DNA of 59,287 bases, the filler included. It is 4 parts of 4 records of this genome, joined end to end, with 100 filler letters (N's around TTAATTAATTAA, not from the genome) between each part and the next. Parts side by side here need not be neighbours in the genome. Positions count along the whole stretch, not along the records: positions 21,056 to 43,922 come from SRR2962707_4285; 3 more parts are not named here. The stretch is one strand, 5' to 3'. Positions 1 through 59,287 of the stretch are shown here, one piece after another. Position numbers and translations under genes: made by a program. How positions within the stretch are numbered: the first letter of the stretch is position 1; the number at the start of each line of letters is the position of its first letter. Under the pieces are notes generated by a model. That model was not told the DNA's origin and searched no databases. It was given only the letters and a program-made list of their open reading frames with translations.

Positions 1-58
1 AGGCAAGCTCCCACAGCGGCTTCGTAGCACAATTGTGGGAGCCAGCCTGCTGGCGAAT
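1..58. repeat. REP/REPIN-like extragenic palindrome (partial, at contig start)
   Basis: GCTCCCACA...TGTGGGAGC inverted repeat. TCCCACAGCGGCTTCGTAGC (9-28) recurs exactly at 13622-13641. Confidence 0.6.
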
Positions 59-136
59 CCGGCCCTCTGGCATTGGCACATTCACTTGCGGACAAGTTCT
101 CACAGTGGCTCGCAGCATCGTCCGCGGAAAACCGCT

Positions 137-883
137 TCACTTGCGAACGGAGGGTGAAGTGTAGACATCGAAGCGAACGGTCTTGCCCTCGAGACTGTGC
201 GAAGCCACCACTGCCGCCAATGGCGGCGCCCGGCGCGGGCGCTTGACCACCACCTTGCGCGCGTCCAGGCTCCGCGCCATGGCCAGCAACGCCTGCTCCT
301 CGACCTCATCCGGGTACGGACACAGCTGCTGCAACCAGCGCAGATCCTGCTTCACCGCCGCGCTTTTGTCCCTGGGCGGAAACATGGGGTCGAGAAACAC
401 CGCGTGGAACGGCCCTTCCAGAACAGCCGCCAGATCCCGTGCGTCGGCAAGTGGCAACAGGGTGAGATGGGACGCCAGCGGCGTGCCCACCGCGCGGGCC
501 AGACCGTCCGCCAGCAAGGCGTGCAATATCGGCTGGCGCTCCACCATCAACACCTGAAAGCCGGCCTGGGCCATTAACGCCGAATCACGGCCGAGGCCGG
601 CGGTGAGATCGCAAACTCGCGCCGGCGCGTCGACGACTTTCCCCAGTGCCTTGATCAACCGCTCATGACGCACCCGGTCCGCCGCCAGACGATAGCCCTG
701 GCGGCCACCGAGGAAATCCACGCACAGAGGCGCCGCCTTCCGTGCCGGCGCCCACAAGGACAGGCGGTCGTCGACGCGCCCAAGCACCAGTTCAACGCCT
801 TGCTCCCGGGCACTGGCCACATCCTCCACATGAGGAACCCCTTGCAGGTCCGGGGCGCCGGGGAGACAGGCCACTGGTATCAA
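137..883 (-). CDS. rsmJ: 16S rRNA m2G1516 methyltransferase (RsmJ/YhiQ family)
   Basis: Motifs [23 protein letters not shown] and RFDVY are typical of RsmJ. Confidence 0.9.
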
Positions 884-1695
884 GACAGCGTTGTTCCTGA
901 ATAAATAACGTAGAACAGCACACCGCCCAGCAGCAGCCGGTAAATCATGAACGGCAGCATGCCGATGCGGTCCAGCAAACGCAGGAAGAACACAATGGTC
1001 AGGTAAGCCACCACGCCGCTGACCGCCACGCCGAGGATCAGGTGCAGCCAGTCCACCGGCACCGTGCTTTCCGCCAGATCCTTGGCCTTGAGCAGGCCGG
1101 CGCCAAGAATCACCGGTATCGACATCAGAAAAGAAAAGCGGGCCGCGTCTTCACGGCGAAAGCCCAGCGCCAACGCCGCGGTGATGGTAATGCCACTGCG
1201 CGAGGTGCCAGGGATCAGGGCCAGCGCCTGCGCCACACCAATCAACAAGGCACTGCCCACGCCCATGGTTTCGGTGCCGCGCCGACGCGCGCCGAGCACG
1301 TCCGCCAGCCACAACAGCACACCAAAAAGTACCGTGGTGACGGCGATCACCGTGGCCGAGCGTAACTCGTTTTCAATCAGGTCCTTGGCCAGAAAACCGG
1401 CGGCCACCGCCGGAATCGTCGCCAGCCCCACCAGCAGAGTCAGACGCAACTCGCTGTTCATGGTGCTGGTGCGGATCCCCTTCAGGCTGCCACCGGTCAT
1501 CGCCAGCAGATCCCGACGGTAATACACCACCACCGCCAGCAGGGTTCCCAGGTGCACCGCCACGTCGAAAGCCAGGCCCTGGTCGGGCCAGCCGAACAGG
1601 GCCGAGGGCAGAATCAAATGAGCGGAGCTGGAGATGGGCAGGAATTCGGTAAGGCCCTGGATCAGGGCCAGGATAACGGCTTGAAAGGCATCCAT
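880..1695 (-). CDS. uppP: undecaprenyl-diphosphate phosphatase
   Basis: [26 protein letters not shown] and [10 protein letters not shown]. An alternative TTG start lies at 1704. Confidence 0.95.
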
Positions 1696-1700
1696 TCGGC

Positions 1701-2138
1701 TCAATCTTCCCGGGCGGTAAGTTGGTAACCGGACAAAAATTCCGGCGGCATACGGCGGGGTTTGCCCGAATCCAGAGCCACGCAGACCCAGCGGGTACGG
1801 CCACGCAGTAGCGTCAGCCCATCGGATTCACGGATGATTTGATAACGGCGGGTGATACTGATGCGTTCGTCGTTCTCCACGATCCAGGTGCCGACCAGCA
1901 GTGACTCCCCTTCGAACGCCGGCGCCAGATAATCCACTTCGGTACGACGCGCCACCATGCCACGGTTGAGCTGCTGGTATTTGTCCCAGCCCAGCCCCAG
2001 CGCCTGGGTGTGGTGCCAGGCGATCTGCTCCATGAAACGCAGATACTCGGTGTTGTTGACGTGGCCCATGACATCAATGGCCTGCTTCGGCACCACCACT
2101 TGCAGATGGTGTACATTCGGCAAATCCCACTCGATCAT
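1701..2138 (-). CDS. acyl-CoA thioesterase (4HBT/YbgC-like hotdog fold)
   Basis: [17 protein letters not shown] motif. ATG at 2138 overlaps the tsaB stop. Confidence 0.85.
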
Positions 2139-2815
2139 TACTTGCTCCCTATCTGAACCACACGATCGCGCAAATAAACCGGCTGCGCCTGCTCGGCCGG
2201 CACGGTGCGACCTTCCCGTACCGCCGCCACCGCCAGACGGGCCACGGTGGCCGCGCGAGGCATCGCCTCGGCGTCCACCCCGGCCCAAGTCAGGCGGTCG
2301 CGCAGCGCGTCCTGATAAACCGTTCCGGAACCAGCCAGCAGCCAATCGCCGCCATCCAGCACGGGAATCCGTTCCGGCGCGAACACCCCTTCATCACACA
2401 GTGCTTCCACCTTGTCACCGCCACAACGATAGGCGCCGAAATACACTTCCCCCATGCGGGCGTCGAACACCGCGACGACCTGTTGAAAGCGGGGCTGGAG
2501 ATCATGGGCAGCCAGGGCACAGGATGCCAGGGTGGAGACCCCGACCACCGGCAAGTCCAGTGAAAAGGCCAGCCCCTGCACCACCGAGGTGGCGACGCGT
2601 ACCCCGGTGAAGGAGCCCGGGCCCTGGCCAAACGCCAGCGCGTCCACCGAGGAGAGTTCGATACCCGCTTCCGCCAGGAGTTCCTCCACCATCGGCAATA
2701 CCCGTTCGGTTTGCCGGCGCGCCCCGGGCTCGAACTTTTCCAATACGGCACCGTCCTGCCATAGCGCCACGGAGCAGGCGTCAGTGGCGGTTTCGATGGC
2801 GACAATACGGGTCAT
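2138..2815 (-). CDS. tsaB: tRNA threonylcarbamoyladenosine biosynthesis protein TsaB
   Basis: AIETATDACSVAL, GPGSFTGVRVA, DARMGEVY and PVYLR. Confidence 0.95.
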   Translation of the reverse strand: MTRIVAIETATDACSVALWQDGAVLEKFEPGARRQTERVLPMVEELLAEAGIELSSVDALAFGQGPGSFTGVRVATSVVQGLAFSLDLPVVGVSTLASCALAAHDLQPRFQQVVAVFDARMGEVYFGAYRCGGDKVEALCDEGVFAPERIPVLDGGDWLLAGSGTVYQDALRDRLTWAGVDAEAMPRAATVARLAVAAVREGRTVPAEQAQPVYLRDRVVQIGSK

Positions 2816-2864
2816 TGGCTGGCTACTCCCGAGAAGGCGGCTGAGCCGATGCGGCGGAACACGG

Positions 2865-4784
2865 TCAGCGATTCCTGATGTAATCGAAAAAACGTTTCAC
2901 CACCTCCAGCTTGCGGGTGCGGGTCATGCCCGGCAAGCTGTCGATGAACATGCGCCCGTAGCCCTTGCTGAGCAGGCGCGGATCCGCCACCACCAGCAGG
3001 CCGGTGTCCTGTGGATCGCGGATCAGACGGCCGGCGCCCTGACGCAGGGCCAGCACCGCCTGGGGCAGTTGGTAATCACGAAAGGCGTTACCGCCGTTGC
3101 GATTGATGTACTCGATGCGGGCCGCCGCCACCGGATCACCCGGCGACGCGAACGGCAGCTTGTCGATTATGACACAGCTCAGCGCATCGCCTCGCACATC
3201 AATGCCTTCCCAGAAACTGCTGGTGCCAAGCAACACCGCATTGCCCAGACGCCGGAACTCATCCAGCAGTTCCCGGCGACCGGCCTCGCCCTGCACCAGC
3301 AACGGATAGCTCAGGCGCTGGCGCAGAATACCGGCGGCTTCGCGCAACGCCCGATGGCTGGTGAACAGAAAGAACGTCCGCCCCTCGGCCGCTTCAATCA
3401 CCGGCACCATGGCTTCGGAGAGCGCGGCGGTATACCCCGGCGACGACGGCGCCGGCAAGCCATCCGGTGCGTAGAACACCGCCTGGCGTTTGAAATCGAA
3501 CGGACTTTCCAGACGCAGCGTCTCGGCCTCATCCAGCCCCAGGCGCTTCTGTAAATGCTCGAAACGGCCAGCCACGGACAGGGTGGCGGAGGTCAGCACC
3601 CAGGCACAGGGGTGCTGCTCCCGTTGAGCCCGCAGCTGCGCCGCCACCGACAACGGGGTGCCGTGCAGCACGGCGGTGCGACGAAACGTCTCGAACCAAT
3701 AGACCCGGTTCGGCGCCTGCGCCTCCAACAGATTCTCCAGAGTACGCAGGTGCTCCCAGGCGCGCCGGGCACAGGCTTCCAATCCCCGGCTGGCCTTGGC
3801 GTGGGGCTTGAGGAAGGCTTCCAGCTCCGAGGTGGCCTCGCGCAGCGCCTGCCCCGCTTCCCGCACCACCTCCAGTTCCGCCACCTCGGACCAGGGCGCG
3901 CGGCGTTCCTGCTCACCAAGGCCGAGGCGAAAATCCTGACAGGCCTTGTCCAGCGCGCTGATACGGCGGTTCAGTTCGCCCACATCGATGGCATTGCTGG
4001 ACGCCTCCGACAAGCTGTCCCGTCCCAGTTCCTGAAGCTGCCGGGTACTCAGTGAATCGCCAAAGAAATTGGCCGCCACCTCGGGCAACTGGTGCGCCTC
4101 GTCGAAGATCACCGTGTTGACACTGGGCAGCAGCTCGCTCACCCCTTCCCCGCGTAACGCCGCATTGGCGAAGAACAAGTGATGGTTGACCACCACCAGG
4201 TCCGCCTCCTGGGCCTCCCGCCGGGCGTTCATCAAGGGGCATTCGGAATGGCGCGGGCACTCCGCGCCCAGGCAGTTGTCCGCGGTGCTGGTCACCCAGG
4301 GCCACACTGGCGCGTCTTCCGGCAACTGCTTCAACTCGGCGATATCGCCGGAACGGGTACGGCCGGCCCAGTGGGCGACGATCCGCAACTGCTCGGCGGT
4401 TTCCCGGGTCAGAAAACGGGCTTCTTCCTGGTGCAGTTCCAGGCGATAGGGGCACAGATAGTTGGCGCGCCCCTTCAGCAGAGCCACTTTGCGCGGTACC
4501 GGCAGCGCCTTGAGCACCACCGGCAGATCCTTGAAGAACAACTGATCCTGGAGACTCTTGGTGCCGGTGGAAACCAACGTGGGGCCGTCGCCGAGCAGCG
4601 CCGGCAGCAAATAAGCCAGGGTCTTGCCAGTGCCGGTTTCGGCCTCCACCAGCAAGGTGCCGTGGGAACGGATCGCCGCGTCCACCGCGTCGGCCATGCG
4701 CAACTGGGGCTCTCGGGGGCGATAGCCCTCCAGCAGGCGGCCCATATGGTCGGCATCATTAAGCAATTCGCTGGCGCGAGTCAC
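2865..4784 (-). CDS. yoaA: DinG/YoaA-family ATP-dependent DNA helicase
   Basis: EAETGTGKT, Fe-S cysteines (NYLC, NCLGAECP, ECP), DEAH, SFWEGID, KLPF and QGAGRLIR. Adjacent to tsaB as in many gammaproteobacteria. Confidence 0.9.
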   Translation of the reverse strand: MTRASELLNDADHMGRLLEGYRPREPQLRMADAVDAAIRSHGTLLVEAETGTGKTLAYLLPALLGDGPTLVSTGTKSLQDQLFFKDLPVVLKALPVPRKVALLKGRANYLCPYRLELHQEEARFLTRETAEQLRIVAHWAGRTRSGDIAELKQLPEDAPVWPWVTSTADNCLGAECPRHSECPLMNARREAQEADLVVVNHHLFFANAALRGEGVSELLPSVNTVIFDEAHQLPEVAANFFGDSLSTRQLQELGRDSLSEASSNAIDVGELNRRISALDKACQDFRLGLGEQERRAPWSEVAELEVVREAGQALREATSELEAFLKPHAKASRGLEACARRAWEHLRTLENLLEAQAPNRVYWFETFRRTAVLHGTPLSVAAQLRAQREQHPCAWVLTSATLSVAGRFEHLQKRLGLDEAETLRLESPFDFKRQAVFYAPDGLPAPSSPGYTAALSEAMVPVIEAAEGRTFFLFTSHRALREAAGILRQRLSYPLLVQGEAGRRELLDEFRRLGNAVLLGTSSFWEGIDVRGDALSCVIIDKLPFASPGDPVAAARIEYINRNGGNAFRDYQLPQAVLALRQGAGRLIRDPQDTGLLVVADPRLLSKGYGRMFIDSLPGMTRTRKLEVVKRFFDYIRNR

Positions 4785-4981
4785 GGCGTATCCTTGAACC
4801 GGTCAGGAAAGGTCGCCGGGGCATGCCGGCAACATCGGGTCGGGTGGCAGAGGATAGCGGATATCGCAGGAGACGCCAAAGGGCTACCCGCACTCCGTGC
4901 AAGCGCCCATGACATTACCGGGAGCAATTTTTAAGGTTGCTCCGCGAAAGCCCTAGGGGAGACCTCCAGGGCGGCGGACAT

Positions 4982-5018
4982 AAAAAAACGCCCGGGCCAC
5001 GAAGGCACCGGGCGTTTT
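4982..5018 (-). terminator. intrinsic terminator of the SCP2 gene
   Basis: AAAACGCCCGG...CCGGGCGTTTT hairpin with a T-run on the minus strand, just after the stop at 5035. Confidence 0.8.
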
Positions 5019-5034
5019 GCTGAGAAGATGGTGA

Positions 5035-5421
5035 TCAGGCCGTGATGTCCTGAATCTGCTTCATCAGTTGCTTCTGATCGTCGGTGGGCTGGGCGGACTG
5101 CAGCGCCATCAGCTTGCTCATGTCACCTTCGATACGGATCTGGCCGCTCATGAAACCCTGCATGCCGGCGGACTGGTCACCTTCGATGAAAATGCGCTTG
5201 GCCAGATCGGCCGGCAGGATCAGGGTGGTGGGGGCTTCATCACGGTGCCCTTCCTCGATCATCCCGCCAACCAGGGACAGCGCTTTCTCGCCGCCGTCGC
5301 CGTTGACGGTGATATTGATCACCAGGTCGGCCAGAGCCGCCGGAGCGGACACATCGCCGGCCGCATCCCGAATTTCCTTCACTTTCGCGAACCATTCGTC
5401 TGACAGGAATTCAACGCTCAT
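5035..5421 (-). CDS. SCP2 sterol/lipid-binding domain protein
   Basis: MSVEFLSDEWF start and GMQGFMSGQIRIEGDMSKLM SCP2 signature; GAGGAG RBS. Confidence 0.85.
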   Translation of the reverse strand: MSVEFLSDEWFAKVKEIRDAAGDVSAPAALADLVINITVNGDGGEKALSLVGGMIEEGHRDEAPTTLILPADLAKRIFIEGDQSAGMQGFMSGQIRIEGDMSKLMALQSAQPTDDQKQLMKQIQDITA

Positions 5422-5558
5422 TATGTTCTCCTCGCTCAAGGGATAGGGCTTCGAGACGCGCCTTTCCTTTTCAAACGGCCGTTCGAAACTTTCCCGTACC
5501 TTATAGAAAGGCTCGGGGGGTGGCAATAGCCGTACGCGGGTCCAAGAAGGCCAAAAGG

Positions 5559-6389
5559 TCAATCCTCCGGCCCGGCCAGCAAAGTCCGATACCGGTCGAT
5601 GCACTCGATGTTCTCACGCGGGTAATCCGGCGCCAGATACGCCAGTGTCTCCGCCAATAAATGCGCCACCCGGGCACGGGCGTCGTCCTTGTCATCATTG
5701 GCAATCAGATGCCAGGGAGCGTGCCCCGTATGCGTAGCGATCAGCGTTTCATTGACCCGTTCCAGATACAGGTCGCGGGACAACCAGTTGTCGATGTCCG
5801 CCGGCTCGAACTTCCAGCGTTTGCGTGGTTTGTTGAGGCGCTTGAGCAGCCGCTTGCGCTGCTCCTCCGCCGAGGTGTTCAGCCACACCTTGATGATGCG
5901 GGTGCCCTCGCGGTGCAGATGATGCTCGAAATCGTTGATGGCCTGATAGCGGCCGGGCCAGTCCGGCTCTTCCGGGACCTCGACCACCGGCCAGAGCCGC
6001 TCGGCCAGGACCGCTTCATAATGACTGCGATTGAACGCCACCACCTGCCCCCGCGCCGGCAAACGCGGCCATACCCGCCAGAGAAAGTCATGGTTGAGTT
6101 CATCCCCCAGCGGCCGGCCGAAGGAATAGGCGCGGAACGCCGCGGGGTCCATGGCCCGCGCCAGAGTACGGATCAGGCTGTCCTTGCCAGCCGCGTCCAG
6201 TCCCTGCACCACCAGCAACACCCCATAACGCTGGCTGGCATACAGCCGCCGCTGGTGCTCATGCAATCGTTCCCGGCTCTCTTCCAGTGGTGGTGGCGGT
6301 TCGCTGGCGAGGGTGGGCAGCTTGCGCACGTCCAGGGTGCCGGCGGCGGGCCAGCCGTAGGGGTCGATTTCCATGCCGGGGTCTCCCAT
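5559..6389 (-). CDS. polyphosphate kinase 2 family protein (class III-like)
   Basis: Walker A QGLDAAGKDS, HDFLWR, FNRSHYE, KRWKF and APWHLI. Start codon uncertain. Confidence 0.85.
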   Translation of the reverse strand: MGDPGMEIDPYGWPAAGTLDVRKLPTLASEPPPPLEESRERLHEHQRRLYASQRYGVLLVVQGLDAAGKDSLIRTLARAMDPAAFRAYSFGRPLGDELNHDFLWRVWPRLPARGQVVAFNRSHYEAVLAERLWPVVEVPEEPDWPGRYQAINDFEHHLHREGTRIIKVWLNTSAEEQRKRLLKRLNKPRKRWKFEPADIDNWLSRDLYLERVNETLIATHTGHAPWHLIANDDKDDARARVAHLLAETLAYLAPDYPRENIECIDRYRTLLAGPED

Positions 6390-6582
6390 TGCGATACCCC
6401 GAGCATAACGGTCCCGGCATGGCATTGTCGTTACGCCGGACGCCGGTAATGAAAAACCGGGCACACCACCCTGGCAGGCATATTTACGGCTCATCGCGGT
6501 TTAGAGCTCCTCGTGGACAGCGGAGCCCATTCTCGTTGTTCCTCGATGGTTTACCACCTGCCGTTCCAAAGCGTCCAACGCC

Positions 6583-7896
6583 TTACAGGTCGTAGCCACG
6601 CTCCTCGTGCAACGCCAGATCCAGCCCCTGGGTCTCTTCGTCCGGCGTCACCCGCAGCGGCGAGAACAGCCCCACCAGCTTCAGAACGCCCCAGGTCACC
6701 ACGGCGGTGTAGACGAAGGTCACCACCACGCCCAATGCCTGCACCCCCACCTGCTGCAACATACCGTAGTCCGGCTTGGCGAAACCGAAGCCGGAGAACA
6801 CGCCCAGCTCCGTGGATGCGAACACCCCGGCCAGCAGCGTGCCGAGTATGCCGCCAACGCCGTGCACCGGGAACACATCCAGGGAATCGTCGATCCGCCA
6901 TTTCTGTTTCACCACCAGCACCATGTAGAAACACAGCACGCCGGCGCACAGACCGATCACCAGCGCCGCACCCGGCCCGACGAAGCCGGAAGCCGGCGTG
7001 ATGGTGCCGAGACCGGCCACCATGCCGGTGGCGATACCCAGCGCCGAGGGCTTGCCGAACTTCAGATACTCCATGGTCACCCAGGCCAGGGAACCGGCGG
7101 CGGCGGAAATGTGGGTCACCAGCATGGCCATGGCGGCATTGCCGTCGGCGGCCAGGGCGGAACCGCCATTGAAACCGAACCAGCCCACCCACAGCATGCC
7201 GGCGCCGGTCACCGTCATGGTCATGTTGTGCGGCATCATCGCCTGCCCCGGCCAGCCTTTACGCCGCCCCAGTTCCAGGGCCGCCACCAGCGCCGCCACC
7301 CCGGCGGTGATGTGCACCACGGTGCCGCCGGCGAAGTCGTACAGTCCCAGTTCAGCCAGCCAGCCGCCGCCCCACACCCAGTGGCACACCGGCACGTACA
7401 CCAGCAGCACCCACAGACCACTGAACGCCAGCATGGCACCGAAGCGCATACGTTCGGCGAAGGCACCGACGATCAGCGCCGGAGTGATGATGGCAAAGGT
7501 CATCTGAAACAACGCGTGCAGGCTCAAAGGCAGCGATCCGGACAAGCTCTCACGGGTCATGCCGGCAAAGAAGGCCAGATCCAGGCCACCAATCCAGGCG
7601 TTGGCGGCGCCGCCATCAGTGAACGCCAGGGAATAGCCGGCCACCAGCCAGATCAGCGACACCAGACAGGCGATGGCGAAACACTGCATCAGCACCGACA
7701 GCACATTCCGGCCCCGCACCAGGCCGCCATAGAACAGACTCAGCCCCGGCAAGGTCATGAACAACACCAAGGCAGTGGCGGTCAGAATCCAGGCGGTGTC
7801 GGCCTGGTTCAGGGTATCGGCGGAAGCCACGCCTGGCAGCAGCAACACCGCCAGCCATCCCAACCATCGCCGCGAAGAAATCAGAGATATGCCCAT
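6583..7896 (-). CDS. amtB: ammonium transporter
   Basis: FQMTFAIIT, DFAGGTVVH, WVGWFGFNGGS, DDSLDVFPVHG and GLDLALHEERGY. No adjacent glnK. Confidence 0.95.
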   Translation of the reverse strand: MGISLISSRRWLGWLAVLLLPGVASADTLNQADTAWILTATALVLFMTLPGLSLFYGGLVRGRNVLSVLMQCFAIACLVSLIWLVAGYSLAFTDGGAANAWIGGLDLAFFAGMTRESLSGSLPLSLHALFQMTFAIITPALIVGAFAERMRFGAMLAFSGLWVLLVYVPVCHWVWGGGWLAELGLYDFAGGTVVHITAGVAALVAALELGRRKGWPGQAMMPHNMTMTVTGAGMLWVGWFGFNGGSALAADGNAAMAMLVTHISAAAGSLAWVTMEYLKFGKPSALGIATGMVAGLGTITPASGFVGPGAALVIGLCAGVLCFYMVLVVKQKWRIDDSLDVFPVHGVGGILGTLLAGVFASTELGVFSGFGFAKPDYGMLQQVGVQALGVVVTFVYTAVVTWGVLKLVGLFSPLRVTPDEETQGLDLALHEERGYDL

Positions 7897-7984
7897 AGAT
7901 CGAATTCCTGGTCCTCGAAGGCCGCCCGGGCGGCCGGTTGCACCAGCGGGAAGCAGCCCGCCCCAATTGCACCGGACAAGGGCA

Positions 7985-8000
7985 TTCAAGAATCGGGCCA
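7985..8000 (-). promoter_or_regulatory. putative sigma54 (-24/-12) promoter of amtB
   Basis: Minus strand TGGCCCG-ATTC-TTGAA versus consensus TGGCACG-N4-TTGCW. Confidence 0.5.
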
Positions 8001-8052
8001 GGGAGGCATTGCCCGGAATTCGGGCATATCAGGGCATAAGCACCGTTATTAC

Positions 8053-8098
8053 GCACAATATCGGTGCCAGGGCAGAGCATTTGGCACTGTTTTTGTGC
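8053..8098. promoter_or_regulatory. tandem NtrC-like binding sites
   Basis: GCAC-AATATCG-GTGC (8053-8067) and GCAC-TGTTTTT-GTGC (8084-8098), 31 bp apart, upstream of amtB. Confidence 0.65.
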
Positions 8099-8204
8099 AC
8101 TTCCGATGTTATCAATCAGTGCGGAAAGATGGACGGGATGGACATCTCCTCCCCTGCCTGCCCGGCACCGGTGCGGCGGACGGACAGGACAGGCGGGTGC
8201 CGCG

Positions 8205-9074
8205 TCAGTACAGGTAGGTAAACATCTTGCGGCGGTATTCACTGGCCAGCGGATCGCCCTTGGGCAGGCAGTCGAACACCTGCAGCAGAGCTGCCCGGGC
8301 AACCCCTTCCTCATAGTCACGATGATCCCGCAACAAGGTCAGCAGCGCCTCCAGCCCTTCACGGAACTGGCCGGCGGCGGCGGCCCGCAGCCCATAGGCA
8401 TGCAGATCCTCCGGCTTGCCGTCGGCTTGGATGCGTTCCGCCAGCGTCTTCAGGCTCTCGTTGCCGGCCGGCAGCTTGTCCAGCAGGGCAAAGCGGGCAC
8501 GGAACGGACGCAACTCCTCCACGTCCTCGGCGATTTCCGCCAACACCGACTGCGCCTCGTCCTGACGGCCTTCGCCGAGCAGGAATTCCACCAACAACGC
8601 ACGGAAAGCGTGTTTGTCCGGCTGTTGCTGCAGCGTCTGCCGCAGGGCCTGCTCCGCCTGATCGCCGTGGCCGGCCTCGATGGCCATGCGGACCTGCTCG
8701 AGAAACCCTTCTTCCTGTTCTTTCTCGGCGGCTTCCGGATCCAGCACCGGCGCCAGCCATTGGCGCAGAGCCCCTTCGCTCTGGGCCCCCTCCAACTCCG
8801 CCACCAACTGGCCCTGATAGACCAGCTTCAGGGACGGCAGGCTGCGTACGCCGAACTGCGCGGCGATGTTCTGCTGCTCATCGGCATTGACCTTGGCCAG
8901 GATCAGCTTGCCCTGATACTCAGCGGCCAGTTTTTCCAGGGTCGGTGCCATTTGCAGGCAGGGCTGGCACCAGGGCGCCCAGAAATCCACCAGTACCGGC
9001 GTCTGCCGGCTGGCTTCCAGCACCTGCTGAATATTTTGTTCGTTAACGTCAATGATCGAGGCGTTGTCTTGCAC
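8205..9074 (-). CDS. ybbN: thioredoxin-TPR co-chaperone (YbbN/CnoX family)
   Basis: VLVDFWAPWCQPC N-terminal thioredoxin domain and helical C-terminus ending YRRKMFTYLY. Confidence 0.9.
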   Translation of the reverse strand: MQDNASIIDVNEQNIQQVLEASRQTPVLVDFWAPWCQPCLQMAPTLEKLAAEYQGKLILAKVNADEQQNIAAQFGVRSLPSLKLVYQGQLVAELEGAQSEGALRQWLAPVLDPEAAEKEQEEGFLEQVRMAIEAGHGDQAEQALRQTLQQQPDKHAFRALLVEFLLGEGRQDEAQSVLAEIAEDVEELRPFRARFALLDKLPAGNESLKTLAERIQADGKPEDLHAYGLRAAAAGQFREGLEALLTLLRDHRDYEEGVARAALLQVFDCLPKGDPLASEYRRKMFTYLY

Positions 9075-9333
9075 CGCAATGCTCCTGTCGGGGGTGTCGG
9101 GACCAGGGAGAGCGGCAATTGTACGTAATTCCGCGCGTCAACGACATCCGCACCCACCGCGCGGGATTCATCCGATAGTCACCGCGGCGACGTCAAATAC
9201 GGTTAAAAGACCCCACGAACACAGGTATAAAGGTAGACTAAAGTCGTCCCCAAGTGTCGTCGCAGGGGAGCGCACACGGACGGGACAACACCGGATGCCA
9301 CCGGTGCCATTCACGCTGGCAAAGGAGATGACC

Positions 9334-11793
9334 ATGTTGAGTCTGCTGGCCTTGCTGATTCTGGCCGCCACTCTGATCACTGTTTTCTATTTACAACTGT
9401 CGCTGACCGTCGGCTCCATCACTTTCGTGGTGGCGTACCTGTTGTGCGGTGTGCTGTTCGCCGGCTGGTTGTTGAATCCTCTGCTGCTGATTCTGGTGGC
9501 GGCGGCCCTGGTGGTGCTCAACCACCCGGGACTGCGTCGCAGGCTGATCGTCCAGCCGGTGTTCAACAGCCTCGGCAAGGTAATGCCGCCGATCGGCGAT
9601 ACCGAGCGCGAAGCCATCGAAGCGGGCGCCACCTGGTTCGAGGCCGAGCTGTTCAGCGGCAAGCCGGACTGGGATGATTTTTCCAAGACCCGCTTCACCA
9701 CCCTCAGCGAGGAGGAGCAGTCCTTCATCGACAACGAGGTGGAACAGCTCTGCGGCATGCTCAATGAATGGCAGATTTACCATGAGCTGCGCGACCTGCC
9801 CGAGGAGGTCTGGCAATTCCTCAAGGACAAGGGTTTCTTCGGCCTGATCATCCCCAAGGAGTACGGCGGCAAGGATTTCAGCCCCTACGCCCAGAGCCGG
9901 GTGATGAGCAAGATCGCCACCCGTTCACTGACCGCCGCCGTCACCGCCATGGTGCCCAACTCCCTCGGCCCGGGTGAACTGCTGGCCAAATACGGCACCG
10001 ACGAACAGAAACAACGCTGGCTGCCGGATCTGGCCGCCGGCAAGGAAATCCCCTGCTTCGGTCTGACCGGGCCCGAGGTGGGGTCCGACGCCAGCAACCT
10101 GCCCGACCGCGGCGTGATCTGCACCCAGGAGGTGGATGGCGAGGAAGTGCTGGGCATGCGTCTGAGCTTCGCCAAGCGCTGGATCACCCTGGCGCCCATC
10201 GCCACCGTGGTGGGGCTCGCCTTCAAACTGTATGACCCGGATCATCTGCTCGGCGACGAGGAAGAGCTGGGCATCACCTGCGCCCTGCTCCCCGCCGACA
10301 CCCCCGGCGTGGAAATCGGCCGGCGTCATAACCCCGGCGGCTCGCCGTTCATGAACGGGCCGATCAACGGCACCGACGTGTTCGTGCCCCTGGACGCCAT
10401 CATCGGCGGCCCGGACATGGCCGGCAAAGGCTGGCGCATGCTGATCGAATGCCTGGGCGCCGGGCGCGGCGTCTCCCTGCCGGCCCTGGCCACCGCCAGC
10501 GCCGAGATGGGCTACCAGACGGCCGGCGCCTTCGGCCGCATCCGCCGCCAGTTCAACACCGCCGTTGGGCAGTTCGAGGGGGTACAGGAAGCCTCCGCTG
10601 AAGTGGCCGGCCTCGCCTACACCCTGGAGGCCTACCGCCATCTGGTTACCCGGGGGCTGGAAGAAGGCACTATTTCGGTGGTCACCGCCATGGCCAAGTA
10701 CCATTCCACCGAAATGATGCGCCGCCTGATCAACCGCGGCATGGACATCGCCAGCGGCCGCGCGGTGCAGGCCGGGCCACGCAACTTCATGGCACTGCCC
10801 TACCAGGCCATCCCCATCGCCATCACGGTGGAAGGCGCCAATATCCTGACCCGCTCGCTGATGATCTTCGGCCAGGGCGCGCTGCGCTGCCATCCTTTCC
10901 TCTACGACGAACTCAACGCCCTGCAGGACGAGGACAAGGAACGCGGCCTGGAGACCTTCGAGGCACTGTTCCTCAAGCACGCCGGTCACACCATCGGCAA
11001 TATGTGCCGGGGCCTGGTCCATGCCCTGACCGGCGGCCGCCTGGCGGACATCCCCGCCAACGCGGACAGCTTCAGCACCCCCTGGTACCGTCTGATCAGC
11101 CGCTACAGCGCGGTGCTGGCCAGCACCTCCGACGCCGCTTTCGCATTGCTGGGCGGCGACCTCAAACGTCGCGAACTGCTCAGCGCGCGGCTCGGCGATG
11201 CCCACAGCCAATTGCTGATCGCCTGCGCCGTGCTCAAGTTCCATGGCACCCTGCCCCGGGACGAAGCTAACGACGCCCATGCCACCTATGCCCTGCATCA
11301 CGCCCTGAGCCAGGCCCACGAAGCCTTGGAGGCGTTCTACCGCAACCTGGGCGTGTTCGGCATCGGCTGCCTGTTGAAAGGCTGGTTCTTCCCGCTCGGC
11401 CGCCCGGCCGGCGCCCACCGTCCCGGAGACGATCTGATCCGCACCGTTGGCGACCAGATCATGGAGCCCACCAGCGTGCGGGAATCCCTGGCCAGCTTCA
11501 CCTACCGCTGTGATGACCCGGAAGACGCCATCGGCCGGGTGGAAAACACCTACCGCAAACTGCTGGAGGTGGAACCCGCCTACCTGGCCTTCCTCAAGGC
11601 CGACGGCAAAGGCGAGTTGGATGGGGAAACCCTGGAAGAACGCCTGCACGTGGCGGTGGCCAAGGGCGTGATTGCCGGCGACAAGGTGAACGAGCTGCTC
11701 GAGTACGACGCCCTGCGCTACGACTGTCTGCTCACCGACGCTTTCGACTTCGAACTCAAAGAGGTGAAAATGCACACCGAACGGCCGGTGTGA
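9334..11793 (+). CDS. fadE: acyl-CoA dehydrogenase FadE
   Basis: N-terminal TM segments, VPNSLGPGELL, CFGLTGPEVGSDA, KRWITLAP and ITVEGANILTR; AAGGAG RBS before 9334. Confidence 0.93.
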   Translation: MLSLLALLILAATLITVFYLQLSLTVGSITFVVAYLLCGVLFAGWLLNPLLLILVAAALVVLNHPGLRRRLIVQPVFNSLGKVMPPIGDTEREAIEAGATWFEAELFSGKPDWDDFSKTRFTTLSEEEQSFIDNEVEQLCGMLNEWQIYHELRDLPEEVWQFLKDKGFFGLIIPKEYGGKDFSPYAQSRVMSKIATRSLTAAVTAMVPNSLGPGELLAKYGTDEQKQRWLPDLAAGKEIPCFGLTGPEVGSDASNLPDRGVICTQEVDGEEVLGMRLSFAKRWITLAPIATVVGLAFKLYDPDHLLGDEEELGITCALLPADTPGVEIGRRHNPGGSPFMNGPINGTDVFVPLDAIIGGPDMAGKGWRMLIECLGAGRGVSLPALATASAEMGYQTAGAFGRIRRQFNTAVGQFEGVQEASAEVAGLAYTLEAYRHLVTRGLEEGTISVVTAMAKYHSTEMMRRLINRGMDIASGRAVQAGPRNFMALPYQAIPIAITVEGANILTRSLMIFGQGALRCHPFLYDELNALQDEDKERGLETFEALFLKHAGHTIGNMCRGLVHALTGGRLADIPANADSFSTPWYRLISRYSAVLASTSDAAFALLGGDLKRRELLSARLGDAHSQLLIACAVLKFHGTLPRDEANDAHATYALHHALSQAHEALEAFYRNLGVFGIGCLLKGWFFPLGRPAGAHRPGDDLIRTVGDQIMEPTSVRESLASFTYRCDDPEDAIGRVENTYRKLLEVEPAYLAFLKADGKGELDGETLEERLHVAVAKGVIAGDKVNELLEYDALRYDCLLTDAFDFELKEVKMHTERPV

Positions 11794-11913
11794 ATCGCGG
11801 GCCGGGCGCCGGGAGATCGGCGTCCGGCAATGTCTTGCCAATCAGCTTCCCCAAAAACAGCAAATAAGATGTTATTTATCTAATTTACTATTTATTTAAT
11901 GTTTTTTCATGAT

Positions 11914-11932
11914 ACAACAGCCAGTATGTTGT
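11914..11932. promoter_or_regulatory. putative autoregulatory operator of the TA operon
   Basis: ACAACA-N7-TGTTGT palindrome in an AT-rich region upstream of the HTH gene. Confidence 0.45.
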
Positions 11933-11954
11933 TTTTCGATAATCGGAGTACGTC

Positions 11955-12260
11955 ATGCTGGAGATCACCCGGATACTGGAACAACGCCGCAAGTCCCTGG
12001 GGCTGACCCAAAAGGACATGTTGATGCGTATCGGCATGTCGCAACAGCAATATCAACGCATCGAATCCGGCGGGGATACTCGCGTCTCCACCCTGCTGCG
12101 TATCCTGGAAGGCATGGGACTGCAATTGCGTCTGGTGCCCGAGGAGCAAGTAGCCGAGGTCGACGCTCTGCTGAACGGCACCGGACGACTGGAGCGGAAC
12201 ATCTTGTCCGAGCCGGATGAAAGCCATTGGGACAAGATACTCAAGGATCTGGAGGACTAG
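11955..12260 (+). CDS. XRE-family HTH antitoxin (HipB-like)
   Basis: RRKSLGLTQKD...GMSQQQYQRIESG HTH, directly upstream of a HipA gene. Confidence 0.85.
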   Translation: MLEITRILEQRRKSLGLTQKDMLMRIGMSQQQYQRIESGGDTRVSTLLRILEGMGLQLRLVPEEQVAEVDALLNGTGRLERNILSEPDESHWDKILKDLED

Positions 12261-12263
12261 CCG

Positions 12264-13523
12264 GTGTCTTCGGCCCTCAAACAACGGGAATCCGTGGAAG
12301 CCCTGTCACTGACCCTGCATGGCCAGCGTGTCGGCATCGTGTCCCACTATGCCGGCGGCAAGAATATTCTGGTGTTCGACCCCGCCTTTGCTGCCATGCC
12401 CGCGGCACCTGTCTTCACGCTGTCCCAGACTATCTCGAAGCCGGCTTTCCAACCCCGCATGGCCTCACAACGGCTGCCTCCGGTGCTGTCCAATCTGCTG
12501 CCCGAAGGCGCTCTGCGGGCCTGGATGAGCCAGGCCCTCAAGGTTCACACCGATAACGAATTCCCGTTGCTGGCGGCGGCAGGCACCAACCTGCCAGGGG
12601 CGCTCGTGGCGCAGCCTATCCCGGCGGGCGAAATCCCGAGTTGGGCTCTTAGCCAGAGGGATCGTATCGAACCGGTTCAAATCAATGTCCTGGCGCTTCA
12701 ACAGAAGTTTTCCCTGGCCGGCGTGCAGATGAAATTCTCCGCCAGTCGCCAGGATGGACGGATGAACATCGCCTCCACGCAAGGGAAAGATGAGTGGATC
12801 ATCAAGACACCCTCCACCGTACACCAGCACGTACCCGCCAACGAATACAGCGCCATGAAACTGGCGGAATACCTTGGTGTGACCATTCCACAAGTAGCCT
12901 TATTACCATTGGATCAAATAAGCGGACTACCTGATATTCCGCTGCCTGATGAATCCCTGGTCTACGCCATACAACGTTTTGACCGTTCCCCGCAGGGCCG
13001 GATTCACAGTGAGGATTTCGCTCAGGTTTTCGAACTGTATGCCCACGAAAAATATGGCCGGAGAAACTATGAGCAGATCGCCGCGACGATCTACCATTAT
13101 GGCGGAGAAGGCCTGCCGGACACCCAACAGATGGCACGCCGCCTGCTGGCCAATATCCTGCTCGCCAATGGCGACGCGCATGTTAAAAACTGGACGCTCC
13201 ACTACCCCGATCAGCGGACGGCGCGACTGGCGCCAGCCTACGACATTCTGACGACACTACCTTATATAAGAGGCGAGACGGATCTCGCCCTGAATATGGG
13301 CCGGGAGAGAAACTGGTATGCCTTGACCCTGGCGCATTTCCAACTGTGGGCGGAACGAGTGGGCGTACCCTGGCCGGCGGTTCGCGTGCATCTACTGGAC
13401 GCCCGGGACCGCGCACGGGAACACTGGCCGACTCTGCTGACCGAGTTGCCAATGGCGCCGGAACACAAGCAACTCCTGCGTACGCATTGGCGGAATCTCG
13501 GCGATGATTTCCGTATTGTCTGA
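12264..13523 (+). CDS. hipA: HipA-family serine/threonine kinase toxin
   Basis: SNLLPEG N-terminal domain, FSLAGVQMKF P-loop, HSEDFAQ, NGDAHVKNW and LAPAYD. Confidence 0.92.
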   Translation: MSSALKQRESVEALSLTLHGQRVGIVSHYAGGKNILVFDPAFAAMPAAPVFTLSQTISKPAFQPRMASQRLPPVLSNLLPEGALRAWMSQALKVHTDNEFPLLAAAGTNLPGALVAQPIPAGEIPSWALSQRDRIEPVQINVLALQQKFSLAGVQMKFSASRQDGRMNIASTQGKDEWIIKTPSTVHQHVPANEYSAMKLAEYLGVTIPQVALLPLDQISGLPDIPLPDESLVYAIQRFDRSPQGRIHSEDFAQVFELYAHEKYGRRNYEQIAATIYHYGGEGLPDTQQMARRLLANILLANGDAHVKNWTLHYPDQRTARLAPAYDILTTLPYIRGETDLALNMGRERNWYALTLAHFQLWAERVGVPWPAVRVHLLDARDRAREHWPTLLTELPMAPEHKQLLRTHWRNLGDDFRIV

Positions 13524-13535
13524 GAGATTCTGTAG

Positions 13536-13747
13536 AGGCCTTGGCCGCGAATCGACGCGTGGGTCTGCGTGCAAATTGGGGGAGAATCCGTCTTACTCAT
13601 CGTTCGCTGCCAAGGCCTGCTTCCCACAGCGGCTTCGTAGCCTGGATAGATTCGGAGCGAGAGTCCGCGGAGTTCGTGGAGAGCCAGCGGTCAGCGTTCC
13701 AGGACTGTGCTTCTCCCGTGTCCTGGAACGCTGACCGCTGGCTCTCC
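13536..13747. repeat. cluster of REP-like inverted repeats
   Basis: 15/16 IR pair at 13536-13551 and 13603-13618; perfect 28-bp IR arms at 13678-13705 and 13720-13747. Confidence 0.75.
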
Positions 13748-13847
13748 CCCCTGGCAAGAGGCACCCCGCTCTGCCATCACCTGAATTCAGGCCTGCCTGG
13801 GCCACCGCGCAGGTGCTCGACGTCAAAAATCGCTCCCGGCGATTTTT

Positions 13848-13947
13848 NNNNNNNNNNNNNNNNNNNNNNNNNNNNNNNNNNNNNNNNNNNNTTAATTAAT
13901 TAANNNNNNNNNNNNNNNNNNNNNNNNNNNNNNNNNNNNNNNNNNNN
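13848..13947. other. artificial contig linker (N-TTAATTAATTAA-N)
   Basis: N runs around a six-frame stop linker. Confidence 0.99.
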
Positions 13948-14916
13948 AATTTGTTCCATAGGCGCTGATGTCAAACATAAACTGGAAACTCCAGCAAGAT
14001 AAAAGATCGCAACCTGATACAGTGATAGCCTCTAAATAACGCTCTACCATATTTGGAACAGCAACATTATCCGCGTCCATCCAAATAATAAATTCACCAT
14101 TGCCCATGAGCGCGAGTGTGTTTCGAGTTGCGCAAACTCCCTGATTGTCCTGTCTCTCAAAATGCCAATTCTTGCGCTTGTATTTTTCCTTCAGCTCATC
14201 AAAAACACGAATGCTGTTGGGATCAGAAGAGCCATCATCAAGGATATATAGATTAAACCGCTCTTCAGTCTGTTGAGCTAAGGAATCAAGAGTCTGCGGA
14301 AAATGTTCGCCTAGATTATAAAAAGGTATGCAAATATCGACTAAAGGCTTTTTGCTTAATGTAAGGTATGCACTTGGCTGTTCATTTTTTTGATTATACT
14401 CAGATCAAAATCACTATTTTCAACCAAGTACCGCTCTAAGTACTCTATTTCGGCATCATATTGACTTGATGGCCAACAGTGCTGCCCTTCTCTAACCCAA
14501 GCTGTGCAACCATGCGCGACACTAACGACAATGGGGTGGACACCCCCCTTTGTTTTTAACTGTCGGATATAGTCGACGCCATTAGCACGCCAGTCAGCAA
14601 AGTATACTACTGCGACATCTCCAATTTCTTCTAATAATTTTGCGACAAGATAATTTTCTACTTGGAAATCACGCATGCCGTCCGGAGTTAGCTGCGGCCG
14701 TACTAATTGATGAACAACAATTCCCTTTTCTTCATAATATGGCTTCCAATTTTTGTCTGGCACGAGCGCCGGAGCACTTAAAATGAGTTCTACCGATCCC
14801 TGCTCAGGTGAAACAACCTTGATAAAATGATCAATGAAAGTCGCGATACCTCCTTGGGGGGTGGCAAAAGGAATTTGCGGGGAGACAATAACGGTTTTCA
14901 TTGCAGTAATGCTCAT
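13948..14916 (-). pseudogene. disrupted GT4-GT2 fusion glycosyltransferase (3' end cut by contig end)
   Basis: The GT4 N-domain (GGIATF...VAHG...ERYLVENSDF) stops at 14356. A second frame open from 14404, with no ATG ahead of the domain, encodes a GT2 domain (VDICIPFYN, LDDGSSD, NQGVCATRN, WMDADN). Confidence 0.65.
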
Positions 14917-15257
14917 CTTTGTTTTCTTGTGAACGGACTCTTCGGACGGCGCGCCATAAACACACCAACGAACGCCAATAAGCATAATTTAAAAGCACGT
15001 AAAACCTGCAACTTGGCGCGTTTAAAATCTACCCAAAAATAAAATTCGTGTAATTTCAGTAATTTAGATAATATATTTCGTCTTAAAATATTCTTTGGAA
15101 TACAAATTTAAACCGATCGATTCTAATCTTTTTCCAATGCGCACGCCAATTGTTCGTTTCATAGTTGACTGGCTTTGCGCAAGAGTAGAACGGAATAAGT
15201 GTCCAGCATAGGGAGCCAAAGAAATCCTCGCCAACGGGTCCCAGTCTTTCCATGATG

Positions 15258-15512
15258 GGTGTTGACAGAGGAGCTTTTCGTTTCCAAAGAACTACGATAA
15301 TTTTCGATCATGACAACGGAAAATTCTTTCAAGTATTTTAAACTTCGCCTGAAATCATCAAATTACCCGTGGTGTCTTACGTCAGGTTTCCGCTCAGTTT
15401 GCGGCAAGAGGATGATATACTACATGAACGCGGAACCGACTTTTGTCACGAAGCAATACGATCTTGGTGGAACCGTTTTGGCCCCCTGTTGGCAATAAAG
15501 TTTGGCAACACT
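15258..15512 (+). mobile_element. internally deleted IS6-family remnant
   Basis: Frameshifted transposase N-terminus: MTTENSFKYFK then TSPEIIKLPVVSYVRFPLSLRQEDDILHERGTDFCHEAIRSWWNRFGP. Left end GGTGTTGACAGA; right-end-like TTTGGCAACACT. Confidence 0.8.
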
Positions 15513-15528
15513 TGAGCGGTATTGCCAA

Positions 15529-16449
15529 TTATTGAAGTGTCAAATTTATCTGTTCCTTCAACCATTGTGTCAAAACGCGCATACCAACTGATTCCGCCAT
15601 CTCGGCGGTCGTGACCAACCAGTAATCGGATTGCGCTCTAGCCGGTTGACCTATGGGACGCAGGAGCCCATTTCGAATGTCATCTTCTATCAGTAGACTT
15701 CTCCCAAGCGCGATTCCCAAGCCACCGATGGCACCCTGAAGCACAAGGTCAGCGCGGTCAAAATACTGTGAAGGTTTAACGCTCTTTCCATCGAGCCCCA
15801 AATAAATGCAGTAGTCATTCCAGGTCGTCCCGGTCGAAAATTTTTCGGCACCTCTGTCGGCTAGAATAGGAATACTTCCATCTATAATAACAGCTTCTTG
15901 AAGTCGATCGGCGTTGGGGTATGAAGCTCCAATTACGGGCTGGACCTCGCATTTCGACAACCGTGTAGCGTGTAAACCCGGATAGGGCCCTGGGCCGAAG
16001 CGAAACCCCGCATCGATGTTTCCACTATGAAAACTCGCAAGTCCTTCTTCCACATCTATCGACAGATCAATTCCTGCGCGCTCAGCATCCGGCAGTCGAG
16101 GGATGAGCCATTTCATCGCGACTGAGGAATGAACCGAAAGTCGGATTGCCTTTTCTGACCGCAGCTCATGGGCGGCAACTAATGCGCGCTCAATGTCGCT
16201 CAGCGAACGATTTGCAGCCTCACATATAATTGCACCTGCCCGGTTAGCGCGCACGCGGCGTGTCGTTCGGTCAAAGAGAGCCAAACCGAGCATGGCTTCC
16301 AATGCGCGGATCCGATGGCTGACCGCGCTTGGATCGAGCCCGAGGTCCTGTGCAGCTCCGGCGAAGCTGCCATGGCGATAAACGGCCGATAGCAAGGAAA
16401 TGGACTGAGCCAGCTTCGCAATTTGGGCATCACTCTGAGATTCATTCAT
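15529..16449 (-). CDS. LysR-family regulator (GcvA-like)
   Basis: HGSFAGAAQDLGLDPSAVSHRIRALE HTH, KWLIPRL and GLGIALGR. Confidence 0.9.
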   Translation of the reverse strand: MNESQSDAQIAKLAQSISLLSAVYRHGSFAGAAQDLGLDPSAVSHRIRALEAMLGLALFDRTTRRVRANRAGAIICEAANRSLSDIERALVAAHELRSEKAIRLSVHSSVAMKWLIPRLPDAERAGIDLSIDVEEGLASFHSGNIDAGFRFGPGPYPGLHATRLSKCEVQPVIGASYPNADRLQEAVIIDGSIPILADRGAEKFSTGTTWNDYCIYLGLDGKSVKPSQYFDRADLVLQGAIGGLGIALGRSLLIEDDIRNGLLRPIGQPARAQSDYWLVTTAEMAESVGMRVLTQWLKEQINLTLQ

Positions 16450-16667
16450 GAGAATTATTCACCTTTTCATGCTCAAAAGCATATTGGTCAAGATCGTATT
16501 CTATACAATACAGCACATAAAAGTCGGAAGAGACTACAAAATAGAATGAATTATTTACATCAATAGACGCGATTGTCCAGTGGACGTACCTTAATCAGCA
16601 TCGCTGTAGAACGTCCACTTTCACGGATCATTGCCAAAGCTGCCAAACTGCAACTGGAGATAAACAC

Positions 16668-16886
16668 GTGAACACATTCATGCACAACATTCTGCCGAAT
16701 TCGTACTTGGAACGGAAAGAAAGCTCAGACGCCTTGCGGGTCGCGTTGATCCTTGCAGCCTTCATTATCATCAGCATGGGGATTTCGATTTTCGCAAACA
16801 ATCCCGACATCGCGGTGCCTCATCCTGATCAGACGGCAGCAGGCCTTCAGGACTGGCACGGCAATGTGGCTCGATCAGGCCGTTAA
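16668..16886 (+). CDS. small hypothetical membrane protein
   Basis: GGAGA RBS, GTG start, one TM helix and C-terminal DWHGNVARS. Confidence 0.55.
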   Translation: MNTFMHNILPNSYLERKESSDALRVALILAAFIIISMGISIFANNPDIAVPHPDQTAAGLQDWHGNVARSGR

Positions 16887-16980
16887 AAAAATAAAACCCC
16901 GATATCAAATTATGCAAAACAAAATGGGCGCGGCTCGGTCCTTTCTATAGAAGCTCCCATCCAATCGAAGGAACAAAATA

Positions 16981-17943
16981 ATGACACACCGTAAATACCG
17001 CAACAACTTGCCGCAGTTGGGCGACACTTGCCTGCTAACCGATGGCGGGCTTGAAACAACACTGATTTTCCAAGACGGCATTGACTTGCCGCTCTTCGCC
17101 TCGTTCCATGCGTTCTCAACGGAGGATGGAAGGGCAGCAATTCGCCGTTACTACCAGCGCTACGCTCAAATCGCGCGGGCACAGAACACTGGCTTCATCC
17201 TTGATAGCGCAACATGGCGCGCAAGCAAGGACTGGGGCGAGCGTCTAGGCTATTCGTCTGCGGATTTAGCTCAGGCGAACCGCGATGCAGTCGCGGTCCT
17301 CTTCGAGGCGCGCACCGAATTTGAAGCTGACAAAGCCTTTGTAATCAGCGGCAATATAGGTCCGCGCGGCGATGGCTATGCGCCGAGTTCAATGATGAAC
17401 GCGGCAGAGGCTGAAGCGTATCACGCCGTTCAAATTGCAACACTCGACGATGCAGGCGTTGATATGATCACTGCATTGACAATGACTTATGTCGCCGAGG
17501 CGCAAGGTATCGCACGGGCCTGTGCGCGCCAAGGGGTGCCGCTGGCGCTTAGTCTCACCGTCGAAACCGACGGGACTCTGCCTTCCGGCCAACCGCTGAA
17601 GGATGCGATCCGCGAACTGGACGCCGAAGAGTGGAGCCGTCCAGCCTACTACATGATCAACTGCGCTCATCCGGATCATTTTCGTGACATCCTAGAAGCT
17701 GGAGCAGACTGGACGCTGCGCATCCGCGGCCTGCGCGCCAACGCCTCAAGGCAGAGTCATGCCGAGCTTGACGAGGCTGAGGTGTTAGACGATGGCAACC
17801 CCCAGGAATTGGGCCAGAATTATGCGCAGCTCAAGCCTTTACTGCCCAATCTGCGTGTGTTTGGCGGTTGCTGCGGTACCGACCATCGTCATGTTGATGC
17901 AATCGGCCGTGCTTGTTGCCCTGTAGTGGAGGCATCAATTTGA
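16981..17943 (+). CDS. homocysteine S-methyltransferase family protein
   Basis: LTDGGLET, GNIGPRGDGY, and Zn-binding cysteines in INCAHP and GGCCGTD. Confidence 0.92.
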   Translation: MTHRKYRNNLPQLGDTCLLTDGGLETTLIFQDGIDLPLFASFHAFSTEDGRAAIRRYYQRYAQIARAQNTGFILDSATWRASKDWGERLGYSSADLAQANRDAVAVLFEARTEFEADKAFVISGNIGPRGDGYAPSSMMNAAEAEAYHAVQIATLDDAGVDMITALTMTYVAEAQGIARACARQGVPLALSLTVETDGTLPSGQPLKDAIRELDAEEWSRPAYYMINCAHPDHFRDILEAGADWTLRIRGLRANASRQSHAELDEAEVLDDGNPQELGQNYAQLKPLLPNLRVFGGCCGTDHRHVDAIGRACCPVVEASI

Positions 17944-18116
17944 TCCGTTGGTTGAATAAACGGCGGGCCGCCACAGCCGGATTCCGACAACCCGAGCCTA
18001 GGGATTTTCAGGAGTTGAACGATCATTTGCTTCGCGACATCGGATATGCGCGCGAATTTGGACCAAGCTGGCGCTTATTAATAAGTCCAGCCGATCCAAA
18101 TGAGCCGAGAAGATAG
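17940..18116 (+). CDS. DUF1127-like small protein
   Basis: ELNDHLLRDIG motif; GGAGG RBS and TTG start overlapping the previous stop. Confidence 0.6.
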   Translation: MIRWLNKRRAATAGFRQPEPRDFQELNDHLLRDIGYAREFGPSWRLLISPADPNEPRR

Positions 18117-18322
18117 CTCATGATTTGTCAAGAAGAGTTCGAAATGACATCATTGTTTAGGCGCGCGTAGCTGCTACGCGTGCCGAATTCAAGCGTGCTT
18201 GGCTCGGCGATGAGGCGATGTCTCGCTTCGACCATCTCTGATACCACATGCCGCGATGCTATGTCGCCGCGGCAACTCCTACGAACTCCGGCCTTCAAGC
18301 CAATACTTTGAAGAATTACATC

Positions 18323-19165
18323 ATGTACCCTGCAGAAACTCAGTCCTTATGCACGCCGCCGGGCATAACAACTGCTTCCTTCGTTGCTCCTTCTGGTGTC
18401 CGGATCGGATATGAGGTTTGGGGTTCAGGGCCATCCGTCGTGCTCATTCATGGCGCGTTCAGCGACCAACGAACAAACTGGCGGTATGTGAGGCCACTGC
18501 TCTCGGCCCATGTGACCGGCTACGCTATCTCCCGCCGTGGCCGCGGCGGGACCGATACGACGGCGGGGCATGCCCTCCCAGACGAGATCGCCGACGCCGT
18601 GGCTTTGATACACCATATCGGCAAACCCGTTCACCTGCTCGGTCATTCCTACGGTGCACTAGTGGCACTCGATGTGGCAGCAGCGATACCGCAGCTTGTT
18701 CGAAGAGTCGTCCTTTACGAAGCGCCATGGCCGCATATCTTCAACGTAGACACGATCGCCCCGCTTGTCTCGCTCGCCAAAGCCGGCGACTGGCAGGAGC
18801 TCGCAATGCGGTTCTTCAGCGATGTACTGTCGGTGCCGCAGGCCGAACTCGACGCCGCGCAGGGGACTGAAAATTGGGACAACGTCATCGCCAATACACC
18901 CGCTTCTTTCGGCGATCTGCATGCGCTTTCCGGTTACCGGTTTGATCTCGACCACTATCGTGGGCTGTCTATGCCAGTGCTCTTGCAGACAGGAAGCGAA
19001 AGTCCGGATGCTCTTTACGTGACCGATGCGCTCGCATCGATATTGCCGGCGGCCACTGTCAATATGCTTGACGGGCAGGCGCATGACGCGATGACAACCG
19101 CGCACGAGCAGTATGCCGCTTCGATACTTGATTTTTTGTTGCTTGAAAGAAAAATACCAAAATGA
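18323..19165 (+). CDS. alpha/beta fold hydrolase
   Basis: VLIHG, RRGRG, nucleophile elbow GHSYG and catalytic His in GQAH. Confidence 0.88.
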   Translation: MYPAETQSLCTPPGITTASFVAPSGVRIGYEVWGSGPSVVLIHGAFSDQRTNWRYVRPLLSAHVTGYAISRRGRGGTDTTAGHALPDEIADAVALIHHIGKPVHLLGHSYGALVALDVAAAIPQLVRRVVLYEAPWPHIFNVDTIAPLVSLAKAGDWQELAMRFFSDVLSVPQAELDAAQGTENWDNVIANTPASFGDLHALSGYRFDLDHYRGLSMPVLLQTGSESPDALYVTDALASILPAATVNMLDGQAHDAMTTAHEQYAASILDFLLLERKIPK

Positions 19166-19413
19166 TCAATGCTGGAAAAATCATGGCGGAAACACCGAGC
19201 CGCTGCAACGTTTTGCATTTCAACCATGCAGGCTCTTCGCTTATGCCTAAGCTGGGCGATCATGTCATCACACATGGTTCTGAATACGCGTCGAACTACC
19301 TACACTGCTTCACCAATCTAGGCGCTTGATCTTGAACCGCGTAGGCCCGCCCATAGCACTAGATTTGGACGGCCTATGCCATAAATGTCTGCATTCACAA
19401 AAAGGTAAAACTA

Positions 19414-19830
19414 ATGACATCCAGAAAACTCCAAACTGCCCTCGCCATGATATTCCTCATTTTGGGAACGTGGTGCTTGCTGTTTCCGTCAATGGTAATC
19501 AAGGTGACATTTCAACCGGAGTTTGCTGATGCGACGCAGCAGGCTAGGTTCATCATGGGGTGCTTTGGGGCGCAGGCCGTGCTGAACGGTACAATCTTGA
19601 TGACGGCCCGCTTTACGCCGACCACGTTTCTCGTCTTCGGGCTGGTCGGGTCGGTGCCGTTCTTTGCTTTCAATATGTGGTTCACACTGGTCGAACCGGT
19701 TCTAAACGCTTGGATGCTACTCGATTTTGCAGGCAATGTCGGGATTTTTGTCTGCGGTTTATGGGGTTGGCGTCTCGCCCGCCGCGAAGTGCATCAGACT
19801 GAGATGCACACCGTTGCAAGCACTAAGTAA
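19414..19830 (+). CDS. hypothetical membrane protein
   Basis: About four hydrophobic segments; AAAGGT RBS-like sequence. Confidence 0.7.
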   Translation: MTSRKLQTALAMIFLILGTWCLLFPSMVIKVTFQPEFADATQQARFIMGCFGAQAVLNGTILMTARFTPTTFLVFGLVGSVPFFAFNMWFTLVEPVLNAWMLLDFAGNVGIFVCGLWGWRLARREVHQTEMHTVASTK

Positions 19831-20034
19831 GAGAAGTGGGGGATGAGCGAGATGACGTAATTTCAGTAGACCATCTGCGCAATCAACATTTGCTGCAAAA
19901 GTTCTCGTCTATGCAGGCCGCCGTTTTCAGCGAATTTAGCTACCAACGACCCTTCCTGAGCTGCTCAGTTTTAAGCGCCTGCGAGATCAATCCCTCAGCC
20001 GTTGGCGCATTTTCGCAGGCGTCTAAATTTAGGG

Positions 20035-20796
20035 TTATTCAGTCTCCAATTTCAAATTTAGCTGGTGTGCAAGTTCAAAGAAGCGCCTTCTAATTTCAGG
20101 TGCATAGGGGTTTAATTTTTCAATTGCTTCGAATACTTCAGGTGCATCATGTTGAACCATCGAAACGGCATCCATAAGCAAATCGAAGCTTCGGGTAGTC
20201 ATACGGGTCGGCATTGGCCCCATTTCCAGCAGAACTTTAGCGATTAGATGTGTTAGGCCTTGAGCCGTCGCAACCTCCAGATCGTGTTCTTGCGGTGTTG
20301 TAAATATTGTCTGAAGTCCAAGCTTTTGACGCAGAAATGCAGCAAGCAACCAATGTCTATTTCCTCGAATTGGGCAAATCGCAATCTTCAAACCTTTAAT
20401 ACCGTCTCGAGCGCTTTGCGGGCCAAAAAGAGGATGTGTCGCTACAATATTTACGTAGTCAGGGAGTATCCTTTCCATAATCTCTGAAGGTTTTACTTTT
20501 ACCGACCCAACATCAATCACAAGAGCGCCAGGGCGGCAAAACGTGGCAATAGACGTAACAATTTCTTCGAAATGCGAAACCGGTGTAGAGACCACAACGA
20601 CGTCGCAACGCGCAGCTTCAGCGAGTGAGGTGCGTGTTATACTCAGCTTGCCAGCTTCATTATTTAGGTTAGGCAGGGGATCATAAGCGAACACATCAAA
20701 ATAGCCCGTTATGTGGCTTGCAATGAGTTTTCCGAACGCGCCGAAGCCTATTATCCCAATAGATTTTCTGCCTGTATTTGAGTTCCCAAATTTCAT
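20035..20796 (-). CDS. prephenate/arogenate dehydrogenase (TyrA family)
   Basis: GIIGFGAFG Rossmann motif, DVGSVK, THPLFGPQS and EHD...QGLTH. Confidence 0.88.
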   Translation of the reverse strand: MKFGNSNTGRKSIGIIGFGAFGKLIASHITGYFDVFAYDPLPNLNNEAGKLSITRTSLAEAARCDVVVVSTPVSHFEEIVTSIATFCRPGALVIDVGSVKVKPSEIMERILPDYVNIVATHPLFGPQSARDGIKGLKIAICPIRGNRHWLLAAFLRQKLGLQTIFTTPQEHDLEVATAQGLTHLIAKVLLEMGPMPTRMTTRSFDLLMDAVSMVQHDAPEVFEAIEKLNPYAPEIRRRFFELAHQLNLKLETE

Positions 20797-20904
20797 GCTG
20801 TGTCCTATTTAATGCTGTCAGCCAAAGGTCATTTTGCCGCGTAGTCGCTTTGTTGTAAAACTGGCTGTAGTGCATGTTAATCGGCAACGTCAACTGCGCT
20901 GGTA

Positions 20905-20955
20905 GGTGTTGTCAGAGTAACTTGTCGCTATTTGAAAACCGCGATAATTTTCGAA
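20905..20955 (+). mobile_element. left end of a second IS6-like element at the contig break
   Basis: 37/50 ungapped identity to the IS6 remnant left end at 15258-15307. Confidence 0.65.
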
Positions 20956-21055
20956 NNNNNNNNNNNNNNNNNNNNNNNNNNNNNNNNNNNNNNNNNNNNT
21001 TAATTAATTAANNNNNNNNNNNNNNNNNNNNNNNNNNNNNNNNNNNNNNNNNNNN
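20956..21055. other. artificial contig linker
   Basis: N-TTAATTAATTAA-N. Confidence 0.99.
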
Positions 21056-21598
21056 GAGAAAGAGGTTCTGTATCTCTATTTCTCGAAGGGTGGCCATCTG
21101 ACGCTGGACCCTACGATCAAACCCGCCTGGATCGATGCGCTAAAGTTTGACCACGAGGTTCTGGCCAAGGAAAAAGCCATTCCGCCATTGGATTTCAACG
21201 CCTGGATCACCGAGGATTACCTAAAAGTCGCCTATGCCGAGCTTGGTGTGGACTATGAAGCCGAAAAGGCCGTGATCATTGACCCCAAGGAAAACAACGC
21301 CGGTTTGCCAATGGAAATCTGGCACGCGCGCGATGGCATTTCCAGCTATCCGGACATGCCCGCCTTTCTGACCGCGCTGGCGGAAATGACATCAACCGGG
21401 GCCAAGTTGAATTCAACGTACGTCTATGACTCCGAAACCGGCCTGAAACTGTTCGGAAAGACGGCGTTCTGGGTCAAGGCCAATGACACCTACGCGACCT
21501 TCCTGCGCAAGGGGGACGCGGAAACCTATGCGTCGGCCAATGGCGGAACGCTGATCACCTTTGAAGGCGCTGTCGCGGATTTCACCACCGAAGGGTGA
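21056..21598 (+). CDS. ABC transporter substrate-binding protein, 5'-truncated, with NosL-like C-terminal domain
   Basis: Frame is open from the contig start (EKEVLYLYFSKGGHLTLDPTIK...), precedes the permease, and ends YVYD..TG...AFWV...F....DAETYA..NGG.LITF. Confidence 0.65.
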   Translation, partial: EKEVLYLYFSKGGHLTLDPTIKPAWIDALKFDHEVLAKEKAIPPLDFNAWITEDYLKVAYAELGVDYEAEKAVIIDPKENNAGLPMEIWHARDGISSYPDMPAFLTALAEMTSTGAKLNSTYVYDSETGLKLFGKTAFWVKANDTYATFLRKGDAETYASANGGTLITFEGAVADFTTEG

Positions 21599-21674
21599 GG
21601 CCCGTCCTCTGACATAGCAAGAAATGGCGCCCCCGGAACCGGGGGCGCCCATCCAGCACGCAAAGGACAGGACC

Positions 21675-22568
21675 ATGAGCCAGGTCGCACAGACCCTTTC
21701 CACCGACGCCATTCCCCCCGGGTCTGCTGATCGGTCCGCGCCACATGACAGCCCGTCGCCTGTACTGACACCTGGGCTACTGCGCAGAGTGCTACGTCCG
21801 GAACTGCTGCAGTCGCTTGGTTTTGGCTTTTTATCGTTGGCGGCGGGGGTGTTGTTCTGGCACTGGGCGTCGGCCACCAACCTCAATTTGTACGTCAATT
21901 TTGAGAATGTTCCCGGCCCAGGCAAGGTTTTCGCCTCGTTTCTCAATCACCTAAAGACCGAGATCTTTTACACCCATATCCGCGTCTCTATGCAGCGTAT
22001 CCTGCTTAGCTATTCCATCGCAGCCGCCCTTGGCATCGGGTTGGGGCTGATCATGGGCCGGTCCCGGATCGTGCGGGCCTTTGTGATGCCTTATATCGAA
22101 GTGATCCGCCCAATCCCCGCCGTTGCCTGGATCCCGCTGGCGATTCTGATGTGGCCGACCGAAGAAGCGTCAATCATCTACATCACTTTTCTAGGTGCAC
22201 TGTTTCCCATTGTGCTCAACACCCTGCATGGCGTTGAACAGACGCCCGAAGTGCTTGTGCGTGCGGCACAGTCTCTGGGCGCCTCTCGTCTGGCTATCTT
22301 TGCCCATGTTGTTCTGCCTGCGGCAATGCCGTCGATTTCGGCCGGTCTTGCCATCGGTATGGGCGTCAGCTGGTTCTCGCTGCTCGCAGGCGAGATTATC
22401 TCGGGTCAATACGGCATCGGGTATTTCACCTGGAATGCCTATAGCCTGATCAATTATCAGGACATCGTTGTGGGTATGCTGGTGATCGGCTTTCTTGGTA
22501 CGGCCTCGACGGCGGCGATCAAATTGCTGACAAAACCTCTCCTCAAATGGCAAAAGAGGACACGCTGA
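21675..22568 (+). CDS. nitrate/sulfonate/taurine-type ABC permease
   Basis: RPIPAVAWIPLA and EAA-like VRAAQSLGAS...VVLPAAMP. Confidence 0.9.
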   Translation: MSQVAQTLSTDAIPPGSADRSAPHDSPSPVLTPGLLRRVLRPELLQSLGFGFLSLAAGVLFWHWASATNLNLYVNFENVPGPGKVFASFLNHLKTEIFYTHIRVSMQRILLSYSIAAALGIGLGLIMGRSRIVRAFVMPYIEVIRPIPAVAWIPLAILMWPTEEASIIYITFLGALFPIVLNTLHGVEQTPEVLVRAAQSLGASRLAIFAHVVLPAAMPSISAGLAIGMGVSWFSLLAGEIISGQYGIGYFTWNAYSLINYQDIVVGMLVIGFLGTASTAAIKLLTKPLLKWQKRTR

Positions 22569-23233
22569 TGCTGTCCGCGCTTTCCGTCATCATCGGGCAG
22601 GTGCGGCTAAGTTGGCCGCGAATGCTGCGCTGGGGGCTGGTGTTTTCCGTCCTGTCGCAGGTTTTCATGCTGCTGGCGCTGATCGTCCGTTTCGGGGCGC
22701 TGCCCAACTATGTCACCTTCTACGATTGGTTTGGCAATGCGGCGTGGATCATCAAATCGACTCCCAGCTGGTCGGACATTCTGCTGGTTATCGCCGACGA
22801 ATGGCTGATTGAGGTTGGGCGCATGAACTATGACTACGGGACCGGCATTTCGGAATGGAGCCTTAATGTCATGCCGTCGCGTTTGCTGGTGCTTTTTGGT
22901 CTTGGGGCGTTGATCGGCCTTGCCATCGATCTTGCTCGCCGCGACTCTTGTTCGGTTTCCGCCCGGCGCGGTGCCACGCTGGCGACGGGTGCAGGGGCGT
23001 TGCTGGTCGCTATGACCAACGTCACGATGAGCTGGGTGGTCTGCTGCGCCACGCCCACCTGGGTCGTCGGGTTGTCCATGATGGGGCTCGGCGTTTCAAC
23101 TTCGCTGGCTTTGGAGAGGCTTGGCCCGGTCTTTTCGTATCTCGGCTTTGCCCTGCTGATCGCCGCAATCCTCGGCCTGGGCTTTCGCAAACGTGCGGCG
23201 CACAGCCCCTACAGGGAGACGACACATGCTTGA
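22568..23233 (+). CDS. hypothetical membrane protein with vicinal CC motif
   Basis: TGATG coupling to the permease, several TM helices, and VVCCATP. Confidence 0.75.
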   Translation: MLSALSVIIGQVRLSWPRMLRWGLVFSVLSQVFMLLALIVRFGALPNYVTFYDWFGNAAWIIKSTPSWSDILLVIADEWLIEVGRMNYDYGTGISEWSLNVMPSRLLVLFGLGALIGLAIDLARRDSCSVSARRGATLATGAGALLVAMTNVTMSWVVCCATPTWVVGLSMMGLGVSTSLALERLGPVFSYLGFALLIAAILGLGFRKRAAHSPYRETTHA

Positions 23234-24065
23234 CGTCCTGAAATATCAGCGCCCCGGCGCGCCAAGGAACTCCTCTGGCAAAGGCGCAATCCAGATCAGC
23301 GATGCCTCAATCACCTTCGGGCGCGGGGCATCGGCCTATCATGCGGTGGAAACCACGTCGCTGCGCATCCTGCCGGGCGAATTCGTCTGCATTCTTGGCC
23401 CGTCGGGCTGTGGCAAATCCACCTTGCTGAACGCCATCGCGGGATATGTGAAACCTACCACCGGCTCTGTGGAAGTGGACGGTGTAACTGTTGAAAAACC
23501 GGGCCCGGACCGGGGTATGGTGTTCCAGCAATATTCGCTGCTGCCATGGAAAACCGTCTATGAAAACGTCGCCTTCGGCCCACGCATGGCGGGTGCCAGC
23601 CGGACCGAGGCCGGGTCAATCGCCAACACCTTTCTTGGCATGGTAGGGCTAAAGAAATTTGGCAGCCGATATCCGGCAGAGCTGTCTGGGGGTATGCAGC
23701 AGCGTGTCGGCATCGCCCGTGCGCTGGCAAATTATCCGTCGGTTCTGCTGATGGACGAACCCTTTGGCGCATTGGACGCGCAGACCCGGCTCATGATGCA
23801 GGAAAGCCTGCTCGAGATCTGGGCCAAGTTCGGCACCACGGTGGTCTTTGTCACCCATGACGTGGACGAGGCGGTGTTTCTGGCCGATCGCGTGCTGATC
23901 ATGTCCGCCGCGCCGGGCCGCATCATCGAGGATCTGCGCATTGACCTTCCCCGCCCACGCACGTCCGAGTCAGCCGCCTTGCCGGAATATATCGCGGCCC
24001 GGCAGCACTGCATGGCGACGATCCGTTCCGAAAGCCGCAAAGCCTTTGAGGAGCAAAACAAATGA
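23226..24065 (+). CDS. ABC ATP-binding protein (NrtD/SsuB/TauB-like)
   Basis: GPSGCGKST, LSGGMQQR, MDEPFGALD and VTHD. Confidence 0.93.
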   Translation: MLDVLKYQRPGAPRNSSGKGAIQISDASITFGRGASAYHAVETTSLRILPGEFVCILGPSGCGKSTLLNAIAGYVKPTTGSVEVDGVTVEKPGPDRGMVFQQYSLLPWKTVYENVAFGPRMAGASRTEAGSIANTFLGMVGLKKFGSRYPAELSGGMQQRVGIARALANYPSVLLMDEPFGALDAQTRLMMQESLLEIWAKFGTTVVFVTHDVDEAVFLADRVLIMSAAPGRIIEDLRIDLPRPRTSESAALPEYIAARQHCMATIRSESRKAFEEQNK

Positions 24066-24670
24066 AACCGCTTACCTATGTCTACGTTCTTGCCTGTGCA
24101 TTTGGCCTGTCCTGTGGTCCCGCCCTTGCCCAGGTGCAGGGTGTGATGCTGGACGCCCCCGTGCCGCTCCCTGCCTTCACGCTCAGCGATCAGGCGGGAG
24201 AGGTCTTTTCATCAGATGATCTGGCTGGACACTGGACGCTGATAATGTTCGGTTACACTTCCTGCCCGGATGTCTGCCCCTTCACCTTGGGTAACCTCGA
24301 GGCCGCGATTGCCGAAACCGCGGTGCGGGTGCGTCCCGACAATGTTCCCCGCGTGGTCTTTGTTTCGGTCGACCCAGAGCGTGACGCCGAGGCGGTCACG
24401 GATTACGCGATGTTCTTTCACCCCGATTTTCGCGGCGTGACAGGCGCGCGCGACCAGATCGATGCATTGATTGAGGCAACAGACAGCTTCTACCGGCTGC
24501 TGCCGTCTGATGACTCTGGCTACTACGAAGTGCAGCACTCCTCGGCTGTGTCGGTTATCGGTCCGGGTGGTCAACTGCGCGCCAAACTGCAACCACCCTT
24601 TGACCCCGGCACAACGGCCGAATTCCTCGCGCGGCTGCAAATCGCGTACCGCAGGGATTTAGGGCAATGA
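24062..24670 (+). CDS. SCO1/SenC family copper chaperone
   Basis: FGYTSCPDVCP, VSVDPERD and conserved His in VQHS; signal peptide. Confidence 0.92.
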   Translation: MKPLTYVYVLACAFGLSCGPALAQVQGVMLDAPVPLPAFTLSDQAGEVFSSDDLAGHWTLIMFGYTSCPDVCPFTLGNLEAAIAETAVRVRPDNVPRVVFVSVDPERDAEAVTDYAMFFHPDFRGVTGARDQIDALIEATDSFYRLLPSDDSGYYEVQHSSAVSVIGPGGQLRAKLQPPFDPGTTAEFLARLQIAYRRDLGQ

Positions 24671-25098
24671 TGCGGGTCCTAACCGCCGTCATGATCGTCT
24701 TGCCCGCACTGACCCAAGCCGACGGTATCGTGGCTGAGAACGCCTATATCCCCGTGGCGCCACCCAAGGTCACCGTCAGTGCCGCCTACATGACTCTGCA
24801 AAACCAAGGAGATGCAGTTCGCAGCCTGATTGGCGTGGCTGCCCAAGGGTATGGCATGGCCCATCTGCATCAAACCCGGGAGGTCGACGGAACTACAAGC
24901 ATGTCGCCAGTCCATCAGCTGGATATACCGTCCCACGCAGCAGTTGAGCTGGCCCCCGGCGGTCTGCACGTCATGATGATGATGCCAAAGGCCCCGGTCC
25001 TCGCGGGATCTGTTGTCACGCTGACCTTGACCTTTGCGGATGGTGAAATGATGGCAGTTCCCGTCACAGTCATTGAGGGCCGGGATGCAGGCTCGTAA
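24667..25098 (+). CDS. copper chaperone PCu(A)C
   Basis: AAYMTL, HLH...M and LAPGGLHVMM. Confidence 0.9.
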   Translation: MMRVLTAVMIVLPALTQADGIVAENAYIPVAPPKVTVSAAYMTLQNQGDAVRSLIGVAAQGYGMAHLHQTREVDGTTSMSPVHQLDIPSHAAVELAPGGLHVMMMMPKAPVLAGSVVTLTLTFADGEMMAVPVTVIEGRDAGS

Positions 25099-25672
25099 AG
25101 TCTGGGCCGCCATTGCCTTGATGCTGGCCTGGCCCGCGACCGCCGAGTCCCTGTTGGACGAAGACTTCCCAGCCCATGAACGCTGTGCGCTCTGCCACGG
25201 GTTGTTCGGGGATTCTGGGCGCGACAGATTTCCAAAGCTGGCAGGCCAGCGTCCCGCATATATCGAGGCGCAGATACGCGCATTTTTAAGCGGGCAACGC
25301 AGCAATGACCGTGGTCAGATGGCAGCCGTAGTGACGGAATTGGAGGCGGGTGACATCGCCGAGGTGGTCGACTGGTTTTCGTCCCAGCCGCACCCAGCAC
25401 CGATTCCATCGGATGATATCGAAAAAGGCTACATTGCCTATCTTTCCGCCGGTTGCGAGGAATGCCACGATGAACGCGCGTCGAGATCGCAAAATATTCC
25501 TTATCTGGCTTCACAACACCCTGCATATCTGGGCAAACAGATGCGTGACATGCGCGATGGGCGCCGCCTTGGCACCGGCATCGAAGCGATGCAGGCGCAG
25601 CTGAGCCGTCTTAGCGACGCTGATCTGGACGCGATAGCGGCCTATCTCGCCGCGCAGGACAGGACCCCATGA
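25085..25672 (+). CDS. diheme cytochrome c4/c553-like protein
   Basis: Two CXXCH motifs (CALCH, CEECH), PKLAGQ and PYLASQH; signal peptide. Confidence 0.9.
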   Translation: MQARKVWAAIALMLAWPATAESLLDEDFPAHERCALCHGLFGDSGRDRFPKLAGQRPAYIEAQIRAFLSGQRSNDRGQMAAVVTELEAGDIAEVVDWFSSQPHPAPIPSDDIEKGYIAYLSAGCEECHDERASRSQNIPYLASQHPAYLGKQMRDMRDGRRLGTGIEAMQAQLSRLSDADLDAIAAYLAAQDRTP

Positions 25673-26382
25673 CCGAAGAACACGATTCAAACAGCGCGAT
25701 CTATCTTTCCGAATATCTGCTCGAAATTAACGAAGGCGCGGGTTTCCTTGCGTCTCTGGCCCCGGACGTCCGTGCCCGGGTGCTCCATAATGGCATGCGC
25801 ACGACCATCCACAAGGGGGATGGGCTGTTCTTTCAGGGTGATCCGCACACGGGCATCTGGATCGTCGAATCCGGTCGCATCCGCACCTTTTACGCTGGCC
25901 CATCGGGGCGTGAAATCACGCTTGCCTACTGGAGCGCGGGACATTTTGTCGGCGGCCCAGAGATTTTCGGGCGTGGACGCCATGTCTGGTCCGCCGACGC
26001 GCTAGAGGAAACCGAATTGCTATTCCTGTCCGGCAGTTCGCTGCGCACGCTTGTACGCGAAGTGCCGGACGTCGCCATTTCGATCATCGAAGGTCTGATC
26101 GCCAAAGCGAAATGTTATTCTGCGCTGCTCCAGATGCTGGGCACGCGGTCCGTCTCTGAACGATTGCGCCAGCTTTTGGTGATCCTGGCCGACACCCATG
26201 GGCGACACGAGGACGGGGATATCATCATTGATCGATCCATCACCTATGAACAGGTCGCCACAATGGTCGGTGCCACCCGCCAATGGGTCACACAATCGCT
26301 CGACAAGCTTCAGAGCGAGGGCGTTCTGAACGTGTCGCGCAAAGAAATCATCATACATCACCTCGAAAGACTGGAAGAATGA
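25669..26382 (+). CDS. Crp/Fnr family transcriptional regulator
   Basis: LFFQGD, SGREITL and C-terminal HTH ITYEQVATMVGATRQWVT; lacks the FNR cysteine cluster. Confidence 0.9.
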   Translation: MTEEHDSNSAIYLSEYLLEINEGAGFLASLAPDVRARVLHNGMRTTIHKGDGLFFQGDPHTGIWIVESGRIRTFYAGPSGREITLAYWSAGHFVGGPEIFGRGRHVWSADALEETELLFLSGSSLRTLVREVPDVAISIIEGLIAKAKCYSALLQMLGTRSVSERLRQLLVILADTHGRHEDGDIIIDRSITYEQVATMVGATRQWVTQSLDKLQSEGVLNVSRKEIIIHHLERLEE

Positions 26383-27389
26383 CTTCTGGCGATTTCGCCG
26401 CCCGGTCTCGCGATACCTGGGGACGCGTCTATTTGTTGATTCCTGGCGTTGCGGTCGCTGCGACGGTCAGTCTGGCCGCGACCGGCATCTCCCTGCGTTA
26501 CGGCGCGCCCGCAATGCTGTTTGCGCTGCTGCTTGGCATGGCGCTGTCCTTTCTGTCTTCCGATCCGCGGGTCCGGCCCGGGCTGGAGTTCGCGGGCGGT
26601 ACCATGTTGAAATCGGGGGTCGCGCTCCTGGGGATTGCCGTTTCGATCGACACGTTCCAGATGCTGGGTGTTGCAGCGGTTCTGAGCGTACTGGCTCTTT
26701 TGGTGCTGTCGATGAGTTTTGGGATATGGCTGGGCCGTCGCGTTGGGTGGAACATCGAATCCGCCGTCGTTGCTGCTGGTGCCGTTTCAATCTGCGGCGC
26801 TTCGGCCGCGCTGGCGTTGACGGCGCTGGTCCAGGACAGGGTGCCGCGCAGCCATACGATGGCGGTGATCATGATCGCCACAGGTTTGTCCACCGTGGCC
26901 ATGGTATTCTATCCTGTGGTCCTGCATGCGCTTGACCTGTCGCCGTGGCAGACTGGTTTCGTCATCGGCGCGAGCATTCATGATGTGGCACAGGTTATCG
27001 GTGCTGGTTTTTCCGTATCGGACGCTGTCGGGGAAACGGCGACACTGACCAAAATGATGCGCGTTGCCCTTTTGCCGGTGGTGTTGCTCGCCGTGTCGGT
27101 CACCTTGGGGCGTGCGTCGCCGGGGGCGAGGATCGGGTTGCCCTGGTTCGTGTTGGCTTTCATCACGCTGTTTGTCATTGCAAGTGTTCTGCGGGTTCCC
27201 GAAGCTCTGCGTGCCGGGGTGTCGGATCTGTCGCGTGCGCTGTTCCTTGTGGCGATTTCGGGCATTGGCCTGCTCAGCAACGTGCAAGAGCTTCGGACTG
27301 TAGGTGCGCGCACGTTTTACGTGTTGTTTGCGACGACGGCACTGTTATTTGGATCTGCCGTCCTGCTGGCATTGCTGTTTCAGAACTAG
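26379..27389 (+). CDS. YeiH/UPF0324 putative sulfate exporter family membrane protein
   Basis: AVSICGASAALA, GASIHDVAQV, TKMMRVALL and LPWFV. Confidence 0.9.
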   Translation: MTSGDFAARSRDTWGRVYLLIPGVAVAATVSLAATGISLRYGAPAMLFALLLGMALSFLSSDPRVRPGLEFAGGTMLKSGVALLGIAVSIDTFQMLGVAAVLSVLALLVLSMSFGIWLGRRVGWNIESAVVAAGAVSICGASAALALTALVQDRVPRSHTMAVIMIATGLSTVAMVFYPVVLHALDLSPWQTGFVIGASIHDVAQVIGAGFSVSDAVGETATLTKMMRVALLPVVLLAVSVTLGRASPGARIGLPWFVLAFITLFVIASVLRVPEALRAGVSDLSRALFLVAISGIGLLSNVQELRTVGARTFYVLFATTALLFGSAVLLALLFQN

Positions 27390-27455
27390 TCTGACCCGAC
27401 CTTTGAGATGCTTCCAACTCTGTTGGGCAGATAAGGTGATAGGTGGCGCGCACCT

Positions 27456-27488
27456 TTTGCCGTGGTGCTGTCACGTCACCACGGCAAA
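27456..27488. terminator. hairpin between the YeiH operon and phnF (possible terminator)
   Basis: TTTGCCGTGGTG-9 nt-CACCACGGCAAA perfect 12-bp stem. Confidence 0.45.
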
Positions 27489-27512
27489 TCCTGTGCTACC
27501 AGAATGATTGCG

Positions 27513-27552
27513 GTGTCGCAGAAACGTCATGACATCGTCACTGGCCTGTCTC
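27513..27552 (+). promoter_or_regulatory. tandem Pho-box-like array upstream of phnF
   Basis: Heptamers at 11-bp period (GTGTCGC, ACGTCAT, TCGTCAC, CTGTCTC) resembling the PhoB half-site CTGTCAT. Confidence 0.6.
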
Positions 27553-27603
27553 CGCAATGTTCTAACCCTCAAGTCATTCGAATGAATTTGCGCGGCGAGA
27601 GTG

Positions 27604-28317
27604 ATGACGGATCAGAAAAATTGGAAACAAGTACGCGACTGGATCGTGCAGAGCATCGCGTCGCGTGAACTGCGCGAAGGTGACCGCGTGCCGCCCGAAC
27701 AGGACATTGCGGCGATCTGCGGCGTCGGGCGTCATTCGGTCCGCCGCGCCACTACGGCATTGGCGGTCGATGGCGTTCTAAGCATTGAACAGGGGCGCGG
27801 CACATTTGTCAGGGCCCGTCCCGGGATACTCTACCGGATTGGGCGGCGCACGCGGTACCGCGAAAACCTGCAACGTGCCGGCGTGGTCCCGGGCAGCGAA
27901 GCCCTGGGAACCGATTTGATCGACGCGGACGCGTCCATCGCACAGGCGCTGGGTCTGCCGATTGACACGCCGGTCCACCGCATTCTGCGTCGTGGACTGG
28001 CCGATGGTGTCCCGATCAACCTTACACGCAGCTATCATTCCGCTGCCCGTTTCCCCGATCTGGACGCACGGCGAACCGCCGGTGACAGCGTGTCGGCAAT
28101 CTACCGTGACTATGGCATCGCCGATTATCGCCGCCGCGAGACCGAGCTTTTTGCGCGTCTGCCGACGCGATCCGAAGCACGGCTTTTGGATCAGCGGCCC
28201 GAACAGCCTGTCATGGTTGTCTGTAAGACGGATGTCGAACCTGACGGCACGGTTCTGGGTTATGGCGAGGCGCTTTGGGGTGCTGGCCGGGTTCGTTTTC
28301 TACTGGAGGATCAATGA
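27604..28317 (+). CDS. phnF: GntR/UTRA phosphonate regulator PhnF
   Basis: GDRVPPEQDIA...VGRHSVRRA...QGRGTFV wHTH followed by YRIGRRTRY; first gene of the phn operon. Confidence 0.88.
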   Translation: MTDQKNWKQVRDWIVQSIASRELREGDRVPPEQDIAAICGVGRHSVRRATTALAVDGVLSIEQGRGTFVRARPGILYRIGRRTRYRENLQRAGVVPGSEALGTDLIDADASIAQALGLPIDTPVHRILRRGLADGVPINLTRSYHSAARFPDLDARRTAGDSVSAIYRDYGIADYRRRETELFARLPTRSEARLLDQRPEQPVMVVCKTDVEPDGTVLGYGEALWGAGRVRFLLEDQ

Positions 28318-28763
28318 TGCGCGACACAGCAGTACCCGGTGCGGCCCACCCCCAACATGCGGATATCCTTTCTGTGCTGGCCCGCGCAGCGCCGCACGCA
28401 ATCAAGGCTGAGGCCGAAGCGGTTCTTCCTGCACTGGGCGAGGTCGAAGTGATCCAGTCGCGCACAGGTCTGGTCATGCTGCCGATGCGTGACACGGTGC
28501 AGGGGGGTGATTTCCATTTGGGCGAGGTGCTGGTGGCCGAGGCGCATGTCCGCACCGCCGAAACAGAGGGTTACGGCATGACCGTCGGGCGGGATCTGGA
28601 ACAGGCAATGGCAATGGCGCTGCTGGATGCGGCCTGGTCTGGCGGTGTCGCGCGCGACCTTGTGGAGGGGTTCGTTGCTCGCATGGCCGCAGCGCAGGGC
28701 CGCGAAGATCACGACACCCTGTGCAACATCAATGCGACGCGAGTTGAGATGGAGACATTCTGA
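28314..28763 (+). CDS. phnG: C-P lyase subunit PhnG
   Basis: TGLVML...FHLGEVLV...ALLDA...ATRVEMETF. Confidence 0.85.
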   Translation: MMRDTAVPGAAHPQHADILSVLARAAPHAIKAEAEAVLPALGEVEVIQSRTGLVMLPMRDTVQGGDFHLGEVLVAEAHVRTAETEGYGMTVGRDLEQAMAMALLDAAWSGGVARDLVEGFVARMAAAQGREDHDTLCNINATRVEMETF

Positions 28764-29305
28764 TGCAGGACGCCCCCATCCCTGATGCAGAAGAACAGCG
28801 CGACAATGCCAGTTTTGCTGCCATCTTGCAGGCTTTTGCCCGTCCCGGCACGGTGCAGACGCTGCCAGCACACGGGCCAGAGCCTGTGGCCTTGGCCCTG
28901 ATCGACCGTGAATGTCGTATTTTCTGCGACGACCCTGCGTTGCAAGACCTTTTGCGCGCCACCGGGGCCATGCCGGTTCCGCCCGAGCTTGCTGATCACG
29001 CATTTCTGGGCCTGAAAACTGCGGCGGATCTGGCCGTTTTCGACCGCCTCAGCCCCGGTAGCGCGCTTTATCCCGACAGCGGCGCAACGGTGATCGTGGA
29101 TGCGCGTATTGGCACCGGCGCGCTTCTTCGGCTGACCGGTCCGGGTATCCGGGACCAGACCGAGCTCCGCCTTGGGGGGCTGCACCCGCAAATCTGGGCT
29201 AGGCGCGCGCATCTGTGCCGCTATCCGCTGGGGACTGAGATGATATTGATCGACGGCGACCGGCTAATTGCGCTTCCGCGCTCGACCACAGTGGAGGAGG
29301 TCTGA
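28763..29305 (+). CDS. phnH: C-P lyase subunit PhnH
   Basis: AFARPG, ALIDRE, GSALYPDSGAT, LTGPGI, YPLG and ALPRST. Confidence 0.88.
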   Translation: MQDAPIPDAEEQRDNASFAAILQAFARPGTVQTLPAHGPEPVALALIDRECRIFCDDPALQDLLRATGAMPVPPELADHAFLGLKTAADLAVFDRLSPGSALYPDSGATVIVDARIGTGALLRLTGPGIRDQTELRLGGLHPQIWARRAHLCRYPLGTEMILIDGDRLIALPRSTTVEEV

Positions 29306-30385
29306 ATGGCTTATGTTGCTACACGCGGCGGCGAAAACGCCATCGAACAGGCAGAGCGGCTCTACCGGGCGCAGATGGGCCGCATCGACGCGGGCCGGGT
29401 GGCCGAGATCGGGGCGGCTTTGCCCGCACTGATCGACCGGGTGATGGGCGAGGCATCGCTATATGCGCCCGACCTCGCGGCGCTGGCTCTGGCCCAGTCG
29501 GGCGGCGATCTTTACGAGGCGCTGTTGCTGCTGCGGGCATGGCGCACGACGCAGCCGCGGCTTCAGGTGGCCGAGCCTGTCGCGCCTGAACAAACTCTCA
29601 CGCATCGTCGGATCTCTGCCGCGTTCAAGGATATACCTGGCGGGCAGATCCTGGGCCCGACGCTTGACTATGCGCACCGACTGCTGGCGACCGGGGTGCT
29701 CACCGGTCAGCCGTTTGATCCGGCATTGGTCGATCCCGCAGCGACGCCCGCACCCGCGACGCATCCGTTGCTGGCCGACTGGCAGCGGGCGCAGGGCCTT
29801 GTCACGCAGAAAATGTCCGCGTCTGTGGATAAGGATCAGATCCCCGATCTGACCCGCGAACCGTTGCTGTTTCCCGCCAAACGGGCGCACACACTGCAAA
29901 GCCTGGCGCGGGCCGATACGGGCGGTGTCCTCGCGCTCGGGTATGCAGCAATGCGCGGTTACGGACAGGCCCACCCGACCGTGAATGAGCTGCGCCTCTC
30001 CGAGGCCGAGGTTCGTGTCACCCATCCCTGCGGCACGGTGTTCAGCGCGGGACGCGTGCGTACGTCACAGGCCGAAGTGGTCACGACCAAAGGCAAGGGA
30101 GAGTTGCAGTTGGGGTTTTGCGCCACCCTTGGCTGGAACGAGGTCAAGGTGATCGCGGGCGCGACGCTAGACCTCAACAGCCCCGGCGCACCCCGGAACA
30201 GCCCGGTGAACGAAGAATTTTTTCTCTACCACACTGAGCCGGTCGAAAGCTCTGGCTTTTGCATCCATTTCAAACTTCCCCATTACGTCACGTTCCAGTC
30301 GTCGCTGGACAATCTCCGCGCCGCCAAGGGGCCGGTCCAGCCGCAGAGCAACCTGCAAACCGCATCGCAGAAAGAGTCAGTATGA
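29306..30385 (+). CDS. phnI: C-P lyase subunit PhnI
   Basis: MAYVATRGGE, DRVMGEASLY, RRISAAFKDIPGGQILGPT, MRGYG..HP and HFKLPHYVTFQ. Confidence 0.93.
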   Translation: MAYVATRGGENAIEQAERLYRAQMGRIDAGRVAEIGAALPALIDRVMGEASLYAPDLAALALAQSGGDLYEALLLLRAWRTTQPRLQVAEPVAPEQTLTHRRISAAFKDIPGGQILGPTLDYAHRLLATGVLTGQPFDPALVDPAATPAPATHPLLADWQRAQGLVTQKMSASVDKDQIPDLTREPLLFPAKRAHTLQSLARADTGGVLALGYAAMRGYGQAHPTVNELRLSEAEVRVTHPCGTVFSAGRVRTSQAEVVTTKGKGELQLGFCATLGWNEVKVIAGATLDLNSPGAPRNSPVNEEFFLYHTEPVESSGFCIHFKLPHYVTFQSSLDNLRAAKGPVQPQSNLQTASQKESV

Positions 30386-31296
30386 GCCTTTCAACCCTAA
30401 CACGGGAGTGGCAGCCGTTTTCCTATGGTTTCCTGGATGCCAGCGCCAAGCGCGAACTGCGCCGCCGGTTGATCAAGGCCGTCGCCGTACCCGGTTGTCA
30501 GGTGCCATATGCCAGCCGCGAGGTGCCTATCGCGCGGGGCTGGGGCACCGGGGGCTTGCAGGTGTCGCTGACGCTGCTGAACCCGGCGCAGGTGGTTAAG
30601 GTTATTGACCAGGGCGCGGATGACAGCGTCAATGCGGCGTCGATCCGGCGCTTTCTGCAGCGTGTGTCGGGCGCATTCGTCACCAGCGACACGACGCAAG
30701 CTAGCCTGATCCAATCCCGCCATCGCATCCCCGAGGAACGCCTGCGCGCCGACCAGATCCTTGTGCTGCAAGTGCCCAATCCGGAACCCCTGCGCCCGGT
30801 GGAACCAAACATGTCAGTCGCGCGCCAGATGCATGCGGATGCGACCTATGGCCGACTTTGGCTGACGTTGTATGAGCAGATGGTCCGGTCGGGTCGGATC
30901 ATGCAGGGGGCAAGCTATCCGGCGATGGTCAATGGGCGGCACGTCATGACACCGTCGCCGATCCCGCGCTGGGACCTGCCCAAACTGCATATGGCCGACC
31001 ACCTGACGATCCTGTCGGCAGGGCGCGAAAAACGGATCTATGCGGTACCGCCCCACACACGGGTCGAACCGCTGGTCTTTGACGACATTCCCTACCGTGT
31101 CGAAGATCACGCAGACCTGACCTGCCATCGCTCAGGCCTGTCCGGGTTCTTTATGAACGAGCTGCCGCAGGCCGACGGCGGCGCCTTGCACGAGGTGTCC
31201 GATAGTCATCTGGGCGTCAAGGCGATCCGCCTTGCCGAAGGCGAGGACGCCCGGATCGGCGAGACCTGGTACAGAAATGGAAAGATGACGCAATGA
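30382..31296 (+). CDS. phnJ: PhnJ-family protein lacking the radical-SAM cysteine motif
   Basis: KAVAVPG.QVP, GWGTGG, KVIDQGADD, RHRIPE, QVPNPEPLR, PSPIP and AGREKRIYAVPP. Only two Cys in the whole protein. Confidence 0.92.
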   Translation: MSLSTLTREWQPFSYGFLDASAKRELRRRLIKAVAVPGCQVPYASREVPIARGWGTGGLQVSLTLLNPAQVVKVIDQGADDSVNAASIRRFLQRVSGAFVTSDTTQASLIQSRHRIPEERLRADQILVLQVPNPEPLRPVEPNMSVARQMHADATYGRLWLTLYEQMVRSGRIMQGASYPAMVNGRHVMTPSPIPRWDLPKLHMADHLTILSAGREKRIYAVPPHTRVEPLVFDDIPYRVEDHADLTCHRSGLSGFFMNELPQADGGALHEVSDSHLGVKAIRLAEGEDARIGETWYRNGKMTQ

Positions 31297-32093
31297 CAGC
31301 CCTTGCTTTGGACGCCCCCCGGCTTGTCACTGCGCAGCCGCTCTTGCAGATGCACGACGTCTGCAAACGCTATGGCGATGTCACTGCGCTCGATACGGTC
31401 AATGCGACCGTCTATCCTGGCGAAGTGCTGGGCATCGTCGGCGAAAGTGGATCGGGGAAATCGACCCTTCTGCGCATGATGAACCTCGAGGAACAGCCGG
31501 ATGCGGGCCGTTATGATCTGAATCTGCCCGAAACACCTGGCAACCTGTTCGATCTGGACCGTTACGACCGGCAGATGCTGCGTGCCCGCCGCATCGGGAT
31601 CGTCTACCAGAACCCGCATTTGGGGTTGCTGATGAAAAACTCCTCCTCCGGCAACGTTGCCGAACGGCTGCTTATCGCCGGCGAACGCCGCTTTGCCGTG
31701 CTGCGTGAAAAGGGGCGGGTGGCGCTGGAGGCTTCGGAATTCCCGCTCGATCGGATAGATGCGCCGCCGATTGACCTGTCGGGGGGGATGCAGCAACGGG
31801 TCCAGCTGGCCAAGGCGATCGCGCTGGAACCCGCTGTGCTGCTGCTGGACGAGCCGACCACAGGTCTGGATGTCAGCGTTCAGGCGTTGGTGCTGGACAC
31901 GCTGAAACGGCTGCAAAGGGACCGGCGCATCACCATGGTGATCGTCAGCCATGACCTTGGCGTGATCCGCGTCATGGCCGACCGAGTCATGGTCATGCGG
32001 CGCGGTCAGGTGGTCGAGGTCGGGCTTGCCGACCAGATATTTCAGGACCCGCAGCACGCCTACACCCAGTCGCTTGTCCATGCAAAACTGTAA
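31293..32093 (+). CDS. phnK: C-P lyase ABC-type ATPase PhnK
   Basis: GEVLGIVGESGSGKST, GNVAERL, SGGMQQR, DEPTTGLDVSVQA and DPQHAYTQ. Confidence 0.92.
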   Translation: MTALALDAPRLVTAQPLLQMHDVCKRYGDVTALDTVNATVYPGEVLGIVGESGSGKSTLLRMMNLEEQPDAGRYDLNLPETPGNLFDLDRYDRQMLRARRIGIVYQNPHLGLLMKNSSSGNVAERLLIAGERRFAVLREKGRVALEASEFPLDRIDAPPIDLSGGMQQRVQLAKAIALEPAVLLLDEPTTGLDVSVQALVLDTLKRLQRDRRITMVIVSHDLGVIRVMADRVMVMRRGQVVEVGLADQIFQDPQHAYTQSLVHAKL

Positions 32094-32103
32094 AGGACAC
32101 GAA

Positions 32104-32808
32104 ATGCCAATCCTGACTGTCGAAGCGCTTTCCAAGACCTTTCGCTTGCATCACCTGAATGAGGTGCTGCCCGCCTTTGATCGGCTTTCGTTCACCTTGT
32201 CACAAGGGGAATTTCTGCTGCTCGCTGGTCCGAACGGCGCGGGGAAATCGACCCTTTTGCGCACGCTCTACCGGTCTTACCGCCCCGTCGCCGGGCACAT
32301 CTGGTACAACAGCACCGAGGGCCGGGTCGACCTTGCCCGCGCCGCCGATGTGGATATCGCGCACTTGCGACGCCACGAGATCGGATTTGTCACCCAGTTC
32401 CTGACCGCTCGCCCGCGCGTGGCCGCCGAAGATATCGTGGCCGAACCGTTGCGCGCCGCCGGCCATTCAGCAGACCTGGCGCTGGACGAGGCCCGGCACT
32501 GGCTGGCGGCCTTTGGTGTGCGTGAGGCGCTCTGGCGCGCCTATCCCAGCACTTTTTCCGGGGGCGAGCAGCAGAAGGTCAATCTGGCCCGCGCGCTGAT
32601 CCGCCCGCCAAGGATTTTGCTGTTGGATGAACCAACTGCGTCTCTGGATGCCAGCGCCCGGGCGGCACTGGTCCAGAGGCTGGCAGAGCTGAAAACCCAA
32701 GGCGTGGCGATGATCGGGGTGTTCCACCATCCCGGTGATGTGGCATGCTTGATCGACCGTACTATAGACCTAATACCAAGCGAGGTAGCCCCCCATGTGG
32801 CTGAGTGA
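32104..32808 (+). CDS. phnL: C-P lyase ABC-type ATPase PhnL
   Basis: SKTFRLH, GAGKST, IGFVTQFL, PSTFSGGEQQ, LLDEPTASLD and GVFH. Confidence 0.92.
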   Translation: MPILTVEALSKTFRLHHLNEVLPAFDRLSFTLSQGEFLLLAGPNGAGKSTLLRTLYRSYRPVAGHIWYNSTEGRVDLARAADVDIAHLRRHEIGFVTQFLTARPRVAAEDIVAEPLRAAGHSADLALDEARHWLAAFGVREALWRAYPSTFSGGEQQKVNLARALIRPPRILLLDEPTASLDASARAALVQRLAELKTQGVAMIGVFHHPGDVACLIDRTIDLIPSEVAPHVAE

Positions 32809-33976
32809 TTTCCGGATTGTACTGAAGGATTGCGTGCTGCCCCATGGCGCGCTACGCATCGAAAACGGCCTGATCGCCGAAGTGTCTGAAACCCCGGTGG
32901 ACGACGCAGATCTGGAAGGCAACGGCCTGCTGCTGTTGCCCGGGTTCATTGACATGCACGGCGACATGATCGAACGCGAGGTCGAGCCGCGCCCGAATGT
33001 GCGCATGCCGATGGAACTGGGTCTGCGCGATCTGGACGGCAGGCTGAAGGTCGCAGGCGTGACCACGGCCTATGCCGCCGTCAGCTTCAATCCGAAATCG
33101 ACTTACGGGCATATGCGCAGCTATGATCATTCCACGGCGATGCTGCGCGAGCTGAAGGCGATGCAGCAGGACCTGCAAGTTGATCATCGCGTCCATGCTC
33201 GGTTCGAGATCGGCCAACCCGATGCCCTCGGCGTGGTCGAGGAGTTGATCGGCGAAGGTACAGTCGATCTCGTCTCGTTGACCGATCACACACCGGGGCA
33301 GGGGCAGTACCGCGATCTTGAGCGTTTGACCCGACGCACTCAGGCGGAACAGGGGCTGAGCCGGGAGGACGCCGAACTCGCCATAAAGGACCGTATCGAG
33401 AAGAAGCAGCGGCATGCTGGCGATGTGGCGGCCACGTTGCGGGCGATTTCGGCGGTCTGTTCCGCGCATGGTATTGCACTGGCAAGCCATGACGACGATA
33501 CGCCGGAAAAGGTTGCGCTCATGCAAGATCTGGGCGCAACCATCAGCGAATTCCCCGTGACCGAAGAGGCCGCCCGCGCGGCCCGCCACCATGGCCTGAT
33601 GACTGTGATGGGCGCGCCGAATGCCCTGCGGGGCCTAAGCTATTCCGGCAACCTGTCGGCGCGCGACGCGCATGGGCTGGGCCTGCTGGACATTCTGGCT
33701 GCGGATTACCACCCCTCGGCGATCCTTCCGGCCCTGCTGATCCTTGGGCGGGCCGATCCAGATGGCCTGGCTGGCGTCGTGCGTATGGCGAGTGCAAATC
33801 CGGCCTACGCTCTTGGCCTGCATGACCGGGGCGAGATTACCGTTGGTCGACGCGCCGATCTGGTGATCGCCGATGATGACGGTATCGGCCATGTCTGCGC
33901 GACCATTTGCGCCGGGCGGATGATCTATTCCAACGGCAACCTGTCGTTTCCAGGCGACACAAAGGACCCTGCATGA
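32795..33976 (+). CDS. phnM: alpha-D-ribose 1-methylphosphonate 5-triphosphate diphosphatase PhnM
   Basis: PGFIDMHGD, DHTPGQGQY, ASHDD, SEFP, MGAPN and DILAADY. Confidence 0.92.
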   Translation: MWLSDFRIVLKDCVLPHGALRIENGLIAEVSETPVDDADLEGNGLLLLPGFIDMHGDMIEREVEPRPNVRMPMELGLRDLDGRLKVAGVTTAYAAVSFNPKSTYGHMRSYDHSTAMLRELKAMQQDLQVDHRVHARFEIGQPDALGVVEELIGEGTVDLVSLTDHTPGQGQYRDLERLTRRTQAEQGLSREDAELAIKDRIEKKQRHAGDVAATLRAISAVCSAHGIALASHDDDTPEKVALMQDLGATISEFPVTEEAARAARHHGLMTVMGAPNALRGLSYSGNLSARDAHGLGLLDILAADYHPSAILPALLILGRADPDGLAGVVRMASANPAYALGLHDRGEITVGRRADLVIADDDGIGHVCATICAGRMIYSNGNLSFPGDTKDPA

Positions 33977-34245
33977 TCCTTGCCATGATCTGCGCTGCCC
34001 TGACGGTTGAATCCTTGGCCGACTAGCGCGACTGGCTTTTCAATAAAGTTCGGTATCTAGAAGTGCGTGGGCTGTACGGCCCGGTGCCGCAGCGCAGTGG
34101 AGCCTGGCGCGATTTGGCTGACGGTCACAACGTGTTTAGCCCCGCTGGCGAATTGTCCCAACGCCCAAATTTGGTTGAGGAAATGCTAGATTTGCCCGCG
34201 CGTCTTTGGGCTGACTTGAGGAGCGCTTCCTTGGGTCGGTCGCCT

Positions 34246-35022
34246 TCAATGTCGACGCTGGGCCCATTTGACGGTGGTGTTCCAGTGCAGCTCAACCGCC
34301 CCTTGGGCATGCTCTGCATAGAGCGCGCCCAGATCTGCTATGACCTGCCCCAGCCCGATCCGGCGCACGATGGTCGCAAGGGTCGAGCGCGTAAGATATA
34401 GGTCGATAAGTTCGCGGCACTCCACTTCGTTTGACCAGCGGTAGGTGCGGGATTTGGCACTGTGAAAGCAGGTTTCGGCGGCCAGTTCGCGGACCGACGG
34501 CTCCTTCGTCTTTTCGCGGCGGGCGTAGTCGTAGATGTTGACAGAGTGTTCAGCGATGTACCGATCAAAGGCCGCGATCAGCGGCATGGCCTCACGTCGG
34601 TTGCGCAGCAGGGCCAGCACGCCGCCCGGGGCCAGAACGCGCTGCGCCTCTGCAAAGAAGATGGCGCGGTCGAACCAGTGAAAGGCCGTACAGGCCACGA
34701 CCAGACCGGCGCTGGCGTCTGGCAGCGGCACCGCCTCGGCGCAGGCGTCGATGACCTGCACGCCGGTATGGGTCGCAAAGCGGCGCGACAGGACGCGGCG
34801 CATATCGCGCCCCGGCTCGGCCGCGATGACCAGCCAGTCGTCGGGTACGGCCCGGCGCAGCCCAGACGTGGAATTGCCCGGACCCGCGCCGAGATCCAGT
34901 GCAATTCTGGCGGACGAACTGCAGGCCGCGACCAGATCTTCGAAAGCGGCGTCGGGATACCCCGGGCGATAGAGGTTGTAGGCTTCGGCCAACCCCTCGA
35001 AACGCTCGGCATTCTCACGCAT
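34246..35022 (-). CDS. class I SAM-dependent methyltransferase
   Basis: YNLYRPGYP, LDLGAGPG, AFHWFD and RVLAPGG. Confidence 0.88.
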   Translation of the reverse strand: MRENAERFEGLAEAYNLYRPGYPDAAFEDLVAACSSSARIALDLGAGPGNSTSGLRRAVPDDWLVIAAEPGRDMRRVLSRRFATHTGVQVIDACAEAVPLPDASAGLVVACTAFHWFDRAIFFAEAQRVLAPGGVLALLRNRREAMPLIAAFDRYIAEHSVNIYDYARREKTKEPSVRELAAETCFHSAKSRTYRWSNEVECRELIDLYLTRSTLATIVRRIGLGQVIADLGALYAEHAQGAVELHWNTTVKWAQRRH

Positions 35023-35025
35023 GGC

Positions 35026-36240
35026 TCAGATCCAAAAATCCCGCGCCGCAAAGGCAGTGCGCCCTTGGCACAGGGTCAGGACAGGGGCGGGGGCGCTGTC
35101 TTGAGGCCAGTCCAGCAGGACAAGATCGGCGCGCTGTCCTGGTGCGATCCGACCCCGGTCGGTCAGCCCGCAGGCCTGCGCGGGGTTCTGCGAAACCAAT
35201 TGCCAGAGCTTGTGCAGTGGGGCGACCCTGTCGGCGTGCAGGCGTGCGATTGCCGCCAGCATCGCCGGATAAAAATAATCCGAGGCCAGGATATCGCACA
35301 GCCCGCGCGCCACCATGTCGCCCGCACCTGGGCTTCCGATGTGGCTGCCGCCGCGCACGACGTTCGGCGCGCCAAAGACGATCCAGTCGCCCGCATCGCG
35401 GGCCGCCTGCGCCACGCCTTGGTTCATCGGGAATTCGGAAATGCGTGCGCCCTTGTCGCGATAATAGGCGCGTGTGTGCGGCTGGCTGTCGTCATGGCTG
35501 AGCATCGGGGCAAACCGGGCGCGGCCTTGTGCCGCGACTTCGGCGATGGTGGCGCCGACATCGGGGCGACGCTCCCAGATCCCAGTGATCTTATGAATGA
35601 AATCATCGGTGCTCAGTCCCGACCGTTTGGCCCGGCTTTGCATCTTTTGCGCGAAAGCAGCGCCGTGCAGATCGGTGATCGGATAATCGGAATCCAGATC
35701 AAAGGGGCGGGTTTGCAACGGTACCGCCGGGTCAAGCAGTGCCATCGAGGTATGGTCGTTGAACGCCAATGCCGGCGTAAGGGGGGCCGCGAGTGCGCGT
35801 TCGATCAGCGGGCGCGCCTCAAAGCAGAACGTCTCCCACCGCAGTTGCAGGCGATTTTCGATCGTTAGCCGCCCAGCCATTGCCCCTAGAAGATCGACGA
35901 TTTGCGTCGCCATCTCGACTGAGCGCAAGCCTGGTTCCCAGCTAAGCGTCAGCGCATGATAGGCGGTTGCGATGCCGTTGCCAGCCAGTTGCCGGTCGGT
36001 TTCCAGCAGTGCCGTGTCGAGTGGAAAGAACACGCCGGGGCGCGGCATCAATTGGCGTTCGAACGCATCGCCGTGAATGTCCACCATCGCGGGCGCCAGC
36101 ATCAGGTCGGTCGCGTCGATGCACCGTGCGCCGTCGTCCGGGCCATCCAAACCAGTGATGTGGCCGTTTTCGATGCGCACCGACGCCTTTGCTATGCCAT
36201 CGGGTAGCAGGACATCCGCGCCTTTGAAAATAATCGCCAT
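35026..36240 (-). CDS. second PhnM-like amidohydrolase
   Basis: PAMVDIHGDAFERQLMPRPG, FNDH, SHDD, SEFP, GAPNVVRGGSH and DILASDY; ATG overlaps the upstream stop. Confidence 0.88.
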   Translation of the reverse strand: MAIIFKGADVLLPDGIAKASVRIENGHITGLDGPDDGARCIDATDLMLAPAMVDIHGDAFERQLMPRPGVFFPLDTALLETDRQLAGNGIATAYHALTLSWEPGLRSVEMATQIVDLLGAMAGRLTIENRLQLRWETFCFEARPLIERALAAPLTPALAFNDHTSMALLDPAVPLQTRPFDLDSDYPITDLHGAAFAQKMQSRAKRSGLSTDDFIHKITGIWERRPDVGATIAEVAAQGRARFAPMLSHDDSQPHTRAYYRDKGARISEFPMNQGVAQAARDAGDWIVFGAPNVVRGGSHIGSPGAGDMVARGLCDILASDYFYPAMLAAIARLHADRVAPLHKLWQLVSQNPAQACGLTDRGRIAPGQRADLVLLDWPQDSAPAPVLTLCQGRTAFAARDFWI

Positions 36241-36890
36241 CAGAGCCTCTCCATTGTCAGATGCCAATGCCAGGATCCGGGCGTGTCGTGTTCGCGATCC
36301 TGCATTTGCCAGACCTCGAACCCCACGAACAGCTCGAGCAGGTCCGGCGCGGAGCAGAAGTAATGCGGATGACGTTTGTCCCCGTCCGCGTCGAAAACCC
36401 ATGTGTTACGCGAAATCTCGCGCCCGTCGGCCCTGATACATTCCACCGGAACCCGGCGCGCAGACAGCATGGTGCCCAGAAAAGTACCACCCGGTTTCAG
36501 CGCCCGAGCGATTTCGGAGATGCTCTGGCGGACAACATCTTCGCCGCCGTGATAGATCACATTCCAGCTGAGCACATGGTCGAAGGCACCGTCGGCAAAG
36601 GGTAGGGTCGTCATCTGGGCCACGACCGTCTCAATGCTCAACCCGGCGTCGCTGGCCGAGGCATCCAGCTGCGCAAGCCCCTGTGGCGAGGCATCCATCG
36701 CCGTCACGGCGAACCCCTGCTGCGCCAGCGCCAGCGCGTGCCGTCCGACACCCGCACCCAGATCGAGGATGCGCGCGCCCGGCGCTAGCGTTGCGGCCCA
36801 GGCGGTCACATCCGGCTCGGGTGTCAGCCATTTCGCATCCGGTGCGGCCCAGTGCGTGTTCCAATGTTCGTGTGCCGTGTCTGTCTTCAT
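36240..36890 (-). CDS. class I SAM-dependent methyltransferase
   Basis: ILDLGAGVGRHA, LPFADGAFD, WNVIYHG and ALKPGG. Confidence 0.88.
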   Translation of the reverse strand: MKTDTAHEHWNTHWAAPDAKWLTPEPDVTAWAATLAPGARILDLGAGVGRHALALAQQGFAVTAMDASPQGLAQLDASASDAGLSIETVVAQMTTLPFADGAFDHVLSWNVIYHGGEDVVRQSISEIARALKPGGTFLGTMLSARRVPVECIRADGREISRNTWVFDADGDKRHPHYFCSAPDLLELFVGFEVWQMQDREHDTPGSWHWHLTMERL

Positions 36891-37726
36891 CTGTCCGTTC
36901 CGATGATCTTGCGGCGTAGCACTGCGCCCAATTGTTCTACGCTAATGACCACGACAGCAATCATCAAAATTACGGTCATCGCAGTAGGGTAATCGAACAG
37001 GTCAAAGCCGACCTTGAGTTCGATCCCGATCCCCCCCGCGCCCACGAGCCCCAGGATGGTGGAGGACCGGACAGCCTTTTCCAGACCGTAAAGCGCGGTC
37101 GAGATGAAGCCGGGCATCGCTGCGGGTATGATTGCTGTCGCCGCGATGTCCAGTTTGGTCGCCCCGGTTGCGGTCAGCGCCTCGGCGGGGCCGGGGTCAA
37201 TCGCCTCCATATCGTCGGCAAAGAAGCGGGCGCAAAACCCCAAAGTGTCCATCAGGATGGCGAGCATCCCGGCAAAGGGGCCAAGGCCGACCGCGACGAC
37301 AAAAAGCAGCGCCCATGCCAGATCCGGCACGGCGCGGATGAACCCCAGCGCAGTGCGCACGACCCAGTTTGTTCCACGCCCCGCCAGCACGCCGCGTGCG
37401 GCCAGCAACGCCAGCGGCAGCGACAGCACTACGCCAAGCGCCGCACCGGCGATGGACATCTGCAGGGTTTCTAGCATTTTCCACGACAACCGCCCCAGCG
37501 CATCGGTGGAGGGCGGCCAGGCGCGGTTCATGAAATCGGCCAACCGGGGGGCCGAGGCGCCGATCTTGTCCAGCGACCAGCCAGCCCCGTCCAGAGACCA
37601 GATTAGCAGCGCAGCGCCCAGAACATAGCCCATAAAGGCCAGCGCCGAGGGGCGTTCAAACCGTGCGGGAACCGCCTTGCGCCGCTCTGCGCGCGCGGCC
37701 CTGTCAGCTTGAGTGATATCAGACAT
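36887..37726 (-). CDS. PhnE/PtxC-like ABC permease (second system)
   Basis: IRAVPDLAWAL, GLGPFAG and VRSSTILGLVGAGGIG. Confidence 0.9.
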   Translation of the reverse strand: MSDITQADRAARAERRKAVPARFERPSALAFMGYVLGAALLIWSLDGAGWSLDKIGASAPRLADFMNRAWPPSTDALGRLSWKMLETLQMSIAGAALGVVLSLPLALLAARGVLAGRGTNWVVRTALGFIRAVPDLAWALLFVVAVGLGPFAGMLAILMDTLGFCARFFADDMEAIDPGPAEALTATGATKLDIAATAIIPAAMPGFISTALYGLEKAVRSSTILGLVGAGGIGIELKVGFDLFDYPTAMTVILMIAVVVISVEQLGAVLRRKIIGTDR

Positions 37727-38501
37727 AAAGCGCCCCCAGATCCTTGGCCGTGATGCCGGTTGTGGCGGCGTCCATTTCGATCCGACCATGGGCCAGACCC
37801 AGAACGCGGTCGCCATAGCGCACCGCATGTTCGACGTTGTGCGAGGTAAAGATAACCGTCACCCCTTCGGAGCGTACGAGGCGAAAGAACAGGTCCATCA
37901 CCTCTTCGCCCGCCACCGGGTCAAGCGAGGCGGTGGGTTCGTCTGCCACCAGAAATCGGGGCTGACCCACCAGTGCACGGGCGATCGCGACACGTTGGCT
38001 TTGACCACCCGACAGGCCGTCCGCGCGGCGCTTTGCTAGATGGGTAAGGCCGACCTTTTCCAGGGCGTCCATTGCTGCCGCCCGTGCCTGCGCGGGTGCA
38101 AAGACGTGGCTCCAGTAACGCGGCCCGGCGTGTCGCCCCAGCAGCCCGTGGATGACGTTCGACAATACGGAAAGGCGCGGGACAAGATTGTGTTTCTGCG
38201 CCACCAACCCGGTCCGGGCCCGCAGCTGCCGCTGATCGCGCCGTCCTAGCCCAAGCGTCTTTTGACCCAAAAGTTCGACGCTACCGGCATCGACCGGGAT
38301 CAACCCAAGACAGCAGCGCAGCAGCGTCGATTTGCCAGTGCCATTTGCCCCCACAAGCGCCACGCAGGCCCCTTGGGCAATCTCGAAATCGAGCGCAGAA
38401 AAGACAGGCGTGGCCTGACCAAACGATTTGGTCAGGCCACGTACGCTCAGATCCGCCGGAGCCGTCGTGGTTCGTGGTGCGATACCGTGGTCCAGCGCCA
38501 T
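37719..38501 (-). CDS. PhnC-like ABC ATPase (second system)
   Basis: GANGTGKST, HNLVPRLSVLSNV, LSGGQSQR and ADEPTASLDP. Confidence 0.9.
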   Translation of the reverse strand: MALDHGIAPRTTTAPADLSVRGLTKSFGQATPVFSALDFEIAQGACVALVGANGTGKSTLLRCCLGLIPVDAGSVELLGQKTLGLGRRDQRQLRARTGLVAQKHNLVPRLSVLSNVIHGLLGRHAGPRYWSHVFAPAQARAAAMDALEKVGLTHLAKRRADGLSGGQSQRVAIARALVGQPRFLVADEPTASLDPVAGEEVMDLFFRLVRSEGVTVIFTSHNVEHAVRYGDRVLGLAHGRIEMDAATTGITAKDLGALYV

Positions 38502-38505
38502 CGGT

Positions 38506-39378
38506 TTATTCGCCGATGAACTTGTCAAATTGCGGATAGCCCGCATTGGTATACATCGACCGCACGACGTCATAGGCCGCATCGTCAATCGCGACGAGAT
38601 CCATCCCACGATACTTCTCGTTCTCTTCGTGGGTCAGGATGGCGGAAATGATTGCATCCTTGTTATCGAGGATGGCAGTGCGGACGCGGTTGGCCGCCTC
38701 TTCGGGCACGTGGGCACCGACCATGATCATGTCGTTGGGCAGGTCGCCCGACCGCGCCAGAACCTTGAAGAATCCATAGGGCACCGAGGTATCTGTGGCG
38801 CGCGGGCCTTCCATCCAGCTGGTCGCATTGGTGCCGATCGCCGTGATATCACCGTTCTTGAGCGATTCGTGCGCGATGTTGCGCGAGGTATGTACGCGGT
38901 CGATGTCATTCACCGGATCTACGCCGTAATCTGCGACCAGTTGCATCGGGCAAAGCATGTTTGAGGTGGACCCGATATCACCAAAGGCGACTGTCTTGCC
39001 TTTAAGATCCGCCATTGCATTGATGCCGCTGTCGGCGCGCACGACGATGGCGCAATGGTAATCCGGTCGTCCCAGACCGATCAGCGGTTTCGCTTCGGTC
39101 AGCTTATTGATCACGATGTATTCGGCGGGTCCCGAGATAACGAAATCGACGGTCTTGCCGCGCAGCGCCTCTGCGGCGGCTGTGCGCGAACTGACCGGAT
39201 AAAAGTCGAATGTATCGCCGGTGGCGGACTCGAGCGCCTGCTTGAAGCCGCCCCATTCTGTCTGCAACCGTTCGAGCCCTTCGACATCCGTGACGGCAAG
39301 GTTCCAGTTTTCGGCAAAGGCACCAGTGGCGAGAAGCGCAGAGGTGGCAGAGATCGATAGGATGGTTTTCAGGGACAT
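38506..39378 (-). CDS. PhnD-like phosphate/phosphite/phosphonate-binding protein (divergent type)
   Basis: Signal peptide, AVTDVEGLERLQ, GPAEY, GSTS and DLPND. Confidence 0.85.
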   Translation of the reverse strand: MSLKTILSISATSALLATGAFAENWNLAVTDVEGLERLQTEWGGFKQALESATGDTFDFYPVSSRTAAAEALRGKTVDFVISGPAEYIVINKLTEAKPLIGLGRPDYHCAIVVRADSGINAMADLKGKTVAFGDIGSTSNMLCPMQLVADYGVDPVNDIDRVHTSRNIAHESLKNGDITAIGTNATSWMEGPRATDTSVPYGFFKVLARSGDLPNDMIMVGAHVPEEAANRVRTAILDNKDAIISAILTHEENEKYRGMDLVAIDDAAYDVVRSMYTNAGYPQFDKFIGE

Positions 39379-39457
39379 TGCAGAAGCCTTCCTGGCTTTG
39401 GTGAAAAGGTTCGAATGAATTTTTAAGCTGACGCTGTGACCTAAGGATTGCGGATGG

Positions 39458-39497
39458 ATGAAGCTTTCGTCGCCGTTTCGTGACGCTGCCATGACAG
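39458..39497 (-). promoter_or_regulatory. Pho-box-like array upstream of the second phnD-like operon
   Basis: Minus strand CTGTCAT-GGCA-GCGTCAC-GAAA-CGGCGAC-GAAA-GCTTCAT at 11-bp period. Confidence 0.65.
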
Positions 39498-39667
39498 CCC
39501 GCTGGGGGCGGCAGCCACTGCGCCGGCCCCAAAACACCCCGACCTGGGTCAAGCCTTTGATTTAGCTCAACCAGCGGACCTCGACGTTTCAAATCTGTTA
39601 CGTGGATACGTTTGAAGTTTCACCGCCGTGAAATTTAGACTTCATCCAAAGCCTTCAGTCAGGGGGC

Positions 39668-40474
39668 ATGACAAATGAAACGCTCACCCTTTCCCGACTG
39701 ACCCGCCGCTTCGGCGAAACCACCGCCGTGGACCGTGTCTCGCTTGAAATAGCACCACGGCAATTCGTGGGGGTGATCGGACGCTCTGGTGCAGGTAAAT
39801 CGACGCTGCTGCGCCTGATCAATAGACTGGCCGAGCCTTCGGAAGGGACGATCCAATATGGGGATCGCCAGGTGACATCCTTGCAAGGGGCCGAGCTGCG
39901 GGCCTGGCGGCGCGATTGCGCAATGATCTTTCAGCAGTTCAACCTGGTCGACCGGCTGGACGTGCTCACAAATGTACTTATCGGGCGGTTGGCGGGACGT
40001 GGCTTTTTGTCCTCCATGGCTATGCGCTTTAGCGATGCGGAAAGGGCTATGGCGATCCAGGCTCTGGACCGGCTTGATATGGTCCCGCAGGCGCTTCAAC
40101 GCGCGGGCACCCTATCGGGTGGACAACAGCAGCGCGTCGCCATTGCCCGTGCCCTTGTGCAGGAGCCCAAGATCATGCTGGCTGACGAACCCATTGCGTC
40201 GCTGGACCCCGGCAACGCGACCCGGGTGATGGAGGCGTTGCGCAGTATCAACCGCGAGGACGGACTGACTGTTCTGGTCAACCTCCACACGCTCGACACC
40301 GCGCGCGAATATTGCGACCGCATCATCGCCATGCGTGCAGGCCGGGTGATGTTCGACGGTGTCGCCGTACAGCTGACCGACGATGTCGTGCGCGACATCT
40401 ACGGCAGCGACGGCCTGGCCGAATTCAACGAAGCCGTCACATCGACCCGGACGCGTTCGCGCGTCCCGGCCTGA
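39668..40474 (+). CDS. phnC: phosphonate ABC ATPase
   Basis: [36 protein letters not shown] and VNLH. Confidence 0.93.
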
Positions 40475-40503
40475 CGGACCATCCAAACCAAGGGAAACTG
40501 CTT

Positions 40504-41424
40504 ATGAAACTATTTACCACCACGGCGCTTGTCGCGTGTATCGCGGTTCCGGCGCTGGCCGATGGCTGGAAGGATGACTACCAGGTCATCAAATTCGGCG
40601 TCCTGTCCGGCGAAAACGAAAAAGACCGCCTGATGCGCAACGAACCGCTGCGCACGTTCCTGGAACAGGAACTGGGCGTAAAGGTCGAAATCTTTACCGC
40701 AGGCAACTACGATGGCGTCGTGCAGGCCATCGCCGCCGACCAGATCGAGGTCGCGCGCTTTGGGTCGTCTTCCTATGCTGCCGCTTATACCGCCACCGAT
40801 GGTGGTGTGGTGCCGACGTTGACCGAGATGAAAAAGGACGGCAACACCGGCTATACCTCTATCGTCGTGACGCGCTGCGACAGCGGCATCAAATCGCTGG
40901 CCGATGCCAAGGGCAAAATCCACGCCTTTGCCGACCCGGATTCCACCTCTGGCTACGCGGTACCCTATTTCAACTTCGTGACGAAAGAAGGTTTCCAGCC
41001 CAAGGAATACTTTGCCGCAACGCCGTTTTCGGGCAGCCATGAAGCAGGTGTCCAGGGCGTCGTGAATGGCACCTTTGATACCGCATCAACCTATCAGAAC
41101 AACGATGTCGACGGCATCTATCAGCGCATGGTGTCCAAGGGCATGATCGACGCGGGGGTCATCTGCCCGATCTGGTCCAGCCCCGAAATCACGTCCGGCC
41201 CCTGGACCTTCCGCAACAACCTGCCGCCCGAGATGATCGAGGATGTCACCGCCGCGATCGAGGCGTTCCCGGCAGCCGATCCCGAAGGGTACAAGCTGTA
41301 TTCGTCGTTTGATCCCGAAGATGCCAACCCCAAGGCTGGCTTCACCCGCGTTGATACCGAGCGGTACCAGTGGATCGTCGACATGCGCGACTGGATCAAG
41401 AAAGAACGCCGTAGCGGTTCCTAA
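40504..41424 (+). CDS. phnD: phosphonate ABC substrate-binding protein
   Basis: Signal peptide, GENE, NYDGVVQ, FADPDSTSGYAVP and FSGSHE. Confidence 0.9.
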   Translation: MKLFTTTALVACIAVPALADGWKDDYQVIKFGVLSGENEKDRLMRNEPLRTFLEQELGVKVEIFTAGNYDGVVQAIAADQIEVARFGSSSYAAAYTATDGGVVPTLTEMKKDGNTGYTSIVVTRCDSGIKSLADAKGKIHAFADPDSTSGYAVPYFNFVTKEGFQPKEYFAATPFSGSHEAGVQGVVNGTFDTASTYQNNDVDGIYQRMVSKGMIDAGVICPIWSSPEITSGPWTFRNNLPPEMIEDVTAAIEAFPAADPEGYKLYSSFDPEDANPKAGFTRVDTERYQWIVDMRDWIKKERRSGS

Positions 41425-41482
41425 GACCACCTTTGCGCAGAGAGGGTTTCCCTCTCTGCCATCCATCCCATCGGGGGCGCGT

Positions 41483-42427
41483 ATGACCGCAACGGCAGAG
41501 TTTTCCGGTATCCGGCCGCTGACAGGGCCCGGAGCCATCTCCGCGTTCGAGCGGGATTTCGCAGAGCGGCGGCGGCGGTCCCGGATCGGCTGGGCCATTG
41601 GCTTTGTTGTCTTTGGAGCAGCGTTCGTATTGACCGCTTGGGTTGGCGATTTCTTCAAGGTCACGCAGGTGACCTTGACCGACGGCACCCGCGCCTGGCG
41701 TTGGGTGATCCCCGCAGGAATCCCGCGTCTGGGCGAATTCGTCGCAAAAACTGTTCCGACCCTACGCTGGGATAGCCTGGGCGCGGATCTGGCCGAATGG
41801 TTTTGGCGTTGGAAAACCTGGCTAAAATTGCTGCTGGAAACCGTCCTCATAGCCTTTATGGCGACGGCGCTGGGTGTGGTCGGCGGCTTCCTTCTGTCCT
41901 TTCCGGCGGCGCGCAATCTGGCCCCGAACAAACCCGTCCTGTGGCTGTCTCGCCGCTATCTTGAAATTGCGCGCACCGTTCCGGAATTGGTATGGGCGCT
42001 GATCTTTGTCTTTTGCTTTTCTGTGGGGCCATTGGCTGGGGTGCTGGCCATCGGGATGCATGCGACCGGCGCACTGGGCAAGCTTTACTCCGAAGCGAAC
42101 GAGAATATCGACATGGGGCCGCTAGACGGGATCAAGGCGGCAGGCGGGACCTGGTTTGACCAGATCCGCTATGGCGTCGTGCCACAGGTATTGCCCAACA
42201 TCATCAGCTACACACTGTTGCGGTTCGAAATCAACGTCCGCTCTTCGTCGATCATTGGCTATGTGGGCGCCGGCGGTCTGGGACAGGAATTCCGCACCGC
42301 CCTTAGCTTTCAGGAATATACTGACCTGTCGGCGCTGTTTCTAATCATCTTTGTCACCGTCGTGGTGATCGATTACGGATCGGAAAAGCTGCGCCACCGG
42401 GTCATCGGGATGGAGACACATTCATGA
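41483..42427 (+). CDS. phnE: phosphonate ABC permease
   Basis: RTVPELVWAL, GKLYSE and RFEINVRSSSIIGYVGAGGLG. Confidence 0.9.
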   Translation: MTATAEFSGIRPLTGPGAISAFERDFAERRRRSRIGWAIGFVVFGAAFVLTAWVGDFFKVTQVTLTDGTRAWRWVIPAGIPRLGEFVAKTVPTLRWDSLGADLAEWFWRWKTWLKLLLETVLIAFMATALGVVGGFLLSFPAARNLAPNKPVLWLSRRYLEIARTVPELVWALIFVFCFSVGPLAGVLAIGMHATGALGKLYSEANENIDMGPLDGIKAAGGTWFDQIRYGVVPQVLPNIISYTLLRFEINVRSSSIIGYVGAGGLGQEFRTALSFQEYTDLSALFLIIFVTVVVIDYGSEKLRHRVIGMETHS

Positions 42428-43281
42428 CCATCTCACCTCAGGACATTGCCGCCGCCCGTGCCCGCCTGCCGCTTGCCTTTCGTGCGCCACTGCCCGTGGT
42501 GCTGCGACGCTGGGTGCTTTGGGTCGGTTTTGCCGCATTGTTTTGCTACTGCCTCTGGGCCTTTGATTTTTCTCCCGCTCGTATATGGGAGGGATTGGGC
42601 CGTCTGGGCCGCGTGCTAAGCTTCATGTTTCCGCCCCATATCTGGACCTCATGGGCGGCGTTTTCGGAAATCTTGAAAGGATTGGGGGAAACCCTGTCGA
42701 TGGCGTTCCTCGGAACGCTTTTAGGGGCGATATTTGCCTTTCCACTGTCCTTTCTGGGTGCAAAGAACATCAACCGGCTGAATTTCATGCGGCTTGGCGT
42801 GCGGCGCGGTTATGACGTTATCCGCGCGTTCGAGACGCTGATCCTCGCGCTCATCTTTATCCGTGCCTTTGGCCTTGGTCCGCTGGCTGGCATTTTGGCC
42901 ATCGCGGTGTCGGAAATTGGCACTTTTGCCAAACTCTTTTCCGAAGCGATTGAGAACACCTCCAACAAATCCGTCGACGGGATCAAAGCGGCGGGCGGAT
43001 CGCGGCTTCAACAAATCCGCTATGGCATCCTGCCGCAGGTCAACCCGGTGATCCTGTCGATTTTGCTTTATAACTTTGAATCCAATGTGCGCACGGGCAC
43101 GATCCTGGGCATCGTCGGGGCCGGGGGTATCGGTTTCCTGTTGTCCGACCGCATCGCCGCCTATCGCTGGGACGAGGCATGGTCGATCATCTTCCTGATC
43201 ATCATCATGGTGTATGTGATCGACTGGCTTTCGGCCCGTATCCGCGACCGCGCCATTGGCGGTTGGGAGAAAACCAAATGA
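42424..43281 (+). CDS. phnE: phosphonate ABC permease
   Basis: [16 protein letters not shown] and [20 protein letters not shown]. Confidence 0.9.
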
Positions 43282-43886
43282 AAAAACTGTCCGAAACACC
43301 GACCGTTCACGAGACGGCCAAAATCGTCGATTGCACCCTTGGAAAATGGACCGAGATTTATGCCCATGTGACCATGCGTGACGTCACATTTGGTGATTAT
43401 TCCTATATCGTGAAGCACGGCAATGTGGTGTCCTCCACCATCGGCAAGTTCTGTTCAATCGCCGAAGGGGCGCGCATCAATCCCGGCAATCACGCCACCT
43501 GGCGTGCCAGCCAGCACCATTTCACCTACCGCGCGGCGCAATACGATCTGGGCCAGGACGACGATGCCTTCTTTCAGTGGCGCCGGGATCACGCGGTCAC
43601 GATAGGCCACGATGTTTGGATCGGGCACGGGGTCACCATTCTTGCCGGGGTGACCGTCGGCACTGGTGCTATTATCGGTGCAGGTGCGGTAGTCTCGCGC
43701 GACGTCGCCCCTTACACCACTGTGGCAGGTGTGCCCGCGCGCCCTATCGGGCGGCGATTCACCGATGCACAGGCAGAAGCGCTGATGCAGATTGCCTGGT
43801 GGGACTGGCCCCACGATCGCCTTCGTCAGAGTTTGTCGGACATGCGCAATCTGTCGATAGATCAATTCATAGAGGCAAACCTGTAA
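43278..43886 (+). CDS. hexapeptide-repeat acetyltransferase (phn-associated, Xat-like)
   Basis: [30 protein letters not shown] and IAWWDW. Confidence 0.9.
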
Positions 43887-43892
43887 ATTATT

Positions 43893-43922
43893 CTGATGCC
43901 TGATGCCTGATGCCTGATGCCT
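43893..43922. repeat. heptamer tandem repeat (CTGATGC)n at contig end
   Basis: Four full copies plus CT, running into the linker. Confidence 0.9.
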
Positions 43923-44022
43923 NNNNNNNNNNNNNNNNNNNNNNNNNNNNNNNNNNNNNNNNNNNNTTAATTAATTAANNNNNNNNNNNNNNNNNNNNNN
44001 NNNNNNNNNNNNNNNNNNNNNN
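43923..44022. other. artificial contig linker
   Basis: N-TTAATTAATTAA-N. Confidence 0.99.
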
Positions 44023-44257
44023 GCAGATGGAAAACCGTCACAAGACCATGAATGCGGGCGAATATAATCACGGCTTTGCCGTTGATTGGATGCGCAAAGA
44101 TTTGGCGATCTGCCTTGCCGAAGCCAAGAAAAATGGCTCGCTTTTGCCCGTTACCACCATCATCGATGAATATTACGCCGATGTGCAAGCCATGGGCGGC
44201 AATCGCTGGGACACATCATCCCTGCTCGCACGCCTCAATGCAAAAAGCGGCAAATAA
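44023..44257 (+). CDS. NAD(P)-dependent beta-hydroxyacid dehydrogenase, C-terminal fragment
   Basis: GFAVDWMRKDL...GGNRWDTSSL, typical of the 3-hydroxyisobutyrate dehydrogenase family. Confidence 0.85.
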
Positions 44258-44267
44258 ACAGACAAAC

Positions 44268-44298
44268 AAAAAGGCGGGATTTTCATCCCGCCTTTTTT
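44268..44298. terminator. bidirectional intrinsic terminator
   Basis: AAAAAGGCGGGAT-TTTC-ATCCCGCCTTTTT between convergent genes. Confidence 0.85.
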
Positions 44299-44319
44299 AA
44301 TTCTAAAATCGCTTAGAGC

Positions 44320-45537
<1,218 letters not shown>

Positions 45538-45755
45538 TTAAGGCTCTAAGACTTGGTGACGCTCCGTAAACAGAGCGCCGACGCTATGCGACAAATATGC
45601 TGTTTGCGCAAGCATTTGCGGTGATCAATCTTGTCATCGATACATTCTACCCAAGTTTTTGCTGGCCATCAAATTAACCAGCCATTAACGATGATTGTTA
45701 ATAATTGCGAAAGATTCGCGCGCACAGAAATTTGGCTGGCATTTTGACACAACCG

Positions 45756-46595
45756 ATGGATAAAAAAATCGCGGCACTGCTGCAACGGGATGAGAACGGC
45801 AACTGGATTGCCGTCTACCGCGATGTTGTTTTAAAATCTGCGTTCCAGCCAATTTTTCGCATCATCGGCGGCAAGGTTCGCCCCATTGCCTTTGAAGGCT
45901 TACTGCGCCCGTTTCGTGACGGCGTGAATATTATGCCCGGCGCATTTTTCGGCTCTGTCGGCAAAGACGACATTGAGCTTGTTGAGGCAACAGCGCGCAC
46001 GCTGCATATTCGCAACGCCGCCAAGCTACATCCCAAAGCGCGGCGTCTATTCATCAATTTTGATCCATCCGTGTTGGCATCAGTCTCTACTTTTGACGCC
46101 ACGCTTGACCATTTGGCCGTTGAACTTCGCGCCTCAGGCTTAAAACCAACCGACTGCATCTGCGAAATCACCGAGCAAGGCGTAAAATCAGAACAAGATT
46201 TGAGCTATTTTGTTTATTCGTTGCGCGCGCGAGGATATTTGATCGCGGTGGATGATTTTGGTGCAGATTCGTCCAACATGAAGCGCATTAAAGCGCTAAC
46301 GCCCGACATCGTTAAATTTGACGGAGCCTTGGTAAAACGCCTGATGAATACATCTGAAGGCCTCAAACAGCTTAAACTGATGCTCGCCAATTTTAAAGAA
46401 CTGCGCATCAACACGGTGCTCGAAGGCATTGAAGAAGGCTGGCAAATAGAAATGGCCGAAGCCGCAGGCGGCGAAATGTTGCAAGGCTATGCCATGGCTG
46501 TGCCGCGCATATTGCCTAGTAATTTCGATGAATGGTTTGAAGCGGAAGAAACAATCACGGTTAAACCCGTGCTCAGCAAGCCAGCGTCCAGCTAA
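45756..46595 (+). CDS. stand-alone EAL domain c-di-GMP phosphodiesterase
   Basis: FQPI, EGLLR, FINF, EITE, DDFG, VKFD, EGIE and QGY. Confidence 0.88.
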   Translation: MDKKIAALLQRDENGNWIAVYRDVVLKSAFQPIFRIIGGKVRPIAFEGLLRPFRDGVNIMPGAFFGSVGKDDIELVEATARTLHIRNAAKLHPKARRLFINFDPSVLASVSTFDATLDHLAVELRASGLKPTDCICEITEQGVKSEQDLSYFVYSLRARGYLIAVDDFGADSSNMKRIKALTPDIVKFDGALVKRLMNTSEGLKQLKLMLANFKELRINTVLEGIEEGWQIEMAEAAGGEMLQGYAMAVPRILPSNFDEWFEAEETITVKPVLSKPASS

Positions 46596-46684
46596 TTTCA
46601 AATTCTTGACACCGATACAAAAAAGCAATTGCGCCCATCGCCCGCATGATGGAGCATCCTATCGTCATTAATTTGGAAAATACG

Positions 46685-47305
46685 ATGCTAACGCTTTATT
46701 CTATGCCCTCTTCGGGCAACTCTTATAAAATCCGCCTTGTCATGGCGAAGCTTGGCATCCCCTTTAAGCACATTGATTGCGAATATGGGTCTGGCATGAC
46801 TGAAAGCGCCGAGTTTCGTGCGCTTAACCCCAATGGCAAAGTGCCTTTGCTGGTGTTGGAAGACGGCAGGCTAATCGCTGAATCAAACGCTATCTTGCTC
46901 TATTTGGCGGGCAGGTCGGACCTCGTGCCTACCGATGCCTATCAATTGGCTAAAGTCCATGAATGGATGTTCTTTGAGCAAAACTTCCATGAAGGCAGCG
47001 TTGCCACCCGCGCCGCAATCCTCACCTATCCTCAGCGCGCCCATATGCGTGTACCTGAAAAATTAGCCCCTTTATTGGAGTCCGGCACACGCGCCTTGTC
47101 CGTTATGGAAGCCCAGCTTGCCAAAACAGACTTTATCGCAGGTGACAAATACACTGTCGCCGATATCGCGCTTTATGCCTACACCCATTCTGCGGGCGCT
47201 AAAGGCGGCTTTGATATGAGCCAGTTCCCCGCGATCAATAAATGGCTAGACCGTGTTGCATCCACAGAAGGTCATGTGCCGCTAGAGTGGCTACCCGCCA
47301 CATAA
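46685..47305 (+). CDS. glutathione S-transferase
   Basis: SGNSYK, NPNGKVP, ESNAIL and ADIALYAYTH. Confidence 0.92.
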   Translation: MLTLYSMPSSGNSYKIRLVMAKLGIPFKHIDCEYGSGMTESAEFRALNPNGKVPLLVLEDGRLIAESNAILLYLAGRSDLVPTDAYQLAKVHEWMFFEQNFHEGSVATRAAILTYPQRAHMRVPEKLAPLLESGTRALSVMEAQLAKTDFIAGDKYTVADIALYAYTHSAGAKGGFDMSQFPAINKWLDRVASTEGHVPLEWLPAT

Positions 47306-47416
47306 TTGCCACAACATAACCTAAGCAAAACCTTTATTTACCCCTCATCTTGCCCAATTACCTGTCCATTAATGGGGCAACGAAAAGATCAATTGCGATA
47401 GAATGAGGATATAAAA

Positions 47417-47620
47417 ATGTTTGCACAGCAACTGAATAATTCCACTTTGGAACTCGCAAAAATGCTCGCGGCCCCTGAAATGGGAACTTCTTATAATATC
47501 ATGCACAGCCAAACAGCCCTGATGGCGCTGATGCTCATTGGTCTTGCGGTTATGACCGTCGCCTCTGTCAAATTTACGCGCGGCGTCGCGCGTGATCTTG
47601 AAAACGCCGACAATTTTTAA
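47417..47620 (+). CDS. small hypothetical membrane protein
   Basis: GAGGA RBS, one TM helix, and its own terminator-like hairpin at 47649-47671. Confidence 0.55.
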   Translation: MFAQQLNNSTLELAKMLAAPEMGTSYNIMHSQTALMALMLIGLAVMTVASVKFTRGVARDLENADNF

Positions 47621-47710
47621 TCGCACACTCAAATTGCCTCCAAACTTTAACCGGCTTCTGGCCGGTTTTTTGTGTTTTGGCTTTGAGAGCCTTTGATCTA
47701 TGATGGTTAA

Positions 47711-48214
47711 ATGAAAACAATATTCGCTTTACTTATCATCGCTGCGATCGCTGCCATTGGCCTACTGGCCTATGGGCGCGAAAACACATGGGTCGCAATT
47801 TTTGGCAAAGCCGATTTAGGGCCGTTTGAACTCACCAATTTAACGCGCAGCAAAAGCGACAATGATGCGCTTATTTGTACACCAGTTCTTTGTCCTGAGG
47901 GCGTGGCGGCAGACGAAGAATTTGCACCAATCACTGCAACACCTGAAGAAATCATCGCACAGATCGAAAAAGCATTTGCGCAAAGCGGTCTCATCTATAA
48001 GCGCGTCGACGATCAAAGCGATCCGACACAGGCCCGCTTCGTCACATGGACGAAATTAATGCGTTTTCCCGACACCAACCAATTTATGGCCAGAGAGCTT
48101 GCTGATGGCACGACCGGCCTTATCGCCTATGCCCGCGCCCAAATGGGTAAATCAGATCTGGGTAAAAACCTTGAGCGCCTAAAAATGATTTTGGCGACCG
48201 CAAAGAGCGAATAA
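47711..48214 (+). CDS. DUF1499-like protein
   Basis: N-terminal TM, NDALIC, LMRFPD and SDLGKNLERL. Confidence 0.75.
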   Translation: MKTIFALLIIAAIAAIGLLAYGRENTWVAIFGKADLGPFELTNLTRSKSDNDALICTPVLCPEGVAADEEFAPITATPEEIIAQIEKAFAQSGLIYKRVDDQSDPTQARFVTWTKLMRFPDTNQFMARELADGTTGLIAYARAQMGKSDLGKNLERLKMILATAKSE

Positions 48215-48299
48215 ATACGCGCAAAAAATCCCCTTCATAATCTGCCCATGACCTGATAGAGCCGCGTGGTAACATCCCAAACCACGCAAAGCTAAAATC

Positions 48300-49226
48300 A
48301 TGAGCCGCCTCACCGCCAACCTTCTACTCCTTTTTGTTGGCGCCATATGGGGCATGGGCTTTATCGCCCAATCGGTGGCGATGGATCACATCGAGCCATT
48401 GTTTTATACCGGCATTCGCTTTCTGGCCGCTGCCTTGGCGGTTCTGCCCGTTGCCTTCTGGGAGGCGCGCAAAATTGCCGCTAAAAACGAAGCGCAAGGA
48501 ACTGCAGCAGATACAAAACCTTTCGCGCTTCTGCCTGCCTATTTGCTGCTCGGCACCATTCTGTTTGGCGCGCTCGTCACCCAGCAAATTGGTTTGCTGA
48601 CGACCACCGTCACCAATTCAGGCTTTTTGACCAGTCTTTATGTGGTTCTAACGCCGCTATTGGCCATCGCGATATTCCGCCAAAAGCCCCACTTCATCGT
48701 CTGGCCTGCCGTCGCGCTGACATCCACAGGCATTTATCTGCTGTCGGGCGGCAATCTGTCCGCGCTGACACGCGGTGATTATTGGACCTTGGCTGGCGCA
48801 GTGCTTTGGAGTTTCCATGTGCTTGTGCTGGGCCGCGTGATGAGCCGTCCAAATGTTCACCACCGCCCGTTCATGCTCGCCAGCAGCCAGTTTTTTGTCT
48901 GCGCCTTTTGGGGCATTGGCCTGTCTTTCATTTTTGAAACACCGACATTGACCAACCTCGGCGATGCAGCTTTTGAAATCCTGTTCGCTGGAGTCATCTC
49001 CGGCGGCGTCGCCTTCTCGCTGCAGGCAGTTGCCCAGCAATATACAACTGCGCCGCAAGCAGCTCTTTTCATGTCTTCCGAAGCGCTCTTCGCTGCTCTT
49101 TTCGGCGCCATCTTTTTGGCCGAACGCATTGCGCCAATCGGCTTGATTGGTTGCGGTTTCATCTTCGCCGCTCTGCTCTTGGTTGAACTTGTTCCACTGT
49201 TTATGACACGCAAGAAACATGCCTAA
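48300..49226 (+). CDS. DMT/EamA family transporter
   Basis: IWGMGFIAQ, SGFLTSLYVVLTP and SEALFAA; about 10 TM segments. Confidence 0.9.
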   Translation: MSRLTANLLLLFVGAIWGMGFIAQSVAMDHIEPLFYTGIRFLAAALAVLPVAFWEARKIAAKNEAQGTAADTKPFALLPAYLLLGTILFGALVTQQIGLLTTTVTNSGFLTSLYVVLTPLLAIAIFRQKPHFIVWPAVALTSTGIYLLSGGNLSALTRGDYWTLAGAVLWSFHVLVLGRVMSRPNVHHRPFMLASSQFFVCAFWGIGLSFIFETPTLTNLGDAAFEILFAGVISGGVAFSLQAVAQQYTTAPQAALFMSSEALFAALFGAIFLAERIAPIGLIGCGFIFAALLLVELVPLFMTRKKHA

Positions 49227-49379
49227 ACTGGCCGGTTCAAAAGCCACAATTTAGCCGCAAATAAGCCGCGAAAACACCGCTTGCTAAGGCCCTAGTTCCT
49301 GATTACATGCGCCTTGCCTAGCAGTGCAATCAAAGTGATTTGCCTCCTGATACTAGGTTACTTTTTGGAAAATATTACG

Positions 49380-49619
49380 ATGAAAAAAATCATCCTTTCA
49401 CTCGCTTTCGCAATGGCGACACTTGCATCTGCACACGCTGCTGAAATCATGGGCGTCGTTGCTTCAGTTAACACTGAAACAATGATGATCACATTGGACG
49501 ACGGCACAGAAGTTCAGGTTTCTGCTGATGTTGCCCTTGATGATGTTGTTGAAGGCGCAAAAGTAACAATCGAAACAGATGACAACAACGTTGCAACAGA
49601 CGTTATGATCACTGAATAA
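49380..49619 (+). CDS. small secreted OB-fold protein (DUF1344-like)
   Basis: Signal peptide, GVVASVN...ITLDDG and GAKVTI. Confidence 0.7.
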   Translation: MKKIILSLAFAMATLASAHAAEIMGVVASVNTETMMITLDDGTEVQVSADVALDDVVEGAKVTIETDDNNVATDVMITE

Positions 49620-49637
49620 TTTTCGTTTCGAAAAGTA

Positions 49638-49671
49638 GCAAAAGCCGGTGCAATTTTGCGCCGGCTTTTGC
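49638..49671 (+). terminator. intrinsic terminator
   Basis: GCAAAAGCCGG...CCGGCTTTTGC. Confidence 0.75.
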
Positions 49672-49731
49672 ATTTCTAGCCCTTGATAAATGTGCGCGAT
49701 AAACGCACAAATAGCTATCACGGAGCGCAAA

Positions 49732-50127
49732 ATGCCAAAACCAACGCCCATTGCCCCGCGCGGCGAATTAACATTGCGCACATTGGCCATGCCAAGCGAC
49801 ACCAATCCAGCAGGCGATATTTTTGGCGGATGGGTGATGTCTCAAATGGACTTGGCCGCAGGCATTCGCGGTGGTGAACGCGCTGGCGGGCGCGTGGTAA
49901 CAGCCGGTGTCAATGAAATGTCCTTTGCCAAGCCGGTCAAAGTCGGTGACACCGTGTCGATCTACACAGACATTGTGCATATCGGGCGCACATCCATCAC
50001 GCTTTATATTGAAACTTGGGCGCGCCGTGGCCGCACAGAATTGTTCGAGCGCGTCACCTTTGCCAATTACACCATGGTGGCGCTGGGCTTAGATGGAAAG
50101 CCGACACAAGTGCCTAAAGAAGACTAA
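49732..50127 (+). CDS. acyl-CoA thioesterase (YciA-like)
   Basis: AMPSDTNPAGDIFGGWVMSQMD and PVKVGD. Confidence 0.9.
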   Translation: MPKPTPIAPRGELTLRTLAMPSDTNPAGDIFGGWVMSQMDLAAGIRGGERAGGRVVTAGVNEMSFAKPVKVGDTVSIYTDIVHIGRTSITLYIETWARRGRTELFERVTFANYTMVALGLDGKPTQVPKED

Positions 50128-51632
50128 TAGCTGCCTTCGCCGGAATAGTTTTCGCCATAATAAAGCTGATAGCTGTTCATCTCATAGCCAAAGGCATAGA
50201 TCTCAACACTGCGCACAAATGTGAATTTGCCAAATGTGCCCTTGAGCGCCTCATCTACCGGCAAATAATCATCGGCCAAGATCAGCGCATTTTTGCCTTT
50301 AAGCGCCTTTTGATCAAACCAGAAATCAAATTGGTCATTGCGCGCACCCATCTTTTCAATGTCCGTGCGCCCGGTTTGCAGCGATAAAAGCGATGCGGTG
50401 CGGTAATCCGTTGTGACGATAAAGTCTGCACCTAGGCGCTCTTCTTCACCTTCCGCCGCCGCCGCAAGCTGATCGAGCCCATAGGAAATATCGATATCGC
50501 GCACGGCGTCATTGCCCGGCATTTTATCAATTGGATAAAGGCCGTAATTGACCATCAGCCATGTGCCAATCGTCAAGCAAAACACCACATGCAGATAAAG
50601 CTCGAGCCGCGAGCGCACGAAGAAAACCAGCACCGGCATCACAGCCGCATAGGCCGCCATGTTCCAATAGGGTAAAATCGTATTGGATGCGCACAGCACA
50701 ACAAATGTCAGCGTAGACGCAATCACCACCCAGCGTGCAATCTGGCGAAAATCACGCAAAACACTCGTGCTGCTCGGCAACACAAAACGCACCAGCGCGA
50801 GCACAAAGACCGGCCCTAACATCACCAGCGAATTGATCGCGAAAAATCCGAGATTGTCCGCAATGCCGCCGCCGACCGTTTGGCCAATCCGGTCCTCTAA
50901 ATTATAGCGAAAGGACGGCCAATCATGCTGCATATTCCAAATGATGACGGGGCTTTGCATCGCCAAGACAAGCAGCCCACCCGCCCAAAATTGCCAGTGC
51001 AAAAGCCAGCGCCGACCCATCGGCGTTAAAAACGCAGTTAGCGCCACACCCACGGCAAGAAACACCCCATTATATTTGGATAGGCCCGCCAAGCCGATAA
51101 ACACGCAGGCGGCGAAATAAAGCGCCCATTTAGACGCGCCAGCGCGGTCACTTTGAACAAACAGCGCCAAAAAATGACACGCCGCCATGGCCATCACAAT
51201 CAGCAGGCAATCTTGAATCGCAACAGACTGAAACCGCATAATCATCGGCGTTAGCATGATGAAGATTAGCGCGGCTAAAAACGTATCGAGACTGCGCTTG
51301 GGCACCAGTCTTTTGCACCAAAACCAAATGAGATAAGCGCTTGTCGCCATGCAGGTCAGCGTCACAAGCCGCGCCGCATAAAGCGACTTGCCAAAGATGA
51401 AAATAAAACCACCCTGAAGCCACGCCAAAAGCGGTGGATGGTCATAATAGCTAAGCGCGGGATGCTGCGCCCAAAGCCAATAATAGGCCTCATCGGCCGA
51501 CGGTATCATCAGCCCAAAATAGACAATTTTAAAAGCAATTAGAAAAGCGAAAAACAGCCACAGAACAAAGCGCGGCGGCAGAACATCCGCCGCCCATTTA
51601 TCCAGCGCAGATTGATCGCTCAATGGCACCAT
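50124..51632 (-). CDS. GT-C membrane glycosyltransferase (ArnT/PMT family)
   Basis: DEAYYW, SYYDHPP, LSKY and PVIIWN. Confidence 0.88.
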   Translation of the reverse strand: MVPLSDQSALDKWAADVLPPRFVLWLFFAFLIAFKIVYFGLMIPSADEAYYWLWAQHPALSYYDHPPLLAWLQGGFIFIFGKSLYAARLVTLTCMATSAYLIWFWCKRLVPKRSLDTFLAALIFIMLTPMIMRFQSVAIQDCLLIVMAMAACHFLALFVQSDRAGASKWALYFAACVFIGLAGLSKYNGVFLAVGVALTAFLTPMGRRWLLHWQFWAGGLLVLAMQSPVIIWNMQHDWPSFRYNLEDRIGQTVGGGIADNLGFFAINSLVMLGPVFVLALVRFVLPSSTSVLRDFRQIARWVVIASTLTFVVLCASNTILPYWNMAAYAAVMPVLVFFVRSRLELYLHVVFCLTIGTWLMVNYGLYPIDKMPGNDAVRDIDISYGLDQLAAAAEGEEERLGADFIVTTDYRTASLLSLQTGRTDIEKMGARNDQFDFWFDQKALKGKNALILADDYLPVDEALKGTFGKFTFVRSVEIYAFGYEMNSYQLYYGENYSGEGSY

Positions 51633-52414
51633 CAGCCCATGCTGCAATAGTTCTTATTGCGGCTGCGCAAATCAAAATGGAAATGATCGCCGTGATCGCG
51701 GTCGCCAGGGCCTAAAACCGTACCAAATTTTCCGCAGGCATCTGAACGCACCTGATGCAGGAAGCCTTTTTCGCGGAACGCAAACAGACCCGGCCGCGCC
51801 ACATCAATCACCCGACCATTATTGAGCTTGATCGAACCAATATCCAGCGCGTTGCCTTTTGAGTGCTCCGAATAGGTATTCGTGCGGGCAATCTTGCGGC
51901 ACGAATAAGAAGACATCTGGCGCACTTCGGCGATGCCGCTAAAATAGCGCGAACGCGCAGAAGGCTGCGCATTATCTTGCACCCAATGGGCCATCATCAA
52001 AGCTGTTTGGCAGTTGAGCGTCGCAGCAGGCGTTAGCGCCACATTGCGCGCAAGGCTCGACACTTTTACCGGATTATCAATGCCGCACGAACCATCGCGA
52101 ATTGGCGCAATGTCCTCAAACCGAACGCCCATGCGTTGAAGATCAACGCGGCACTGCACTTCGCTGGCTGGCAATGCGCCGCCAACACCGCTTGCACCGG
52201 GAAACACCAAACGCGGAAAACCAAAGGTTGATTGCTCGCCCGCATTGGACATAGCGACGTTGGAGGCAACATTAGAAGGGGCAACTTTGGTGGCCGACAA
52301 TGGCACACCGTCCATCCAGCTTTGGCCGCCGCCACAGCCCGACAATGTCACCATTGCCGCTGCGCTAAATAGCCAACCTACTGATTTAAAAACATGATTT
52401 CTCACGACCAACAC
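51632..52414 (-). CDS. extensin-like C-terminal domain lipoprotein
   Basis: Lipobox LSGC, SYSCR, SEHSKGNALD and VLGP...HGDHFHFD. Start codon uncertain. Confidence 0.85.
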   Translation of the reverse strand: MLVVRNHVFKSVGWLFSAAAMVTLSGCGGGQSWMDGVPLSATKVAPSNVASNVAMSNAGEQSTFGFPRLVFPGASGVGGALPASEVQCRVDLQRMGVRFEDIAPIRDGSCGIDNPVKVSSLARNVALTPAATLNCQTALMMAHWVQDNAQPSARSRYFSGIAEVRQMSSYSCRKIARTNTYSEHSKGNALDIGSIKLNNGRVIDVARPGLFAFREKGFLHQVRSDACGKFGTVLGPGDRDHGDHFHFDLRSRNKNYCSMG

Positions 52415-52523
52415 CCTGATTTTCTGCCATGCCCGTCGGCACGTATAGATTAGGGTGCATCATAACGGGGCAAGGTGAATCAGACGTGAGTTAAGATGGT
52501 GAATAAAACGTAAATGCAGACAT

Positions 52524-52554
52524 AAAAAAACGGCGGGGAAATCCCCGCCGTTTT
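52524..52554 (-). terminator. intrinsic terminator of the cold-shock gene
   Basis: AAAACGGCGGGG-AAAT-CCCCGCCGTTTT. Confidence 0.85.
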
Positions 52555-52578
52555 CGATCAGTCAAATGCGATTGCTAA

Positions 52579-52788
52579 TTAAGCAAGTGCAAGTGTGCTA
52601 ACAGCAATTTTGCCGCTGCGTGAATCGGCTTCAGTTTCGAAAGAAACTTTCTGGCCTTCAGCAATCATGTTGATGCCAGCGCGCTCAAGAGCAGTAGCGT
52701 GTACGAATACGTCGCTGCCGCCATCTTCTGGTGCGATAAAGCCGAAGCCTTTTTGGCTGTTATAAAATTTTACTGTACCGTTAGTCAT
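52579..52788 (-). CDS. cold-shock protein (CspA family)
   Basis: [15 protein letters not shown] and DVFVH. Confidence 0.95.
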
Positions 52789-53087
52789 GTTTTCGTCCTT
52801 TGAATGCATAAATGCGTATGGCTCGGGCGCAGGAATTGCGCCCTCTTCCGTAGTGTTCGAATTTTGAAGAAAAGCCTGAAGTGCGCGCATCCATCTATGA
52901 TGGGACGAAGAAGACAAGGAGTCCGGCAAATGTCGATGGTTAGAACCCTATAGAGTAATTGCGGTGATAGCAAGGCGTGAAAAGGTACCTATGCCAAGCG
53001 CGCGCTATTTAACCTTACGGACATTTAACTTGTTCACGCCGTTTCCAGCTTTTAGGTTAAATCCATACAGCTTGGAGGAACGCGCGC

Positions 53088-54023
53088 ATGACAAGAAAAA
53101 CACACACAAACTGGCATCAGCCAAAATCTTATTTGGCAATCGCTAGCTTTGCCCTTTCTGTTTCAACTGTCGGCGGCGCATCAGCGCATGATATGACCGA
53201 TGAAATGCTCACCAACCGCGCCGGAAATTGCGCAGACTATGTGGCGGCAAACACCGCTGTGGCCGTCGATGTGCAACGCAATATAAAACATAACGCGGCA
53301 GTCGACATCACCTCTGATGGCAAAACTTGCACCATCGCGTCAAACGCGGTTCCCAATCATAATTTTAATGCGACAGGCCGTTTCGCCACAGCGTTTAAAG
53401 AACAAAATCAAACCTACACAATGACTGCCAAACCAAAAATTGAGAGCAAACCAACAGCGCTGAGCCTGCAATATGATAATGCCGTGTTTTTAAACGGCGT
53501 GAAGCTCGATCTGCTGGCGGCGGGTTGCTACGGCGTTGGCGATGGCAAGATCGGTTGCTTTCAAATGGGCACGCCCTACCGCTATGACCCGATGGCTGGC
53601 ACGTCCGATTTTGGCACCGATGAACACAACGCCCACACCCAGCCAGATGGCACCTACCATTATCATGGCAACCCAATGGCGCTTTTTGAGCAGGATAACC
53701 CAAAAGAGGCCTCGCCCGTTATCGGCTTTGCCGCAGATGGATTTCCCATTTATGGCAGCTACATCAATGACAATGGCACCATCCGAAAAGCAAAATCGAG
53801 CTACAAGCTGAAATCAGGCAAACGCAGCGGCGGCCCGGGCGGTTCCTATGACGGCACTTATATCGACGATTGGGAATATGTCGCCGGCTCTGGCGATTTG
53901 GACGCCTGTAACGGCATGAAGCAAGATGGCAGCTATGGCTATGTTGTCACCGATGCCTACCCGCATGTTCTGGGCTGCTTTGCGGGCAAACCAGATGCAT
54001 CATTCCAAAAACGCCGTCCCTAA
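53088..54023 (+). CDS. secreted YHYH-domain protein
   Basis: HNAHTQPDGTYHYH, IGFAADGFPIYG and GDLDACNG; signal peptide. Confidence 0.85.
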   Translation: MTRKTHTNWHQPKSYLAIASFALSVSTVGGASAHDMTDEMLTNRAGNCADYVAANTAVAVDVQRNIKHNAAVDITSDGKTCTIASNAVPNHNFNATGRFATAFKEQNQTYTMTAKPKIESKPTALSLQYDNAVFLNGVKLDLLAAGCYGVGDGKIGCFQMGTPYRYDPMAGTSDFGTDEHNAHTQPDGTYHYHGNPMALFEQDNPKEASPVIGFAADGFPIYGSYINDNGTIRKAKSSYKLKSGKRSGGPGGSYDGTYIDDWEYVAGSGDLDACNGMKQDGSYGYVVTDAYPHVLGCFAGKPDASFQKRRP

Positions 54024-54201
54024 GGGGTGTAGGCTGACAGACGCAATGGAGTGATTCAGAATTAGGTGGGCGTGGACAAATTACTTAATTTTGCGACTTT
54101 TCAACGGCCGCTTCGAGCCCTTCTCTGCCCCTTGAAAGCGACAAGGCGATTGACGCTTGCGGCCCAAAGCCAACATTCGGGCATCACGCAGCAACACGAC
54201 T

Positions 54202-56850
54202 TCACTCAAGTATGAAGCACCATTTAGTGTTTAATAGAGATGGTATTCGAGTATTGAAAATCAGTTCTTGAGAAAGTTGAATCTTCGGATCACGATTAAG
54301 TTTATTTTGCATCATTTTTACAAGGATATCCGTTCCTCGCGAACCCCTCATAAACTCCTCTGCAGGTAACGATCCACCACCGTTTTTCTTAAATTCTTTC
54401 ACAAATTCCTCATCAGAAATCCGTTTCACCCGATTTCCAAAAACGGCAATTTCATTTAACATTTCTACTTCAAAAAACTCAGGCGTTAACGAGTCATATG
54501 AATGCGTTTCCAAAAATGTATCGTATCTGATGTTTGCTGGTATAAGGATGCGTTCCTTTTCTTTAACAAGAGCCTCTAAGAATTTAGCTGTTTTGACTTT
54601 TCCTTGGTGAAAAATGAAGGGAAGCTCCAACTTAGATCCCAGCACTAAATATGAAAACGTGCCAACTTGCATTTGCTCTGATGTTTTCAAGAGACCGAGG
54701 TCAGTTCTCTTTATTTGGTCTTCAAGCCAAACGTCGGTTGCATTGCAAGGGACACCTACTTCAGAAAGCTCGCGCGATGCCCTTGTAGTGAAGCCGTCTA
54801 CAACGCCTACATGTGGAATGGGTTCACCGCTTGTGGACTTAAGTGAAGTTCCCCTCGCACCCCCAATAATGCCACCTACCGCAACGTGGCCTTCTCTAAT
54901 TCGATAATCATGATCATCAAGAATTGCTTCTAGGTTCAAAGCGGCTCTGCCGAAACTATCCCCCTTCTCGTCAAGAATAGGGCGCAGCATAACTTTCGGA
55001 TCGAATCGCTTCCAAGAAAGACCCTCATCGCCGGAAAATAACTCATGCAGTAAATCGCATGCTTCACTCCCATAGACATCTGGCATGTGGAGAAAACGGT
55101 CCCCGTTCCTAAGATCAGTAAAACTCACTTCTACATCCAAAAAGGATACCATCGTCAGTAAGCTGTTCTTTAAATCGAATGACATTTGGCCATCTCTGCT
55201 TCCAAGAAGGCCTCTTCCGAGGTGTAATGGTTGTCCTTTGGGAGGGAGTAGGTCTACTTTTTTTAGTGAAAGCGTTACTCGTGTTGATTTGTCTGTCGGA
55301 AGATCGTTATTTGCGTCAGCCCTCAATAGTGGGCGCGTAACCAAACCGCGAAACTCCAACGCGTTCACATCCTTCTTTCCAAGATCATACCGTCTCGACA
55401 CCACGGTCACGTTACTTGAAAAATCAAAAAGGGAGAAAAAACCGATGCCAAATTTTCCTATGTGCTTCACTCTTGATGCACTCAGTCCGGGAAATTCATC
55501 ACGTAATGTGTCTGAAGACCAAAACGACGCACCAAAATCAACTAGTGTGGTTGTTAGCACCCTTTCACTCATGCCTAAGCCATTATCGTCAATGTGAACT
55601 AGGCAGTTATCGTCTTCACTCGGATGTTTTTCTATTACAACGTCAATTCTACCAAAATTTTGACCTCGCTGCTCAAGGGCACGGCGTGCTCTGATTGCGT
55701 CGGCTGAATTTTGGATCATCTCTCTAAAGGGTACAAGAATATTGCGGCCATAGAGGTTTTCGCCACCGAGTTTTCGAGCTAAGGCCATTGGGTCCGTCAC
55801 CCGAATACTCGCATCGATTGGGTGCCAGTTGGTGGTTTTAACAAACTTCGCGAAAGCCTGCGAAGAGCTGGCTCCAGCAACACGCTGAGCGACAAATGAA
55901 TTCAATCCAATCTCTGTCAATAGAGCATTTGATTGACTAATCTCATTATTTAAAACGTTTGCTAGGTCATATGCTAGCCACCAAGCATCAGCTTCGTGTG
56001 TAGTAAAATCAGAAGAAGATGTAAAATGAATGGAATCACCCTTTATCGTCGGGCGGTTTAATTTGCTTTGCGCCTGCCAATGAGCTTTCGAAAATCCCTT
56101 TGGATTAACAGCAGCATGCAAAAGAAGTGGCGCTCGAGTTCGATCAACTTGGGCTGCATCTGCACATCTTAAGATGCATGCGAGTTTTTGCTCGTTTATG
56201 TACCAAGGTGCAGGAAGGCTAGGACTACCGCCGAATTGTGTGGAGAGTTCATCTGCCACTCGACTAATTGACCAATGGTGACTGTGTGCAACCCGTCCGA
56301 TGCATTCGCCAAACGCTTCACGAAGCTCGCTGTCTTCGAGAAGAAAAATAGGATTACCATTTCCAGCATCCCATGATTGAGTGCACATTTTCCCTGCTTG
56401 TTTTGCGTGTAATTCACGTAAAATGTTGAATAGTAGTGAACTTTCTTGATCAGGCGTTATTTCATCATTTGCTGACCTCTGCATTTCACTAGCTCTGAGG
56501 TCGTCCCAGAGCTGAAGCTTTTTCAGGCCTTCTCTACCTTCGGGATAGGCAAGAGTTGTAAGGCCAGCATCATGGATTAGGATTGCAGCACCTAAAACAA
56601 AAGCCTCTGCAGGATTTAGCTCCCAATCGCCTCCACACAACATGTCAGCAGAGACCCATAAAGCATCCAAGTGACTGATGTCATGAACCGTCAAGTCTTT
56701 GCAATCGTTTGGAATGTATGTGACAAGCCCTTCGACGTGCTTACGCATCGAAAGAAGTGCTGTGCAGAGCCTTGATCTTGCCTCGGCGTCTACATCAACT
56801 TTTTTAGTAGAAAAAGCGTGTTGCCAAAGTTTTGTGCTTTGAATACTCAT
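54202..56850 (-). CDS. HD-domain (HD-CE-like) fused to HSP90/GHKL ATPase
   Basis: TVHDISHLDALW, LIHDAG, SHHW and RCADA, then LYG...REMIQNSADA, DDNGLGMS and IGKFGIGFFS; visibly AT-richer than its neighbours. Confidence 0.85.
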   Translation of the reverse strand: MSIQSTKLWQHAFSTKKVDVDAEARSRLCTALLSMRKHVEGLVTYIPNDCKDLTVHDISHLDALWVSADMLCGGDWELNPAEAFVLGAAILIHDAGLTTLAYPEGREGLKKLQLWDDLRASEMQRSANDEITPDQESSLLFNILRELHAKQAGKMCTQSWDAGNGNPIFLLEDSELREAFGECIGRVAHSHHWSISRVADELSTQFGGSPSLPAPWYINEQKLACILRCADAAQVDRTRAPLLLHAAVNPKGFSKAHWQAQSKLNRPTIKGDSIHFTSSSDFTTHEADAWWLAYDLANVLNNEISQSNALLTEIGLNSFVAQRVAGASSSQAFAKFVKTTNWHPIDASIRVTDPMALARKLGGENLYGRNILVPFREMIQNSADAIRARRALEQRGQNFGRIDVVIEKHPSEDDNCLVHIDDNGLGMSERVLTTTLVDFGASFWSSDTLRDEFPGLSASRVKHIGKFGIGFFSLFDFSSNVTVVSRRYDLGKKDVNALEFRGLVTRPLLRADANNDLPTDKSTRVTLSLKKVDLLPPKGQPLHLGRGLLGSRDGQMSFDLKNSLLTMVSFLDVEVSFTDLRNGDRFLHMPDVYGSEACDLLHELFSGDEGLSWKRFDPKVMLRPILDEKGDSFGRAALNLEAILDDHDYRIREGHVAVGGIIGGARGTSLKSTSGEPIPHVGVVDGFTTRASRELSEVGVPCNATDVWLEDQIKRTDLGLLKTSEQMQVGTFSYLVLGSKLELPFIFHQGKVKTAKFLEALVKEKERILIPANIRYDTFLETHSYDSLTPEFFEVEMLNEIAVFGNRVKRISDEEFVKEFKKNGGGSLPAEEFMRGSRGTDILVKMMQNKLNRDPKIQLSQELIFNTRIPSLLNTKWCFILE

Positions 56851-56929
56851 ACTGCCCCCTAAGTTTCTACCTTCTCCATATTCCTGGATTGGCTAGGTTG
56901 CAATGAATATGACCACCGCACATCCCTTT

Positions 56930-56959
56930 AGCGTGGTTTAATACAGCGTGGTTTAATAC
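56930..56959. repeat. 15-bp tandem duplication
   Basis: AGCGTGGTTTAATAC x2. Confidence 0.9.
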
Positions 56960-57235
56960 TAAGAAACGGCATCAATTGATTTATATTAATGCCAGTGTTG
57001 TCTAGTACGACTTTTGAACTTCTCAGTTATAGCTAATGGCAGCTTCCCGCCCAAAGTTGCCGTCGACCTAGACCAATATTTTGGTCACTTCGTCCGCACC
57101 TGACATTCGACCGTCGCCAAAAGGGGCGAGTCCACTCAAGTTAAACCGCACTCCTGACATACCCTTGTCAGGAGCGGGGCAAAATATCCGCCCCCACCCC
57201 CTTTTCGAATCCCGCTCCTATGCCCATATTAGGGC

Positions 57236-59287
57236 ATGGCTAAACGACCTCCAAAAAAGACCGGCAATCCATCATCGATGGATGAAGCGACCCAGCGGGC
57301 CAATACGCCGCGTGACACAGGCTTTGGCGAAATGCCTCAGGCTGAGTTTGAAGGCGCGGAAATTTCCGGCTCGTCGGTTGCGGACTGGGTAAAACAATTA
57401 GAAGACGACGCGGCGATTGATGCGCGGCGCGAAGAAACGCGCTCCATCCGCTCCAAGGCGGGCAAGCACCGCCGCCAAGTGGAACAAAAAGCCGCCAAGG
57501 ACAAAGCAAAAAAGGGCGATCTGGTTGGCGATAAGCGCACCGGCGGCGGCACGTCCATCGGCGGCACCAATGACCCGAAAAAACGCGCGGCGGCGGGTCT
57601 TAACCCCGTTTCAGGCCTCAATGTCTCGCTGGAAGAAGCAAACGAACTGGCCTCCACATCGGGCGTTACCGCCACGGTGGAAGCGCTGCAAGCGCTCATC
57701 CAATCGGGCAATCCGCTGTTTAAAGACGGCGAACAATGGGTGCCCCACCGCCCTGAACGGCCGGAGAAATCCGAAGGCGGCGTGCCGATTAAAATGGTCA
57801 CGGAGTATGAACCCGCTGGCGACCAACCCACCGCCATCCGCGATTTGGTGGCGGGCCTGAAAGATGGCGACCGGATGCAGACACTGCTCGGCGTTACCGG
57901 TTCGGGCAAAACCTTCACCATGGCCAAAGTGATTGAGGAAACGCAGCGCCCCGCGCTGATCCTTGCGCCCAACAAAACCCTTGCCGCCCAGCTTTATGGT
58001 GAGATGAAGCACTTCTTCCCCGACAATGCGGTGGAATATTTCGTCTCCTATTATGATTATTATCAGCCCGAAGCCTATGTGCCGCGCACCGATACATTCA
58101 TTGAAAAAGAAAGCTCTATCAATGAGCAGATCGACCGGATGCGCCACGCCGCCACCCGCTCGCTGTTAGAGCGCGATGATTGTATCATCGTGGCGTCGGT
58201 GTCGTGTATTTACGGTATTGGTTCGGTTGAAACCTACACCGCCATGACCTTTCAAATGTCGATTGGCGACCGCGTAGACCAGCGCCAATTGCTCGCTGAT
58301 TTGGTGGCCCAGCAATATAAGCGCCAAGACATCAATTTTGTGCGCGGCTCGTTTCGCGTGCGCGGCGACACGATTGAACTCTTCCCCGCCCACTTGGAAG
58401 ATGCCGCTTGGCGCATCTCGATGTTTGGCGATGAGATTGAAAGCATCACCGAATTTGACCCGCTCACCGGCAAAAAGCGCGGCGAACTCAAAACGGTCAA
58501 AATCTACGCCAATTCGCACTACGTCACCCCGCGCCCGACGCTCAACCAAGCGCAGGAAAAGATTAAAGCCGAGCTTGGCCACCGCTTGAAAGAGCTCAAC
58601 GATGCTGGCCGCCTGCTGGAAGCGCAGCGCCTTGAACAGCGCACCAAATATGATTTGGAAATGCTCGCCGCCACCGGCTCTTGCCAAGGCATTGAGAACT
58701 ATTCGCGCTATCTGACAGGCCGCAAGCCGGGCGAACCGCCGCCAACCCTGTTTGAATATATCCCTGATAATGCGCTGGTTTTCCTCGATGAAAGCCACGT
58801 CACCATTCCGCAGATCGGCGCGATGTATAAGGGCGACTTCCGCCGCAAGGCAACGCTGGCCGAATATGGCTTCCGCCTGCCCTCATGCTTGGACAACCGC
58901 CCGCTGCGCTTTGAAGAGTGGGACGCTATGCGCCCGCAAACGGTGGCAGTCTCAGCAACGCCAGCGGCGTGGGAAATGGAGCAATCGGGCGGCGTGTTCG
59001 CTGAACAGGTGATCCGCCCCACAGGCCTTATTGACCCGCCGGTGGAAATTCGCCCCGCGAAAAACCAAGTCGACGATGTGGTCGGCGAAATCCGCGCCAC
59101 GGCGCAGGCTGGCTACCGCACTTTGTGCACCGTGCTGACCAAGCGCATGGCCGAAGATTTGACCGAATATCTGCATGAGCAAGGCATCCGCGTGCGCTAT
59201 ATGCACTCGGACATCGACACGTTGGAGCGCATTGAGATCATCCGTGATCTGCGCCTTGGCGCGTTTGACGTGCTGGTCGGCATCAAC
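57236..59287 (+). CDS. uvrB: excinuclease ABC subunit B (3'-truncated; missing from the ORF track because it has no stop in the window)
   Basis: My translation gives [59 protein letters not shown] and VSATP, preceded by a long N-terminal extension. Confidence 0.96.

Follow-up and report, generated by a model that had tools for sequence, protein, structure and literature searches.

The window analyzed here (the whole stretch of DNA, 59,287 nucleotides) carries a phnFGHIJKLM operon on the + strand in which phnJ sits between phnI and phnK, an order kept in 63-64 of 64 related loci. The first gene (27601-28317) codes for a phnF-like GntR/UTRA regulator, with Pfam domains GntR and UTRA and a TIGR02325 (PhnF) score of 154.4 bits, just below the cut-off of 156.8; a homologue was found near the operon in 59 of the 64 full related loci. 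It is followed by phnG (28275-28763; Pfam PhnG, 80.4 bits; TIGR03293, 88.5 against a cut-off of 89), present in 64/64 loci and delimited here by a mechanical ORF start, so that its true start may be further downstream, and by phnH (28763-29305; Pfam PhnH, 110 bits), whose product carries a cysteine, C51. The product of phnI (29306-30385; Pfam PhnI, 347 bits) has H223, H321 and H326 at the positions of H219, H328 and H333 of Escherichia coli. Two genes for ABC ATPases lie downstream of phnJ, both found in 64/64 loci. The phnK-like one (31293-32093; Pfam ABC_tran), with a median identity of 79%, scored 217 bits with TIGR02323, below the cut-off of 302.85, and the phnL-like one (32026-32808; mechanical TTG start, the true start being probably later) scored 243.7 bits with TIGR02324, below the cut-off of 256.3. 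The last gene, phnM (32795-33976), belongs to the ribosyl-phosphonate triphosphate diphosphatase family (NF011988, 503.7 bits against a cut-off of 369; TIGR02318, 416.9 bits) and appeared in 63/64 loci.

On the - strand, between 34246 and 36890, two SAM-methyltransferase genes (34246-35022 and 36240-36890) flank a second amidohydrolase gene (35026-36402), all assigned by Pfam. The methyltransferases were found in only 10/64 and 7/64 loci, and homologues of the amidohydrolase with 53-64% identity were found in four (L002, L005, L016 and L038). Next to them, on the same strand, there is a second ABC transporter (36887-39552) made of a permease, an ATPase and a PhnD-like binding protein (Pfam BPD_transp_1, ABC_tran and Phosphonate-bd), the last of them found in 13/64 loci. 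A phosphonate-type ABC transporter, with genes phnC, phnD, phnE and phnE (39668-43281, +; Pfam, mechanical ORF starts), comes afterwards, and homologues of phnCDE were located within 10 kb in 38-40 of the 64 loci, with median identities of 57-69%. Finally, a hexapeptide-repeat acyltransferase gene (43179-43886, +; Pfam Hexapep) corresponds to the act gene that is described as common in phn operons (PMC12413358); it was detected in 28/64 of the loci related to this operon and in 6/11 canonical ones. A scan with a Pho-box consensus gave 7 matches against 3.8 expected, a number reached by 8 of 100 shuffles, and none of them was upstream of phnF or phnC, a result that speaks neither for nor against Pho control. 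The operon is located on a genomic island that five genomes of the host genus lack, and none of 19 genomes of this genus had any PhnJ.

A PhnJ with two cysteines

The phnJ gene (30382-31296, +) is the one copy within the window. Its translation gives an intact frame of 304 aa that matched the PF06007 PhnJ profile with 381.5 bits (cut-off 25) over positions 3-268 of 275. The stop of phnI overlaps its start in an ATGA (30382-30385) and its stop overlaps the start of phnK in another (31293-31296), so the coupling on both sides and the absence of a frameshift that had been predicted were confirmed. By phmmer against PDB the protein aligned to E. coli PhnJ (7Z15_D and 4XB6_D, E 8e-80), in which C241, C244 and C266 are the ligands of the [4Fe-4S] cluster (PMC9947105; bioRxiv 10.1101/2024.07.22.604536). 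This alignment places C241 and C244 at C248 and S251 (codons starting at 31123 and 31132), and in alignments containing the E. coli PhnJ of NC_000913.3, C266 and C272 fall at V272 and G278 (31195 and 31213). Translation and alignments thus agree with the original prediction of an intact PhnJ that has lost three of the four mechanism residues, at the same codons. Of the cluster-binding set C248 alone is present, the thiyl-radical cysteine is replaced by glycine, and the only other Cys in the protein is C39 (30496), also as predicted. C39 stands beside G38, the equivalent of the glycyl-radical glycine G32, which was found in 81/81 rows of the alignment. The RHRIPE motif is present as well, with R113/H114 at the positions of R107/H108, and Q130 corresponds to Q124.

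E. coli PhnJ (EC 4.7.1.1; Phn(GHIJ)2K(L) complex, PDB 4XB6 and 7Z15-7Z19) belongs to the same Pfam family and is 50% identical to the window protein. Both systems share the gene order G-H-I-J-K-L-M, the ligand contacts R107, H108, Q124 and loop 47-50, Gly32 and the PhnI residues His219, His328 and His333. They differ in C244, C266 and C272, which have become S, V and G, in the PhnK-contact residue D226, which is V in the window, and in the C-terminal domain (residues 241-304; 31102-31293, +), which column conservation and dN/dS indicate to be remodelled with invariant residues of its own: E241, C248, M258, N259, E260, P262, G266, S273, D274 and K280 over 81 rows. A single-chain AlphaFold2 model of the window PhnJ from a 37-row alignment reached a mean pLDDT of 45.5, too poor to be used. 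Contigs from one seawater metagenome contained a 230-base piece identical to 30829-31058, a segment outside of which the Cys codons lie.

Extent of the Cys-poor subfamily

We assigned to a Cys-poor subfamily the proteins on the Cys-poor side of the PhnJ tree that have S/T, V/L/I and a residue other than Cys at the positions of C244, C266 and C272. As a second criterion, the partner PhnI had to show G-F-C-x-H-x-K-L-P-H and to lack a Cys where E. coli has C253. The window PhnJ has the tree position and the residues, and its PhnI has C319, H321, H326 and A256. The same Cys pattern was found in 120/120 of the closest database homologues, in 80/80 related genomic loci and in 24/24 further copies from Deinococcota, a spread of three phyla, with G, A, V, L, M or K at the C272 position; some Deinococcota have lost all four cluster and thiyl cysteines. 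The position of C248 is occupied by Asp in 6 Deinococcota genomes and by Ser in one metagenomic protein, which weakens C248 as an essential nucleophile. C39 was found in 48/80 loci, a Rhodobacterales-like subclade, the others having the canonical Y. Contrary to what had been anticipated, PGCQ is hence no signature of the whole clade, and we rejected C39 as a general radical partner.

The tree showed the Cys-poor proteins as one branch with an SH-aLRT of 100 (83 Cys-poor against 56 canonical rows), and this branch did not change when residues 1-240 only were used with residue 39 omitted. Over 1948 pairs the median dN/dS was 0.15 for residues 1-240 and 0.28 from residue 241 to the end, indicating purifying selection in both parts. 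The missing cysteines, taken alone, would fit a lesion private to one genome, a pseudogene in decay or an error of sequencing. However, the frame is intact and coupled on both sides, and the relatives with the identical pattern come from three phyla and are under purifying selection, so that the probability of this explanation is negligible. Chance or artefact is ruled out because 120/120 homologues and 80/80 loci carry the pattern; the closest homologues, which might have kept all four Cys, do not. This upholds the earlier view that the gene is not in simple decay. Intact and under selection, the window gene belongs to a distinct subfamily of Cys-poor PhnJ. NCBIfam profiles gave no match for either the window PhnJ or its PhnI, so the two subfamilies are inseparable by NCBIfam.

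The divergence extends to the rest of the operon. When compared with canonical subunits, some of them encoded in the same genomes, the identities were about 32% for PhnH, 40% for PhnI, 48% for PhnJ, 44% for PhnK, 43% for PhnL and 36% for PhnM. With such values of roughly 30-50% in every subunit, the whole phnGHIJKLM operon, with its own regulator and transporter, is an old paralogue of the C-P lyase machinery. PhnJ serves as a marker gene both of C-P lyase and of the aerobic production of methane from methylphosphonate, and its four Cys are described as conserved (bioRxiv 10.1101/2024.07.22.604536; PMC12413358). We found no published description of a Cys-poor PhnJ, a kind of sequence that the supplementary alignments of the structural papers might show. 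This is a widespread branch that has apparently gone unremarked so far, annotated everywhere as PhnJ, the model organism Thermus thermophilus HB8 included.

Partner subunits and the His site

We compared the window PhnI with those of E. coli and 10 other canonical systems. It has A256 where E. coli has C253, invariant in the canonical proteins, and it has gained a Cys, C319 (codon 30260-30262), at the position of E. coli V326 and two residues before H321, the first histidine of the His site. This gained Cys was present in 99/102 Cys-poor operons (80/80, 7/8 and 12/14 in the three sets compared) against 0/14 canonical ones, and the three exceptions, a Thermus-type subclade, have Ala. Judging by the i/i+2 spacing only, it may be close to the metal. 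In the same way, PhnH C51 is specific to Cys-poor operons (75/79 rows against 0/9 canonical), its position being occupied by Thr in Trueperaceae and Chloroflexi. The residues whose roles in 5-phosphoribosyl contact and in the His site are described for the E. coli enzyme (PMC9947105) are kept. The equivalents of G32, G47-T50, R107, H108 and Q124 appeared in 81/81 PhnJ rows and those of PhnI H219, H328 and H333 in 80/80 (H-F-K-L-P-H in the window), so the retention of the His108 equivalent and of the PhnI histidines held well beyond the window in which it had been noticed. The alternative metal site proposed for H243, H249, H270 and H276 of PhnJ did not hold, since H249 is found in 36% of the rows, H276 in 58%, and the commonest residue at 270 is F (44%).

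The subfamily-specific cysteines of PhnI and PhnH, together with the glycine invariant in all 81 rows and, in 48 of 80 loci, a Cys beside it, would fit a complex that is still a radical C-P lyase and converts ordinary alkylphosphonates into alkanes. The cluster or cofactor would be elsewhere, e.g. between subunits at PhnJ C248, PhnI C319 and PhnH C51, or the radical would have another source, and Gly38 and a different Cys would carry it. The phosphonate-type phnCDE genes that accompany the operon in 38-40/64 loci and the many Deinococcota in which this is the sole PhnJ are also consistent with such an enzyme. A radical-SAM cluster needs three Cys from one site. With Thr at PhnH C51 in Trueperaceae and Chloroflexi, Asp at C248 in 6 Deinococcota, Ala at the PhnI Cys in Thermus and C39 confined to a subclade, no set of three Cys is conserved across the subfamily. 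Besides, no conserved cluster of neighbouring ORFs (at least five loci) with CxxxCxxC turned up when rough ORF calls were scanned for this motif, which argues against both a radical enzyme and the stand-alone activase in trans that had been suggested. We regard continued radical chemistry as unlikely.

Genomic company and possible chemistry

A canonical four-Cys PhnJ was found alongside the Cys-poor one in 43/50 genomes checked and also in 13/13 sampled carriers. The Rhizobium tropici group, Pannonibacter and Psychromarinibacter are among those that carry both systems. The canonical PhnJ of the alphaproteobacterial carriers (e.g. loci L082-L124) belongs to the same genomes and family and has similar neighbours (hexapeptide acyltransferase, phnCDE), but it is only about 47-50% identical and stands across the branch with 100% support. 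A genome with two operons of the C-P lyase type that differ in substrate range has a precedent in Pseudomonas stutzeri WM88, where White and Metcalf in 2004 reportedly found a second (htx) C-P lyase operon that supports growth on methylphosphonate. On the other hand, the Cys-poor type was the sole PhnJ in 23 of the 26 PhnJ-positive Deinococcota (251 genomes sampled), among them T. thermophilus HB8 (plasmid pVV8), and in 7/18 Devosiaceae carriers (five sequence-checked, four of them sole-PhnJ genomes). Among Rhodobacterales it was present in 13 of 243 PhnJ-positive genomes. The HB8 protein (WP_014677597.1, annotated as C-P lyase PhnJ) is about 59% identical to that of the window and has the pattern C, T, V, M. 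Its locus has a similar phnCDE-GHIJKLM operon with a hexapeptide transferase, and differs in the Ala of PhnI and in its surroundings, which include a regulator of the LacI type, a metallophosphoesterase of the YmdB type and genes for sugar transport. A PhnN homologue adjoins the operon in 5/5 sequence-checked Devosia genomes without canonical PhnJ, and in a Devosia genome with both types it is found at the canonical locus instead; overall PhnN was present in 9/11 canonical against 10/64 Cys-poor loci. A metallophosphoesterase gene lies inside the Trueperaceae operon and another one near the Thermus operon. With great confidence we consider that the Cys-poor operon functions autonomously in one way or another.

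The loss of three of the four mechanism cysteines means that the whole branch must either work differently or do another job. A rival reading is that PhnJ is an inert scaffold, in a complex that performs only the PhnI/PhnGHL and PhnM steps (ribosylation of a phosphorus compound and diphosphate release), the cleavage being left to another enzyme or the system serving in ribosyl-phosphate salvage. Such a role would agree with the loss of the catalytic Cys and with conserved His-site residues that could serve PhnI chemistry (PMC9947105). Varied accessory enzymes, moreover, adjoin the operon in different lineages: the second amidohydrolase, metallophosphoesterase, PhyH dioxygenase, PfkB kinase and a sugar-phosphate isomerase-like TIM barrel. 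However, none of them is conserved across the subfamily, and PhnJ, with a median identity of 77% among the related loci, is second only to PhnK in conservation (PhnH, PhnG and PhnM, 45-59%). The ten invariant C-terminal residues and the dN/dS of 0.28 in that domain also speak against a scaffold, which we hold to be improbable.

The best explanation as a whole would be a selected paralogous system with a PhnJ that does not use radical-SAM chemistry, and we give it an even chance. We would rate only slightly lower a specific version of it, in which the complex makes a 5-phosphoribosyl-1-phosph(on)ate via PhnI/G/H/L and PhnM, and PhnJ then yields the 1,2-cyclic phosphate from this ribosyl compound, the ribose 2'-OH attacking with the help of a metal at the remodelled site of His and Cys. 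Only P-X bonds whose leaving group is good enough would then be open to cleavage (those of activated phosphonates, or of P-O, P-N or P-S compounds), and the product would join the usual PhnP/PhnN route to PRPP, to which the PhnN and metallophosphoesterase genes at some of these loci also point. This mechanism is one that we infer purely from comparing sequences, and several points weigh against it. The invariance of Gly32 would be unexpected if the radical mechanism was given up, even if the motif around it may have a structural role. The conservation of the His site may reflect the reaction of PhnI instead, so that it does not prove catalysis by PhnJ. The PhnI Cys (Ala in 3/102) and PhnJ C248 (Asp and Ser variants) are both dispensable, and the canonical PhnJ present in 43/50 and 13/13 carriers would allow dependence on it there.

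A bolder form of the non-radical reading is that the Cys-poor PhnGHIJKLM is a second way, independent of radical SAM and hence indifferent to oxygen, to break the bond to phosphorus in ribosyl-activated compounds, with catalysis at the PhnI/PhnJ His site and a Cys added to the metal ligands. We see this as doubtful. If true, the His site would be a genuine catalytic centre and environmental phnJ counts would not all represent methane-forming capacity. In the canonical enzyme the Fe-S site and Gly32 are about 30 A away from the His/Zn site (PMC9947105). The subfamily is a natural experiment on the relation among these elements, with the Fe-S site deleted and the His site kept and modified. Either there is different chemistry on the same scaffold or the genes are mis-assigned, and gene-based estimates of phosphonate-derived methane should tell the two subfamilies apart, the Cys-poor one being a small share in Rhodobacterales and dominant in Deinococcota. 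A Thermus complex, thermostable and possibly oxygen-tolerant, would be attractive for structural work. A representative search (50% clusters) gave 759 matches, and among the 150 listed, which were mostly fragments (115 without the C-terminal columns), more divergent Cys-poor forms were also seen.

An intact phnJ of a cysteine-poor subfamily

The phnJ gene of the window (30382-31296, plus strand) has an uninterrupted frame that encodes 304 residues, of which C39 and C248 are the two cysteines. Its product scored 381.5 bits against Pfam PF06007 and matched the E. coli PhnJ chains 7Z15_D and 4XB6_D in the PDB (phmmer, E 8e-80); by homology it is unambiguously a PhnJ. In the E. coli enzyme, C241, C244 and C266 are assigned to the iron-sulfur cluster and C272 is given the role of thiyl radical, in part in PMC9947105 and bioRxiv 10.1101/2024.07.22.604536. 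The assignment was reportedly made in part by Kamat et al. 2013. The absence of radical-SAM and thiyl cysteines from the window protein, as originally noted, was borne out: C248 and S251 are the partners of C241 and C244 in the PDB alignment, and V272 and G278 those of C266 and C272 in alignments including E. coli PhnJ (phn operon from NC_000913.3). The operon order read from the window is phnF, G, H, I, J, K, L, M (27601-33976), and the ATGA overlaps with the adjoining genes that had been noted are present at both ends of phnJ.

A word-index protein search with the window PhnJ gave 7568 matches. In every one of the best 120 of these 7568, the four positions read C, S, V/L/I/A and G; the proteins are 78-92% identical (the exception being one 356-aa protein at 66%), come mainly from Rhodobacterales and are annotated as PhnJ at their source. 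The same Cys-poor pattern appeared at 80/80 loci in a scan of one genome per species, spanning Rhodobacterales, Rhizobiales (Rhizobium, Neorhizobium, Mesorhizobium, Devosia, Pannonibacter, Bradyrhizobium and Microvirga), Trueperaceae and one Chloroflexi MAG. The loss is therefore not a private lesion. The PGCQ motif proposed as a mark of the clade did not hold, C39 being present in 48 of the 80 loci and the canonical Tyr in the rest. When 50 of the Cys-poor-bearing genomes were searched in full with PF06007, 43 proved to encode an additional PhnJ that scores far higher against the profile, in every case (43/43) with the four canonical cysteines.

In an unrooted maximum-likelihood tree of 139 rows, whose canonical sample is biased towards genomes that also bear the Cys-poor type and otherwise has E. 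coli and one more sequence, a single branch with SH-aLRT 100 separated 83 Cys-poor from 56 canonical proteins, giving the coherent clade that the note had proposed to look for. The split was recovered from residues 1-240 alone with residue 39 removed, and is thus independent of the cysteine trait itself. Purifying selection was evident: over 1948 pairs restricted to dS 0.15-1.2, residues 1-240 had a median dN/dS of 0.15 and the C-terminal part one of 0.28, and in the latter ten positions are invariant (E241, C248, M258, N259, E260, P262, G266, S273, D274 and K280). Judged from these comparisons, the window phnJ is a real, intact and selected gene. Published passages on phnJ either describe its four cysteines as conserved or use the gene as a single, uniform marker, and homologues without them had no mention in the full texts searched, a collection that takes in a minority of subscription papers. 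The window gene belongs to a Cys-poor subfamily that is unremarked in that literature and may have been noticed earlier elsewhere.

A paralogous operon and its neighbourhood

We compared the window subunits with ten canonical operons taken from genomes that also bear the Cys-poor type. The window proteins were about equally distant from these and from E. coli, with identities to the canonical type of about 32% for PhnH, 38-42% for PhnI, 45-50% for PhnJ, 41-47% for PhnK, 40-45% for PhnL and 35-38% for PhnM. Among the NCBIfam equivalog models, PhnF, PhnG, PhnK and PhnL fell under the cut-offs and PhnM passed its specific model NF011988, scores that agree with paralogy of the whole operon. From phnG to phnM the genes are kept in 63-64 of the 64 related Cys-poor loci with full flanks, PhnK (79% median identity) and PhnJ (77%) being the best kept. 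By these measures the window operon is paralogous as a whole, and its phnJ sits inside a complete paralogous system of C-P-lyase type.

Phosphonate-type phnCDEE genes lie within 10 kb of the operon in 38-40/64 Cys-poor loci. A hexapeptide acyltransferase, the 'act' gene of phn operons in PMC12413358, is near the operon in 28/64 Cys-poor and 6/11 canonical loci. In the Rhizobium group, genes for a sugar-type binding protein, two permeases and a PfkB kinase immediately precede phnG (19/64 Cys-poor loci, 0/11 canonical). Downstream come an SDR, a PhyH-type dioxygenase and a LacI regulator, and the whole context hints at a sugar-linked substrate. The sugar-type ABC transporter and PfkB-family kinase stand about 1-7 kb upstream of phnG and replace phnCDE (loci L022, L023, L033, L037 and 15 others). 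Xylose-isomerase-like TIM barrels recur near Cys-poor operons, Trueperaceae have a metallophosphoesterase between phnK and phnL, and Thermus has one of YmdB type near the operon. A PhnN homologue is found in 9/11 canonical against 10/64 Cys-poor loci; the ten include 5/5 sequence-checked Devosia genomes without canonical PhnJ, and in a Devosia genome with both PhnJ types PhnN is at the canonical locus. This placement suggests that the Cys-poor system feeds the same route from ribose-1,5-bisphosphate to PRPP. No ORF clusters with CxxxCxxC recurred in five or more loci in a motif scan of these neighbourhoods.

The minus strand of the window at 34246-39552 encodes a pair of SAM-methyltransferases, along with an additional PhnM-like amidohydrolase and an additional PhnD-type ABC transporter. 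These genes converge on the phnM end, and the set is rare in relatives (7-13/64 loci). Directly upstream of the phn island genes are SCO1/SenC, a PCuAC copper chaperone, a cytochrome c and a Crp-family regulator (24062-26382), followed by a YeiH-family membrane protein (26283-27389), and none of these adjoins the operon in the 64 related loci.

Retained residues and possible chemistry

The equivalents of E. coli PhnJ G32, G47-T50, R107, H108, Q124, Y158 and D229 are present in 81/81 Cys-poor rows and those of PhnI H219, H328 and H333 in 80/80, with residue roles taken from PMC9947105. We then looked in the subunits for alignment columns in which cysteine sets the two operon types apart. PhnI of Cys-poor operons has a Cys (C319 in the window) two residues ahead of the first histidine of the His site, in the motif G-F-C-x-H-x-K-L-P-H; V or L stands at this position in canonical PhnI. 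With Deinococcota loci included it occurs in 99/102 Cys-poor and 0/14 canonical operons, the only exceptions being three Thermus-type loci with Ala: L149 (plasmid pVV8 of T. thermophilus HB8, 7962-8993), L163 and L170. From its i/i+2 spacing we infer that this Cys faces the metal. The equivalent of E. coli PhnI C253, common to 11/11 canonical proteins, is gone from Cys-poor operons, and PhnH has a subfamily Cys in 75/79 rows. A new four-His metal site (H243/H249/H270/H276), as had been proposed, was dropped, for these residues vary among rows: H249 is present in 36% and H276 in 58%, and Phe is commonest at 270 (44%).

In the pathway given by PMC10574752 and PMC9947105, the phosphonate first receives a ribosyl group from ATP through PhnI acting with G, H and L, PhnM then strips diphosphate, PhnJ cleaves the C-P bond by SAM-dependent glycyl-radical chemistry to give a 1,2-cyclic phosphate, and PhnP and PhnN carry this on to PRPP. 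A PhnJ without C244, C266 and C272 cannot run the radical mechanism as described; the window protein belongs by homology to the PhnJ family but lacks the defining catalytic features of a radical-SAM C-P lyase. Radical chemistry might arise from another site, which we regard as unlikely, since the subfamily as a whole has no set of three cysteines in common. That PhnJ has become an inert scaffold also seems improbable to us, given its high conservation and the selection acting on its C-terminal domain. The Cys-poor system keeps the ribosyl-phosphate site and PhnM, its His site gains a Cys, and PhnN or a cyclic-phosphodiesterase-like enzyme appears in stand-alone systems. These features favour, as the most likely though still tentative reading, that the His site carries out a metal-assisted cyclisation without radicals, in which the expelled group would leave more readily than an alkyl carbanion does. 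Modelled together with zinc, PhnI and PhnJ gave a predicted complex that scored 0.44 against 0.00 for the best control, a mark passed by 58/80 solved complexes and 2/110 mismatched pairs (at 0.60 or below, by 7/80 solved complexes and both passing mismatches). Its runs agreed in at least 60% of contacts with partner pLDDT of at least 75; the support is weak, and with a like complex already solved the pass may reflect memorisation by the predictor.

Genomic island and distribution

Window positions 159-11865 are 99% identical to the nearest genome compared. From about 12 kb to the window end (59287), five genomes of the genus had no counterpart except short repeats and UvrB at 66-68%, and the GC content is mosaic (0.44-0.65), which places the operon, by this comparison, within a genomic island that spans 47 kb or more. 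PhnJ was found in 0/19 genomes of the host genus. The island operon was probably acquired from an alphaproteobacterium, since the window PhnJ is nearest to those of Maritimibacter and Psychromarinibacter. Also encoded on the island are a HipA-like kinase (12264-13523) and an HD-CE/HATPase protein (54202-56850). From 57236 to the end runs a UvrB-like gene, the second of its kind and divergent, with 66-68% DNA identity to the genus uvrB. Short repeats at 1-110, 4914-5000 and 13603-13847 have dozens of copies (about 80-97% identity) scattered through the nearest genomes, G001 and G006, and look like REP-type intergenic elements; one set stands at the left border of the island.

In the order containing Psychromarinibacter, 243/401 genomes had a PhnJ match. 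The Cys-poor type (at least 75% identity) was in 13, with one more partial match; all 13 carriers had two PhnJ matches, the second at 47-51% identity for six. Among Devosiaceae, classed by score (Cys-poor at 340-390 bits) with five genomes sequence-checked, PhnJ was in 52/121 genomes and 18 had a match in the Cys-poor range, seven of them without a canonical match by score. In Deinococcota PhnJ was in 26/251 genomes, and all 27 copies were examined: three genomes were canonical and 23 had Cys-poor copies only. Six of the latter (L165, L167, L168, L174, L175 and L176) have Asp at the C248 position, so that none of the four cysteines is left in the C-terminal domain. The gained PhnI Cys was present in all five loci of this subclade with a readable motif; at L165 the motif was not found within the 1.2-kb stretch examined.

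PhnJ homologues occurred on 215 plasmid records. Matches of at least 59% identity include Haematobacter, Nitratireductor, Rhizobium, Sinorhizobium, Mesorhizobium and eight Thermus thermophilus plasmids. On pVV8 of strain HB8, PhnJ is Cys-poor, with the pattern C, T, V, M, and its gene lies within a phnCDE-GHIJKLM operon. Microvirga sp. VF16 (genome G082; loci L071, L072, L104 and L125-L137) has ten PhnJ genes, of which eight keep all four cysteines and the other two are Cys-poor; nine of the ten are on one 1.4-Mb plasmid, pMVF16-1.
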